From NCBI GenBank assembly GCA_918292005.1, contig CAKJZJ010000007.1:21411-85410 (forward strand): a DNA stretch of 64,000 bases. Reading direction: 5' to 3'. The position numbers and the translations under genes are program-made. The notes under the pieces were generated by a model that was not told the DNA's origin, did not search any database, and worked only from the letters and a program-made list of their open reading frames with translations. How positions within the stretch are numbered: the first letter of the stretch is position 1; every line of letters starts with the position of its first letter. Origin of the DNA: Clostridiales bacterium (GTDB taxonomy: Bacteria; Bacillota; Clostridia; Christensenellales; UBA1242). This document shows positions 1 through 64,000 of this stretch, one piece after another.

Positions 1-1
1 G

Positions 2-232
2 ATAGACGATAATGCAGCACTAGTATCTACCAATAATCTAGATTGCCTGCGAACCTACAAACATTTCAATGCAGGTGTCTATGTATATGGCGAGTCTATA
101 ATACTCATGCACAATGATATGAGAGAGATCATAGCTAGTAGCCAGAGCGTCAGCATCAAAGATTTGCAGAAAAGGAAAATTCCCGAAAAATTTTCTGCTG
201 CATGGCGAAAATTCACATCAATATTCAAATAA
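2..232 (+). CDS. 3' end of a CDS truncated by the window edge, product unknown
   Basis: Frame 2 is open from the first base for 76 codons (IDDNAALVSTNN...AAWRKFTSIFK) to TAA at 230-232. A hairpin terminator follows directly. Confidence 0.4.
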   Translation: MDDNAALVSTNNLDCLRTYKHFNAGVYVYGESIILMHNDMREIIASSQSVSIKDLQKRKIPEKFSAAWRKFTSIFK

Positions 233-237
233 AAAAC

Positions 238-270
238 ATAAAAAGCATATCCAGAAGATATGCTTTTTCT
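238..270. terminator. Bidirectional rho-independent terminator between convergent genes
   Basis: An 8-bp stem AGCATATC (244-251) / GATATGCT (257-264) with a 5-nt loop. An A-run lies upstream and a T-run downstream. Confidence 0.6.
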
Positions 271-272
271 TT

Positions 273-887
273 TTATACATTATTTAGATCAATATTTATA
301 TCAGATGCATCGAGTATTCCGTGGGTGACGAAATATCTAGCGATGTCTCCCCAATTACGTACTTCGTGTACAATAGGATTATCTATTGGTTTATTGACTA
401 GGTCGCAGTAATATAGACAGGGTATGCCTGCATCGGATATGGACTTTACATTGTCGTATAGGTCGTCTATCATGAGTTCTATACCTTCTTCTTGACAATG
501 TTCTAGTTTGGTGTGTCCGTCGTGTGTATATATTTTGGTGAATACATTTATTCCAGCGTCGTTTAGACGTTCATGGGTAATAACCAATTCTTTGTATGTC
601 TGGTCGCCACGATTGGTGATGACATACAATTCGTGCTTTTTGGCTAGTGTCTGAATGATTTTTACAGCATGTGGCATGATGGGTGCTTTCCTGAGAACAC
701 TCTCTAGACAATTTTCGAAAAAGTCGTCGTATTGTTTTTTGGTCCATGCATATCTTTTTTCTGCCAATAATTCTTCTCGGGCTATTTCGCCACTACCACC
801 TATCATCACATCATATATTTGTGCATTCACACGTAGTATATTTTCTGTATCAAATATTACACCATCTAGGTCTATAGCTATTTTCAT
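273..887 (-). CDS. HAD-superfamily hydrolase, nucleotidase-like
   Basis: The N-terminus MKIAIDLDGVIFDTE carries the HAD motif I DxDxT/V. Later VITNR and MIDDL match HAD motifs II and IV. Length is 204 aa. Confidence 0.6.
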   Translation of the reverse strand: MKIAIDLDGVIFDTENILRVNAQIYDVMIGGSGEIAREELLAEKRYAWTKKQYDDFFENCLESVLRKAPIMPHAVKIIQTLAKKHELYVITNRGDQTYKELVITHERLNDAGINVFTKIYTHDGHTKLEHCQEEGIELMIDDLYDNVKSISDAGIPCLYYCDLVNKPIDNPIVHEVRNWGDIARYFVTHGILDASDINIDLNNV

Positions 888-1098
888 AAGTCGCTCCTTT
901 GGGGGTAGTATAACACAATATGAAGAAATATGCCAATTAATTGGATATATTGTTGGGTAGATTTTGTTGCACTATAATTCAAACTGAATGTAGACATAAA
1001 AAGCGATGAATTTAAGCAGGGTTTCATTGTCGGCATAAAGGTCATGGAAAGTATTTTTATGGATAAGTAATGTGGAAAAAGAAATTTAATAAAAGCAC

Positions 1099-1127
1099 TT
1101 GCAAATAAAGTGATTATGGGATATAAT
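1099..1127 (+). promoter_or_regulatory. Sigma-70-type promoter for tRNA-Glu
   Basis: TTGCAA (1099-1104), a 17-nt spacer, then TATAAT (1122-1127), about 20 nt upstream of the tRNA 5' end. Confidence 0.6.
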
Positions 1128-1147
1128 ATTCTCGTTGTTGGATATAT

Positions 1148-1222
1148 GCTCCCATGGTCAAGCGGTTAAGACGTCGCCCTCTCACGGCGGAATCAGGGGT
1201 TCGAGTCCCCTTGGGAGTACCA
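1148..1222 (+). tRNA. tRNA-Glu (anticodon CUC), CCA encoded
   Basis: Hand-folded cloverleaf. Acceptor GCTCCCA/TGGGAGT has a G1-U72 wobble. The anticodon stem is TCGCC/GGCGG with loop CTCTCAC, giving anticodon CTC. The T arm is AGGGG-TTCGAGT-CCCCT, followed by discriminator A and CCA. The D region GGTCAAGCGGTTAAGAC is typical of Firmicutes tRNA-Glu. Confidence 0.85.
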
Positions 1223-1227
1223 AAAAA

Positions 1228-1254
1228 GTACAAGGCATTTTGCCTTGTTTTTTT
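1228..1254 (+). terminator. Rho-independent terminator after tRNA-Glu (copy 1 of a 36-nt repeat at 1219-1254)
   Basis: Stem ACAAGGC (1230-1236) / GCCTTGT (1242-1248) with loop ATTTT, followed by T7. Confidence 0.7.
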
Positions 1255-1370
1255 GTGTCTCCCAGGGGAGAGTGCTAGGGCACTCGGTGTGCGAATTGCA
1301 CACACTCGAACGGTACTCGCATGCGCGAGATATATTCGCTGAGCTCATATAGACGAGTCCACCTTGTCCT

Positions 1371-1406
1371 ACCAAAAAAGTACAAGGCATTTCGCCTTGT
1401 TTTTTT
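1371..1406 (+). repeat. Second copy of the ACCA + terminator unit (35 of 36 nt identical to 1219-1254)
   Basis: ACCAAAAAAGTACAAGGCATTTCGCCTTGTTTTTTT differs from the first copy only at one loop base. The bases just upstream (ACGAGTCCACCTTGTCCT) loosely resemble the tRNA T-arm and acceptor 3' half. Confidence 0.8.
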
Positions 1407-1416
1407 ACTTCCATAT

Positions 1417-1445
1417 TTGCAAAAATTTTCTATATGTGCTAGAAT
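1417..1445 (+). promoter_or_regulatory. Sigma-70-type promoter for the 1468 gene
   Basis: TTGCAA (1417-1422), a 17-nt spacer, then TAGAAT (1440-1445). Confidence 0.5.
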
Positions 1446-1467
1446 GAAAGTGTAGAGGGTTTAGGAA

Positions 1468-2532
1468 ATGAAAGAGACGCTCAAAATCGGCATTATTGGT
1501 GCCGGAAAACTAGGTAGAGTACTGGCCACTATGCTTGCTCATCATGGATATGATGTAGAATTGGCAGCGAGAACTGTCAAGTCTGGTATCAAGATAGAGA
1601 ATATGTACTGTTTCGATATCATTGGAGATTGGGGAGAGTGCTCCCATCTGGTCCCTGTGGTAAAGTCGATAGATAAATTCGCTACGAAAAAGGATATTAT
1701 TATCATTGCAACCAAGGTCTACGATACAGTGAAACTGTTAGACCAAGTAATGAAATATCTGACCAAGACTGGTACGGTAGTAACATTCCAGAATAGTTAT
1801 TGTATAGATGCACTACTACGTAAACTTCCCGGCATGGTCTCTGTATGTGCATATAGTGATTTTGCCTGTGTGGAAGAAGGTCAGTCCACTAGGGTTATCG
1901 ATTCCAATGGCATGACTATAGGTGTTTATGATAAAGGTGCATATACTAGAATGAAAAGAATAGAAAAGATATTCTCTACATTCTGTACCGTTCATACCAA
2001 TGGTAATATAGTAGGGTATGTGGTAGGTAGGAATATTATTAATTTCGCCATATCTGGACTGGGTGCAATATCTGGTATGAGACTGGGAGACATAATGAAT
2101 GATAGGAATGGCAGATTCCTTTTCTGCAAACTGGTAGACGAAGGTGTACGTGTATTCAAAAAGTATAGGGTAAAGATACTACCATACAATAATCAATTAG
2201 ACTATGATTTGTTTACCCAGAATGGCTGGAAAGCAAGTAGATATAGACGTAAAATCATGAATTTACTAGGTAAAAATAATAGATATGTCAAATCATCAGC
2301 ATTACACTCACTGGAGAGTGGCAAAAAGACAGAATTAGCATACATCATGGACAATTTTATGGCATTTGCAGATAAATTTGGGATATATGCCGAATATACA
2401 CGTGGTGTGAGTGATATGCTGAAAGATATAGAGTCGGGCATCAGACGAATAAATAATGATGCATTTTATGATGAAAGATTATTAAGTATAGGGAGAAAAG
2501 ATTATGATTATAGACGATATCAAAAAAGCTAA
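1468..2532 (+). CDS. Ketopantoate reductase (PanE/ApbA) family NAD(P)-dependent oxidoreductase
   Basis: N-terminal Rossmann motif IGIIGAGKLGRVLA...DVELAAR. The C-terminal KSSALHSLESGKKTELAYI resembles the PanE K-SM-D-G-TE motif. Confidence 0.55.
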   Translation: MKETLKIGIIGAGKLGRVLATMLAHHGYDVELAARTVKSGIKIENMYCFDIIGDWGECSHLVPVVKSIDKFATKKDIIIIATKVYDTVKLLDQVMKYLTKTGTVVTFQNSYCIDALLRKLPGMVSVCAYSDFACVEEGQSTRVIDSNGMTIGVYDKGAYTRMKRIEKIFSTFCTVHTNGNIVGYVVGRNIINFAISGLGAISGMRLGDIMNDRNGRFLFCKLVDEGVRVFKKYRVKILPYNNQLDYDLFTQNGWKASRYRRKIMNLLGKNNRYVKSSALHSLESGKKTELAYIMDNFMAFADKFGIYAEYTRGVSDMLKDIESGIRRINNDAFYDERLLSIGRKDYDYRRYQKS

Positions 2533-2926
2533 TATAGAAGCAATGAAACAAAAAGACACTAGGGCTAGAGCAATATATAGTGTCATTATGAATAAACATC
2601 TGCTAGCTACAGTAGATGCTAGAACTAATGGTAAAGAAGTAGAAGATGCCGACATGGTGAGAATTATCTCAAAGACTATCAAAGAATTGGAAGAAGAAAG
2701 AGACAATTATGCCAAAGTAGGCAATAAAGAAGAAGTAGAGAATATTGAATATGAGAGAAAGTTGCTCGAGAAATATTTGCCAAAACTACTCTCACGTGAA
2801 GAAATCAAAGCCATCATAATGAAGCTGGATGACAAGACTGTTCCTAGTGTTATGAGATATTTCAAGACTAATTATAATGGTCAAGTAGATATGAAAGAAG
2901 TATCCATTGTGCTTAAAGAGATATAA
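2504..2926 (+). CDS. GatB/YqeY domain protein
   Basis: 140 aa. The N-terminus IKKANIEAMKQKDTRARAIYSVIMN and the later LLEKYLPKLLSREEIKAII match the YqeY family layout. RBS GGGAGA. It overlaps the upstream gene by 29 nt. Confidence 0.75.
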   Translation: MIIDDIKKANIEAMKQKDTRARAIYSVIMNKHLLATVDARTNGKEVEDADMVRIISKTIKELEEERDNYAKVGNKEEVENIEYERKLLEKYLPKLLSREEIKAIIMKLDDKTVPSVMRYFKTNYNGQVDMKEVSIVLKEI

Positions 2927-2936
2927 TAAATAAAAA

Positions 2937-2960
2937 AGAACCATTTTAGGTTCTTTTTTT
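2937..2960. terminator. Bidirectional terminator between convergent genes
   Basis: Stem AGAACC / GGTTCT with loop ATTTTA, flanked by an A-run and a T-run. Confidence 0.6.
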
Positions 2961-4683
2961 AATATCCGTCAGGATCGTCTTCTGGGTCTTCGATACCTTT
3001 GATTTGATTCATTAGAGTGCCTATAGTTTTGGCTTCTCCTGGTCTAGGTTTGCTGAGTTTAGACGATGTCTCATCTATAAGTCCAATAGTGAATTGTGCC
3101 TGTGACATAGAGCGAACCAAAGACATGAATACATATTGAATATATTGCATGGTAGTCTCTGAATCGGCTTCACTATGGCTATTTATCCACTCATGAATAT
3201 TGTCTAGTACACAGGATATAGCGGGTAGTGATAACATAACATCATAAAATCTAGTGGTTAATCCTTTCTCGAAATATACGTCTTCTGGTCTAAGTCTAAT
3301 GAATTTATTATCGTCTAGTGATTTTTTAGCGCCATTAGGTCTATAAGACGCCCTGCCACGATTAGCATTTTCTTTCGTCACATCGGCCTTTAGTTCTCTC
3401 ACTATAGCATCTAATACATGGTGTAGTCGAGACCTATTTGCTGCTACGTGGTCGTATATCCAGTCTAATTTTTCATTTATAAGTTTAGGTGATTTATTTG
3501 CATGTAGTAGGTCGGGTAGGTGTCCTATACCATAGCCAGCTAGTGCCATGCATTGTAGTAATGTACTCATAAGAAGTGTCTCGTCGTGTCCGAAATTGGC
3601 ATCAGCTACCATATTTATGGTGTCATCGAACATCGCTTTTACTTTAGATGGACTTATTTTCATTCCACGTCTAGGCTCTAGGGTAGGATATATGCTGGCT
3701 TCCATCACATGTTGTGGTGGATAATAGTGTGGTGTGTGTCCCTGTTCGGCGCAGATATTATCGTATATATTTCTATATAGAGCGTCTTTGAAAGTACGTA
3801 GTTCTTTTAGACGTTCCCTTTTTTCTTTTTCATTTGCTCGAGCATTTCGATCTAGGTGCAAGTCGGTAGGATGATTTTTCTCATCATAAAAGCGTAGTGC
3901 TGTCTGATTGCTATACTCGGGTAGTCTAATTAGACTAGCTTTGCAAAAAGGGCTCATAATGGCTAACGTTGTTAGTCTAGCTTTTTCTTTTTCTATCTCT
4001 ATATCTATATCTCTAGATGTGTCTGCTGGATAACTATCAAATGATGGGCGCATACCTTCAAAATACGATGTACTGCCGTAAGTACATCCAGACTCTATCT
4101 GTTCTTTTACATCATCTGCAGTAAAATCTTCCGAGCTATAATCGTGCGTGATGGCATAATTGATTTTGTCTATTAGGAAGCTTGCACCATACAGTGCATG
4201 CAATTCTCTGCTAGGCTTGTCTGCATTGTCGAAAAATGTATCCAGCTGATAATTGACTTTCTGTATTTGGTCTAGCACATCATCTCCCGTGCCATTTATA
4301 ATATCTGCTATGTATCTATTCACTATTTTGGATACGCGTTTATATATCTCTACATCTAGGACGGCAGATCTGCTTTCTCTAGGTAGTGGACTTTCGCCCA
4401 ATCCCATTTCATCTATGTATATATAATTTAGTACATCTATGAGTGCTCTTTTATCTTTTGCAATAGTAGCAGATGTGGCAGGTCTATGGTCGTGAGTAAA
4501 AGATACCGATGTGTCTAAATTGCCATCTTTGCTACTGAGAGCATACATTGCAGAATTGCATGCTTTAGGTATTCTAATGTTGGTTATATCTATATTTTCT
4601 GACAATATACCCAGTAGTAATGTCAGAGACCTAATACTATCTCTAGTATATAGTGGATTTCTATTCTCTGTATTTTCTCCCAT
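2959..4683 (-). CDS. Hypothetical protein, about 574 aa, no recognisable motif
   Basis: Long uninterrupted ORF. The start is placed at the ATG preceded by GGGGAAAAATATT (M-G-E-N-T-E-N) rather than the ORF-track start at 4713. Confidence 0.6.
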   Translation of the reverse strand: MGENTENRNPLYTRDSIRSLTLLLGILSENIDITNIRIPKACNSAMYALSSKDGNLDTSVSFTHDHRPATSATIAKDKRALIDVLNYIYIDEMGLGESPLPRESRSAVLDVEIYKRVSKIVNRYIADIINGTGDDVLDQIQKVNYQLDTFFDNADKPSRELHALYGASFLIDKINYAITHDYSSEDFTADDVKEQIESGCTYGSTSYFEGMRPSFDSYPADTSRDIDIEIEKEKARLTTLAIMSPFCKASLIRLPEYSNQTALRFYDEKNHPTDLHLDRNARANEKEKRERLKELRTFKDALYRNIYDNICAEQGHTPHYYPPQHVMEASIYPTLEPRRGMKISPSKVKAMFDDTINMVADANFGHDETLLMSTLLQCMALAGYGIGHLPDLLHANKSPKLINEKLDWIYDHVAANRSRLHHVLDAIVRELKADVTKENANRGRASYRPNGAKKSLDDNKFIRLRPEDVYFEKGLTTRFYDVMLSLPAISCVLDNIHEWINSHSEADSETTMQYIQYVFMSLVRSMSQAQFTIGLIDETSSKLSKPRPGEAKTIGTLMNQIKGIEDPEDDPDGY

Positions 4684-4737
4684 AATATTTTTCCCCATTA
4701 AGATAAAGGCCATGTTGCCATGGTCTTTTTTTATTTA

Positions 4738-5196
4738 TTAATTATCTGTGTCCATGCCACCTTGACCATCGGTATAAATGGTAGGTAGTAAAGTATTGAA
4801 TACATCCTGAATGGTGTGTTTGTATCTAGACTCTATGGTGCCTGGAGTATTATACGCATTTTGTATACTGCCACCCATCCATTCAAGCACTGCTGCAGGA
4901 TCATAGTCAGCTTCTAGATGTTTCCTAGCATCTTCTATTGCTGCCTCGAGTTTCACATAGAATTCAGCACGTGCATCCAGATTTGTACTACCTGGATACT
5001 CTCTTCTGTATTTCTGTATCATCGTGTCGAATGTGAGTATACCATGGTCATTTATTCTGACTTTCATGAATGGTGTGTTTTTACCATTCTCAAAGAAAAA
5101 GTCGTCACGTATAAATGTAGGGTCTTTCTTGATAGTTGTTTGTGTAGTATTATTGTTGTGTTTTTTCTCTACATAATTTTTCAATTTTTTAAACAT
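4738..5196 (-). CDS. Hypothetical protein, about 152 aa
   Basis: ORF with an internal ATG (MFKKLKNY) preceded by the SD-like GGGGGAAAAAATT. The ORF-track start at 5271 lacks an RBS. Confidence 0.5.
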   Translation of the reverse strand: MFKKLKNYVEKKHNNNTTQTTIKKDPTFIRDDFFFENGKNTPFMKVRINDHGILTFDTMIQKYRREYPGSTNLDARAEFYVKLEAAIEDARKHLEADYDPAAVLEWMGGSIQNAYNTPGTIESRYKHTIQDVFNTLLPTIYTDGQGGMDTDN

Positions 5197-5281
5197 AATT
5201 TTTTCCCCCAAATAGTGCTCCCAAACACTTTTAATTATAAGTATTATATCATAGTGAAATATCAATTTCAATAGGGTTGTG

Positions 5282-5308
5282 AAAAAAAGACACCCCGGTC
5301 GGAGTGTC
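5282..5308 (-). terminator. Rho-independent terminator after the alpha-oxoamine synthase gene
   Basis: On the minus strand, the stem GACAC/GTGTC with a GC-rich loop is followed by T7 (the plus-strand A-run at 5282-5288). Confidence 0.55.
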
Positions 5309-5321
5309 GAAATATTATATA

Positions 5322-6533
5322 TTATTCATTTTCTGCTTTGTCAGGGTCGTATGGTGGGAGTGCTGCCAGGACTTCGGCTATAGCATTGATAGCCCTATCT
5401 AGTTGCTCATGAGTATGTGTAGCAGTATATGATGTACGTAGCAGGCTCTGTCCTACTGGTACTGCAGGGGATACACAAGGATTTACGTATACACCCCTGT
5501 CTTGTAACATTTTGCATGCTAGGAATGTACGTTCATTGGTATATGTGTATATAGGTATAATAGGAGTGGTGGCTTCGATTATCTTTACGCCTTTAGCCTT
5601 TAGACCTTTACGCATATAGTCGCTTACTTCTCTGAGTGCAGCCACTCTCTCTGGATGTTCACGCAGTATTTTCAGTGATGCTCTAGCACATGCTACACTA
5701 GCAGGGGTGATAGATGCAGAGAATATAAATGGTCTACTATTATTACGGATAAATTCGATTACTTCGTGGCTAGCAGCACAATATCCACCTAGAGATGCTA
5801 GGGATTTACTGAAAGTACCCATATAGATATCTACTTCTTTCTCTAGTCCGAAATGCTCGGCAGTACCACGACCGTGCGCGCCTAGTACTCCTAGGCCGTG
5901 TGCATCGTCTACCATGACTCTAGCACCATATTTTTTAGCCAAGGCACATATTTCTGGGAGTTTAGCTATGTCTCCACCCATACTGAATACGCCGTCGGTA
6001 ACGATTAAAATTCCTTTATCTTCGCCAACAGACTTTAATTGTCTCTCTAGGTCTTCCATATCTGCATGGTTGTAACGTAGCAATTTGGCATAACTGAGTC
6101 TGCAAGCATCATAGATACTAGCATGGTTTTCTTTATCTCCGATGATTACATCATTTCTACCAGCGATACAGCTGATAATACCTAGATTGCTCTGGAATCC
6201 TGTAGAGAATGTTACGCAGTCTTCTTTCTGTAGGAATTCTGCTAGTTCTTTTTCTAGGGCTAGGTGTTGGTCTAGTGTACCATTTAAAAATCTACTACCA
6301 CTACAACCAGTACCATATTTCTCTAGGGCTTCTACACCGGCCTTGATTACATCGGGATGACTAGTGAGTCCTAGGTAATTATTAGAGCCTATCATTACGG
6401 TATTTTTACCATTCATTATTACTTCGGTATCCTGACCAGATGTGAGTGGGGTAAAATACGGATACATATTGTTACTTTTCAATTCTCCTACATACTGCAT
6501 CAGTTCGCCGTGACACTTTTCAAATAAGTCCAT
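5322..6533 (-). CDS. PLP-dependent alpha-oxoamine synthase family acyltransferase, closest by motif to serine palmitoyltransferase/KBL
   Basis: SNNYLGL, GSRFLNGT, DDAHGLG and the PLP-lysine motif GTFSKSL are all present. Length is 403 aa. The GSRxLNGT form is the one I recall from bacterial SPT rather than BioF. Confidence 0.8.
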   Translation of the reverse strand: MDLFEKCHGELMQYVGELKSNNMYPYFTPLTSGQDTEVIMNGKNTVMIGSNNYLGLTSHPDVIKAGVEALEKYGTGCSGSRFLNGTLDQHLALEKELAEFLQKEDCVTFSTGFQSNLGIISCIAGRNDVIIGDKENHASIYDACRLSYAKLLRYNHADMEDLERQLKSVGEDKGILIVTDGVFSMGGDIAKLPEICALAKKYGARVMVDDAHGLGVLGAHGRGTAEHFGLEKEVDIYMGTFSKSLASLGGYCAASHEVIEFIRNNSRPFIFSASITPASVACARASLKILREHPERVAALREVSDYMRKGLKAKGVKIIEATTPIIPIYTYTNERTFLACKMLQDRGVYVNPCVSPAVPVGQSLLRTSYTATHTHEQLDRAINAIAEVLAALPPYDPDKAENE

Positions 6534-6565
6534 TTATTATCTCCTAAAAATGTAAACGTTGATTA

Positions 6566-6594
6566 ATTGTAGCATAATGCGAGAGATTTCACAA
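6566..6594 (-). promoter_or_regulatory. Sigma-70-type promoter for the alpha-oxoamine synthase gene
   Basis: Minus strand: TTGTGA, a 17-nt spacer, then TACAAT. Confidence 0.5.
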
Positions 6595-6761
6595 ATAAAT
6601 TGAATAAAAAATAGACCATACTTATTTACATATATTTGATTGTCGATAGGGTGGTTTTTACGCCTGCCCAAAAACCAGTTTCGAAATTGTAACTATCCAC
6701 ACTTTGTGAGATATGGCAGTTCATTCTGGGATATTTATTCGTAGTAGAGTAAAATTGTAAT

Positions 6762-6790
6762 AAAAAAACACCTAATTTTAGGTGTTTTTC
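6762..6790. terminator. Terminator downstream of the 6795-7304 gene
   Basis: Stem ACACCTA / TAGGTGT with a 4-nt loop, flanked by A- and T-runs. Confidence 0.6.
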
Positions 6791-6794
6791 CTTT

Positions 6795-7304
6795 TTACTT
6801 TGTTGCTTCTTCTTCGGTAGTTTCTAGATCTTTGCAAATTCTAGTATTGGTGGCTGCTGCAGCGATGCCTGTAACTATACCAGATAGCATCATAATGCTA
6901 CCAATCGTGCTACTGGTACCAGTCGCATTTTTGGTACGGACCTTGTCTTCTAGATCTGCTCTAGTTTCTGCAGGGGTATGCTTATTGTTGATTATATGCT
7001 GAATGATTGCATCCGTAGTAGACATTTCTTCTACCTGTTTATCGTAGTCGTCGCTAGATATCAAACCTTTGCTCACGTCCACACCCAGTCTCTCTAGGGC
7101 TTCATTACGCTCTTTTTGATATGTTTCATTGGTAGCAGCGTATACCCCAGCTGCAGTGTCTAGCTTGCCACATGTATCGTGGTAGGCAGCCGATGTTGTT
7201 ATTGATACTATTCCACCAGATAGTGTGGTTATGACTGCTAGTATTTCCGACCATGTGAGACCTTTCGATACCCATTCCAAAAGTTTTTTCTCTGTATTTT
7301 CCAT
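6795..7304 (-). CDS. Small membrane protein with two predicted TM segments
   Basis: Hydrophobic stretches ILAVITTLSGGIVSITT and IGSIMMLSGIVTGIAAAA. The start is placed at the ATG after GGGGGAAAATATT (MENTEKK). Confidence 0.55.
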   Translation of the reverse strand: MENTEKKLLEWVSKGLTWSEILAVITTLSGGIVSITTSAAYHDTCGKLDTAAGVYAATNETYQKERNEALERLGVDVSKGLISSDDYDKQVEEMSTTDAIIQHIINNKHTPAETRADLEDKVRTKNATGTSSTIGSIMMLSGIVTGIAAAATNTRICKDLETTEEEATK

Positions 7305-7523
7305 AATATTTTCCCCCATCAATTCGTGTATATTCTACCACACCGATTTTAGCAAAGTCAATACCCAAATTTATACTTTTACGAGTATTTTTTACATCTT
7401 ATTAGCTATTATTTAATATAATATAGTCTATTATATAAATATTTGTGTGATTTGCTTGTGGATAAATGGAGTTTATGATATACTTTATTCGTATAAATGC
7501 AAGTATTTTACATAATTTTTTAG

Positions 7524-9464
<1,941 letters not shown>

Positions 9465-9481
9465 GGCAAGGTTAGGGACTT

Positions 9482-12061
9482 ATGGATAGAGAAGAAATAG
9501 AAGAAATTTTAGATAAAATAGATGCTAGCAAGGTGCTAGATGTCAAAGTTAAAGAAGAACTAGAAAAATCATTCATTGCATATGCAATGGCAGTAAATGT
9601 AAGCCGTGCCATTCCAGATGTAAGAGATGGTCTAAAACCAGTGCATAGAAGAATAGTATATGCTATGGGTAGCAATCTAGGATTATTTAATGATAAGCCT
9701 TTTAGAAAATGTGCGACTATTGTCGGTGAAGTAATGGGTAAATTTCACCCACATGGCGATGCAGCCATCTATGATGCGCTAGTTCGTTTGGCACAGGATT
9801 TCACCATTAATTGTCCACTCGTTGAAGGTCACGGAAACTTCGGTTCGGTAGATGGAGACCCTCCAGCAGCATCACGTTATACCGAGGCGAGACTCAGCAA
9901 GATTGCTAGTGAAATGTTGAATGGTATCAATCAAGAAACAGTTGATTTTTATCCGAACTTCGATGGTAGAGAGATGCAACCAGTAGTATTGCCTAGTAGA
10001 TTCCCAAATCTGCTAGTCAATGGTAGTGATGGTATAGCAGTAGGTATGGCTACCAATGTTCCACCACACAATCTATGTGAAGTATGTAATGCTGTTATTG
10101 CTCTTATTGACAATCCAGACATGACCATAGATGACCTAATGCAATATATTCCTGCACCAGACTTCCCAACTAAAGGTATAGTTATCGGTGGCAAGGGCAT
10201 TAGGGAAATGTATGAGACTGGTAAAGGTACATTCTTTATACGTGCCAAAACCGAGATAGAAGAAGAGCATGATAGAGAAAAAATTGTTATTACCGAGATA
10301 CCATATCAGGTAAACAAAGCCAAACTAATCATGCAGATAGCCGACCTAGTTAAATCAAAAAGGATAGAAGGCATATCCGATATTAGAGAAGAAAGTGACA
10401 GAGAAGGTATGAGAATTGTCGTAGACGTAAAGCGTGATGCCAATGCACAGGTAGTTCTCAATAATCTACTCAAACATACCCAACTCCAAGTATCTTTCGG
10501 TGCAATCAATCTAGCACTAGTAGATGGCACACCTAAGATACTGAATCTGAAAGAAATTTTAGTTAATTATTTGCAATTCCAGAAAGAAGTTATTATTAGA
10601 CGTACCAAGTTTGAGCTTGATAAAGCCGAAGCTAGAGCACACATATTGCGTGGACTAGTTATAGCGCAAGCCAATATTGATGAAGTAATACGTCAGATCA
10701 AACTATCTGATGATAAGCCAGATGCAGTAGTAAGGCTAACTAAACTATTCAATCTAGATGAGATACAAGCAAATGCAATACTAGATATGAGACTACAGAA
10801 ACTCACCGGACTAGAAGTAGAGAAGCTAAAAGCCGAACTAGAAGAAGTAGAGCTGACCATCAAAAATCTAAAAGAAATACTAGCTAGTGATGCTAGAGTA
10901 TTCGAGATTATCAAAGGCGATTTAATCGAAATTAAAGGTAAATATGGTGTACCTAGAAAGACCGAAATTAGCTTCGATTATACCAGCCTAGATATCGGCG
11001 ACCTAATCCCTAGACAGACTGTAGTACTATCTCTCACTCATGGTGGATATATCAAACGTATGCCTGTTAGCGAGTATAAGGCACAACATCGTGGTGGCAT
11101 GGGAATAGTAGCACATAAGACCAAAGAAGAAGATTTCGTAGAGAATATCTACATCACATCTTCACATGATGACCTGCTATGCTTCTCTAGTAGTGGTAGG
11201 GTGTATGTAATCAAAGCATACGAAGTACCAGAAGCAGTCAGACAGTCTAAAGGTAGAGCAATGGTAAATCTATTGCAGGTGGATAAAGATGAGAGAATCA
11301 CAACCATTATCCCAGTCAATAGAAAAGAATCCAGTGGTGCTCTAATCATGGCCACCAAGCAAGGTCTCATCAAAAAGACCAAACTCGAAGAATTCGATAG
11401 TATCAGAAAAGGTGGCAAAATAGCCATAAAACTAAATGAAGGCGACGAACTAATATCTGTATATCTAGCACAAGATAATGATGAAGTAATCGTGGCTAGT
11501 AGCACGGGTAAATGTATAAGATTTGCAGTAAACCAAGTAAGAAACCTAGGCAGAGATACTATGGGTGTGAAGTCTATGAAACTAGACGAAAATGAATATA
11601 TCGTAGATATGACACTCATTACTCCGGGAGCAGACATGTTGACCATATCCGAGAATGGCTATGGCAAGAGATCTAGCGAAGATGAGTATAGACTGCAGGG
11701 TAGAAATGGTAAGGGTGTAAAAGCAGGAATATTCAATGAAGAAACTGGACGACTAGTTAATCTAAAACAAGTAACTCCAGACGACGATATCATGCTAATA
11801 GCAGATGATGGAGTAATTATCAGAGTAAGTGCTGATGAGATTAGCAAAATTAGCCGTAATACAAAGGGCGTCCGTATCATGAAAATGAAAGGTGATGCAA
11901 AGATAGTCTGTGTAGCAATTACCAAATCTGAAAAAGCCGAAGAAGATATGGCAGAACAGATGGTAGAAGAAGAACCAGAAATGGTAGAGCCAGAGATGGC
12001 GGAGATATCCGAAGACTACGAAGGCGAAACAAAACCACAGGAAGATAGCGACCTTGTATAG
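9482..12061 (+). CDS. gyrA: DNA gyrase subunit A
   Basis: [24 protein letters not shown], the QRDR-region [22 protein letters not shown], the active-site context [10 protein letters not shown] and C-terminal beta-pinwheel repeats are present. Length is 859 aa with an acidic tail. Confidence 0.97.
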
Positions 12062-12148
12062 AAATAGTGCGAAAATATTTGGCAAAACAAAAAGAATTTG
12101 TTAATATATTTACGCAAAAACACGTATATAGAATAGAATGGAAAATAA

Positions 12149-12192
12149 GGAAAACTAATTGTAGTGAGATAACTATGGTTAGTTTTCTTTTG
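12149..12192 (+). terminator. Putative terminator after gyrA
   Basis: A 9-bp stem GAAAACTAA / TTAGTTTTC with a roughly 20-nt loop, followed by CTTTTG. Confidence 0.4.
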
Positions 12193-12221
12193 TAAACTAC
12201 CTAATTAGGAAGGATAAAAGT

Positions 12222-14129
12222 ATGAAAAAATTAGATACAATTAAAACAAAAGAGAAGTTTCTGTCTTCTATAGAGAGTGTGGAAAAAGAGCAGGTTTTCG
12301 AAGCTATCCAGAATAATACCGAAGACCTAGACTTGTACACATATTTCATTACCATGGGTGCGCATAATACTGGTAGCATTGATGAGAATGAATTGTATGA
12401 TTATATGCTGAAAGTCTATAGCGATTGGTATTTCTTGACTAAAAATACCGGCAAAGCCAATGTACTTACAGTTAAACTTTTCTCTGATGAAAATATGTCT
12501 CCAGCCAAGATGACTGGCAAACAATGTTTTGAATTATTCAATAGCAAAAAATATGATAATATTATTCCAATAGAAATACGACATGTAAATAAACTAGACG
12601 AAAAATTCTTTGTGAATATTGATGTCAATGCTCTGTATCAAAAGAATGACAAATATGATACTAATTGCAGACTATACATCAATCTACCTGCAAACAAAAT
12701 TATCGGATTTGTAAAAGAGTTTACCGACAGAGCATATCTAGAGAATATGCCATGCAATATCAAATTTTTAAGTTGTGACGATAGATGTGATACAGTCATC
12801 ATCTATACCGACTACGACAATGTAGAGAATATTGTACATGAGATAGAGAATATCAAAAAAGAATATCCTACCATAATGAAAGGTGTGGGTGGGGTAAATG
12901 TACTACTCGGCAAATATAATGACTATATAGGATTTGGTGAACGTCCAGATGATGGTGGTACATATTTCCATTCACGTGCACGTGCATTGGAGTCTATCAA
13001 AAGTGTGGCTAGTCTAGATATAGTAAAAGAGAATTTCGTAGGTAAAGAAAATAAAATAATATTTAGGTCGGATGGCAAAAATTATACACCTACCGAATAC
13101 CTAACATTCCTAATTGAAAAGATGGCAACCAAACTAGTGGAAGAAAAAATAGAAACTCTAGAAAAAGCAAAAGCAGAATCCGAGCAAAAAGCTGATACTA
13201 AGCAGACAGAAGAAAACAAAGAAGAAAAAACAGATACTACCGAAGATACACAAGATAATAAAAAAGATAATAAGACCAAGACAGAAGAAACAACCGTAGA
13301 TGTCGAAAGTGAAGAAGAACCAAAAGAAAAAGATGAACTCGCAAGGCTATATGAAATCAGGGAGAATATTCAGTCCGAACTCAATTTGGATGAACAAGTA
13401 AAAGCACTGAAAAAATCTCTAACTACTAGAAGTGAATATAGAATGGATCTGGGCGACCTAGGTCAAGTGGACTACAATTTCCTAGGTAAATTGTATTCAA
13501 TATTTACAGTGAGCAGTGGTGCCAAGTATGGCAAATCTGTAGAAGAACAGAAACGTGTAGTTGCGAGCAAAATATTCAGAACTACCGACACTGTGTGTGG
13601 TGTAAATACTAGAGATTTCTTATGTGTATATTTTAGACAAGTATTGACAGACTTTTTAAAGGAAATATTGGATAGAGATATGGAGTCTTGCAAGCAAACC
13701 AAACAGTCTTCTATGCTCAATAATCTCAAGACCAAAAAGGCTCAAAAATTAAAATTGATTATCAGCAAAATACTAGATGAAGATGATGATGAAGGCAAGG
13801 AATATATATCTGATTGTATCAATGATTACATAAGGATACTATCCACCGATGCTAGCGATAATGTAGAAGTATATGTAGATGATGAGAAGGTTGTACTAGA
13901 TACAGATATCAATGCAGACATGCTTTACAATTTCCCAGACCTACAGACAGAGTATATGAATTTGTCAAAAAGTAATGAGTTTATTGACAAAACCCTACAA
14001 GATTTTGGCATACAGCCAGAAAATCTAGCATTGAGCAGTGGTACAAAAAATGTATCTAAAACTAGAGTAAAAGATGTAGAAGAGACTAGAACGTACTACT
14101 ACGATCCAGAAGGATATTTGGGTAAATAA
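12222..14129 (+). CDS. Hypothetical protein, 635 aa, with a central Lys/Glu/Thr-rich low-complexity linker
   Basis: Good RBS (AGGAAGG). The globular N-terminal region contains RLYINLP...NIKF...RCDTVIIY. The low-complexity stretch KAESEQKADTKQTEENKEEKTDTTEDTQDNKKDNKTKTEE lies mid-protein. Confidence 0.6.
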   Translation: MKKLDTIKTKEKFLSSIESVEKEQVFEAIQNNTEDLDLYTYFITMGAHNTGSIDENELYDYMLKVYSDWYFLTKNTGKANVLTVKLFSDENMSPAKMTGKQCFELFNSKKYDNIIPIEIRHVNKLDEKFFVNIDVNALYQKNDKYDTNCRLYINLPANKIIGFVKEFTDRAYLENMPCNIKFLSCDDRCDTVIIYTDYDNVENIVHEIENIKKEYPTIMKGVGGVNVLLGKYNDYIGFGERPDDGGTYFHSRARALESIKSVASLDIVKENFVGKENKIIFRSDGKNYTPTEYLTFLIEKMATKLVEEKIETLEKAKAESEQKADTKQTEENKEEKTDTTEDTQDNKKDNKTKTEETTVDVESEEEPKEKDELARLYEIRENIQSELNLDEQVKALKKSLTTRSEYRMDLGDLGQVDYNFLGKLYSIFTVSSGAKYGKSVEEQKRVVASKIFRTTDTVCGVNTRDFLCVYFRQVLTDFLKEILDRDMESCKQTKQSSMLNNLKTKKAQKLKLIISKILDEDDDEGKEYISDCINDYIRILSTDASDNVEVYVDDEKVVLDTDINADMLYNFPDLQTEYMNLSKSNEFIDKTLQDFGIQPENLALSSGTKNVSKTRVKDVEETRTYYYDPEGYLGK

Positions 14130-14144
14130 TATAGAGAAATAAAA

Positions 14145-14170
14145 AAAGACGAACGTGTAGTCCGTCTTTT
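14145..14170. terminator. Bidirectional terminator between convergent genes
   Basis: Stem AAAGACG / CGTCTTT with an 11-nt loop and A/T flanks. Confidence 0.45.
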
Positions 14171-14174
14171 TATT

Positions 14175-16229
14175 TTATTCTTTATCCCTTTGGTCTTCGG
14201 TCTCAGGTAGTCTATTATTCTCATTACCACCACCCGAGCCACTGGTACCTGTACTACCAGATCCAGTTGTGCCACCAGTGGTGTCTCCGTGATAGTCTTT
14301 TATTACTGTAATACCACCAGATGTGTCGCCAGTTTCATTTAATTTCTTTGCTTTCTTTTTTGCTTTGGCGCTAGTTTTATGATGGGTGGATTTGCCACCT
14401 TTGCGATGTTTCAGGTAGGTAATAAATGTGATGATGAGTATTATTGCTACGATAACAATGGCTATAGCCAAAAGGAGTGATTGATTGTCTGTAAATCCTG
14501 CTTCGGCTGTTACTTCTTTTTTGCTTTCTACTTCGATTTCGGTATTATCGGATACCTGCTTGGCTGTGAGTACTACTTTTATTTCGTGCACGCCTAGTTT
14601 ATCTAGAATGACTGTTGTGCTAGTCTTTTTCGATATATTATCTATAGGGTCTGTGGTACGGAATTGTACACCATCTAGATACCATACGTATTTGTAATCT
14701 TTGTATTTATCCAGTGGGGTGCCATCGCCCGGTTCGGCTATTATTTCTATTTCTTTATTAATAGCAATTTTTGTATCATTGATACGTATGTCTACCGTGT
14801 CTAGTACATTCTCTAGTATAATTACCGTCCTTACGACCGGAATAGATACATTACCAGCCAAATCGCTTACTACATATCTTATCTTTTTCGTTCCTAGGCT
14901 TCCGGTATTTATGCCTGCTATTTCTATGCCTGTATCGTCATCGTATAGTCTAACTTTGTACCCTAGGTCTTCGCCATCGGTTGCTGTATCGGATATTGGA
15001 TCGTATGCTTTATATCCTGGATCTACAAATGTTTTCCCACGGCTAATATACATTAGTGCTTTGCCACGTAAATCTATTTTTGGTTTTATAGTGTCTCTAA
15101 TTACGAAGTCCACAAACATTTCTTTGGTTATTCCGTCTCCGGTAACTGTGATTTTACATTTGTTTATGAAATGTTCAGTTGTAATATTTTTGGTAGAAAC
15201 ATCTTCATAATAAAAGTCGGTGATGTGGTCGAAACCTTTTATAATAATTTTATTCTCTGTGCTAGCCCAGTTGTTTAGATTGGTTAGATTAAATGGTATT
15301 ACGAATGGATTGCCACGTTCTATAAAGAAATCGTTTGCAAATGCTACGGATATATGTTTGAAACTTCCACTCTCATCTCCCAGAGTATCATTATATCCAT
15401 AAAAGTAACTATATTGTGATTTTGTGAGAGACGAAACATTGACTTTATATGTACCGAATGTTGTATTATCTATTAGCCTTTCTGGATCTCCACCAGTAGT
15501 GACAGATGTATATCCTGATGTTTCCACCCCCGTACGATAATCGGTAAATCTAATATTGTAGGATAGATAGGTTGCGTCATTTGTCCTGATGTAGTGCAGT
15601 ACATTGGTGGCTGTTTCTTCATCTATGGCTTTGTCTTCTGGTACATTCTGAATACCGAAAAGGAATTTTGCATTGTCTCGGAATGTTGCACTTAATTGGT
15701 TTAATGATATATTATTGAAATTTAGGTTTATTTTTAGCAGGGTAGTGCTAATGTCACTCACACATTTAAAAGTATTGCCGTGGTATTCTATATCTGTGTC
15801 GGCAGTAAGTCCGGTAAATGCTAGTAGAGCATTCATATCTTCATTAGTAATATTGTTTCTTGCTAGAGATACACCAGATAGAGTCGACGGCCATTCAAAT
15901 TTCGCTAGTTCTATAATATTATGTATATCTAATCCGTCTAGGTTTAGATATCTAATATTGGCCGTAGGTAGATGTGTGTATGTATCTTCGGTAACTTTGT
16001 AGTCATCATGAGTAACGAAATCATTTACATATAGTTTATCTGTATCGGCTTTGCCTAGTAGGGTATATAGCCTATTTTTCAGTGCTGTATTCTCTATAGT
16101 GACTTCGTTGGTGTCTGCATGTACTACCTGTGTGTGTACTGGCATGGAGTGATTGTACACTGCATATCCACCTGCTAGTGCCAGCACAATAGCCGATGCA
16201 ACTAGCCATTTTTTAAATTTATTTCCCAT
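14175..16229 (-). CDS. Type I membrane-anchored surface protein with LRR-like and Ig-like (DUF5011-type) domains
   Basis: N-terminal signal KKWLVASAIVLALAGG. LRR-like segments include LNLDGLDIHNI and LARNNITNEDMNAL. The Ig-like segment is IKPKIDLRGKALMYISRGKTFVDPGYKAYDP. The C-terminal TM LLLAIAIVIVAIILIITFITYL is followed by a basic then Gly/Thr/Ser-rich tail. Confidence 0.7.
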   Translation of the reverse strand: MGNKFKKWLVASAIVLALAGGYAVYNHSMPVHTQVVHADTNEVTIENTALKNRLYTLLGKADTDKLYVNDFVTHDDYKVTEDTYTHLPTANIRYLNLDGLDIHNIIELAKFEWPSTLSGVSLARNNITNEDMNALLAFTGLTADTDIEYHGNTFKCVSDISTTLLKINLNFNNISLNQLSATFRDNAKFLFGIQNVPEDKAIDEETATNVLHYIRTNDATYLSYNIRFTDYRTGVETSGYTSVTTGGDPERLIDNTTFGTYKVNVSSLTKSQYSYFYGYNDTLGDESGSFKHISVAFANDFFIERGNPFVIPFNLTNLNNWASTENKIIIKGFDHITDFYYEDVSTKNITTEHFINKCKITVTGDGITKEMFVDFVIRDTIKPKIDLRGKALMYISRGKTFVDPGYKAYDPISDTATDGEDLGYKVRLYDDDTGIEIAGINTGSLGTKKIRYVVSDLAGNVSIPVVRTVIILENVLDTVDIRINDTKIAINKEIEIIAEPGDGTPLDKYKDYKYVWYLDGVQFRTTDPIDNISKKTSTTVILDKLGVHEIKVVLTAKQVSDNTEIEVESKKEVTAEAGFTDNQSLLLAIAIVIVAIILIITFITYLKHRKGGKSTHHKTSAKAKKKAKKLNETGDTSGGITVIKDYHGDTTGGTTGSGSTGTSGSGGGNENNRLPETEDQRDKE

Positions 16230-16438
16230 TTTATATCCTTTATATTCAGAGTTTTAGTACACAAATATTTCTTTATTTACCAGTAGTTTATCACAAAGTC
16301 TACATTTTCACTAATATTATGACACACTTTCTTTTTTAATAAAAAAGAAAAAGGTTTTTCATAATTTTTTACAAAAGGCCAGCATGTCCATTTTTATGGT
16401 CATAATGTGAGTTAGAGTATCTAAAAGGAGATGGAAAA

Positions 16439-16978
16439 ATGATTGTAATTAGAGATTTGTCCGAGATAGAAAAATACAAAAGTATGGAAGCTGAGATTGT
16501 GGACGATTACATATACAAAGATTATCTCTATGAATTTAAGGAAGGTAATGAATATGCAGATGTGATTTTTGATGTATATGTACCTTTTGGCATTGATGAT
16601 GTGACCGAAGAAAGTGATTATTTACCGAGATATTATTTCTGTGCAAATAGTTTCACTTTTAATATTGGCGGTGGATGCCACAGTATTGCTTGTAATAGTC
16701 TAAAAAGTGGAGATTGTTTATTGGTGGAGAATACCAACGTCTATGGCGATGTGGATGTGCAGACATTATGTGCCGAAAAGGTCGTAGCCAATAATGTGAA
16801 TTGTAGTGAAGATTTGATGGTAAATATTAGTATGGAGTGTGGACATCTGAGTGTAAAAGAAGAATGTGTTTTGGGTAGATTTAAATTCAAATCGGGCATA
16901 GATACATATGTTCAAAAGAACTTTTATAGAAGACGTGAAGAGAATCTGGTCACAGCATCGGGTTTTCTGCCGTTCTAA
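16439..16978 (+). CDS. Hypothetical protein, tandem paralog A (179 aa)
   Basis: RBS AAGGAG. It shares IEKYKS, YEF, DV(I/V)FDV, F(T)FN.GGGCH and a C-terminal G(F/Y).PF with the next ORF. Confidence 0.65.
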   Translation: MIVIRDLSEIEKYKSMEAEIVDDYIYKDYLYEFKEGNEYADVIFDVYVPFGIDDVTEESDYLPRYYFCANSFTFNIGGGCHSIACNSLKSGDCLLVENTNVYGDVDVQTLCAEKVVANNVNCSEDLMVNISMECGHLSVKEECVLGRFKFKSGIDTYVQKNFYRRREENLVTASGFLPF

Positions 16979-17002
16979 AAAATACTACAACAAGGGAGAT
17001 TT

Positions 17003-17551
17003 ATGATGATAAGCATTAAAAATATAGAAGATATAGAGAAATATAAATCAAAAGAATATTATTCGAGAGACGAGAATGTGTATAAAGAATTAATATACGA
17101 ATTCACAGAAAATGGGGAACTCACTGATGTAGTATTTGATGTAGATGTGCCATACTCTGCAGATAGACTCTGGGCATCAGATACACTAATTAATAATTAC
17201 TACTTCATTGCTAACAATATCACCTTTAATAAAGGTGGTGGGTGCCATATAGTTAATTGCGAAAATTTTGTGTCAAAAGAATGGTGCGCTATAGACGAAA
17301 TATTAGCTCAAGGGAATGTAGAAATGGGAAAGGGGCTCATGTGTCAGAGAATATATGCAAAAAATATTATTTGCGATGGTGATCTTTATGTAGAGCAGGA
17401 CATTCAGTGTGAACATCTCAAAGTGACCGATGAATGTATACTAGGTAAATATATTTTTCAGCAAGGGATTGATGTGGATATGATTGTGGGTTATGGTATT
17501 CCAAAAAGTGATTTGGGTAAAATTCATTTGACTGGATATTATCCATTTTAG
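17003..17551 (+). CDS. Hypothetical protein, tandem paralog B (182 aa)
   Basis: RBS GGGAGA. It is collinear with the 16439 ORF in motif order. The C-terminal half has a short-period G/D/V/C pattern suggestive of a beta-helix. Confidence 0.65.
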   Translation: MMISIKNIEDIEKYKSKEYYSRDENVYKELIYEFTENGELTDVVFDVDVPYSADRLWASDTLINNYYFIANNITFNKGGGCHIVNCENFVSKEWCAIDEILAQGNVEMGKGLMCQRIYAKNIICDGDLYVEQDIQCEHLKVTDECILGKYIFQQGIDVDMIVGYGIPKSDLGKIHLTGYYPF

Positions 17552-17570
17552 TACAATCGAGGAGAACAAT

Positions 17571-18077
17571 ATGGAATACGAAATAAGAAATTGTAGTGTG
17601 CTAGATGTTGGTGCTGATGTAATTGTAAATGCAGCGAATAATAATCTAACTGCGGGTGGCGGAGTATGTGGTGCTATTTTTAGCAAAGCAGGCTGGTATC
17701 AATTAAACAAAGAATGTAGCAAATATGTATATGTCGAGACGGGTAGCGCAGTTATAACTAAAGGTTGCAATAGTGGTGCTCGTTACATAGTCCATGCCGT
17801 AGGACCCAATTATGCCGAAGATACTACCGACTGGCAGGAAAAATTGGAATCGACATATAGAAATGCGCTAAAAGTGGGGGATATTGATGGAGTAACTACC
17901 ATAGCATTTCCCTGTATATCTGTGGGTATTTATGCTTGTCCAATAGACAAAGCCACCAAAATTGCAATAGATGTAGTCAGTAATTATGAACCAAAAAATC
18001 TTACCAAATGCATCTTATGTTGTTACACAGGGCATGAGTATCTAGTCTACAAAAAAGAAGAAGGAAGAAGAGGGTAA
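17571..18077 (+). CDS. Macro domain protein (ADP-ribose binding/hydrolase, MacroD-like)
   Basis: VIVNAANNNLTAGGGVCGAIFSKAG, GSAVITKG, YIVHAVGPNY and AFPCISVGIYACP are canonical macro-domain motifs. Confidence 0.85.
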   Translation: MEYEIRNCSVLDVGADVIVNAANNNLTAGGGVCGAIFSKAGWYQLNKECSKYVYVETGSAVITKGCNSGARYIVHAVGPNYAEDTTDWQEKLESTYRNALKVGDIDGVTTIAFPCISVGIYACPIDKATKIAIDVVSNYEPKNLTKCILCCYTGHEYLVYKKEEGRRG

Positions 18078-18079
18078 AT

Positions 18080-18889
18080 ATGGGAAAAATAAAACCAGAC
18101 AAAACAAAATGCTGTTATAAGGGTGTTTCGTTGCCAGACCCAAGCAAACAAGAAGTCAGATACTGGAATGATGTGTGGGATAAATATAATTTTACAGGCA
18201 CTAAATATGATCATGATAAAGCGTTGGATAGTTTGTTTAGTATTGAAGATTTAAGCAAACCAACTACTCCTCAAAAAGAATATGTAAAGTGTTGTACTCT
18301 CAATCATTTATATAGTACAAACATTAAATATATGGATGGTTTGGTATATAAAATATTTAAAAACTGGAAAAAATATAAAGTCAGAATAAAAAAACCTGCA
18401 GATATAAAACTTATTGATGATATGAAAAAAATAGGGAATTATAAAATAAATCGTAAGGTGTATTCAATAAAAACAAAGAATAAAGACAGTATTGATTATA
18501 TATCTTTTTGTAGTAAATATTGTAGAAGATATAATCCTAAAGATTTTCCAATTTATGACGGGGATGTGAATGGTATATTAAAAGCATATAATAATGGCCA
18601 CGGTTTTAACAAGGATGGTGAATATGTCGACAATAATTGGGAGAATAATTATGAGAAATTTGTTGCTGTTGTTGATGCTTTTATAAAGTGGTGTAATAAG
18701 AAAGGCAATATAATAAATGAAAAGAATAAATATGTTAAACTTGACCATTGGCTGTGGGCTATGGCAAAAGCAATCAAAGAATATATAGAAGATAATAAAA
18801 AACAAAACAAAACAACCAAAATTAAAATTGAGGATGTATATGATTTTGTAAAAGATAAATTTAGTATAGAACACATAAATAATGTGTGA
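18080..18889 (+). CDS. Hypothetical protein, 269 aa
   Basis: It starts 2 nt after the macro gene stop. The only weak motif is ISFCSKYCRRYNPKDFPIYDGDV, reminiscent of the SK-x-L-x-P-x-FPI-D motif of OGG-fold/HhH-like proteins. This was not verified. Confidence 0.55.
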   Translation: MGKIKPDKTKCCYKGVSLPDPSKQEVRYWNDVWDKYNFTGTKYDHDKALDSLFSIEDLSKPTTPQKEYVKCCTLNHLYSTNIKYMDGLVYKIFKNWKKYKVRIKKPADIKLIDDMKKIGNYKINRKVYSIKTKNKDSIDYISFCSKYCRRYNPKDFPIYDGDVNGILKAYNNGHGFNKDGEYVDNNWENNYEKFVAVVDAFIKWCNKKGNIINEKNKYVKLDHWLWAMAKAIKEYIEDNKKQNKTTKIKIEDVYDFVKDKFSIEHINNV

Positions 18890-18890
18890 A

Positions 18891-18920
18891 AGATGTCCGT
18901 TTTTATGGACATCTTTTTTG
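18891..18920 (+). terminator. Rho-independent terminator or attenuator inside the cluster
   Basis: Stem AAGATGTCC / GGACATCTT with a 7-nt loop, followed by TTTTG. Confidence 0.55.
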
Positions 18921-18958
18921 TTACGATAGGGGTATCAAATGAAAAGGAGAAAAAGATT

Positions 18959-20248
18959 ATGGATAAATTTGATGAGGCATTCGCTGGGGTGGTAGGATAT
19001 GCACCAATCAAAGTGGAATTAAAAAGGATAGTGGATACTATAGTAAATCCCGACAAATATAAGGGGCTAGGTGTAAATACTCCCAATGGTATACTCATTC
19101 ATGGAAATCCGGGGCTAGGGAAAACATTGATTGCTAATTGTTTTGTAAAAGCGTGTGGACTTAAAGCTTTCGTTATCAGGAAAGATAAACCCGATGGGGA
19201 ATTTGTAAAAGCAATCAAGAGTGTATATGATCAGGCTCTGACAGAGGCACCTAGTATAGTAATGCTAGACGATATGGATAAATTTGTGTCTAGTCAGGAT
19301 AGTAGGAATACTGTGGATAACGCAGAAGAAATGGTGGCTGTGCAGACATGTATAGATGATATGAAGGGTAAAGGTGTGTTTACTATTGCAACAGCTAATT
19401 CTATACGAAATATGCCCGAATCTCTCATTCGTGTGGGAAGATTTGATAAAGTGTATGAGATACATTCGCCAGATAATGAAGACGCAGAGAAGATTATTAA
19501 TTTTTATTTGCAAAAGAAGTCATTGTCTAAAGAACTCGACATATCTATGGTGTCCAAACTACTAGTGGGACATTCGTGTGCAGAGATAGAGACTATTGTT
19601 AATGAAGCTGGTATATATGCTGGCTACGATAATAGGCTGGCTATCAACAATGATGATGTGGTCAAGGCACTAATGAGAGAGGGGTTTAATGCTCCCGAGG
19701 CAATGTCTGACAAACGTAAAAAAAGGATAAGAGAAATCGCTTATCATGAGGCTGGACATACTGTTGTGGCAGAGACATTATCTCCCGGTATAGTGACCCT
19801 AGTATCGGTAAAACAATTTGATGGTGATATTGGTGGAGTTACTACCGAGTATAGCAAAGAAGAATATCTCTCATCTAAGACTATGATGGAGAACAGAGTA
19901 ATAACATTGCTGGGTGGTAGGGCAGCAACTGAATTGGTATATGGCGATATAGACATCGGTGCCTGTTCGGATATTAGGAGATCTAGAGAAATCGTCAATA
20001 GATTTGTTACGCAGTATTGTGCTTTGGGATTTGATAAATACATGGAGTCGCCATATCACGCATCTGAAAATATAAAGCGTGTGATAGAAGATGCTGTTGG
20101 TATGGAAATAAATAAATATTATCAGAGAGCAAAAAATATATTGGCACAGAATAGAAAGTTGCTAGATACATTGGCGGATGCATTGGTACAAAAAGAAACC
20201 CTATTATTCAATGAAATATCTGAAATAAAAAAATCAATTAAAAAATAA
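18959..20248 (+). CDS. FtsH-like AAA+ ATPase fused to an M41 zinc-peptidase domain, lacking the N-terminal TM region
   Basis: Walker A GNPGLGKT, Walker B IVMLDDMD, second region of homology ATANSIRNMPESLIRVGRFDK, zinc motif HEAGHTVV and LGGRAATELVYG are present. The start is placed at the ATG after AAAAGGAGAAAAAG. No hydrophobic segment precedes the ATPase. Confidence 0.8.
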   Translation: MDKFDEAFAGVVGYAPIKVELKRIVDTIVNPDKYKGLGVNTPNGILIHGNPGLGKTLIANCFVKACGLKAFVIRKDKPDGEFVKAIKSVYDQALTEAPSIVMLDDMDKFVSSQDSRNTVDNAEEMVAVQTCIDDMKGKGVFTIATANSIRNMPESLIRVGRFDKVYEIHSPDNEDAEKIINFYLQKKSLSKELDISMVSKLLVGHSCAEIETIVNEAGIYAGYDNRLAINNDDVVKALMREGFNAPEAMSDKRKKRIREIAYHEAGHTVVAETLSPGIVTLVSVKQFDGDIGGVTTEYSKEEYLSSKTMMENRVITLLGGRAATELVYGDIDIGACSDIRRSREIVNRFVTQYCALGFDKYMESPYHASENIKRVIEDAVGMEINKYYQRAKNILAQNRKLLDTLADALVQKETLLFNEISEIKKSIKK

Positions 20249-20345
20249 TAGTGCAGGGGATTATGATTTTTTATATAATGAATTTGGCAAATATGTGTCT
20301 GCATGATATAATTACAGTAATAGTTTCTGTCAAAAGGAGTACTTT

Positions 20346-21380
20346 ATGCCATCAAAAGGTAGTCGTTCAGAATATAGTGGGCAGTCCAAACGATATGCAC
20401 TAGTTAGGGTGTATGAAATATTGAAAGAGTATACCGACGAAGATCATCATATGAAGCAATCTGAATTGGTTGATAAATTGTGTGAACTATACGATCTAAA
20501 TGTCAATAGAAAATTGATTGCCGAGAAAATAGAAGACATTAATTATCTAGGCAAAGATTACGGGCTAGAAGTTTCCAGCGAAAAAGGTAGTGGTACTTAT
20601 CTATTAGGTAGAATGTTTGAAAAAAGTGAAATTAGATTTTTAATTGATGCTGTATTTTCCAGTCGCAGTATTGGTCAAAAGCAGGCTCTAGAGATTACTA
20701 ATAAATTGCAAAAGTTTTTGAGCAAATATGAGAGAAAAAGTTTCAAATATGTAGCGAAGTCGGGAGAGATAACTAGAACGGATAGCAAGTCGGTATTGTA
20801 TAATATTGACACATTACTTACTGCTATAGAGGGTGGTAAAAAAATTTCATTTAATTACAATAGAGAATATCTAGACCAAGAGAAAAATGAAAAAAAGAAA
20901 AACCAAATTAAAACTGCCAGTCCATATTATCTGGTGAATAATCAAGGGAAATATTATCTGGTATGTAATATCGATTGGTTCAATGACATCACTAATCTGC
21001 GTGTAGAGAGAATGTCCAATATTGTAATACTCGATGAAGATGTGCGTGATGTAAAAACAATTCCAGGACTAGAAAAAGGTCTAGATATTAGCAAATATGC
21101 TAATGCAAATATTTACATGTTTGCTACCGATACAATTAATGCAAATATTCGAATAGACAGTGATTATTCTGTAGCATATGTTCTTGACTGGTTTGGCGAT
21201 AATGCTAGGGTATATAAAGGTGATGATGGTCGAATATATGCTAGAATCACTGCTAGTGAATGGGCACTTATATATTGGTGTCTACAATATGGAGAAACAA
21301 TTGAATTATTAGAGCCACACACTACTCGTGAAAAAATAAAAGAAATAGTCGATAAAATGCACAATAATTACAAAGATTAA
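20346..21380 (+). CDS. WYL-domain transcriptional regulator with an N-terminal HTH
   Basis: The N-terminal region has a wHTH-like layout (YALVRVYEILKEYTDEDHHMKQSELVDKL). The central part, SPYYLVNNQGKYYLVCNIDWFNDITNLRVERMSNIVIL, is a typical WYL-domain core. Confidence 0.7.
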   Translation: MPSKGSRSEYSGQSKRYALVRVYEILKEYTDEDHHMKQSELVDKLCELYDLNVNRKLIAEKIEDINYLGKDYGLEVSSEKGSGTYLLGRMFEKSEIRFLIDAVFSSRSIGQKQALEITNKLQKFLSKYERKSFKYVAKSGEITRTDSKSVLYNIDTLLTAIEGGKKISFNYNREYLDQEKNEKKKNQIKTASPYYLVNNQGKYYLVCNIDWFNDITNLRVERMSNIVILDEDVRDVKTIPGLEKGLDISKYANANIYMFATDTINANIRIDSDYSVAYVLDWFGDNARVYKGDDGRIYARITASEWALIYWCLQYGETIELLEPHTTREKIKEIVDKMHNNYKD

Positions 21381-21384
21381 ATAA

Positions 21385-21413
21385 AAAAAGGACGTTGCAA
21401 AATGTCCTTTTTT
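21385..21413. terminator. Bidirectional terminator between the WYL gene and serS
   Basis: Stem AAAGGAC / GTCCTTT with a 10-nt loop and A/T flanks. Confidence 0.6.
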
Positions 21414-21417
21414 GGTA

Positions 21418-22707
21418 TTATTTTTTGAATGGGGTGATTACCTTTTTGCCACCCATGTATTTTTGCAATGCTACTGGGATATTCACTGAGCCATCGGCAT
21501 TGTAATTATTCTCAAGTAGGGCAATAAGCGCACGTGTGCTAGCAAGCACGGTATTATTGAGTGTATGCAGATAGTAATTGCCCTTTTCGCCTTTTGCTCT
21601 GATATTTAGACGTCTGGCTTGAGCATCGCCGAGTGTAGAGCAAGAGCATACTTCAAAATACTTTTTCTGTCTAGGTGACCATGCTTCTATATCGCAAGAT
21701 TTTACCTTTAGGTCGGCTAGGTCTCCACTACAACATTCCAAAGTTCTAACAGGGATATCTAGACTGCGGAATAATTCTACCGAGTATGACCACATTTTGT
21801 TATACCAGTCCATACTTTCTTCTGGTTTACATAATACTACCATCTCTTGTTTTTCGAATTGGTGTACTCTATATATACCACGTTCTTCAATACCATGCGC
21901 ACCCACTTCTTTTCTAAAGCATGGAGAGTATGATGTCATGGTAATAGGGAGTGCATTTTCATTGATTATTTGACCTTTGAATTTGCCTATCATGGAATGT
22001 TCAGATGTACCTATTAGATATAGGTCTTCGCCTTCGATTTTGTACATCATGGCATCCATCTCTGCAAAACTCATTACGCCATTGACTACGTCGCCCCTTA
22101 TCATAAAAGGTGGTAGGCAGTATGTGAATCCTTTGTCTATCATAAAGTCCCTAGCATAAGATATCATGGCAGATACTAGTCTCGCACCATCACCTATTAG
22201 ATAATAGAATCCATTACCACTAGTCCTACCTGCGCTCTCTTTATCTAGAGCGTCGAATGTAGCAAGTATGTCTGCATGATATGGTATCTCATATTCTGGC
22301 ACCCTTGGCTCGCCAAATTTCTCTATCTCTACATTCTCGCTATCATCTTTTCCGATAGGTACAGACTTGTCTATAATATTAGGAATGGTTAGCATTATTT
22401 TTCTTATTTTTTCTACCAATTCTTCTTCGTTCTTTTCTATCTCTTTTATTCTATCATTGATAGCAGATACTTCGGCTTTTATCTTATTTGCTTCGTCTAT
22501 TTTTTTCTCTTTCATGAGACCACCGATGGTAGTAGATAGAGTATTCCTTTTGGCTCTTAGAGTGTCACCCTCGCTCTTTAGATTTCTATTCTCGGTGTCT
22601 AGTTTTAGTACTTCATCGACCAGGGGTAGTTTGCTATCCTGATATTTCTTTTTGATATTTTCTCTGACCAAATCGGGATTTGTTCTGATTAAATTTATGT
22701 CTATCAT
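21418..22707 (-). CDS. serS: Seryl-tRNA synthetase
   Basis: MIDINLIRTNPDLVRENIKKK, an N-terminal coiled-coil arm and class II core motifs (FRKEVGAHG, RVHQFEKQEMV, LNNTVLASTRALIALLEN) are present. Length is 429 aa. Confidence 0.95.
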   Translation of the reverse strand: MIDINLIRTNPDLVRENIKKKYQDSKLPLVDEVLKLDTENRNLKSEGDTLRAKRNTLSTTIGGLMKEKKIDEANKIKAEVSAINDRIKEIEKNEEELVEKIRKIMLTIPNIIDKSVPIGKDDSENVEIEKFGEPRVPEYEIPYHADILATFDALDKESAGRTSGNGFYYLIGDGARLVSAMISYARDFMIDKGFTYCLPPFMIRGDVVNGVMSFAEMDAMMYKIEGEDLYLIGTSEHSMIGKFKGQIINENALPITMTSYSPCFRKEVGAHGIEERGIYRVHQFEKQEMVVLCKPEESMDWYNKMWSYSVELFRSLDIPVRTLECCSGDLADLKVKSCDIEAWSPRQKKYFEVCSCSTLGDAQARRLNIRAKGEKGNYYLHTLNNTVLASTRALIALLENNYNADGSVNIPVALQKYMGGKKVITPFKK

Positions 22708-22814
22708 AATAATCTCCTTGATGTAATTTTTGACAATTATATTTGGTTTTGTGTCATAAAGTATATATGTTATGACATTTTATTGTTGGTTTTTGTGGTG
22801 TGTGAGTCGGTGTA

Positions 22815-23080
22815 AAAATAAAAAAATTCACCACAGAAAAACAAATTTTTCTAGAGGTGAAATGTAAATATCTATTCCACGGTGCCACTCTAATTGGATA
22901 CGAGTCCCACTCAATTATTGACATTCTGGTACACGTCATATGTGGTGCTTTCACACCAGTCTTTTAGGGTGGAAAATGTAGTACTATTTGATTCACCCTT
23001 TCAGCGTAGACCAAGTGAACTCTCTGGCAAATGTAATGTACATTATTCCCTAATGCTATCGACTACCTATTTAATTGTCA
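22815..23080 (-). promoter_or_regulatory. T-box leader (tRNA-sensing riboswitch) upstream of serS
   Basis: On the minus strand, AATTAGAGTGGCACCGTGGAA (22877-22895) matches the conserved T-box sequence. Upstream lie AGAGAG and GCTGAAAGGGTGA stem I elements. The Ser codons UCA (in a GAA-UCA-A context) and AGU lie in the specifier region. A terminator helix at about 22820-22858 is followed by a T-run. Confidence 0.8.
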
Positions 23081-23087
23081 TACACTT

Positions 23088-23115
23088 ATTATATCCCAAA
23101 ATTTTGTTTTGTCAA
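23088..23115 (-). promoter_or_regulatory. Sigma-70-type promoter for the serS T-box leader
   Basis: Minus strand: TTGACA (23115-23110), a 16-nt spacer, then TATAAT (23093-23088). Confidence 0.6.
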
Positions 23116-23202
23116 TGTTTTGATAAATGTTTTTACGACTATGTTTAAAGGTGTGAGTATTTGTGCATAATTGGTATATGGAAAATAACGGAGGTGGAGC
23201 AA

Positions 23203-23790
23203 GTGGTAGATTTTAAAGAATCCAAAACGAGAGAAAATCTGGCTAGGGCATTTGCAGGAGAATGTCAAGATGGTGCTAGGTACCAGTTTTTAGCGATGCA
23301 GGCAGAACAGGAGGGGTATGCATTCCTGCAGACAATATTCAAAATTCATGCAAAAAATGAAATGGCACATGCCAAAAGATTTTATGACCTAATATCCGAG
23401 CATAGCATAGTAAGTGAAAAAAATATTGATATATGTGGTGGGTATCCATTCACCCATGGCACACTGCTAGAGCAGATGAAAGCGACCATGGAGACAGAGA
23501 AATCCCAGAGTGATGTGGTGTATCCCGATTTTGCTAATGTTGCTAGGGATGAGGGGTATGATGATGTTGCGTATGCATTTGAATGTGCAGGACTGGTAGA
23601 AGATCATCATAGGCAGGTGGTCGCAGATCTATATACCAAACTCAAGGCAGGCAAACTCTACAAAAGTGGTGCTGTGAATCTATGGAAATGCTCATATTGT
23701 GGGTATATGGAAAGATCCAAACAAGCATGGCAGACCTGTCCTAGTTGTCTAAAACCACAGGGGTACTGTGAAGTGCATTGTGAAGAATAA
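23203..23790 (+). CDS. rbr: Rubrerythrin
   Basis: The ferritin-like diiron region is TRENLARAFAGECQDGARYQF...NEMAHAKRF. The C-terminal rubredoxin-like motif is CSYCGY...CPSC. The start is most likely GTG at 23203, 8 nt after GGAGG. The ORF-track start at 23161 has no RBS. Confidence 0.9.
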   Translation: MVDFKESKTRENLARAFAGECQDGARYQFLAMQAEQEGYAFLQTIFKIHAKNEMAHAKRFYDLISEHSIVSEKNIDICGGYPFTHGTLLEQMKATMETEKSQSDVVYPDFANVARDEGYDDVAYAFECAGLVEDHHRQVVADLYTKLKAGKLYKSGAVNLWKCSYCGYMERSKQAWQTCPSCLKPQGYCEVHCEE

Positions 23791-23794
23791 AAAA

Positions 23795-23822
23795 AGTCGC
23801 ATATTTTGCGACTCTTTTTTTA
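23795..23822. terminator. Bidirectional terminator
   Basis: Stem AGTCGCA / TGCGACT with a 5-nt loop and A/T flanks. Confidence 0.65.
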
Positions 23823-25610
23823 TCTATCTAATGTGTAACAATGACTTTCAAAGATTATAACTGTATGGTCTTTATCTGCGTATAATTCGGTAGGGGCGTA
23901 TCCACTAGATGTGTAGCCTGTGAGACTGGTCATTAGTTTGCCTTCGATATTGTAGAAATCATAGTCGTAAAGACCATTACTTTCCTTTATTCTTAAAACA
24001 AGGGTAAGATGCTCGGTAAATACTGTTCTAGCGAAAGTGTAATCTATATCATTGTAGGTGTGTGCTTGATTGCCATTTACAATTATTCTATATGGATTTT
24101 TCTCCCTAATTCCTAGGTTTTCTAGGTAATATGATGTGGTCGTATTCGCTCCATCTATTACCGTTTCTTTTACCGAATAATACTTTGTGCTATATGTATT
24201 TTCTATTTCAGTTTTTAGATACTTTTTGATAATATCGCCATTATGATTACATACGTATGCGTATGTGTCGGTTGCACTCTTGAGTACTATTGCATTTTCG
24301 GTGGTGAAATATTCATTATAATCGCTAAAATCTGCTAGTTTTTTATAGTTATTACCTATTAATGTGATATCGCCAGTAGCAGATGTTGCTATGTAATGAT
24401 TTTTGGATATTTTGGTAATGCTGTCAAATTTGTAATCAATGGCCTGGGTTTGTAATCGGTCGTTTACTACATAGTAACTCTCGACATCTGCCCTTTTACC
24501 TTTAATTTTTACTAGTTTTAATAGCGCTGTTTCGTTATTAAAATCTGTATTGGTTTCGACAACAACGTATTTAAACTTTGCTTTGCTGATGTCACCCGTC
24601 TTTAGATTGATTTTGTATGTGTCTACATTGTAGTAGTATGATTTGTCTGCTACAGTGGTCTGCAGGTCGTATTTTTTACTATCTGTAGGTACCAAACATT
24701 GTACAAAGAATTTGTCGCCTATCTGGAAATATTTGTTTATATTTTCTGCCTGAATATCGTTGATTTCTGCAGTTCCTAATTTGTGATAATTGATGTCATA
24801 TACGACGAATTTATTGTATGTACTGTGTGTTCCTGTATTCTGTAGATTTACTAGTCTTGGTGTTCCATTTTTGGTGAAGAATAATTGCAAATCTTTTTCT
24901 TCTGGTTTTAAACCAATATCGTTGTTGATGGTTTGTATGAGTTCATGCTGTCCACGTTTGATTTTGTATAGATTGGTGTAGTGCATATCATCTGTTGTGG
25001 TGATGTCCCATGTCTCGTACCAGTATTTGTCCACATCATAATATACTTGTAATAGTTCGGCATTCTGCACGTGCACTTCTTTGAGTACAAATTTATTTTT
25101 TGCTGTTGCTTTTACGCTACCTGCGCTAGATACTATATTTACAGATTTTTCCTTTATATAGGCAGTATTTGATTCTGAATTTTTGCTGTAATTAACTACG
25201 CCTATATCTCTACCATGCTCTTCTAATAGATTGATAATATTATGAGATTCGCCATTGTCTACAGTCTTGTAATATGCATGTCCATCTGCAATATTTTTCT
25301 CTACCAATGTGATACTATCGTGTGTCGTAGGTATTACAAAGTCTCTATCTATGTACGAGTAAACACCCACTTTGTCTTGATTGTTTTTGATTATTTTGGT
25401 TGCATTGTTGCTAATAGTCGCCGACACTGCAGAATATTCAAATTCATCATAGCCACACTCTATCATCTGGGTGTGATTATTGAGTGTAACGGTGTCGTTT
25501 GGCGTAATATTAAATCTTTTGATTGCTACCAGGATTATTGTAATAGCCAGTCCTAAAACGACTAGACCGATACATATTGCACTGGTAATTATTTTCGCTT
25601 TTTTGCTCAT
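23820..25610 (-). CDS. N-terminally membrane-anchored hypothetical protein, 596 aa
   Basis: RBS AGGAG. A single N-terminal TM (IITSAICIGLVVLGLAITIILVAI) precedes a Tyr/Asn/Thr-rich extracytoplasmic region with no recognised motif. Confidence 0.6.
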   Translation of the reverse strand: MSKKAKIITSAICIGLVVLGLAITIILVAIKRFNITPNDTVTLNNHTQMIECGYDEFEYSAVSATISNNATKIIKNNQDKVGVYSYIDRDFVIPTTHDSITLVEKNIADGHAYYKTVDNGESHNIINLLEEHGRDIGVVNYSKNSESNTAYIKEKSVNIVSSAGSVKATAKNKFVLKEVHVQNAELLQVYYDVDKYWYETWDITTTDDMHYTNLYKIKRGQHELIQTINNDIGLKPEEKDLQLFFTKNGTPRLVNLQNTGTHSTYNKFVVYDINYHKLGTAEINDIQAENINKYFQIGDKFFVQCLVPTDSKKYDLQTTVADKSYYYNVDTYKINLKTGDISKAKFKYVVVETNTDFNNETALLKLVKIKGKRADVESYYVVNDRLQTQAIDYKFDSITKISKNHYIATSATGDITLIGNNYKKLADFSDYNEYFTTENAIVLKSATDTYAYVCNHNGDIIKKYLKTEIENTYSTKYYSVKETVIDGANTTTSYYLENLGIREKNPYRIIVNGNQAHTYNDIDYTFARTVFTEHLTLVLRIKESNGLYDYDFYNIEGKLMTSLTGYTSSGYAPTELYADKDHTVIIFESHCYTLDR

Positions 25611-25787
25611 ACTTACTCCTATGTTTTTTTACTTCCATTTTATTATAGTACAGCCTGTAAAAAAAGTCAAAAATTTAGCAAAATTTTAGACAGATTTTAG
25701 ATATTTTTTATTTGTTTGTACAATCTATAAATATATAGAAAAATATTAATATATATAGCGAATTAGTTTTTTATTTTCGACAAATTG

Positions 25788-25796
25788 TGCTAGAAT
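25788..25796 (+). promoter_or_regulatory. Extended -10 promoter element upstream of the giant gene
   Basis: TGC-TAGAAT (TGn + -10) lies 42 nt upstream of the ATG. The -35 region is weak. Confidence 0.4.
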
Positions 25797-25838
25797 GTAC
25801 TATGTAAGACTATAAATTTTATTTAATAGGTGATTTGA

Positions 25839-28800
25839 ATGAAAAAGGTAAAAACGATTTTAACTAGTATTTTGTTGCTTCTAGCGAGTGCATTTATTAC
25901 TGCATGTTCGTGCTCGGAAGAGGCAGACATTACACACATCTATGCCCAGAAGATGACCATAGAGTGTGTGGGTGAAGCAGATAAATTTAATCCTAGGGAT
26001 GAGGGTGGCACTCTCACATTGGACGCCAATGTGGGTGATGTTTTTCAGATTAGGTATAGTCTGACACCAGTAGACACCACCGATACCAAGGTTACCTGGG
26101 ATGTTAGTGATAAGACTTATCTAGCACCAGAGAATGAGAGTGTATGGAGTTATACCAAAAGTATTAGTGAAGATGTTTCTTTCCGTGTAAAGAATTACTC
26201 TACCACCGATGCTACTAAAAATAGGATAACTCTAACCTTCCGTGCTATCAAGGGTGCAAAAGACCTATACTACGAAGAACGTGTAATAGTCAATATTTAC
26301 CCTAGGGCAGAGAATAAGCCTACTCTTTCTGCACCTGTAGGACTCAAATATGACGGAGCAAAGGGCGAGATTAGTTGGGATCCTATTACCACCGTTATTA
26401 CATCTACGGGAGAGACGATTCTAGCCGATAGAGAGAATGGTGCAGCAAAAGGACTACTGGGCTACACACTCAAAATCACCAATTATGAAACAAATGAAAC
26501 CAAGGACGTAACAATAGGTAATCGTACCCAGGTAAAATACAATATTCACGAATTGAAAGATGACAATAATAAAGAATTTATCGTACCTGGCAAAACCTAC
26601 GGATTTTCTGTACTTGCTAGTGCAGATGGTAGAAATGCCGTTATGGGCGACCGTAGTGCCGAATTCAAATTTCATCAGATACCTATTCCTGAGATAGTAG
26701 ATACCGATGATAGACATGTATCATCTGGTGTAATTCCTGTTAAAAATGCATCATATAATACTGCCAATAATGCACTAACTATGAAAACGATTGTGTCTTA
26801 TGGCAAATTCAATAATGAGATACAGAAAAAAGAATTTGATACAACATCTGGTATCTTTAATGTAGACGTAAAGACTTTCTTCAATTATGATAATTTCAAT
26901 CAGTTCAATATCTCTATGGCCACATATCCTAGTGGATATTTTGAGAATTCTGATAATAATGGTAGAAGATATCAAGACTTAGGCTACATTATAGGCGAGA
27001 CTACCGGTGGCATCAAAAATGTACACATTTATCCTAGTCTAGAGTGCAAAATGCTCTATGATACCGAAAATCAAAAAGTTGTGACAGGTACTGCTACTAG
27101 TGCAACTTTGTTAGAACTTCCTATCGAAAAATTTGAAGTACCTAGCATTGAAATACTCAATAGAGAGGGTACCTGTGCTATCGACTGGAAAGTTTCGGGT
27201 AATAATAAACATACAGAATTTGAAGATTCGGCACTATCTAGTGTACTACATTTCAGTAATACTAGGACACCTGCATACAATGCATACCAGACACAATACC
27301 TGGTAGAGATATTCAATGACTCTCAGGTAAAGGTATATTCACAGAGAATTGCCGGCGAGAGTGTAGAACTCAATAGCCTACCATTAGATAAAAATGGTGG
27401 TAATTATATCGTGAAAGTAAGCAGAGTGGGTAATGAAAGACTAGTTATAGGCAGTGCTGTTAAAGAATTCTCTTTCTATTATCTAGGTGCATTAGGCGCT
27501 ATAGATGGACAGTGGTATATAGAGAATGGTAATACTCTGGCTATTGCAGATAGTTTTGCAATATCTGGTGTAGAATTGTACTTCCTAGATCAATCGTATG
27601 GTATCTATGGAGACACTACAGATGATTCTACCAAAATACGTTTGGGACTTACCAGTAATTACGAGACCAGTCTAGACCTATCTCTAGCAGGTCTACCTGC
27701 AGGAACATATCAGGTATTCGGCAGATATTTGGGTATCTATGATGATGACGACAATAATAATATCGTATGTACTGCAACGGGTGGAATTTTAACCGAAGAA
27801 AGTTTCAATAGTCCATTATTCACATTTACAGTAACTGCACCTATTGCAGACAATTATGTAGAGTCTAGTGGTAATATCATGTGGAGACCAGTAGAGGGTG
27901 TAGAGTACTATGATATTATTTTGGGCTATCGTCGCGATAAGAATGAAGAATTAAAAAAAATTGCTACTATTAGAGTAAGTGTACGTGATGCTGTGGATGA
28001 CTATCTACATGCACATGCAGTATCTGTAACCAATAGCGAGACACACGTAACTACTATCACAAATTACTACATTAATATTAGCGAACTAGTTGACTTGCTA
28101 GTGACCACTCCAGACGAGCCTGCTGGTAGTATTATAGACAAGGCTCTAGGTCTGCAGGGTATCGCTCCTGTAATGATGTTGAATTCGAATGCACAATTCA
28201 ATTACAGCATTATAGCCAAAGGGGCAGATGCCGTAGGTAATATTCCTATGAGAGTAGATTCTATTGCTACTCGTTCGGTTAAATTTGGTATGGTAGAGCC
28301 TACTGGCAATAAATTGCTTGCCAATGCGACATTCAATAAAAGCGAGACGGGTTCGGCACTAGAACCAGATGCATATGTGCTTAGTTTCGAAGTTCCAGAG
28401 TCATATAGTGAAAACCAGAGAATTATGCTGGGACTACGTATAGAAGAAAAGCAAGATGGCGAGGTAATCAGTTCTGTCACATACTGGACTGGCTCACTAC
28501 CACTGAGTGACTATAGAGATGCTATTGATGAGAATATAAGAAAAATTGCTCTCAATAATGAGCAATTAATACTTGGCAATAATAATTATGCATATTTCCA
28601 TAGAATGATACCTAGGGATAGCGAAAGATACAATGTAGCCATTATCGTGAAAACTATTGGTACTCGTGGTCAGGCAACTCAAGTGGGTTGGCTAGACAAT
28701 GAGACTTTCACATACTTCAATGCAGTAAGTGAGACTCCGGACACATTGGCAGTAACCAATGAAGGAATACTCACATGGAATACTACAGCAACAGCAACTA

Positions 28801-31800
28801 CAGATGCTCCTAGCGCAGATGTCAAATATCTAGTTAGATTCTATGTAGAAGACGATAATGTTCCTGCCAATCTAGTAGAAGATGTGACTTTGCGTAGAAT
28901 AGTATCTCAGAGCGAAGATGGCGGTGAATATTCATATAGCCTAGATGTAGGTAGTGCTATTAGTTCTAAATACACGGGTAAAAACGTTACTATCAAAGTA
29001 CAAGAGATTGTGGATTCAGCCACATTCACAGGACCAGAGTCGGCAGGACTAGTTGTAGTGAAATTGGCAACACCAGTTGTGACTAGAGTTGCTACCGATA
29101 AGACATTCACATGGACTGCTATTCCTGGTGCTACCGGATACAGGTATTGTATCATGGGCGAAAATGAGCCAGTAATAGGCGAGACTACCAATACTACATT
29201 TACCATAGATGCTGTAATGACACCAGGCGAATATACATTCACAGTAGTTGCTATGTCTGATGTTGCAGGTGTGGTATATAGCGAAGCATCTAGTGCTACA
29301 TCGGGTGCATTCGTAGTATTGAGTGGAGAAATTACTTGTGTAGTAAATGAGACTAGCCTGGTATGGTCATCTATTGCTACAGGCACATCATATACAGTGA
29401 AATACTGGATAGAAGATGATCCTGAGCATGGAATAGACCACCCATGGATAGAAGAACTCGGAGTAGATGTAACAGAACTAAATGTAGACCAATTATTCGA
29501 GAATGGTCAGACATATAAAGTTCAGATCACTCCGCATGTGAATTGGCTAAATGGTGCGTATGCTATAGAGAGTGCCATAAGTCTAAGTTCACAATCAATC
29601 ACTAGAACAGAAGGATTGGGTGTGGGGGCTATAGATACCCATGATGGTGTACTAGTAGTGACAGCCCCATCTACTCAAGAATATACTCTGCAATTATACG
29701 AATACAATGCAGGTGCATATGATCCTATAATTATTGATGCAGAGAATGACATTGTACACGAAGATGATTCCAGCGTGTACACTATATACCTGAGAAATAT
29801 TACTCCAGGCGCACATACTATTCATATTAGACTTGCTCAAGAAAATCTAGTTACTTCTAGACTATCCAATGGTGCTAATATTACCAAAATTGGTCAGGTG
29901 GTTGTAACTGGTAATGATAGTGAAAAACTCATTAAAGATGGGGAATATCTATACTGGAATCCAGTAGAATATGCCAATATGTACCTAATCAAATCAATGA
30001 ATGGCGACACTCTAGTAGGACAGACCAATGTAATGGTAAGATATGATGGTACTACATACGTAGCATACGACTACTGTGATCTAACTACAATGACATTCCT
30101 ATCGGTTAATCAGACATCATATTTTGACACAGATACTGAGACTCTCAGAGTACCAGTGCCTGGTGTTGATGATGATTTAGGTGAACATGAAATCATCATA
30201 TACAATATCGTTGACTATGTAAATGGTAGAATCAAATTCTATTTTGACGAAGACATATTTATTGATGATTGTACTGGTGTATTTACCATATCTATTACTC
30301 CTACAGTTATAGACGATTTGAATATAGCATATCCTAGTCTCAAACTAATCAATGGTCAGCCTGCCACTATGGATAATACTATTACCAAATTGAATGCAAA
30401 CCTAACTGCAGGTGTGGAAAATGGTAGAGTAGTATTCTATACTATGGCGAATGATCCAGAAACAAATGAGTCAGTCAAAGTATATAATTATGTTGCTGAT
30501 ACTACCGAAAGTGGTGAAGCAGCTAGCCCAGTTGCAATATACTACGAGATACGTAGATATACTATAGAAGAAGTTCAACCAGAAGATCCAGAGGCTGATC
30601 CTGTCAGCACTAGAGTGTACGATGATAATAATACTATCACTGGTGTATACTCCAATTCTGCTACATGGACATCACTAAATGTAACTAATGTAAATACCAT
30701 TGATGGAGACCTAGTTGCTATATCTCTGAATACTAATGGCTCCGACCTAGATGTTGGTATGTACGAAGTTCGTTGGGTGGTTGCCGGAGATGGCAATTAT
30801 ATACTCGCTGCCAGTGGAAATCCAATAGGAGCATTGATATTGGGTGGTGTCAATAGATACAACACACTTAATGATCCAGTAGAAAAATTGGAGACGGTAG
30901 TCATCAATACATACCAGGGAGAAATCTCATGGTCCAGCGCAAATGAATTAAACAATAATAACGTATATATCGTGAATATCACTAGCAGTGATGAGAGTGA
31001 AAATTACACCATATACGTACCTGCTACTAATGTAGATAGTGAAGAAATAGAGGGAGAACAGGAGGGCGATCCTAGTACCTATAGATTCACTCTAACAGAA
31101 GACAAATTAGTATATATGGACGAGAATGAAGACGAACAATTATTCGTATTCGAGCCAAACAAACTATATACTATCAAAGTTATGGTAACTGCTACCGGCA
31201 AGATTAATTCTCAATGGTCACAGAATTTCAATGTAAAGAAATTATTGGCACCTACCAATACTAGAATAACTCTATTGGACTGGGATACCAATGATACCAA
31301 TAGCATGAATGTAGTACCAGTTGTCCTATATACCAATAGCAATACGGTGGCTACTCCACTGAAATTGCAGGTATTGTATGGTACAGACAGTTTGAGACCT
31401 GCACTAGGTTTCGATAGGTCTAATGCTAGTTACAAGATGAAACTAGATACCACATTGGATCTAGGTAATACAACAATCAAACTAAGATATTTGGGTAATA
31501 CCACCGTTGGTACCAATAATGTAGGTTTGCTAACATCTAGTTTTACTCAAGGTGAAGATCTTACCTATGTGGCAGATGTAGCCAGCGTAGTAGTAAATAA
31601 CGGCATGATTAGTTGGGAAGAAGTAGACGGTGCATATAGTTATAGAGTAACCGTTTATACCAAAGCACAGTATTCGGCATACATTAGTTATCTCTCTGGT
31701 GGTGCTAAACCTGTAGCAAAACTCGAGAAATATACTACAGGTACTACATACGATTTGACTGCCGATGGTATAGCAACATCTCTAAATGAGAGTGGTGGAT

Positions 31801-34800
31801 ATTTCATAGTAATCAATGCTATTACCAATCCACAGGCTGCTATAGTATCAACTAGTCCAACACTTGTGGCAGAATATACCAATACAACCAATTTCTTTAA
31901 ACCTTTGACAGTAACCAATTACAAAGTCATAGATGGTATGTTGTCTTGGACAATCGCAAAATCTGAAATACAGGCATTCGTAGATGCTGTAGGCGAGATG
32001 ATAGATGGCGAGACTCCTAGATTTGAATTCCCAGAAGAAATTGATGCCGACACCACAGTAGGCAAAATAATGAATTTCGTTCACAATCATATAAATCTAG
32101 ATGTTGGCGATAGCAAACTAGAATCGCAGTTGGCACACCTGCTCAGATTTAGAATGATAGTTAATGGCGAAGAAGTGGTAGATTGTGCACCAGATGGTGT
32201 AGAATTATTGGATAGTAATGGTTTGGTTGTAGCGGCTAATAGCTTTAATGCCAATGCTATCAGATACTACTACAATGTAGGAGTAGATCCAGAAGTAGAG
32301 TCGGTAGACGAAAACGAAGTTGGCGCTCATGCCGGTTTCTACAATATTCAAGTAGGAACACAGGGCAATAGTGATAATACTGCTCCTGTTATCAATAGTA
32401 CATATAGTACATCACTTCAAGCATACAAACCACTCACTCCAAAGACTTGGCTCAGTGATGGTGCAGATATTAGAAAGGGTAGTGTACAATGGGGACTAGT
32501 AGCAACAACATTCAATGACGTTACACAGAATTGGAATTACTACCACAATTATAGAATTACTGCTATTGCACAAGAAGGCGACGATAGAGCAGTAAAACTA
32601 GTAGACATTGCAGATACAGTAATAGATCCACTATTAGATCCAGCATTAGCAGACAATAATACCAATTTAACTGGTGACTATACATATAAAAGAGCAATAC
32701 TTGGCGACCTATTCACAATGAGTGGCAATGCAGGTAATGTTCTCAGATACAATACAATGTACTCTATCTGGATCAATACCGTAGGTACTGCCGATTCCGA
32801 TTTATTGGGTGCTAATGAGACCATTTATCTCAATAGTAACTATTGCTCTTATGAAGAAGACGTGGACGTATTGCAAGTATCTCAAGGTGTGGCTGTTAGA
32901 GATAGCAAACTTACTTGGGAGACAGCATACGGCTCTACATCTACCAAAGTATTTATCTATGGACCATTCGATTATTTATTGAATCAAAATGGTAGTGATT
33001 ATTACATTGATGGCGAAAATAAAGTCATATTCAAAGATGGTAGAGATGACGAGTCGGAGATCAATGCTAAATATAATCTAACAGAGATATACAATGCATA
33101 CTTTACCGAAGCAAACAATCTAAATAATGAATTAATAGAAAAAGCAAAATTATTGCACATTGTAGATTTCCCTGTTGACGAGACGGGCGAGAGATCTACC
33201 GAGTACACCATATCCGATTTAATCAATCGTGGTGAAAATGTATATGGTGCAGGTGGTTATGTCATTCGTCTACAAGAGATGGGTAATGACAGGGGTATCA
33301 TAGATAGTGTAATTTCCCAGAATTATATCGCAAATAAACTAGATATGATGACTCAGGTAACCAATGGTATTTGGCTAAATGCTAATGGACAATTCGCATG
33401 GAATGCCGTACCATATGCCAATAGATATAAAGTTGTATATTGTTCAGTTCCTGTGGAAGTTGGCGAAGATGAAGAGCCTACAGTACAAGAATTATCCGAA
33501 GAGATTGTAAGCACTACATACTATGAGCCACAGAGTGGAACTAGATTCAATCAAGATGGATATAATTATTACATTACAGTATATGCATATAGATATACCA
33601 CATCTGGTGGTACAGAAGCACCAGAAGATTGGTTCTTCTATGGAGACCATAGAGACACTATTGCATATCCTAGACTATTTATTCCTGCCGATCTAACTAT
33701 ATACAATAATGGTAGAATCACATGGAATAATGCTACCGATTACGATAAGATCAGGGGATACATGGTACAATTCAACTGGATTGTAGAAGAAGTACTAGAT
33801 AGTACATCGGATAGAGAGATATTCGAATTGCGTACCGAATCCAATGTATCCAAATACAATGCTGCACATGGTGATCAGGCTGGCTCTATTAGAATCAGAG
33901 TAAAAGCCCTACCTAGCATGCCAGATTACAAATATATCGTAAGTAGTTATACAGATGCTATGGATGTAACTAGACTATCCGATCCATACGCTAGACTGGT
34001 AAATGGTGTATTCAGTTGGGGACTAGTATCTACCGATGGTAACGAAACCATTGATGTAGACCCTATTACAAATTCATTACTATACATCAATGATAGTGCA
34101 GATCCTATTGAGATAGTTCATACCATACATGCTACAGGCGAGAGTGGAGAAGAAACGGGTGAAATTATCAAAATTCCTGCTAATTATCCATTATTTACTC
34201 GTCCAGAAGATCTAGATGATCTATATGATTATAGCGATGAGATGAATACATATCCTACAGGCGAATATACATTCAGAGTTCAATTCGAAGGTTCTGGTGG
34301 TCCTGTTGGAACGGCTCTTAATAATACTGATGCATTCTATATCGCATCTAATGAAAAGGGACTCACAGCAACCAAACTCCATGCTCCAAATGTATTGCAG
34401 GAGAATAGTACGAGTGAATTTGCAAATCATGATACAAACTTCATTTACTGGGCTCCAGTAAATCATGCTTGTGGTTATAGAGTATATGTAGTAAGTACCG
34501 ATCAAGAAGGTAATGTAACTACTACAACCGAAGAAATATTCGCAGAATTGCTAGCAGAGGTTAGACTCGGTCAGATACCAGAAGGCTGTAACTTCTACTA
34601 CTTGCCAGGGGCAACCGAGTATATCGGATTTAGACTAGACGATAGTATTAGTAATACCGTTCAAGAGAATGGTGGTGTAGTAAAAGTATACGTACAGACC
34701 ATAGGTAGTATGGATACACCTACATTCAATGCTCAAGGACAACAAACCAATACATTGTATTTGAGTAGTAGTTATTCTAATGCAAAAGTATTCGAGACTC

Positions 34801-36608
34801 CACCTAAAGTACAGGCTATTAGATTTAATGAAAGTACTGGTGTATTCTCATGGACATGGAATGAAGAAAGAGACGAGTACGAAGATTACTATGTATCTAG
34901 CGACTATGATATCAGAATCGCTATGAATTATAGAGTATCTGCTGTTACAACTGCAGAAATGGCATATTGGATTGATTCGGCCGACAGTATTACTGGTGCA
35001 AATGCAGTAGGTGGTGGTAATCATCCATATCCAAGTATTGCAAAACGTACAGTCAATGCAACTGAGACCAGCGCAGGTAGTGGTATCTACAATCTACAAG
35101 TAGAAGATATCGTAATACTATTCCACGACGATCTTGGCAATACATACACTTCATCATTCAGTAATGACATATTGTGGTATAATTATACTCTAACATCTGT
35201 TGGATCCAACTACACATTCACAATCTATGCATTTGCTGGTGGGTATTCTTCCGATCATTATACCAATAATGTATCATATCACTTCATGCCATTTACTTCG
35301 GGTGATGGCTCTGAGAATAATCCATATCATGTAGATAGTTATGCACAACTCAATAATGTAAGACTATTCCCAGATAGAGATTATTTGATTACATCAGATA
35401 TCGACTTTAAGCGTGATGAGACACAAAATTACTTCCGTGCGATCGAAGCATTCTCTGGTAATATTACAGGTGCCGAATTGCCTGACGGAAATGGTGGTAC
35501 TAGACCAGTTAAATTCAAAAATGTTGCTTATGCAATAGTAACATATGGTACTGGTGTCAATACTCAGCCAGTCAGTGCATTCATCTATGAGAATACAGGT
35601 AATATTACAGGTATCGACTTTGAGATGAATCACACTATTACATCTTCTAATTCTAGTTATCCAGGATTTGAGATATATGTAGCAACAGTTGCTGCACTCA
35701 ACTATGGAGAGATTAGTAATATCAATATTAAAGGCGCAGATGTAGGCGTAGGTATGATAGTCAATCCAGGTGCTGGTAGAATAGTACTAGGTGGTGTAGT
35801 TGCTATCAACCATGCAAATATCATGAATGTTACAGTAAAAGATATTGTTATCACAGCAATGGATAATAATAGCAGTGCTACATATGCCGGTGGTATCGTA
35901 GCATACATGGAAAGTGGTATTATTCAAGATGTTACATTCGACGGCTCTATTAGATCCAATTTCGTAGCAGGTATTGCTACAGAAGTACGTGATGGTATGA
36001 TAGACAGAGCAGTAGTAGGTGGTAATGCTGTTATTACTACTACAGACAAGTCTGGCTCAGGCTCATTCAAATCTATTGCTCCATCTGTGGGTGGTATGGT
36101 TGCTAGAGCTACTGCAGGTAGTGGCAAGACTATCATTATTGAGAATTCATACTCTCAAGCACATATTGTGGTAGAACAACACAAGAAAGGCAACGTAAAT
36201 AAGGCTGTATTCACTGTAGGTGGTCTAGCTGGATACGTAAATGCAGTTGGTTCGGTTGTTATCGACAATATTTACATAGTACTCAATATTACAATCAATC
36301 AGATAGATGATGGTAGTGCAAATGTATTCAAAGATGATGTATATGTATATAATCTATTCTCACAGGGTAGCAATGCTCCTACTGTAGGAGATGTATACTA
36401 TTACGTATTATCAACATCTCAAGAAGGAACAGACAATACAAATCGTCAAATTGTTCCACAGTCGGGCTCAACAGCCGATTTCAATTTGGCATGGGAGAGC
36501 ACAGTAATGTTGATAACCGAAGCAGGTGAAAATGTGTTTAAATGGGAAAAAGACCAGACAAATACATATTATCTAACACCATATCCTGTACTTAATGATA
36601 TTGTATAA
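25839..36608 (+). CDS. Giant surface lipoprotein (3589 aa) with many Fn3-like modules and a C-terminal GLUG-motif beta-helix-like region
   Basis: The signal peptide has the lipobox LLLASAFITAC. A module signature recurs at least 15 times, for example GEISWDPI, NIMWRPVEGVEYYDI, FTWTAIPGATGYRYCI, LVWSSIATGTSYTVKYW, YLYWNPVEYANMYLI, MISWEEVDGAYSYRVTVY, QFAWNAVPYANRYKVVY and FIYWAPVNHACGYRVYVV. The C-terminal roughly 430 aa begin GDGSENNPYHVDSYAQLNNV and carry GLUG-type repeats (GGIVAYMESG, GGMVARA, GGLAGYV, IENSYSQA). Confidence 0.85.
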   Translation: MKKVKTILTSILLLLASAFITACSCSEEADITHIYAQKMTIECVGEADKFNPRDEGGTLTLDANVGDVFQIRYSLTPVDTTDTKVTWDVSDKTYLAPENESVWSYTKSISEDVSFRVKNYSTTDATKNRITLTFRAIKGAKDLYYEERVIVNIYPRAENKPTLSAPVGLKYDGAKGEISWDPITTVITSTGETILADRENGAAKGLLGYTLKITNYETNETKDVTIGNRTQVKYNIHELKDDNNKEFIVPGKTYGFSVLASADGRNAVMGDRSAEFKFHQIPIPEIVDTDDRHVSSGVIPVKNASYNTANNALTMKTIVSYGKFNNEIQKKEFDTTSGIFNVDVKTFFNYDNFNQFNISMATYPSGYFENSDNNGRRYQDLGYIIGETTGGIKNVHIYPSLECKMLYDTENQKVVTGTATSATLLELPIEKFEVPSIEILNREGTCAIDWKVSGNNKHTEFEDSALSSVLHFSNTRTPAYNAYQTQYLVEIFNDSQVKVYSQRIAGESVELNSLPLDKNGGNYIVKVSRVGNERLVIGSAVKEFSFYYLGALGAIDGQWYIENGNTLAIADSFAISGVELYFLDQSYGIYGDTTDDSTKIRLGLTSNYETSLDLSLAGLPAGTYQVFGRYLGIYDDDDNNNIVCTATGGILTEESFNSPLFTFTVTAPIADNYVESSGNIMWRPVEGVEYYDIILGYRRDKNEELKKIATIRVSVRDAVDDYLHAHAVSVTNSETHVTTITNYYINISELVDLLVTTPDEPAGSIIDKALGLQGIAPVMMLNSNAQFNYSIIAKGADAVGNIPMRVDSIATRSVKFGMVEPTGNKLLANATFNKSETGSALEPDAYVLSFEVPESYSENQRIMLGLRIEEKQDGEVISSVTYWTGSLPLSDYRDAIDENIRKIALNNEQLILGNNNYAYFHRMIPRDSERYNVAIIVKTIGTRGQATQVGWLDNETFTYFNAVSETPDTLAVTNEGILTWNTTATATTDAPSADVKYLVRFYVEDDNVPANLVEDVTLRRIVSQSEDGGEYSYSLDVGSAISSKYTGKNVTIKVQEIVDSATFTGPESAGLVVVKLATPVVTRVATDKTFTWTAIPGATGYRYCIMGENEPVIGETTNTTFTIDAVMTPGEYTFTVVAMSDVAGVVYSEASSATSGAFVVLSGEITCVVNETSLVWSSIATGTSYTVKYWIEDDPEHGIDHPWIEELGVDVTELNVDQLFENGQTYKVQITPHVNWLNGAYAIESAISLSSQSITRTEGLGVGAIDTHDGVLVVTAPSTQEYTLQLYEYNAGAYDPIIIDAENDIVHEDDSSVYTIYLRNITPGAHTIHIRLAQENLVTSRLSNGANITKIGQVVVTGNDSEKLIKDGEYLYWNPVEYANMYLIKSMNGDTLVGQTNVMVRYDGTTYVAYDYCDLTTMTFLSVNQTSYFDTDTETLRVPVPGVDDDLGEHEIIIYNIVDYVNGRIKFYFDEDIFIDDCTGVFTISITPTVIDDLNIAYPSLKLINGQPATMDNTITKLNANLTAGVENGRVVFYTMANDPETNESVKVYNYVADTTESGEAASPVAIYYEIRRYTIEEVQPEDPEADPVSTRVYDDNNTITGVYSNSATWTSLNVTNVNTIDGDLVAISLNTNGSDLDVGMYEVRWVVAGDGNYILAASGNPIGALILGGVNRYNTLNDPVEKLETVVINTYQGEISWSSANELNNNNVYIVNITSSDESENYTIYVPATNVDSEEIEGEQEGDPSTYRFTLTEDKLVYMDENEDEQLFVFEPNKLYTIKVMVTATGKINSQWSQNFNVKKLLAPTNTRITLLDWDTNDTNSMNVVPVVLYTNSNTVATPLKLQVLYGTDSLRPALGFDRSNASYKMKLDTTLDLGNTTIKLRYLGNTTVGTNNVGLLTSSFTQGEDLTYVADVASVVVNNGMISWEEVDGAYSYRVTVYTKAQYSAYISYLSGGAKPVAKLEKYTTGTTYDLTADGIATSLNESGGYFIVINAITNPQAAIVSTSPTLVAEYTNTTNFFKPLTVTNYKVIDGMLSWTIAKSEIQAFVDAVGEMIDGETPRFEFPEEIDADTTVGKIMNFVHNHINLDVGDSKLESQLAHLLRFRMIVNGEEVVDCAPDGVELLDSNGLVVAANSFNANAIRYYYNVGVDPEVESVDENEVGAHAGFYNIQVGTQGNSDNTAPVINSTYSTSLQAYKPLTPKTWLSDGADIRKGSVQWGLVATTFNDVTQNWNYYHNYRITAIAQEGDDRAVKLVDIADTVIDPLLDPALADNNTNLTGDYTYKRAILGDLFTMSGNAGNVLRYNTMYSIWINTVGTADSDLLGANETIYLNSNYCSYEEDVDVLQVSQGVAVRDSKLTWETAYGSTSTKVFIYGPFDYLLNQNGSDYYIDGENKVIFKDGRDDESEINAKYNLTEIYNAYFTEANNLNNELIEKAKLLHIVDFPVDETGERSTEYTISDLINRGENVYGAGGYVIRLQEMGNDRGIIDSVISQNYIANKLDMMTQVTNGIWLNANGQFAWNAVPYANRYKVVYCSVPVEVGEDEEPTVQELSEEIVSTTYYEPQSGTRFNQDGYNYYITVYAYRYTTSGGTEAPEDWFFYGDHRDTIAYPRLFIPADLTIYNNGRITWNNATDYDKIRGYMVQFNWIVEEVLDSTSDREIFELRTESNVSKYNAAHGDQAGSIRIRVKALPSMPDYKYIVSSYTDAMDVTRLSDPYARLVNGVFSWGLVSTDGNETIDVDPITNSLLYINDSADPIEIVHTIHATGESGEETGEIIKIPANYPLFTRPEDLDDLYDYSDEMNTYPTGEYTFRVQFEGSGGPVGTALNNTDAFYIASNEKGLTATKLHAPNVLQENSTSEFANHDTNFIYWAPVNHACGYRVYVVSTDQEGNVTTTTEEIFAELLAEVRLGQIPEGCNFYYLPGATEYIGFRLDDSISNTVQENGGVVKVYVQTIGSMDTPTFNAQGQQTNTLYLSSSYSNAKVFETPPKVQAIRFNESTGVFSWTWNEERDEYEDYYVSSDYDIRIAMNYRVSAVTTAEMAYWIDSADSITGANAVGGGNHPYPSIAKRTVNATETSAGSGIYNLQVEDIVILFHDDLGNTYTSSFSNDILWYNYTLTSVGSNYTFTIYAFAGGYSSDHYTNNVSYHFMPFTSGDGSENNPYHVDSYAQLNNVRLFPDRDYLITSDIDFKRDETQNYFRAIEAFSGNITGAELPDGNGGTRPVKFKNVAYAIVTYGTGVNTQPVSAFIYENTGNITGIDFEMNHTITSSNSSYPGFEIYVATVAALNYGEISNINIKGADVGVGMIVNPGAGRIVLGGVVAINHANIMNVTVKDIVITAMDNNSSATYAGGIVAYMESGIIQDVTFDGSIRSNFVAGIATEVRDGMIDRAVVGGNAVITTTDKSGSGSFKSIAPSVGGMVARATAGSGKTIIIENSYSQAHIVVEQHKKGNVNKAVFTVGGLAGYVNAVGSVVIDNIYIVLNITINQIDDGSANVFKDDVYVYNLFSQGSNAPTVGDVYYYVLSTSQEGTDNTNRQIVPQSGSTADFNLAWESTVMLITEAGENVFKWEKDQTNTYYLTPYPVLNDIV

Positions 36609-36623
36609 AAACGCATAAAACCA

Positions 36624-36649
36624 GGGGAGATAGTGCAAAACTATCCCCC
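36624..36649 (+). terminator. Strong GC-rich hairpin without a T-tract between the giant gene and sipW (possible attenuator or processing site)
   Basis: GGGGAGATAGT-GCAA-ACTATCCCCC forms about a 10-bp stem with one bulge. No U-run follows. Confidence 0.3.
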
Positions 36650-36793
36650 TAGGTGAAATGCAAAAATGAATGAAAAAAATGGAAAAACCTTTAAAATGTA
36701 AACACTTATTCAAAGGACAAAAATATATGATAATTTTGGTAATAATAGTTCTTTACTATTGCTTCATATAAAAAATAAAACAAGGGAAAACAA

Positions 36794-37444
36794 ATGAGAT
36801 TTTTTAGACTGGAAAAAACTAATTATTTCAAAAGATTTGCTCTCGCAACCCTAAGGGGACTGCTCGTAGGTCTAATGGTTACGATAGCACTTATGCTCAT
36901 TATGGGCTACAAATTTATGATAGTATCATCTACATCTATGGAGCCAACATTACCTGTAGGTAGCATGGTCATAGTAACACCTATCAAATACGAAGACATT
37001 CATACTGGCGATATCGTAACCATGGATCTGAATGGCATCTATTTGACCCACAGAATTATGGGAAAAGTGAAAGTGGTAGACGATACAGAGATATTTGTAA
37101 CTGATGATAAAACTAGTGAGTATTACAACGAAGAAAATTACAATCTATATTGGAATGACCCTACATGTAGGTGGTTCACTAGGGGAGATGCTAGCAATAT
37201 ATCTAGCAATCCACTAGACAATCGAGATCCTACACACAATGCAGATAGGACTATCGGCAGAGTGGAAGAGAGACATTGTTTCACATGGCTAGGGGATTTC
37301 GTGCGTTATGCCAAAGCTAATTATGTAGTACTAGTGGTATTCGGCATACTAGTAATAGTAGCCGTAGAGACGGCATTGTATCTACGTAAAAGACTTTTAA
37401 AAGACGATATAGAATGCTATGAAACGGAAGAAGAGGACGAATAA
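36794..37444 (+). CDS. sipW: Signal peptidase I, SipW (eukaryotic/archaeal ER-type S26B) class
   Basis: N-terminal TM. The catalytic Ser motif is SSTSMEPTLPVGSMVIV, the His motif is YLTHRIMG, and TRGDASN follows. A C-terminal TM (VVLVVFGILVIVAVETALYL) is present as in B. subtilis SipW. Confidence 0.85.
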   Translation: MRFFRLEKTNYFKRFALATLRGLLVGLMVTIALMLIMGYKFMIVSSTSMEPTLPVGSMVIVTPIKYEDIHTGDIVTMDLNGIYLTHRIMGKVKVVDDTEIFVTDDKTSEYYNEENYNLYWNDPTCRWFTRGDASNISSNPLDNRDPTHNADRTIGRVEERHCFTWLGDFVRYAKANYVVLVVFGILVIVAVETALYLRKRLLKDDIECYETEEEDE

Positions 37445-38250
37445 TGAGAATAGAAGGAAGAAGGCACAATAGAGCATGGATCATGTATGTGGTAGCGATT
37501 TCGCTAGTACTGGTTCTTTTTAGTGGCATCTTCCTGACATACGCTTGGTTAAAAACTAGTATCACCGTTACCAATGACTCTTCTGGTGCAAATCCTATCA
37601 CCGATCCTACCACTCATCTAGGTAGTGTAGATGTGGAAATATGGTATGGTGGTAACAAGGTAAGTAGAGAAGATAATAATTCTATTACCATTACTTGCTC
37701 GGGATCGACGGCTACTAGGACTATGAATCTAGCAGTAAGGAATATGGGTACAGTAGATGCACTTGTTAGAGCCACTATATCCATATATTACCTAGATGCA
37801 AATAATAATAAGGTAACATACCTACTTTTGAATAGTCCAACTGCCGAAAATCAATGTGCAATAACCAATACTGGTTGGGTAAATAATCTAGCAGGAAATA
37901 ATGTTGTGGTTAGTGGATACATGTTCTACAATGATAGAGTGCATCCATATAAAGAAAAAGATGTAGACCATACGGCTAATGGTGGTGTAGTAAATGCTGC
38001 ACACGAAGTAACAATAATATCGCAGGTGGTATTGGATAGTGGGAGTGCTACAAAGACATTCTATATAGATGTAAAAGTAGATGCTTGTGCTTATGCCGGT
38101 AATATATACCAAAAAATCGAAGCAAACGAGACTAATTCTAGTCAGATACCTGTGTCTGCCTATCCATTTGGACCAAAGGAAAACTTGCCAGTAGCATGGA
38201 CTGCATGGCAAAGGGGAGCTAGTCAAGGTGACCATACTTTAAATACATAG
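37444..38250 (+). CDS. TasA/camelysin-like secreted protein with a SipW-type signal junction (paralog 1 of 4)
   Basis: The start overlaps the sipW stop. A basic N-terminus, hydrophobic core and the junction LTYAWLKTSITVTND compare with TasA GTWAAFND. A later motif is ALVRATISIYY. Confidence 0.5.
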   Translation: MRIEGRRHNRAWIMYVVAISLVLVLFSGIFLTYAWLKTSITVTNDSSGANPITDPTTHLGSVDVEIWYGGNKVSREDNNSITITCSGSTATRTMNLAVRNMGTVDALVRATISIYYLDANNNKVTYLLLNSPTAENQCAITNTGWVNNLAGNNVVVSGYMFYNDRVHPYKEKDVDHTANGGVVNAAHEVTIISQVVLDSGSATKTFYIDVKVDACAYAGNIYQKIEANETNSSQIPVSAYPFGPKENLPVAWTAWQRGASQGDHTLNT

Positions 38251-38262
38251 GGGAATTACAAT

Positions 38263-38907
38263 ATGAGAAGGAAAAAGGATACAATATGGGGGTTAATATT
38301 TAGAACGACATTCGTGTCGTTACTCTTTGTTGCTGTCATATCGCTATTCGTCAATCCTACATCATCGTGGTTTAGAGATATCACTGTAACGTCTAATGAG
38401 CCTACCTTACTGGTTGTGGGTACTATTAGACTTGAGACTGTTACCAATTTCAATTATTACAATCTTACTCTTGCCCCAGATACAATATATACTAGGGACA
38501 ATAGCAATTCCGATATAGCCACTTATGTGCGAACACACTCCGACAATGATATTTTGGATGTATTCGTTCGTATCAAATTTATTACCAATAGGTCGGAACT
38601 TACACTATATTTTGCCGATGGACAAACCACGACAGCGAGTTCCTATTCGTCGGCTTGTAATAATAAATGGTACTACAATAGTGCCGATCAATATTGGTAC
38701 TATATAGGGACTATCAATCAAACATATACCAAATTTAATGCTGGTTACGCAGTAGATAATACACTGACTAATGCAAAGGCAAATGCGCCAGTAGAAATAA
38801 CATTTATATTTGAAGGTCTGCAAAAACCATACGGGGCATACCATACAGAATGGCCAAATGCTCCTGCTGTATTTACAGGCTATGCAAGTACTGTCACTGG
38901 TGCGTAA
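38263..38907 (+). CDS. TasA/camelysin-like secreted protein (paralog 2 of 4)
   Basis: N-terminal signal with the junction NPTSSWFRDITVTSNEPTLLVVGTIRLE. Later motifs are VFVRIKFITN and FIFEGLQKP. Confidence 0.5.
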   Translation: MRRKKDTIWGLIFRTTFVSLLFVAVISLFVNPTSSWFRDITVTSNEPTLLVVGTIRLETVTNFNYYNLTLAPDTIYTRDNSNSDIATYVRTHSDNDILDVFVRIKFITNRSELTLYFADGQTTTASSYSSACNNKWYYNSADQYWYYIGTINQTYTKFNAGYAVDNTLTNAKANAPVEITFIFEGLQKPYGAYHTEWPNAPAVFTGYASTVTGA

Positions 38908-38918
38908 AGGAGAATAAT

Positions 38919-39710
38919 ATGCAAAAGAAAAGTAGCATCGAACTTAAGAAAAAGATACAAGTACAAAATATGATAATTATGGCACTTGCGATAATAATTG
39001 TAGTACTAATGGCAATATCTGGTACTGCTGCCTGGTATATTCGTACCAAGTCAGACTCGGCAGATATTATTCTTTCCAATCCAGTCAATATCTACATAAC
39101 CGAATTTGAAGAAATGACAGATGGTTCTGGGCATCAGATACTAGATAGCAATGGCAATCCAGTACTCAATCACGTAACTACCGAAGATATACTCGAAGGG
39201 TACAATTCTAGGATATATCCCGGGGATAATATAAAATTGAAATTGGGTATGCAATTAGGCTCTAGACAGGAGCCATCATCTCCAGCATACGTCAGAGTAA
39301 AACTATCTATCGCATGGACGAAAATAAGTACCGGTGAACAATTACAACTCAGCGACCTGGCTCAAGACAATATGATTACTTATAAAGATAAACCTAATGA
39401 AGAAAATTGGAAATTGCTAGATTTCAATAAATATTCTACCGAAGAAGATGCTACACCAGACTACTGGTATGTATATAAGACAATTACCAATGGTCAGGAA
39501 ACGGCTAGAATAGCGAGATCTCTAGAGCAAATAGAATTCCTAAATGGATTTATCAATCTAAACAAACAAGAAATAACAAATGCACAAGCAAATTGTAAAT
39601 TAACAATTAATTATATAGTAGAAGCAATCCAGGTGCCTAATGTACCCGATCCAATCGCTGAAGAAGGCAAAGGACCATGGTGGCATTATGCACTAGGAGA
39701 CACCGACTAA
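38919..39710 (+). CDS. TasA/camelysin-like secreted protein (paralog 3 of 4)
   Basis: The start is placed at the ATG after AAAGGAGAATAAT. The signal has the junction SGTAAWYIRTKSDSAD. Later motifs are YPGDNIKLKL, AYVRVKLSIAW and NYIVEAIQVPN. Confidence 0.5.
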   Translation: MQKKSSIELKKKIQVQNMIIMALAIIIVVLMAISGTAAWYIRTKSDSADIILSNPVNIYITEFEEMTDGSGHQILDSNGNPVLNHVTTEDILEGYNSRIYPGDNIKLKLGMQLGSRQEPSSPAYVRVKLSIAWTKISTGEQLQLSDLAQDNMITYKDKPNEENWKLLDFNKYSTEEDATPDYWYVYKTITNGQETARIARSLEQIEFLNGFINLNKQEITNAQANCKLTINYIVEAIQVPNVPDPIAEEGKGPWWHYALGDTD

Positions 39711-39758
39711 AAAGAATAATAGCATAGCAAAAATAATAAAATAAAGGAGGTAAAACTT

Positions 39759-40628
39759 TTGGCAGATTACGATCCATATCATAATAATGGCAATAATAAT
39801 GTTAATAATAGCAACAATAATGGCAGTAATAATCAATATAGACCACCAGATAGGTCTATAAATGTAACACAGCCGAGACGTGAATCCTCCATAGATGCTA
39901 GCCGTGTCAGTGCCTATACCATGCGTGAGCAACAGGCACTAGAACGACTAAAAAAGACGGTGGGCAATCCTAATCAAAGAGAAAATAGGATGTCTCATCT
40001 AAAGACAATTATAGCAATTATACTCATTCTACTATTGCTAGCACTGGCCGTAGTATTTATATTCCTAATAGGCAAAGCCGATCCTAATAGGATATTGCAG
40101 TATGATATACGTATCAGTATGCAGATAGAGAATAAATCGGCATTGAGTGTGCTAACCAGTGATGGTAGAGAGCAATTAAGAGAAATCAATCCAGGGGATA
40201 CGGTGCCACTACGTGCATCTATCCGTAATGCTAATGAATTCTATGGTGATGAGAATACCGATGATGGTACACCACCACCAATATTTGTTAGATTTAAACT
40301 AGTACTAGTGCTAGACTATGAAGAGCGCTATGATGTGCTAATACCTGCTATGAATGAGACTCTGTGGTATAGTTATCCTTATGACGATCCTAGGAGTGAT
40401 CATTACTATTACTATGCAGGTACAGTATATTTCCAACAATCAGAAGAATTATTCTCAGCCATCACATTCGATGGGGAGTCGCTATTCTGTGAAGATGGTG
40501 GCAAGTATGGTCAGATACAAGTAATGGTAGAATCCATAGAAGCGAATATCAACTCAATTATGAGTGAAGGTATATGGCAGTCTGCTCCTAATGAGTGGAG
40601 AAACGTAATGTACAATCTAGAGTATTAA
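39759..40628 (+). CDS. Membrane-anchored TasA-like paralog (4 of 4) with an Asn-rich cytoplasmic N-terminal extension
   Basis: TTG start 7 nt after AAGGAGG. About 80 aa of Asn/Gln-rich sequence (NNGNNNVNNSNNNGSNNQ) precede the TM IIAIILILLLLALAVVFIFLIG. The ectodomain carries INPGDTVPLRASIRN, IFVRFKLVL and IQVMVESIEAN, which parallel motifs of the three preceding ORFs. Confidence 0.45.
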   Translation: MADYDPYHNNGNNNVNNSNNNGSNNQYRPPDRSINVTQPRRESSIDASRVSAYTMREQQALERLKKTVGNPNQRENRMSHLKTIIAIILILLLLALAVVFIFLIGKADPNRILQYDIRISMQIENKSALSVLTSDGREQLREINPGDTVPLRASIRNANEFYGDENTDDGTPPPIFVRFKLVLVLDYEERYDVLIPAMNETLWYSYPYDDPRSDHYYYYAGTVYFQQSEELFSAITFDGESLFCEDGGKYGQIQVMVESIEANINSIMSEGIWQSAPNEWRNVMYNLEY

Positions 40629-40638
40629 AAGGTAAAAT

Positions 40639-49516: not shown

Positions 49517-52033
49517 ATGCATAGAATGACACAAAAAAAATGTACCAATATACTGCACATTGGTCTAGTAATGCTGGGCTGTTTTTTGCTAATGTGTGGC
49601 ATACTATGTATTTATTCGCCTAGTGTAATAGTGCAAGCCAAGTCTGGTGGGGGTAGAACTCCTAGTAGACGGATAGGCGATCCCGCAGATCCTATTACTA
49701 TAGAAATGGATATCTCTACCGTGCAGTACGATAGAGATGGCAATTACTCATTTGCACCATATTATATGGATGGTAGTACTAGGGTGCCTGTAGACTATAC
49801 TCTACCTACCATTAGTGGCATTGGGGATTATCTATTACACGTAGAAGACATAGCAGGACATACAATATCCAATCAAGATATAGACATACATATTATCGCA
49901 AAGGAGATTACTGCCACGTACGAAAATTTGCAGGTGGCATACAATCGCAATCCACAGACGGTGGTGGCTACCACCCCGTATGAGTATATAAGCATCAGTA
50001 TAGACGATCCTACGCATACCTATCCAGGCTCTTATCCAATACATGCAACTATGCAAGTGGACGGGGTAGTAAATAATAATTATGTGCTAGTCAATCGAGA
50101 CGTAACTATGATTATCTCTAAAGGTACTATAAATGAGTCTCAATATACCACTCATGATGTGACTGTGAGATATCTAGATGATATAAACAATCTAGACAAT
50201 CTAGACTTTGTAACAACTACGGCAGAAGATAATATAGTCTACTGGATAATATCTAGATATACTAGTGATGTAACAGTAGGCACATATGATGTGGAGATTT
50301 CTTTTCACATTATACAATCGGAACGTTCGTATTACAATCCATTCACTTATGACTTTTCTATTCAGACTGTACACCTAATCATTTTACCGAAAATATTACA
50401 CATCTCCGATTACACTTTTGATAATAACACTATTGTCTATGACGGCAATGACCATGCAGAATTGGTTATCCTAGCACAGGGACATATTAGATACAATATT
50501 GAAGATAAAGATGGTAATATTATACAAGAAAATATGTCTACATATTCACTAGTAAATGTCGATAATTACACAATTACTGTCAATATGTATATAGATGATG
50601 ACAATTATATACTAGATGAGTACTCGTTCACTCGTACTATATCTATTACTCCTGCAGACTATAATCAGGATCTGCTACCGGTATATGTAGATGAATATGT
50701 GGTGTACGATTCTCTAGAGCATAGGTATGATCTCACGCCATATACATTACCTACAGGAGTGAGTATATCTACAGCGGGATATGAGTATTACATTCATGCT
50801 GGGGATTATCCTATTACCATTACGTATGACCTAGGTATTAATTACAATCCATTACCTAGTCTCACTAGATATTTGCGTATCACACCTAAGCCTATTACTG
50901 CTATTCTAGATGTAGATACATTCTCGTACAATACCGAGCCACATACTATTACAGCACATGCTATAGGACTATGTGATGGGGACACTGGTGTCATTACTCT
51001 GGCTGGTAATATTGAGACGGACGAAGGAAGGTATGATGCTACCATTATTGGTATAGACAATCCCGACTATCATGTGTCTACCGAGACATTACCTTTTACC
51101 ATACTACCTACTTATCCTAGTCTCAATTCTCTAGTTTTTGTGAATCAGACATTTGTATATGATGGCGAGAGACATTTACCTACATTTAGTATTGACCTGC
51201 CTACTGGTGTGAGTGCTAGGGTGGTAAGTATGGCGAATTGTACTCACGTGGGTAGACATCTGACCTATCTGGTGTTTACTTCGGAGAATCACAATTACCT
51301 AGCACCTAATTCACTCTATGCATATACTATCATTGAGCCTAAGCCTGTAACCATTACTTTCGGCAATAGTACTTTTATATACACTGGTACCGAGAAAAGT
51401 GTGGACTACTCCATATCTGGTGTACTAGATGGCGATACTTGTGGTAGTAGCATTGAATATAATGGTACACTCATTGCTCCGGGTGACTATCTGGGTATAG
51501 TGAGACTGGATACACCTACAGATTATGTAATATCTGGAGATGACTCCATTATTGTCACTATTTTGGCTACCCATAAAGCTGTAGCGAGTGGGGATTATGC
51601 TTTTGACCTAAAGGGAGATAGTTTCCGTATAGATATGCCAGTGAATATTATCGTAGCTGATGCCGAGTATGTAGACTATTTCGAAAAGGGTGAGTGTGTG
51701 AGATGTTCTACACTGGATATTTCGATCGGTGTAGACGATACATATACTTTAAGTCTAGCACCTAATGACACATATACCAGCTTTAATAATGTGTCGGTAT
51801 ATAGAATAAATGCAAACGGTTCGCTCACTATGCTAGAAAAGTCTGTATGGGGCGACAAGATACATTTTGAAGTACATGATGGAGATAAAATACTCATGGT
51901 GGAATACAAACCTAATAGTATTTTGCCAGCGGTGCTCATTATAGCGAGCATACTAATAGTATCACTCCTTGTAGCACTTCCATACATTTGGGAGAATAGA
52001 AGATTGTCTAAAATGCTGAAAAATAAGCAATAA
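49517..52033 (+). CDS. Repeat-rich surface protein (MBG/YDG-like repeats) with N- and C-terminal hydrophobic anchors
   Basis: Units recur that begin K(E/P)ITA... and contain (V/F)YDG/YTG, for example KEITATYENLQVAYN, KPITAILDVDTFSYN, KPVTITFGNSTFIYTGTEKSV and TFVYDGERH. The C-terminal TM is LPAVLIIASILIVSLLVAL. Confidence 0.6.
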   Translation: MHRMTQKKCTNILHIGLVMLGCFLLMCGILCIYSPSVIVQAKSGGGRTPSRRIGDPADPITIEMDISTVQYDRDGNYSFAPYYMDGSTRVPVDYTLPTISGIGDYLLHVEDIAGHTISNQDIDIHIIAKEITATYENLQVAYNRNPQTVVATTPYEYISISIDDPTHTYPGSYPIHATMQVDGVVNNNYVLVNRDVTMIISKGTINESQYTTHDVTVRYLDDINNLDNLDFVTTTAEDNIVYWIISRYTSDVTVGTYDVEISFHIIQSERSYYNPFTYDFSIQTVHLIILPKILHISDYTFDNNTIVYDGNDHAELVILAQGHIRYNIEDKDGNIIQENMSTYSLVNVDNYTITVNMYIDDDNYILDEYSFTRTISITPADYNQDLLPVYVDEYVVYDSLEHRYDLTPYTLPTGVSISTAGYEYYIHAGDYPITITYDLGINYNPLPSLTRYLRITPKPITAILDVDTFSYNTEPHTITAHAIGLCDGDTGVITLAGNIETDEGRYDATIIGIDNPDYHVSTETLPFTILPTYPSLNSLVFVNQTFVYDGERHLPTFSIDLPTGVSARVVSMANCTHVGRHLTYLVFTSENHNYLAPNSLYAYTIIEPKPVTITFGNSTFIYTGTEKSVDYSISGVLDGDTCGSSIEYNGTLIAPGDYLGIVRLDTPTDYVISGDDSIIVTILATHKAVASGDYAFDLKGDSFRIDMPVNIIVADAEYVDYFEKGECVRCSTLDISIGVDDTYTLSLAPNDTYTSFNNVSVYRINANGSLTMLEKSVWGDKIHFEVHDGDKILMVEYKPNSILPAVLIIASILIVSLLVALPYIWENRRLSKMLKNKQ

Positions 52034-52039
52034 ATAATT

Positions 52040-52147
52040 ATGTCTTGCATTGTGGTAGTGCCATATTCTCCACTAACCAGTGGTTATCTACTAGACGAGG
52101 GGACTATAGTAGATCTCGCTAGAAGCAAAGGCATATCCAAAGCCTAG
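52040..52147 (+). pseudogene. Possible remnant of an aldo/keto reductase gene (35-codon fragment)
   Basis: MSCIVVVPYSPLTSGYLLDEGTIVDLARSKGISKA* resembles the AKR C-terminal segment (SPL-x-G ... iA-k-G-ks). It is far too short to be functional. Confidence 0.3.
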
Positions 52148-52185
52148 GCATGTCTAGCCTATGCTGGTCAGAAACATTCCACCAC

Positions 52186-52250
52186 ACATGTAAATAAAAA
52201 CAGCCAACATGTAAATAAAAAACAGCCAACATGTAAATAAAAAACAGCCT
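52186..52250. repeat. Tandem repeat, three copies of a 21-22 nt unit
   Basis: ACATGTAAATAAAAA(A)CAGCC(A/T) occurs at 52186-52206, 52207-52228 and 52229-52250. The last copy forms the 5' arm of the terminator hairpin ACAGC...GCTGT (52244-52261). Confidence 0.9.
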
Positions 52251-52270
52251 ATCATAGCTGTTTTTTTGTT

Positions 52271-52990
52271 TCATTCTCCATACTGGTCAATATCTCCATT
52301 GTGTATCTGGTAATACACTCCGTGCATAGAGACTACGCCATTCTCTATTTTTATGTACGAGTAATTAGGTAGTCCCAGTAGTGTGCGATGATGGGACAGG
52401 GGTAATACATGGTCCTTTACCACGTCTATATCTTCGCATGGTATCTGGTATATACGGTTTTTACCATCGAAATGGGGGATAATAATGTCTCTGCATACAC
52501 CGATGCCCTGTAGCCATAGTGGCTGACCTAGGTCGGATAATTCTTCTGGGAAATTCGCCACCGTCTCGCACATATTCATAGCACCTGCAGATACTCCTAC
52601 ACATACACCATTGCCACTCTCTAGTATATCTAATAGGTGTATTTTATGGCAAAATTCATTCTGCACTATACATTTGCCACCTGTGAGTAGAATAAAGTCT
52701 GCACCATCTAGTATCTCTCTAGCACTAGATATATTTCTATCGTCTAGCACATAATACTCTTTAAAGCCCAAATTCGTCATTTCTAGACACTTTTGGTAGA
52801 AGGTAAGTTTACTATCATTCTCATCGTAATTGGCCGTGTCATTGGCTATTAAAACGAATTTGTTTAGAGCTGGGAGGCTATCTACAATATTTTTAGATAG
52901 GTCGTTTTCCGTAAGCATTGGGCAGGGCAGGCGATTGCCGTCTTCGTCGAAAATTCTATTAAAAAGTATAGAAACTAGATAATATACCAT
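52271..52990 (-). CDS. Peptidase S51 (dipeptidase E-like) / class I glutamine amidotransferase-like protein
   Basis: ILLTGGKCIVQNEF...LLDILESGNGVCVGVSAGAMNM matches the S51 layout with the nucleophile Ser in G-x-SAGA. RBS GAGGT. Confidence 0.55.
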   Translation of the reverse strand: MVYYLVSILFNRIFDEDGNRLPCPMLTENDLSKNIVDSLPALNKFVLIANDTANYDENDSKLTFYQKCLEMTNLGFKEYYVLDDRNISSAREILDGADFILLTGGKCIVQNEFCHKIHLLDILESGNGVCVGVSAGAMNMCETVANFPEELSDLGQPLWLQGIGVCRDIIIPHFDGKNRIYQIPCEDIDVVKDHVLPLSHHRTLLGLPNYSYIKIENGVVSMHGVYYQIHNGDIDQYGE

Positions 52991-53066
52991 ATTTACCTCG
53001 CATTTTTAGTATTGTATATCAAAGCAATTTTTTTGTAAAACAAAATGTCTTTCCTACACTGTGAGA

Positions 53067-53095
53067 TTGACAATACCACCATGCTATGCTATACT
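53067..53095 (+). promoter_or_regulatory. Sigma-70-type promoter for tRNA-Arg
   Basis: TTGACA (53067-53072), a 17-nt spacer, then TATACT (53090-53095). Confidence 0.6.
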
Positions 53096-53108
53096 ACACG
53101 TAGTTTTT

Positions 53109-53183
53109 GCTTCCGTAGTTAAATGGATATAACAGCCCCCTCCTAAGGGGCCGTTGTGGGTTCGATTCCCGCCGGGAGTACCA
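53109..53183 (+). tRNA. tRNA-Arg (anticodon CCU), CCA encoded
   Basis: Hand-folded cloverleaf. Acceptor GCTTCCG/CGGGAGT has a G1-U72 wobble. The D arm is GTTA-AATGGATA-TAAC. The anticodon stem is GCCCC/GGGGC with loop CTCCTAA. The T arm is GTGGG-TTCGATT-CCCGC, followed by A and CCA. Confidence 0.85.
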
Positions 53184-53190
53184 TAAAAAA

Positions 53191-53215
53191 GCACCCATGC
53201 TTGGGTGCCTTTTTT
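53191..53215 (+). terminator. Rho-independent terminator after tRNA-Arg
   Basis: Stem GCACCCA / TGGGTGC with a 4-nt loop, followed by T6. Confidence 0.7.
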
Positions 53216-53454
53216 ACCAACTCGGCGAACTCTTTCCCAAGTGTTCGCCACTAGCCCCTACAATGCCCATAAACACTAGCAAAAACGCTAGTGTTTTTTC
53301 TTAAGGTGTCAAGAAAATTTCAATTTTGACACCTTTGCCGCCTTAACTCCCATTTTTAATCATACTCGACTACAAAAAACTGTGGAAAATTGTGTGAATT
53401 TTTATAAAATTATTAAAAAAGATATTTTCAAACGATGATAAAAGATAAATAGTA

Positions 53455-53463
53455 TGCTATAAT
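53455..53463 (+). promoter_or_regulatory. Extended -10 element upstream of the helicase gene
   Basis: TGC-TATAAT lies 19 nt upstream of the ATG at 53482. Confidence 0.4.
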
Positions 53464-53481
53464 GAGTGTGGAGTAATTAAA

Positions 53482-56400
53482 ATGAATATTGGAGAAGTTG
53501 TATCAAAAGCAATAAAAGAAGGTAAATGGTTAAACATCTCATATATCAATAAAAACGATGAGAATACTTTTTATTGGGTTGCTATTAAGGATATTGATTT
53601 TAATAAAAAGACTTTTTATGTTTCTATGTTCAATGATAAAAAATCAATGAATACTTTTGATACGTGGATTTACTTTAACAATATTCAAAATGCAGAAGTT
53701 ATTGAGTTTTCATCGTATGAGAGACCGGATGAATTAATTAGTAAAATCGAAAAGAACTTAAATAAATGTGCATGGTTAAACTATGACCATTTTAATCATA
53801 ATGTTTTGAATTATTATGCAGAATGTAATATTTTGGACAATGATCCTGCACAAAAAGAATATGCAAGTATTCCTGGGATAGATTTGTCAATACTTCGCAA
53901 AAATAAAAAGTTCGAATTAAACGAAGAACAAATTAAAAGGATTATTTCAGACATATATCACTACGATATAAAAAATAATACAAACTCATATTACACACTT
54001 GCTATAAATAATTTTTCTATTGACGAAGGTAAAAATAAATTTGTTATTGCATATTATTGCCTTACATTTGATCCACAGCAAAAATCTTTAATACTTGATA
54101 AACATCTTAGGTTTAATCAAGCATTTATGGTTGATGGAAGAAGACATTCATTATTTAATTACATTAATATGGATACTGATTACTTTGCCAAAACTTTTGA
54201 ATCTAATTATAAAGAATATCAACAAATCATTCAAAGTAATTTAAGACCTGGCGAATATATAAATACAAGGCCGGATATAATGCTTATTCAGCGAGATGTG
54301 TCGATTGATTTATCAGAAACATATAGTGCAATTGAAGAAAGATATTTAACAAACAATTTAACTGTACCACTCAAATCTTTCTTTGGTAATATAACTAAGA
54401 AAAACAATTTGAGAAAGAAAGAGCCGTCATTGATTATATATGATAATCGAATTAACATAAACCAAATGCGTGTTTTGTATAACGCAATGAAATATCCAGT
54501 TACATATGTTCAAGGACCTCCAGGAACTGGGAAAACACAGACAATTATTAATGTTACTTTAAGTGCTTTTTATAATGATAAAACAATGTTAATTTGTTCA
54601 TCAAACAATAAACCTGTTGATGGAATAGTTGAAAAGCTTAAATTTGAATATAAAGGCGAGTTTGTAAATTTTCCTTATCTTAGACTTGGAAATTATGAAG
54701 ATGTGAAAAAAGCGACTTTAAGGATAAAAGAATTATACAACTACACGACCAACAAAACGCCTAAAGATGAGCTATTAAATAAAATAAAGGTTTCAACTGA
54801 TGATCATAATGCAAAACTTATTGAATTGTTAAATATTCAAGAAAAAAGGGTAGATATACAAAACTGCCTTGATAGTTCTAACAAATTAATAAAATCATTT
54901 GGAAATAATACAAGTAAAATTATAGATGTTGTTAAAGAGAAGATTTATCAACTTAAAGAAGACTTAAAGTCGTTACCAGAAGTATCTAATGATGATTTAA
55001 CGTCTTTATTCATACCATTAAATCAAAACTACCAACTCTCTCAATTTTTGTATTTCAAGTCTTTACAGTATATAAGCAAGCTTAAAAAACCTCGTTATTC
55101 AGAGCTTATACAAATATGTAGTATTGAAGATGATGATACAAGAGTAAATGATTTTAATAAATGGACACAGGAAGACGCCAATATGAAATTGCTTACAGAA
55201 GTGTTTCCAATCATTTTTTCTACAAACATATCTTCTAGACGGCTAGGTACACCGAATTTCATGTTTGATTTAGTTGTAATGGATGAAGCAGGTCAATGTA
55301 ATGTTGCGACTTCGCTTATCCCTATTACCAAGGCAGAATCGTTATTACTTGTTGGAGATCCGAACCAACTCAAACCCGTTATTATTCTGGAAGAAGATGT
55401 AAATACACAATTATTAGAAAAGTACAATATTCCAGAAAAGTATAATTACAAAGACCATTCAATTCTTGATGTTATGATTGAAAATGATAATATTTCAAAA
55501 TATATTCTTCTTGAGTATCATTATAGATGTGGAAGAAAGATTATAAATTTTTCCAATCAAAGATACTACAATAACTCCCTTAACTTGTCATATATTGCAA
55601 ATGAAGGCGATCTGCAATTATTGGATGTTAGAAATCAAAATGTAAAGCAAAAAAACGAAGCTTTTGATGAGGTGTGCGAAATTGTAGAATATATCAAAAG
55701 AAATGATATCCATAATGCATTTATAATAACACCTTTTGTAAATCAAAAAGAGTTGATGAATAGAATGCTAAAAGAAGCTAATATTACAGATGTCGATTGT
55801 GGAACAATTCATTCTTTGCAAGGGGCAGAAAGAGATACAATTATATTTTCTTCAGCTATCTCTCCTAAGACAAGTAAGAAGACTTTTGAATGGATCAAAG
55901 ACAATTATGAATTAATCAATGTTGCTGTAACAAGAGCAAAATCAAAATTAGTAATTGCTGCTGACACTGAAGTAGTTGATAAATTGTCCGATAAAAGTGA
56001 TGACTTATACAACTTGATACAATATGCAAAAAACAATGGTAACATAATTATTCCTGCAAATGAATCAATCAAATTAGAAATTGGCAAATCAAATGGAAGT
56101 GTAAATGAAGATGAGTTTTTCAAAACGGTATCACATTTTTGTTCTTGTCATAAAACTTTTGAAGCTGAAAGGAATGTTAAAATATCAAGGTTGTTGAAAA
56201 ATGAAAATGCAAACGACGGAATGGAATTTGATCTTGTTTTATATGAAAAGAATATGTTTGGCAAAAAACCGGTAATAGCATTTGAGGTTAATGGCGGAGA
56301 ACATTTTGGCGTATTGTCTAGAGAAAAATCTGACAGAAAGAAAATGGATATTTGCTCTAGACACGGTATTAAGTTGATTTTCATTCCAAATACATTTGTG

Positions 56401-56484
56401 AAGGCTTATGAATATATTGCAGATATAATATTATCTTCAAAAAACAGGAATACAACAATTCAACAATCTTTATTTGAAGAATAA
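53482..56484 (+). CDS. SF1 (Upf1/DNA2-like) helicase fused to a C-terminal restriction-endonuclease-like (DUF2726/DUF559-type) domain; N-terminal third unknown
   Basis: Helicase motifs VQGPPGTGKTQT, VVMDEAGQ, LLLVGDPNQLKPV, YHYRCGRKIINF, GTIHSLQGAERDTIIFS and NVAVTRAKSKL are present. The C-terminal domain reads MEFDLVLYEK...PVIAFEVNGGEHF...SDRKKMDICSRHGIKLIFIP. Length is 1000 aa. Confidence 0.8.
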   Translation: MNIGEVVSKAIKEGKWLNISYINKNDENTFYWVAIKDIDFNKKTFYVSMFNDKKSMNTFDTWIYFNNIQNAEVIEFSSYERPDELISKIEKNLNKCAWLNYDHFNHNVLNYYAECNILDNDPAQKEYASIPGIDLSILRKNKKFELNEEQIKRIISDIYHYDIKNNTNSYYTLAINNFSIDEGKNKFVIAYYCLTFDPQQKSLILDKHLRFNQAFMVDGRRHSLFNYINMDTDYFAKTFESNYKEYQQIIQSNLRPGEYINTRPDIMLIQRDVSIDLSETYSAIEERYLTNNLTVPLKSFFGNITKKNNLRKKEPSLIIYDNRININQMRVLYNAMKYPVTYVQGPPGTGKTQTIINVTLSAFYNDKTMLICSSNNKPVDGIVEKLKFEYKGEFVNFPYLRLGNYEDVKKATLRIKELYNYTTNKTPKDELLNKIKVSTDDHNAKLIELLNIQEKRVDIQNCLDSSNKLIKSFGNNTSKIIDVVKEKIYQLKEDLKSLPEVSNDDLTSLFIPLNQNYQLSQFLYFKSLQYISKLKKPRYSELIQICSIEDDDTRVNDFNKWTQEDANMKLLTEVFPIIFSTNISSRRLGTPNFMFDLVVMDEAGQCNVATSLIPITKAESLLLVGDPNQLKPVIILEEDVNTQLLEKYNIPEKYNYKDHSILDVMIENDNISKYILLEYHYRCGRKIINFSNQRYYNNSLNLSYIANEGDLQLLDVRNQNVKQKNEAFDEVCEIVEYIKRNDIHNAFIITPFVNQKELMNRMLKEANITDVDCGTIHSLQGAERDTIIFSSAISPKTSKKTFEWIKDNYELINVAVTRAKSKLVIAADTEVVDKLSDKSDDLYNLIQYAKNNGNIIIPANESIKLEIGKSNGSVNEDEFFKTVSHFCSCHKTFEAERNVKISRLLKNENANDGMEFDLVLYEKNMFGKKPVIAFEVNGGEHFGVLSREKSDRKKMDICSRHGIKLIFIPNTFVKAYEYIADIILSSKNRNTTIQQSLFEE

Positions 56485-56697
56485 ACAAGAGGCAAATTTT
56501 TGGTTACTCTGGACCAAATGATGAGATGGTTCAACAACAATATATTCCAACTCAAGAACCTGTCGAAGAACAAACAAAACAAGAACCAGCAAAAGAAAGC
56601 TCTCTAACAGATGAAGACTACGATTAAATCCTTGAAAAGCTAATTCGTGATAGACAACGAAGAAAGAGAAAAGAGAAAGATTTTGAGATGTAGCAAA

Positions 56698-56726
56698 TTG
56701 CCTTTTTCGCAAAAATATGATATGAT
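56698..56726 (+). promoter_or_regulatory. Sigma-70-type promoter for the HEPN-like gene
   Basis: TTGCCT (56698-56703), a 17-nt spacer, then TATGAT (56721-56726). RBS GAGGA lies at 56737-56741. Confidence 0.5.
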
Positions 56727-56746
56727 ATAACCATTGAGGAAACACA

Positions 56747-57835
56747 ATGGAAATAGAAGTATTAATCAATAAAAAAACAGAAGAAGATATAAAGGGATTT
56801 TCCACCAAAGATGTGAAGTGTAATATATCTAAAATTAAAGGTAAAGATAATTATATAATATTGATATCTGCGAGTAAAGATAATAGGTCTAATATTATTT
56901 CTTGTTTTGATATAATGAAAACAATCAAGCAGAAATTAAAGGCGAAAGAAATAGATTGTTTTGAAATCAAGAATGAATATAGTTTATTATTTCAAGCAAA
57001 ACTATATCCTAAGGTACAGTTGTTTGAAAATAATTTAAGAAAGTTGTTACAAATTGCGCTATGCGACGCTGAAGAAATGTTAAAAGATGCCTACAAATCT
57101 ATGCAAGAAAAGTTAGAGAAGGATAAAAAAGAAATTGTTGAAACTTACGGATTGCTTAACGCAACAGATTTGCAAGATATTTTTGAGTTTTTATTTGTCG
57201 ATAGAAAAGGATTGCAATCTATTAAAGAAAAAGTTAAGGAAAACAATTGGCACTTAATGAATGATTTAAAAGAAATTAAAATTAATTCATTATGGAATAA
57301 TCTTTTTAAAGATAAGTTTGAAGGGTTTGAATTAGATAAATATTGTGAAAAAATATATTACATCAGAAATGATATTATGCATTTTCATTGTCTAGATTAC
57401 TACTCATATATAGATGCCAATAAGTTATTAAATAAACTTAATAATCAATTAGAAAAACAGATTAACAAGAATATAGTGCTTGTGCCTGCAGATTATAAAA
57501 ATACAACTCTGATTGAAGAAAATATTGCATTAAATTTAAGAAACTATTACACGCATAATTTTGATTGGATAAGTAGCACTGCAGAAGTTATGAAGCAATT
57601 ATCAAAAACATCTTCAGAACTTGTTAAAAGTTTAAAAACCTTTCAAATCGATACGACATTTTTAAATAATTTTTATAAAAGCATAAGTTTGCCAGAGATT
57701 AAATCGCTATCTGAAATTATTAGCTCTTTTAAAGAGCCAACTCTAAATTTTAAAGAGTATTATTTTAATGAATTTGTGCACAAAAAAGAAGAAGACAAAT
57801 CAGAAAAAACTCCGCATGATGACGTGAAACAATAA
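56747..57835 (+). CDS. Putative HEPN-domain protein (Rx4H motif), 362 aa
   Basis: KIYYIRNDIMHFH contains R-N-x3-H, the Rx4-6H signature of HEPN RNases with the usual Asn after Arg. The rest is predicted helical and Lys/Glu/Asn-rich. Confidence 0.4.
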   Translation: MEIEVLINKKTEEDIKGFSTKDVKCNISKIKGKDNYIILISASKDNRSNIISCFDIMKTIKQKLKAKEIDCFEIKNEYSLLFQAKLYPKVQLFENNLRKLLQIALCDAEEMLKDAYKSMQEKLEKDKKEIVETYGLLNATDLQDIFEFLFVDRKGLQSIKEKVKENNWHLMNDLKEIKINSLWNNLFKDKFEGFELDKYCEKIYYIRNDIMHFHCLDYYSYIDANKLLNKLNNQLEKQINKNIVLVPADYKNTTLIEENIALNLRNYYTHNFDWISSTAEVMKQLSKTSSELVKSLKTFQIDTTFLNNFYKSISLPEIKSLSEIISSFKEPTLNFKEYYFNEFVHKKEEDKSEKTPHDDVKQ

Positions 57836-58051
57836 AAAATAAAATAAAAGTGAAACATTTTTGCCAAAATTCAGCAATTTTGTTTCACATTTTTTTGTAT
57901 TATCTTTTATAAATGTGTAATAATAAGACAGGAAATCAGAAATATTTTTGCAAAATTTGTATTAATTTCTCAAAAATGGCAAAAATATTCTCAATACCGG
58001 TTGACATTATGGTTCGTTCTGAATATAATATCAGTAAGAGGAGAAAGGATT

Positions 58052-64000: not shown

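Follow-up and report, generated by a model that had tools for sequence, protein, structure and literature searches.

The six plus-strand genes studied here probably belong to a widespread WYL regulon, of which they form a small copy embedded in the chromosome. By analogy with characterized systems, the reading that we favour is that of a WYL-dependent, inducible module answering nucleic-acid damage or phage attack. The module occurs widely in gut and rumen Firmicutes and is apparently undescribed. Among the observations that speak for this reading, the protease and regulator genes of the cluster have linked homologs in many genomes, and a palindrome stands at a fixed distance from a -10-like hexamer both in the window (the whole 64-kb stretch of DNA that was analysed) and at related loci of other species.

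Gene content of the cluster

The six open reading frames, with gaps of 24, 19, 2, 69 and 97 nt, were recovered at the coordinates given by an earlier sequence-only reading (Table 1). The cluster is flanked by gyrB/gyrA and serS, and neither an integrase nor a tRNA gene was found near it in the window. Its composition is native and CTAG-rich, as that reading had held (CTAG observed/expected 1.98 in the window and 1.63 in the cluster).

Table 1. Genes and predicted regulatory features of the cluster, in window coordinates
Feature	Position	Strand	Basis
Predicted operator O1, imperfect palindrome TGTCCATTTTTATGGTCA, upstream of the four-gene operon	16385..16402	.	Same geometry as O2 and sites elsewhere
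-10-like hexamer TAGAGT of predicted promoter P1, exactly 10 nt past O1	16413..16418	+	
Gene 1, beta-solenoid family paralog A, 179 aa	16439..16978	+	ORF, alignment, family comparison
Gene 2, beta-solenoid family paralog B, 182 aa	17003..17551	+	Alignment, AlphaFold2 model
Gene 3, MacroD/YmdB-type macro domain protein, 168 aa	17571..18077	+	Pfam and NCBIfam profiles
Gene 4, all-helical HI_0787_N family (PF27257) protein, 269 aa	18080..18889	+	Precomputed Pfam assignment
Hairpin and U run overlapping O2	18888..18921	+	-16.8 kcal/mol, z -6.1; conserved in L001
Predicted operator O2, perfect palindrome TGTCCGTTTTTATGGACA, upstream of the AAA-M41 gene	18894..18911	.	
-10-like hexamer TACGAT of predicted promoter P2, exactly 10 nt past O2, preceded by TGT (extended -10)	18922..18927	+	
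Gene 5, soluble FtsH-like AAA+ / M41 zinc protease (AAA-M41), 429 aa	18959..20248	+	Pfam profiles
Predicted sigma-70-type promoter of the WYL gene, TTGGCA, 17 nt, TG-TATAAT	20284..20312	+	11/12 matches
Gene 6, HTH-WYL-WCX transcription factor, 344 aa	20346..21380	+	Pfam profiles
Predicted intrinsic terminator closing the cluster, convergent with serS	21384..21413	+	

Genes 1 and 2 are tandem paralogs, as had been noted (36% identity, E 5e-41), and neither has a match in Pfam, PADLOC, NCBIfam or PHROGs. The AlphaFold2 model of paralog B (pLDDT 89.5, pTM 0.85) predicts a beta-solenoid with a conserved alpha/beta domain on its N-terminal side and a C-terminal tail that is disordered; Foldseek returned no match to it at E < 0.001 in PDB or BFVD. 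The family is rare, with 29 representatives among 1.84 billion proteins, and its alignment contains no invariant polar catalytic residues.

The Macro domain of gene 3 was confirmed (PF01661, 6.6e-33). The comparison with DarG was not borne out, since the protein is of the single-domain MacroD/YmdB type and a second macro gene of the window (62908-63420) is 58% identical to it. Among related loci, only the window and its close relative L001 have the macro gene, so that on locus comparison it is lineage-specific cargo and not a conserved member of the module. Gene 4, earlier regarded as unknown, has a family in the precomputed Pfam assignment; the structure model of the protein (pLDDT 47.5) is too low in confidence for use. 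At L001 an unrelated 217-aa gene takes its place, with breakpoints at window positions 18094/18890, which marks the position as a swappable slot. Homologs of gene 4 occur in three other AAA-M41 loci (L008, L009, L041), and in L002 a homolog lies behind an operator.

Gene 5 matches the AAA (1.4e-20) and Peptidase_M41 (1e-25) profiles of Pfam. Its start coincides with that of the crystallised soluble FtsH fragment, and the protein is therefore without the membrane or periplasmic part, in agreement with the proposed TM-less FtsH-like protease. The start of the 429-aa frame is an ATG with a Shine-Dalgarno sequence, whereas the longer frame from 18893 begins inside O2. The HEAGH motif, the Asp zinc ligand, Walker A, the arginine fingers and the pore-loop F-V are all conserved. 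Walker B reads Asp-Asp and not Asp-Glu throughout the family, and ATP hydrolysis, hence processive proteolysis, may therefore be weak. Close cluster representatives of this TM-less family number more than 2,000, and confirmed relatives were located in 427 genome stretches (at least 427 species).

Gene 6 encodes the WYL regulator that had been proposed, with WYL and WCX domains in Pfam, and shares 43% identity with its WYL counterpart in L008. The best solved relatives of its profile are DriD (5e-9) and PafC/PafBC (1e-5); the 'WYL domain-containing protein' entry 7qfz was matched at 0.043 only.

Linkage of the genes in other genomes

The sequence-only reading had staked its proposal on co-localisation of homologs in other genomes, and such co-localisation was found. 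Beta-solenoid homologs adjoin AAA-M41 genes in all five informative contigs (at least 3 kb) and WYL genes in all four contigs long enough to show one; one homolog stands beside an HI_0787_N gene. The linkage is conserved between loci at 40-50% protein identity. A WYL homolog is present in 43 of 73 AAA-M41 genome loci. Where at least 5 kb is available on both sides, it lies within 10 kb of the protease gene in 30 of 42 loci, and none was found within that distance in the other 12. WYL genes in Firmicutes number only about 2.8 per genome (PMC6789036). On these comparisons AAA-M41 and WYL are the conserved core of the module. They also support the earlier view that the genes are linked in function, as a conflict- or stress-type cluster controlled by a WYL regulator.

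Around this core the gene content varies, with repair or anti-ADP-ribosylation genes as exchangeable cargo. ADP-ribosylglycohydrolase (ARG) genes occur in at least 13 of the 73 related loci (about a fifth to a quarter), and one ARG-SseB gene carries the same operator. The suggested link to ADP-ribose chemistry thus stands at the level of the family. Other neighbours in related loci include Metallophos, DUF2779/Cas4-like, NAD-ligase, RtcB, Tpt1/KptA, cREC, DNA_pol3_alpha, RNase_T and GmrSD genes. Such cargo matches the predicted WYL/Nudix-regulated ARG-centric systems (PMC9503650).

Predicted operators and promoters

Two copies of an element of about 20 nt had been described as similar hairpins bracketing the first four genes like a cassette. 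The two copies are real: the 20-nt pattern occurs at 16384 and 18893, against 0.10 expected in 64 kb, and 0 of 100 shuffles reach two. Only the second forms a convincing hairpin (Table 1), as the RNA fold of the first (-7.8 kcal/mol, z -1.1) is no better than that of shuffles. The cassette found no support, because each copy precedes a transcription unit with identical geometry, namely TGTCC-N8-GGACA, exactly 10 nt and a -10-like TAnnnT, and because other genomes have homologous copies ahead of their AAA-M41 genes, one of them in a divergent intergenic region. O1 and O2 are therefore better read as two predicted operator-promoter units. One half-site of O1 carries a mismatch, and no -35 hexamer is present at P1. 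In the window orientation O2 is also a good intrinsic terminator, and its hairpin probably also terminates or attenuates the upstream operon. The WYL gene of the window has no operator of its own.

Of 75 loci from other species, about 20 have the same architecture, recognisable under the criteria of the analysis, upstream of their AAA-M41 homolog. The exact TGTCC-N8-GGACA pattern occurs at 0.207 per kb upstream of AAA-M41 genes versus 0.008 per kb overall, and its position is fixed at 56-67 nt ahead of the aligned AAA-M41 start. In 23 of 50 strand-sites a TAnnnT stands at an offset of exactly 10 (binomial P 2e-27), and the TGn of an extended -10 is present in 13 of these 23. The promoters have a -10, often extended, and no -35. 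The half-sites co-vary symmetrically among lineages (TGTCC/GGACA, TGTGC/GCACA, TGTAC/GTACA and GCACC/GGTGC).

Operators were also found upstream of WYL, ADP-ribosylglycohydrolase, RtcB, NAD-ligase and HI_0787_N genes in related loci. The six cases ahead of WYL genes suggest autoregulation. A factor other than the WYL protein could bind the predicted operator. At L008 the site lies between an AAA-M41 gene on one side and a beta-solenoid gene on the other; it cannot be a terminator because the intergenic region is divergent. L089 has one site ahead of AAA-M41 and one ahead of the beta-solenoid gene, as in the window. On pCY186 of Butyrivibrio proteoclasticus, six sites occur within 19 kb versus 0.03 expected, preceding WYL, AAA-M41 and replication genes.

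Proposed mechanism and alternative explanations

In the mechanism that we propose, a homodimeric HTH-WYL-WCX factor would be made from its own sigma-70 promoter and bind the TGTCC-N8-GGACA palindrome at about -40 to -23 of two promoters. P1 would drive genes 1 to 4, and P2 the soluble FtsH-like protease. Binding of a ligand to the WYL domain would switch both transcription units on; by analogy with DriD and PafBC this ligand may be single-stranded or damaged nucleic acid, and an ADP-ribose-derived molecule is a possible alternative. PafBC promoters are without a -35; besides the -10 they have a -26 element, covering -23 to -28, in which a GTC triplet is read (PMC8635444). The proximal half-site GGACA (complement TGTCC) spans about -27 to -23 here, thus at the place of the PafBC -26 element, which favours activation, with relief of repression as the alternative. 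Since the extended -10 of 13 of the 23 promoters is workable without a -35, the geometry itself is compatible with both. The protease would be the universal output, removing or remodelling proteins during or after stress, and the beta-solenoid proteins may be its lineage-specific partners, as adaptors or as substrates. The macro enzyme would strip ADP-ribose off modified macromolecules, a cargo role that may be filled elsewhere by ARG, phosphoesterase, RtcB, KptA, NAD-ligase, polymerase and nuclease genes.

It is conceivable, though rather unlikely, that the core genes form a protease-regulator switch like ImmA/ImmR, IrrE/DdrO or CapP/CapH, in which AAA-M41, beyond being an output, would itself transduce the signal: on stress it would degrade an operator-bound WYL repressor and so derepress the island. 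Known switch proteases, however, are small COG2856-type enzymes and not AAA+ machines. In its favour, the conserved gene pair, usually side by side, is indeed that of a protease and a transcription factor; operator and core promoter overlap, an arrangement seen with repressor sites; an extended -10, for which an activator is not needed, is found at many of the promoters; and WYL regulators, CapW among them, have been described as negative regulators (PMC9503650). Nevertheless, the WYL regulator has a ligand-sensing domain of its own, so that a separate sensor protease is unneeded; the protease gene itself lies behind an operator, which would leave little protease in the repressed state; and the solved relatives nearest to the WYL profile, DriD and PafBC, are activators. 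For the ADP-ribosylation toxin-antitoxin mechanism that the sequence-only reading put forward, or a corresponding abortive infection system, no positive evidence was obtained. In it, a toxin, ADP-ribosylating or of another kind, would be supplied by a beta-solenoid paralog or the HI_0787_N protein, with the macro protein as antidote; we consider it improbable. Searches of Pfam, PADLOC, NCBIfam and PHROGs detected no ADP-ribosyltransferase, DarT, toxin or known defence effector in the cluster, and the beta-solenoid alignment lacks invariant polar catalytic residues, as described above. Three loci (L008, L089 and L092) are without the macro gene yet keep the beta-solenoid, AAA-M41 and WYL genes, L001 keeps it while gene 4 is swapped, and the macro protein, 168 aa long and of MacroD type, has its similar second copy in the window. 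What speaks for such a pair is the 2-nt gap that places the macro gene translationally close to gene 4, the swappable slot of the latter, and its homologs in islands with Fic and SocA_Panacea genes.

There is likewise only a slim chance that the cluster is counter-defence or repair cargo of plasmids, ICEs or prophages, shielding the DNA or proteins of the element on host entry. The chromosomal setting and native composition of the window cluster count against it, as do phage matches that are all to generic FtsH at < 30% identity. One family member does reside on the 186-kb replicon pCY186, beside replication genes, but this is the only plasmid record with a family-level match. The ARG, RtcB, ligase and GmrSD genes resemble anti-defence islands and gene content turns over strongly from locus to locus, whereas a Pfam census of 195 operon neighbours contained no integrases, terminases or conjugation genes bar one FtsK match. 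Least probable of all is chance, with copy 2 as the intrinsic terminator of the upstream operon, copy 1 as a fortuitous look-alike and the six genes as unrelated neighbours. The fold of copy 2 (-16.8 kcal/mol, then a U run) and the insignificant fold of copy 1 would suit it. The cross-genome data already contradict it: the spacing to the -10 is identical in 23 sites, one site is inside a divergent promoter region, the spacer in L071, L012 and L008 is A-rich on the coding strand with the U run absent after the site, and gene linkage persists at 40-50% protein identity; the window itself holds two copies versus 0.1 expected.

Comparison with known systems

As best read, by analogy, the module resembles PafBC/proteasome and DriD responses and the predicted ARG-centric anti-ADP-ribosylation systems. 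With FtsH, a membrane AAA+ zinc protease encoded by a housekeeping gene, gene 5 shares both domains (profile matches to FtsH structures at 1e-68), including HEAGH, the Asp ligand, Walker A, the second region of homology and the pore-loop F-V. It differs from FtsH in having no transmembrane helices or periplasmic domain, in the DD of Walker B in place of DE, in a 4-residue deletion past the pore loop, in a score of 212 bits against the 600-bit FtsH equivalog cut-off, and in the location of its family in variable islands. PADLOC IetA models match the AAA module of gene 5 at 3.9e-22; the match is limited to that domain, the NCBIfam IteA score is 69.8 bits against a 510-bit cut-off, and no IetS subtilase is present in the cluster. 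With DarTG and other macro toxin-antitoxin systems, the cluster shares a macro gene in a compact operon, but it is without DarT (DUF4433) or any other transferase, and its macro protein is a single-domain MacroD/YmdB type not conserved in the module.

The ARG-centric systems were predicted by Iyer, Burroughs, Anantharaman and Aravind (2022, Viruses, section 3.8; PMC9503650). In them a WYL (or Nudix) transcription factor is the regulator and the ADP-ribose hydrolases have no coupled transferase; their modules turn over rapidly and include calcineurin-like phosphatases, vWA and SseB modules, Macro accessory genes and REase-fold nucleases. All of these features recur in the loci related to ours. 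However, they were reported from actinobacteria, planctomycetes and proteobacteria, and M41 or AAA+ proteases have 0 occurrences in that paper (PMC9503650), whereas protease and WYL are the conserved core here and the window has a macro gene in place of ARG.

DriD of Caulobacter is the best solved-structure relative of the gene 6 WYL profile (5e-9). DriD and DdaA of Moraxellaceae are homodimeric WYL activators of SOS-independent damage and anti-phage regulons, and DdaA controls repair and defence genes through a palindromic CGWCA-N5-TGWCG operator (PMC12392091). The operator sequence and spacing differ from those found here, an AAA-M41 protease is not associated, and activation by ssDNA may extend to the present module by analogy only.

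PafBC of the mycobacterial Pup-proteasome system is a heterodimer with a non-palindromic site, whereas a single gene and a symmetric 18-bp palindrome are found here. Mpa and the 20S proteasome stand in place of the soluble FtsH-like enzyme, and the comparison is between Actinobacteria and a Firmicutes module predicted from sequence, with similarity at the profile level only (1e-5). The likeness lies in the HTH-WYL-WCX architecture of the regulator, in target promoters with a -10, no -35 and an element at about -23 to -28 containing GTC (PMC8635444), in a regulon of repair genes, and in the genetic coupling of the regulator gene to an ATP-dependent protease system: the PafBC gene adjoins the proteasome locus, and the proteasome clears repair proteins after damage (PMC6789036).

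Organization and setting of the cluster

Six plus-strand open reading frames, separated by gaps of 24, 19, 2, 69 and 97 nt, were recovered in the ORF map exactly as the sequence-only reading had described them. The cluster is flanked by gyrB/gyrA and serS, its composition resembles that of its surroundings, and neither a tRNA nor an integrase gene was found near it. The CTAG richness claimed earlier was borne out by observed/expected ratios (window 1.98, cluster 1.63). The CTAG tetranucleotide is normally avoided in bacteria and such an excess is unusual; the whole window holds 411 occurrences versus 208 expected from base composition, approximately twofold. No Rfam family was detected within the cluster. 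Elsewhere in the window, a giant ORF of 3589 aa (25839-36608, plus strand) is present, and large ORFs near it (12222-14129, 23820-25610 and 2959-4713) have no Pfam match.

Genes and predicted control elements of the cluster, with positions in the window (all six genes on the plus strand)
Feature	Position	Description
O1 (predicted operator)	16385-16402	followed by TAGAGT at 16413-16418; precedes the four-gene operon
Gene 1	16439-16978	paralog A, predicted beta-solenoid
Gene 2	17003-17551	paralog B, predicted beta-solenoid
Gene 3	17571-18077	macro domain
Gene 4	18080-18889	HI_0787_N family
O2 (predicted operator)	18894-18911	followed by TGT-TACGAT; precedes the protease gene
Gene 5	18959-20248	soluble FtsH-like AAA-M41 protease
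WYL gene promoter (predicted)		near-consensus sigma-70, its own
Gene 6	20346-21380	WYL regulator

A probable palindromic operator-promoter element

The element of about 20 nt that brackets the first four genes occurs exactly twice in the 64 kb, versus 0.1 copies expected. Its earlier description as hairpin-forming holds for the second copy (-16.8 kcal/mol, z -6.1 and a U run downstream) but not for the first (z -1.1). At its core is TGTCC-N8-GGACA, a palindrome whose spacer is A/T-rich. Within 260 nt upstream of AAA-M41 genes, exact copies show a 25-fold enrichment (0.207 versus 0.008 per kb), and their distance to the aligned start of the protein is a constant 56-67 nt. In locus L008 the site is found between divergently transcribed AAA-M41 and paralog genes, and in L071, L012 and L008 the coding strand has an A-rich spacer and carries no U run after the site. 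A role as terminator therefore cannot explain the conservation of the element; O2, as oriented in the window, doubles as a terminator-like hairpin for the operon upstream of it.

The sequence downstream of the element is equally constrained. A -10-like TAnnnT follows at exactly 10 nt in 23 of 50 strand-sites (background 0.017 per position, binomial P 2e-27), and an extended -10 TGn accompanies 13 of these 23. With this fixed spacing the palindrome spans about -40 to -23, its A/T spacer taking the place of the -35. When the central base was relaxed, symmetric half-site variants of the same geometry (TGTGC/GCACA, TGTAC/GTACA and GCACC/GGTGC) were revealed before AAA-M41 in further loci; the relaxed pattern gave 26 hits before this gene in 75 loci versus about 3 expected, approximately 20 of which fit the shared pattern. 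Symmetric co-variation of this kind is expected if the site is bound by a dimeric protein.

Counted over all loci, the pattern stands before AAA-M41 20 times and before WYL six times, and it is also found before ARG (ADP-ribosylglycohydrolase), NAD-ligase, RtcB, AAA_lid_6, HI_0787_N, beta-solenoid and several unknown genes; in L041 an ARG-SseB fusion gene lies behind the operator. On pCY186, a complete replicon of Butyrivibrio proteoclasticus B316 (L094, record 117840-137048), six operator-promoter units occur in 19 kb versus 0.03 expected, preceding WYL, AAA-M41, a dnaX-like gene and an operon holding a PolC-type DNA polymerase III, among others. It seems that a plasmid-borne replication or repair gene set is under the same control. 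DnaA/Hda-like and DnaB genes were also noted in this stretch. In L002, a 5.3-kb metagenome contig without AAA-M41, operator-promoters at 170-203 and 3546-3579 precede an HI_0787_N homolog and a 1060-aa SNF2/ResIII helicase, and the regulon therefore appears to reach beyond the protease locus. Within the window, the operator is absent upstream of the WYL gene, and the only other pattern match (28531, minus strand) has no gene downstream and was taken as chance. The regulon and operator reading of the cluster is, on balance, more likely than not.

The soluble AAA-M41 protease and its association with WYL regulators

Gene 5 was correctly recognized as an FtsH-like protease without transmembrane segments: an AAA domain (Pfam, 1.4e-20) is followed by Peptidase_M41 (1e-25) with HExxH. 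The protein starts at the AAA domain, its position 10 aligning to residue 16 of the crystallised soluble FtsH fragment, and because the alignment runs from the start of that fragment onwards, the membrane part is lacking. A strong Shine-Dalgarno sequence precedes the ATG at 18959, and a longer ORF from 18893 would start within the palindrome. Compared with FtsH (TIGR01241 equivalog), the N-terminal transmembrane helices and periplasmic domain are missing, and the score is 212 bits against a 600-bit cut-off. The active-site motifs of FtsH are intact, with HEAGH and the Asp ligand invariant and Walker A, the arginine fingers and the pore-loop F-V present. Walker B reads LDDxDK in all 14 aligned family members, opposite IDEID of FtsH, the catalytic Glu of hhhhDE being missing; in addition, the family shows a deletion of four residues (GVGA) immediately behind the pore-loop Phe-Val. 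An Asp-Asp Walker B across a whole family is unusual, and slow ATP turnover may be its consequence.

More than 2,000 close cluster representatives of 418-460 aa belong to this family, which the sources name only 'AAA family ATPase', and a family-specific peptide scan of a species-level genome collection confirmed 427 stretches. Most carriers are Clostridia, with some Coriobacteriia, Selenomonadaceae and Bacilli.

The assignment of gene 6 as a WYL regulator also stands (Pfam WYL 1.1e-09 and WCX 1.1e-05; the PADLOC WYL model covers residues 20-325), its HTH having no separate Pfam match. Eighty AAA-M41 loci were fetched, and a WYL homolog is present in 43 of the 73 usable ones and in 30 of the 42 with at least 5 kb on each side, usually on the same strand and no more than four genes away. 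Set against an average of about 2.8 WYL genes in a Firmicutes genome (PMC6789036), this association is a strong one.

The remaining neighbours vary greatly among loci and are coherent in theme. ARG is found in at least 13 loci, a calcineurin-like phosphoesterase in 14, a DUF2779/Cas4-like nuclease in 15 and a 680-aa AAA protein in 11; DUF2201 vWA-metallopeptidase, GmrSD, NAD-dependent DNA ligase, ClpP, RtcB, Tpt1/KptA, cREC, HD, RNase_T, DNA_pol3_alpha, SLOG and one more Macro domain also occur. The defence-island-like stretch 1071-5751 of L008 carries an SDH/ClpP-like serine protease together with a Type I restriction-modification methylase and specificity subunit beside WYL, AAA-M41 and HI_0787_N.

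Beta-solenoid paralogs, macro gene and the exchangeable fourth gene

Genes 1 and 2 are indeed tandem paralogs (36% identity, E 5e-41), and neither has a family match in Pfam, PADLOC, NCBIfam or PHROGs. Their family is very small. A word-indexed homolog search with paralog B returned only 2 proteins, and an exhaustive profile search of 1.84 billion representatives was needed to find 29 members; no relatives were found with the paralog alignment in the genome, metagenome and viral contig collections scanned. In the family alignment, solenoid repeats come after a conserved stretch at the N-terminus (MIxINxIxEIEKYK ... YEFxENGxLADVxFN), and no polar residue is invariant. A confident structure model (pLDDT 89.5) predicts an N-terminal alpha/beta domain, a beta-solenoid and a disordered tail. 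Foldseek searches of this model against PDB and BFVD yielded only weak beta-helix look-alikes (TM about 0.2), and for this reason no fold family is claimed beyond 'beta-solenoid'.

When homologs were checked for co-localisation, the paralog family was found beside the TM-less AAA-M41 in 5 of 5 contigs of at least 3 kb, the window included, and WYL is present in all 4 paralog contigs long enough to show it. The order is paralog, macro, an unrelated gene and AAA-M41 in L001, a close relative of the window cluster; a paralog divergent from AAA-M41, then WYL and HI_0787_N in L008; AAA-M41, WYL and paralog in L089; and AAA-M41, paralog, a 116-aa gene and WYL in L092. The proteins of these loci are 30-47% identical to those of the window, indicating that the linkage is old. 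Because they are found only together with this protease, we infer that the beta-solenoid proteins are its adaptors or substrates. The idea of a DNA mimic was considered as well, the family being mostly acidic (median pI 4.84), but it was not retained, since basic proteins also occur among the members and the C-terminal tails lack conservation.

The macro domain of gene 3 is clear (Pfam, E 6.6e-33), and its best NCBIfam matches are MacroD/YmdB-type O-acetyl-ADP-ribose deacetylase models. Among the related loci, this gene is confined to the window and L001. A second MacroD-type gene lies at 62908-63420 (plus strand) of the window and is 58% identical to the cluster gene; the cluster copy therefore looks like a duplicate recruited into the island.

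Gene 4 had been called unknown, but a Pfam label (PF27257, HI_0787_N, a family without known function) does exist, precomputed in the database for P0003, an identical protein, and for its homologs. Scans with Pfam (a copy without the PF27257 model), PADLOC, NCBIfam and PHROGs returned nothing for this gene, sequence and profile searches against PDB gave noise only, the structure model was too poor to use (pLDDT 47.5), and a literature search for HI_0787 found nothing. The slot itself is swappable. L001 aligns to window 16970-18094 and 18890-20180 (87% and 79.5% identical), whereas window 18095-18889 is replaced by L001 1129-1789, holding an unrelated gene of 217 aa without a family match; the right breakpoint coincides exactly with the operator. 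In L003 (4010-4597), L004 and L005, the recorded product of a further HI_0787_N gene (P0006, 195 aa) is not reproduced with table 11, the ORF ending at 4270, which suggests that the organism has an alternative genetic code and reads through an in-frame stop.

Proposed mechanism and its significance

In the simplest model, the WYL-WCX factor would bind O1 and O2 as a dimer and control both units. By analogy with studied WYL activators, a stress ligand would activate the factor, the predicted promoters P1 (genes 1-4) and P2 (gene 5) would then fire, the soluble AAA-M41 protease would act on stress-related proteins, and the cargo enzymes would repair the damage, the cargo in the window being the MacroD-type ADP-ribose hydrolase. 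With a profile of the WYL proteins from these loci, the nearest solved relatives are DriD (5e-9) and PafC/PafBC (1e-5), and the sole other hit named 'WYL domain-containing protein', 7qfz, reaches only 0.043. DriD and PafBC are ssDNA-triggered activators. A serious rival is that WYL acts as a repressor, or as a repressor degraded by the protease as in ImmA/ImmR or CapP/CapH. Because a promoter with an extended -10 may function in the absence of a -35, the geometry is compatible with activation as well as with this alternative.

It is tentatively proposed, as a possibility somewhat short of probable, that the cluster belongs to a widespread, undescribed, LexA-independent stress regulon of Clostridia, neighbouring gut/rumen Firmicutes and Coriobacteriia. 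A WYL palindrome at -40 to -23 would replace the -35 in a manner resembling 'sigma adaptation', the constant output would be the soluble AAA-M41, as an analogue of PafBC and the Pup-proteasome, with interchangeable cargo for DNA/RNA repair, ADP-ribose removal and restriction, and the new beta-solenoid family would be a protease adaptor or substrate. Little confidence attaches to any particular biochemical role of the unknown proteins.

In nucleic-acid damage sensing and phage-defence control, the chief alternative to LexA is increasingly seen in WYL regulators. To our knowledge, nearly all mechanistic work on them so far has been done in Actinobacteria and Proteobacteria. The present loci offer anaerobic Firmicutes a concrete, testable regulon with a precise operator-promoter architecture, a constant protease partner and a cargo catalogue, and several carriers (Butyrivibrio, Schwartzia and Oribacterium) are cultured. 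Predicted anti-ADP-ribosylation systems are extended to a new phylum, with a proteolytic core added, and the beta-solenoid and HI_0787_N families, both without known function, gain a genomic context. Should the promoter logic turn out to be PafBC-like, sigma adaptation would be far more widespread than known today.

Comparison with known systems

The sequence-only reading, largely right in what it observed, had suggested an ADP-ribosylation-linked toxin-antitoxin or defence cassette. Its toxin-antitoxin version is not supported, and no match to a transferase family was obtained for any of the six proteins; the wider notion, a conflict or stress module under WYL control with ties to ADP-ribose chemistry, is supported. 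The cluster is not DarTG, as it lacks DarT (DUF4433) and its macro protein is of the MacroD/YmdB rather than the DarG type. Nor is it IetAS, because the IetA match is limited to the AAA domain of gene 5 and no IetS subtilase is present. The 'FtsH ternary systems' (PMC7159879) are a different, MoxR-vWA-based system. In open-access text, no description was found of the pairing of WYL with a soluble AAA-M41 or of this operator, and RefSeq names the module genes only as 'AAA family ATPase' and 'WYL domain-containing protein'.

The closest predicted systems are the ARG-centric, WYL/Nudix-regulated systems proposed to counter viral ADP-ribosylation (PMC9503650, section 3.8). Common features are the regulator type, ADP-ribose hydrolases without a coupled transferase, calcineurin-like phosphatases, vWA and SseB modules, Macro accessory genes, REase-fold nucleases and module turnover; the window likewise has WYL and macro without an ART, and its accessory set is variable, as seen in the turnover of the fourth slot and the neighbour census. 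ARG is the core there, whereas here it is cargo (at least 13 of 73 related loci) and absent from the window. An M41 or AAA+ protease is not mentioned in that work, and the phyla reported are others (PMC9503650).

Among systems studied by experiment, the PafBC/proteasome, DriD and DdaA regulons come closest. Gene 6 matches the HTH-WYL-WCX architecture of PafBC/DriD-like activators, whose promoters have a -10, no -35 and an upstream factor-specific element, an arrangement paralleled, at the level of sequence, by TGTCC-N8-GGACA-N10-TAnnnT at 23 sites here. PafBC promoters lack a -35 and combine the -10 with a -26 element at -23 to -28, read via a GTC triplet (PMC8635444); the proximal half-site GGACA (complement TGTCC) lies here at about -27 to -23. 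PafBC is encoded at the proteasome locus, and the proteasome clears repair proteins after damage repair (PMC6789036). The cluster is best filed among WYL-regulated damage/defence regulons, to which it adds a newly defined operator-promoter architecture, a soluble FtsH-like protease as conserved core and a new accessory protein family.
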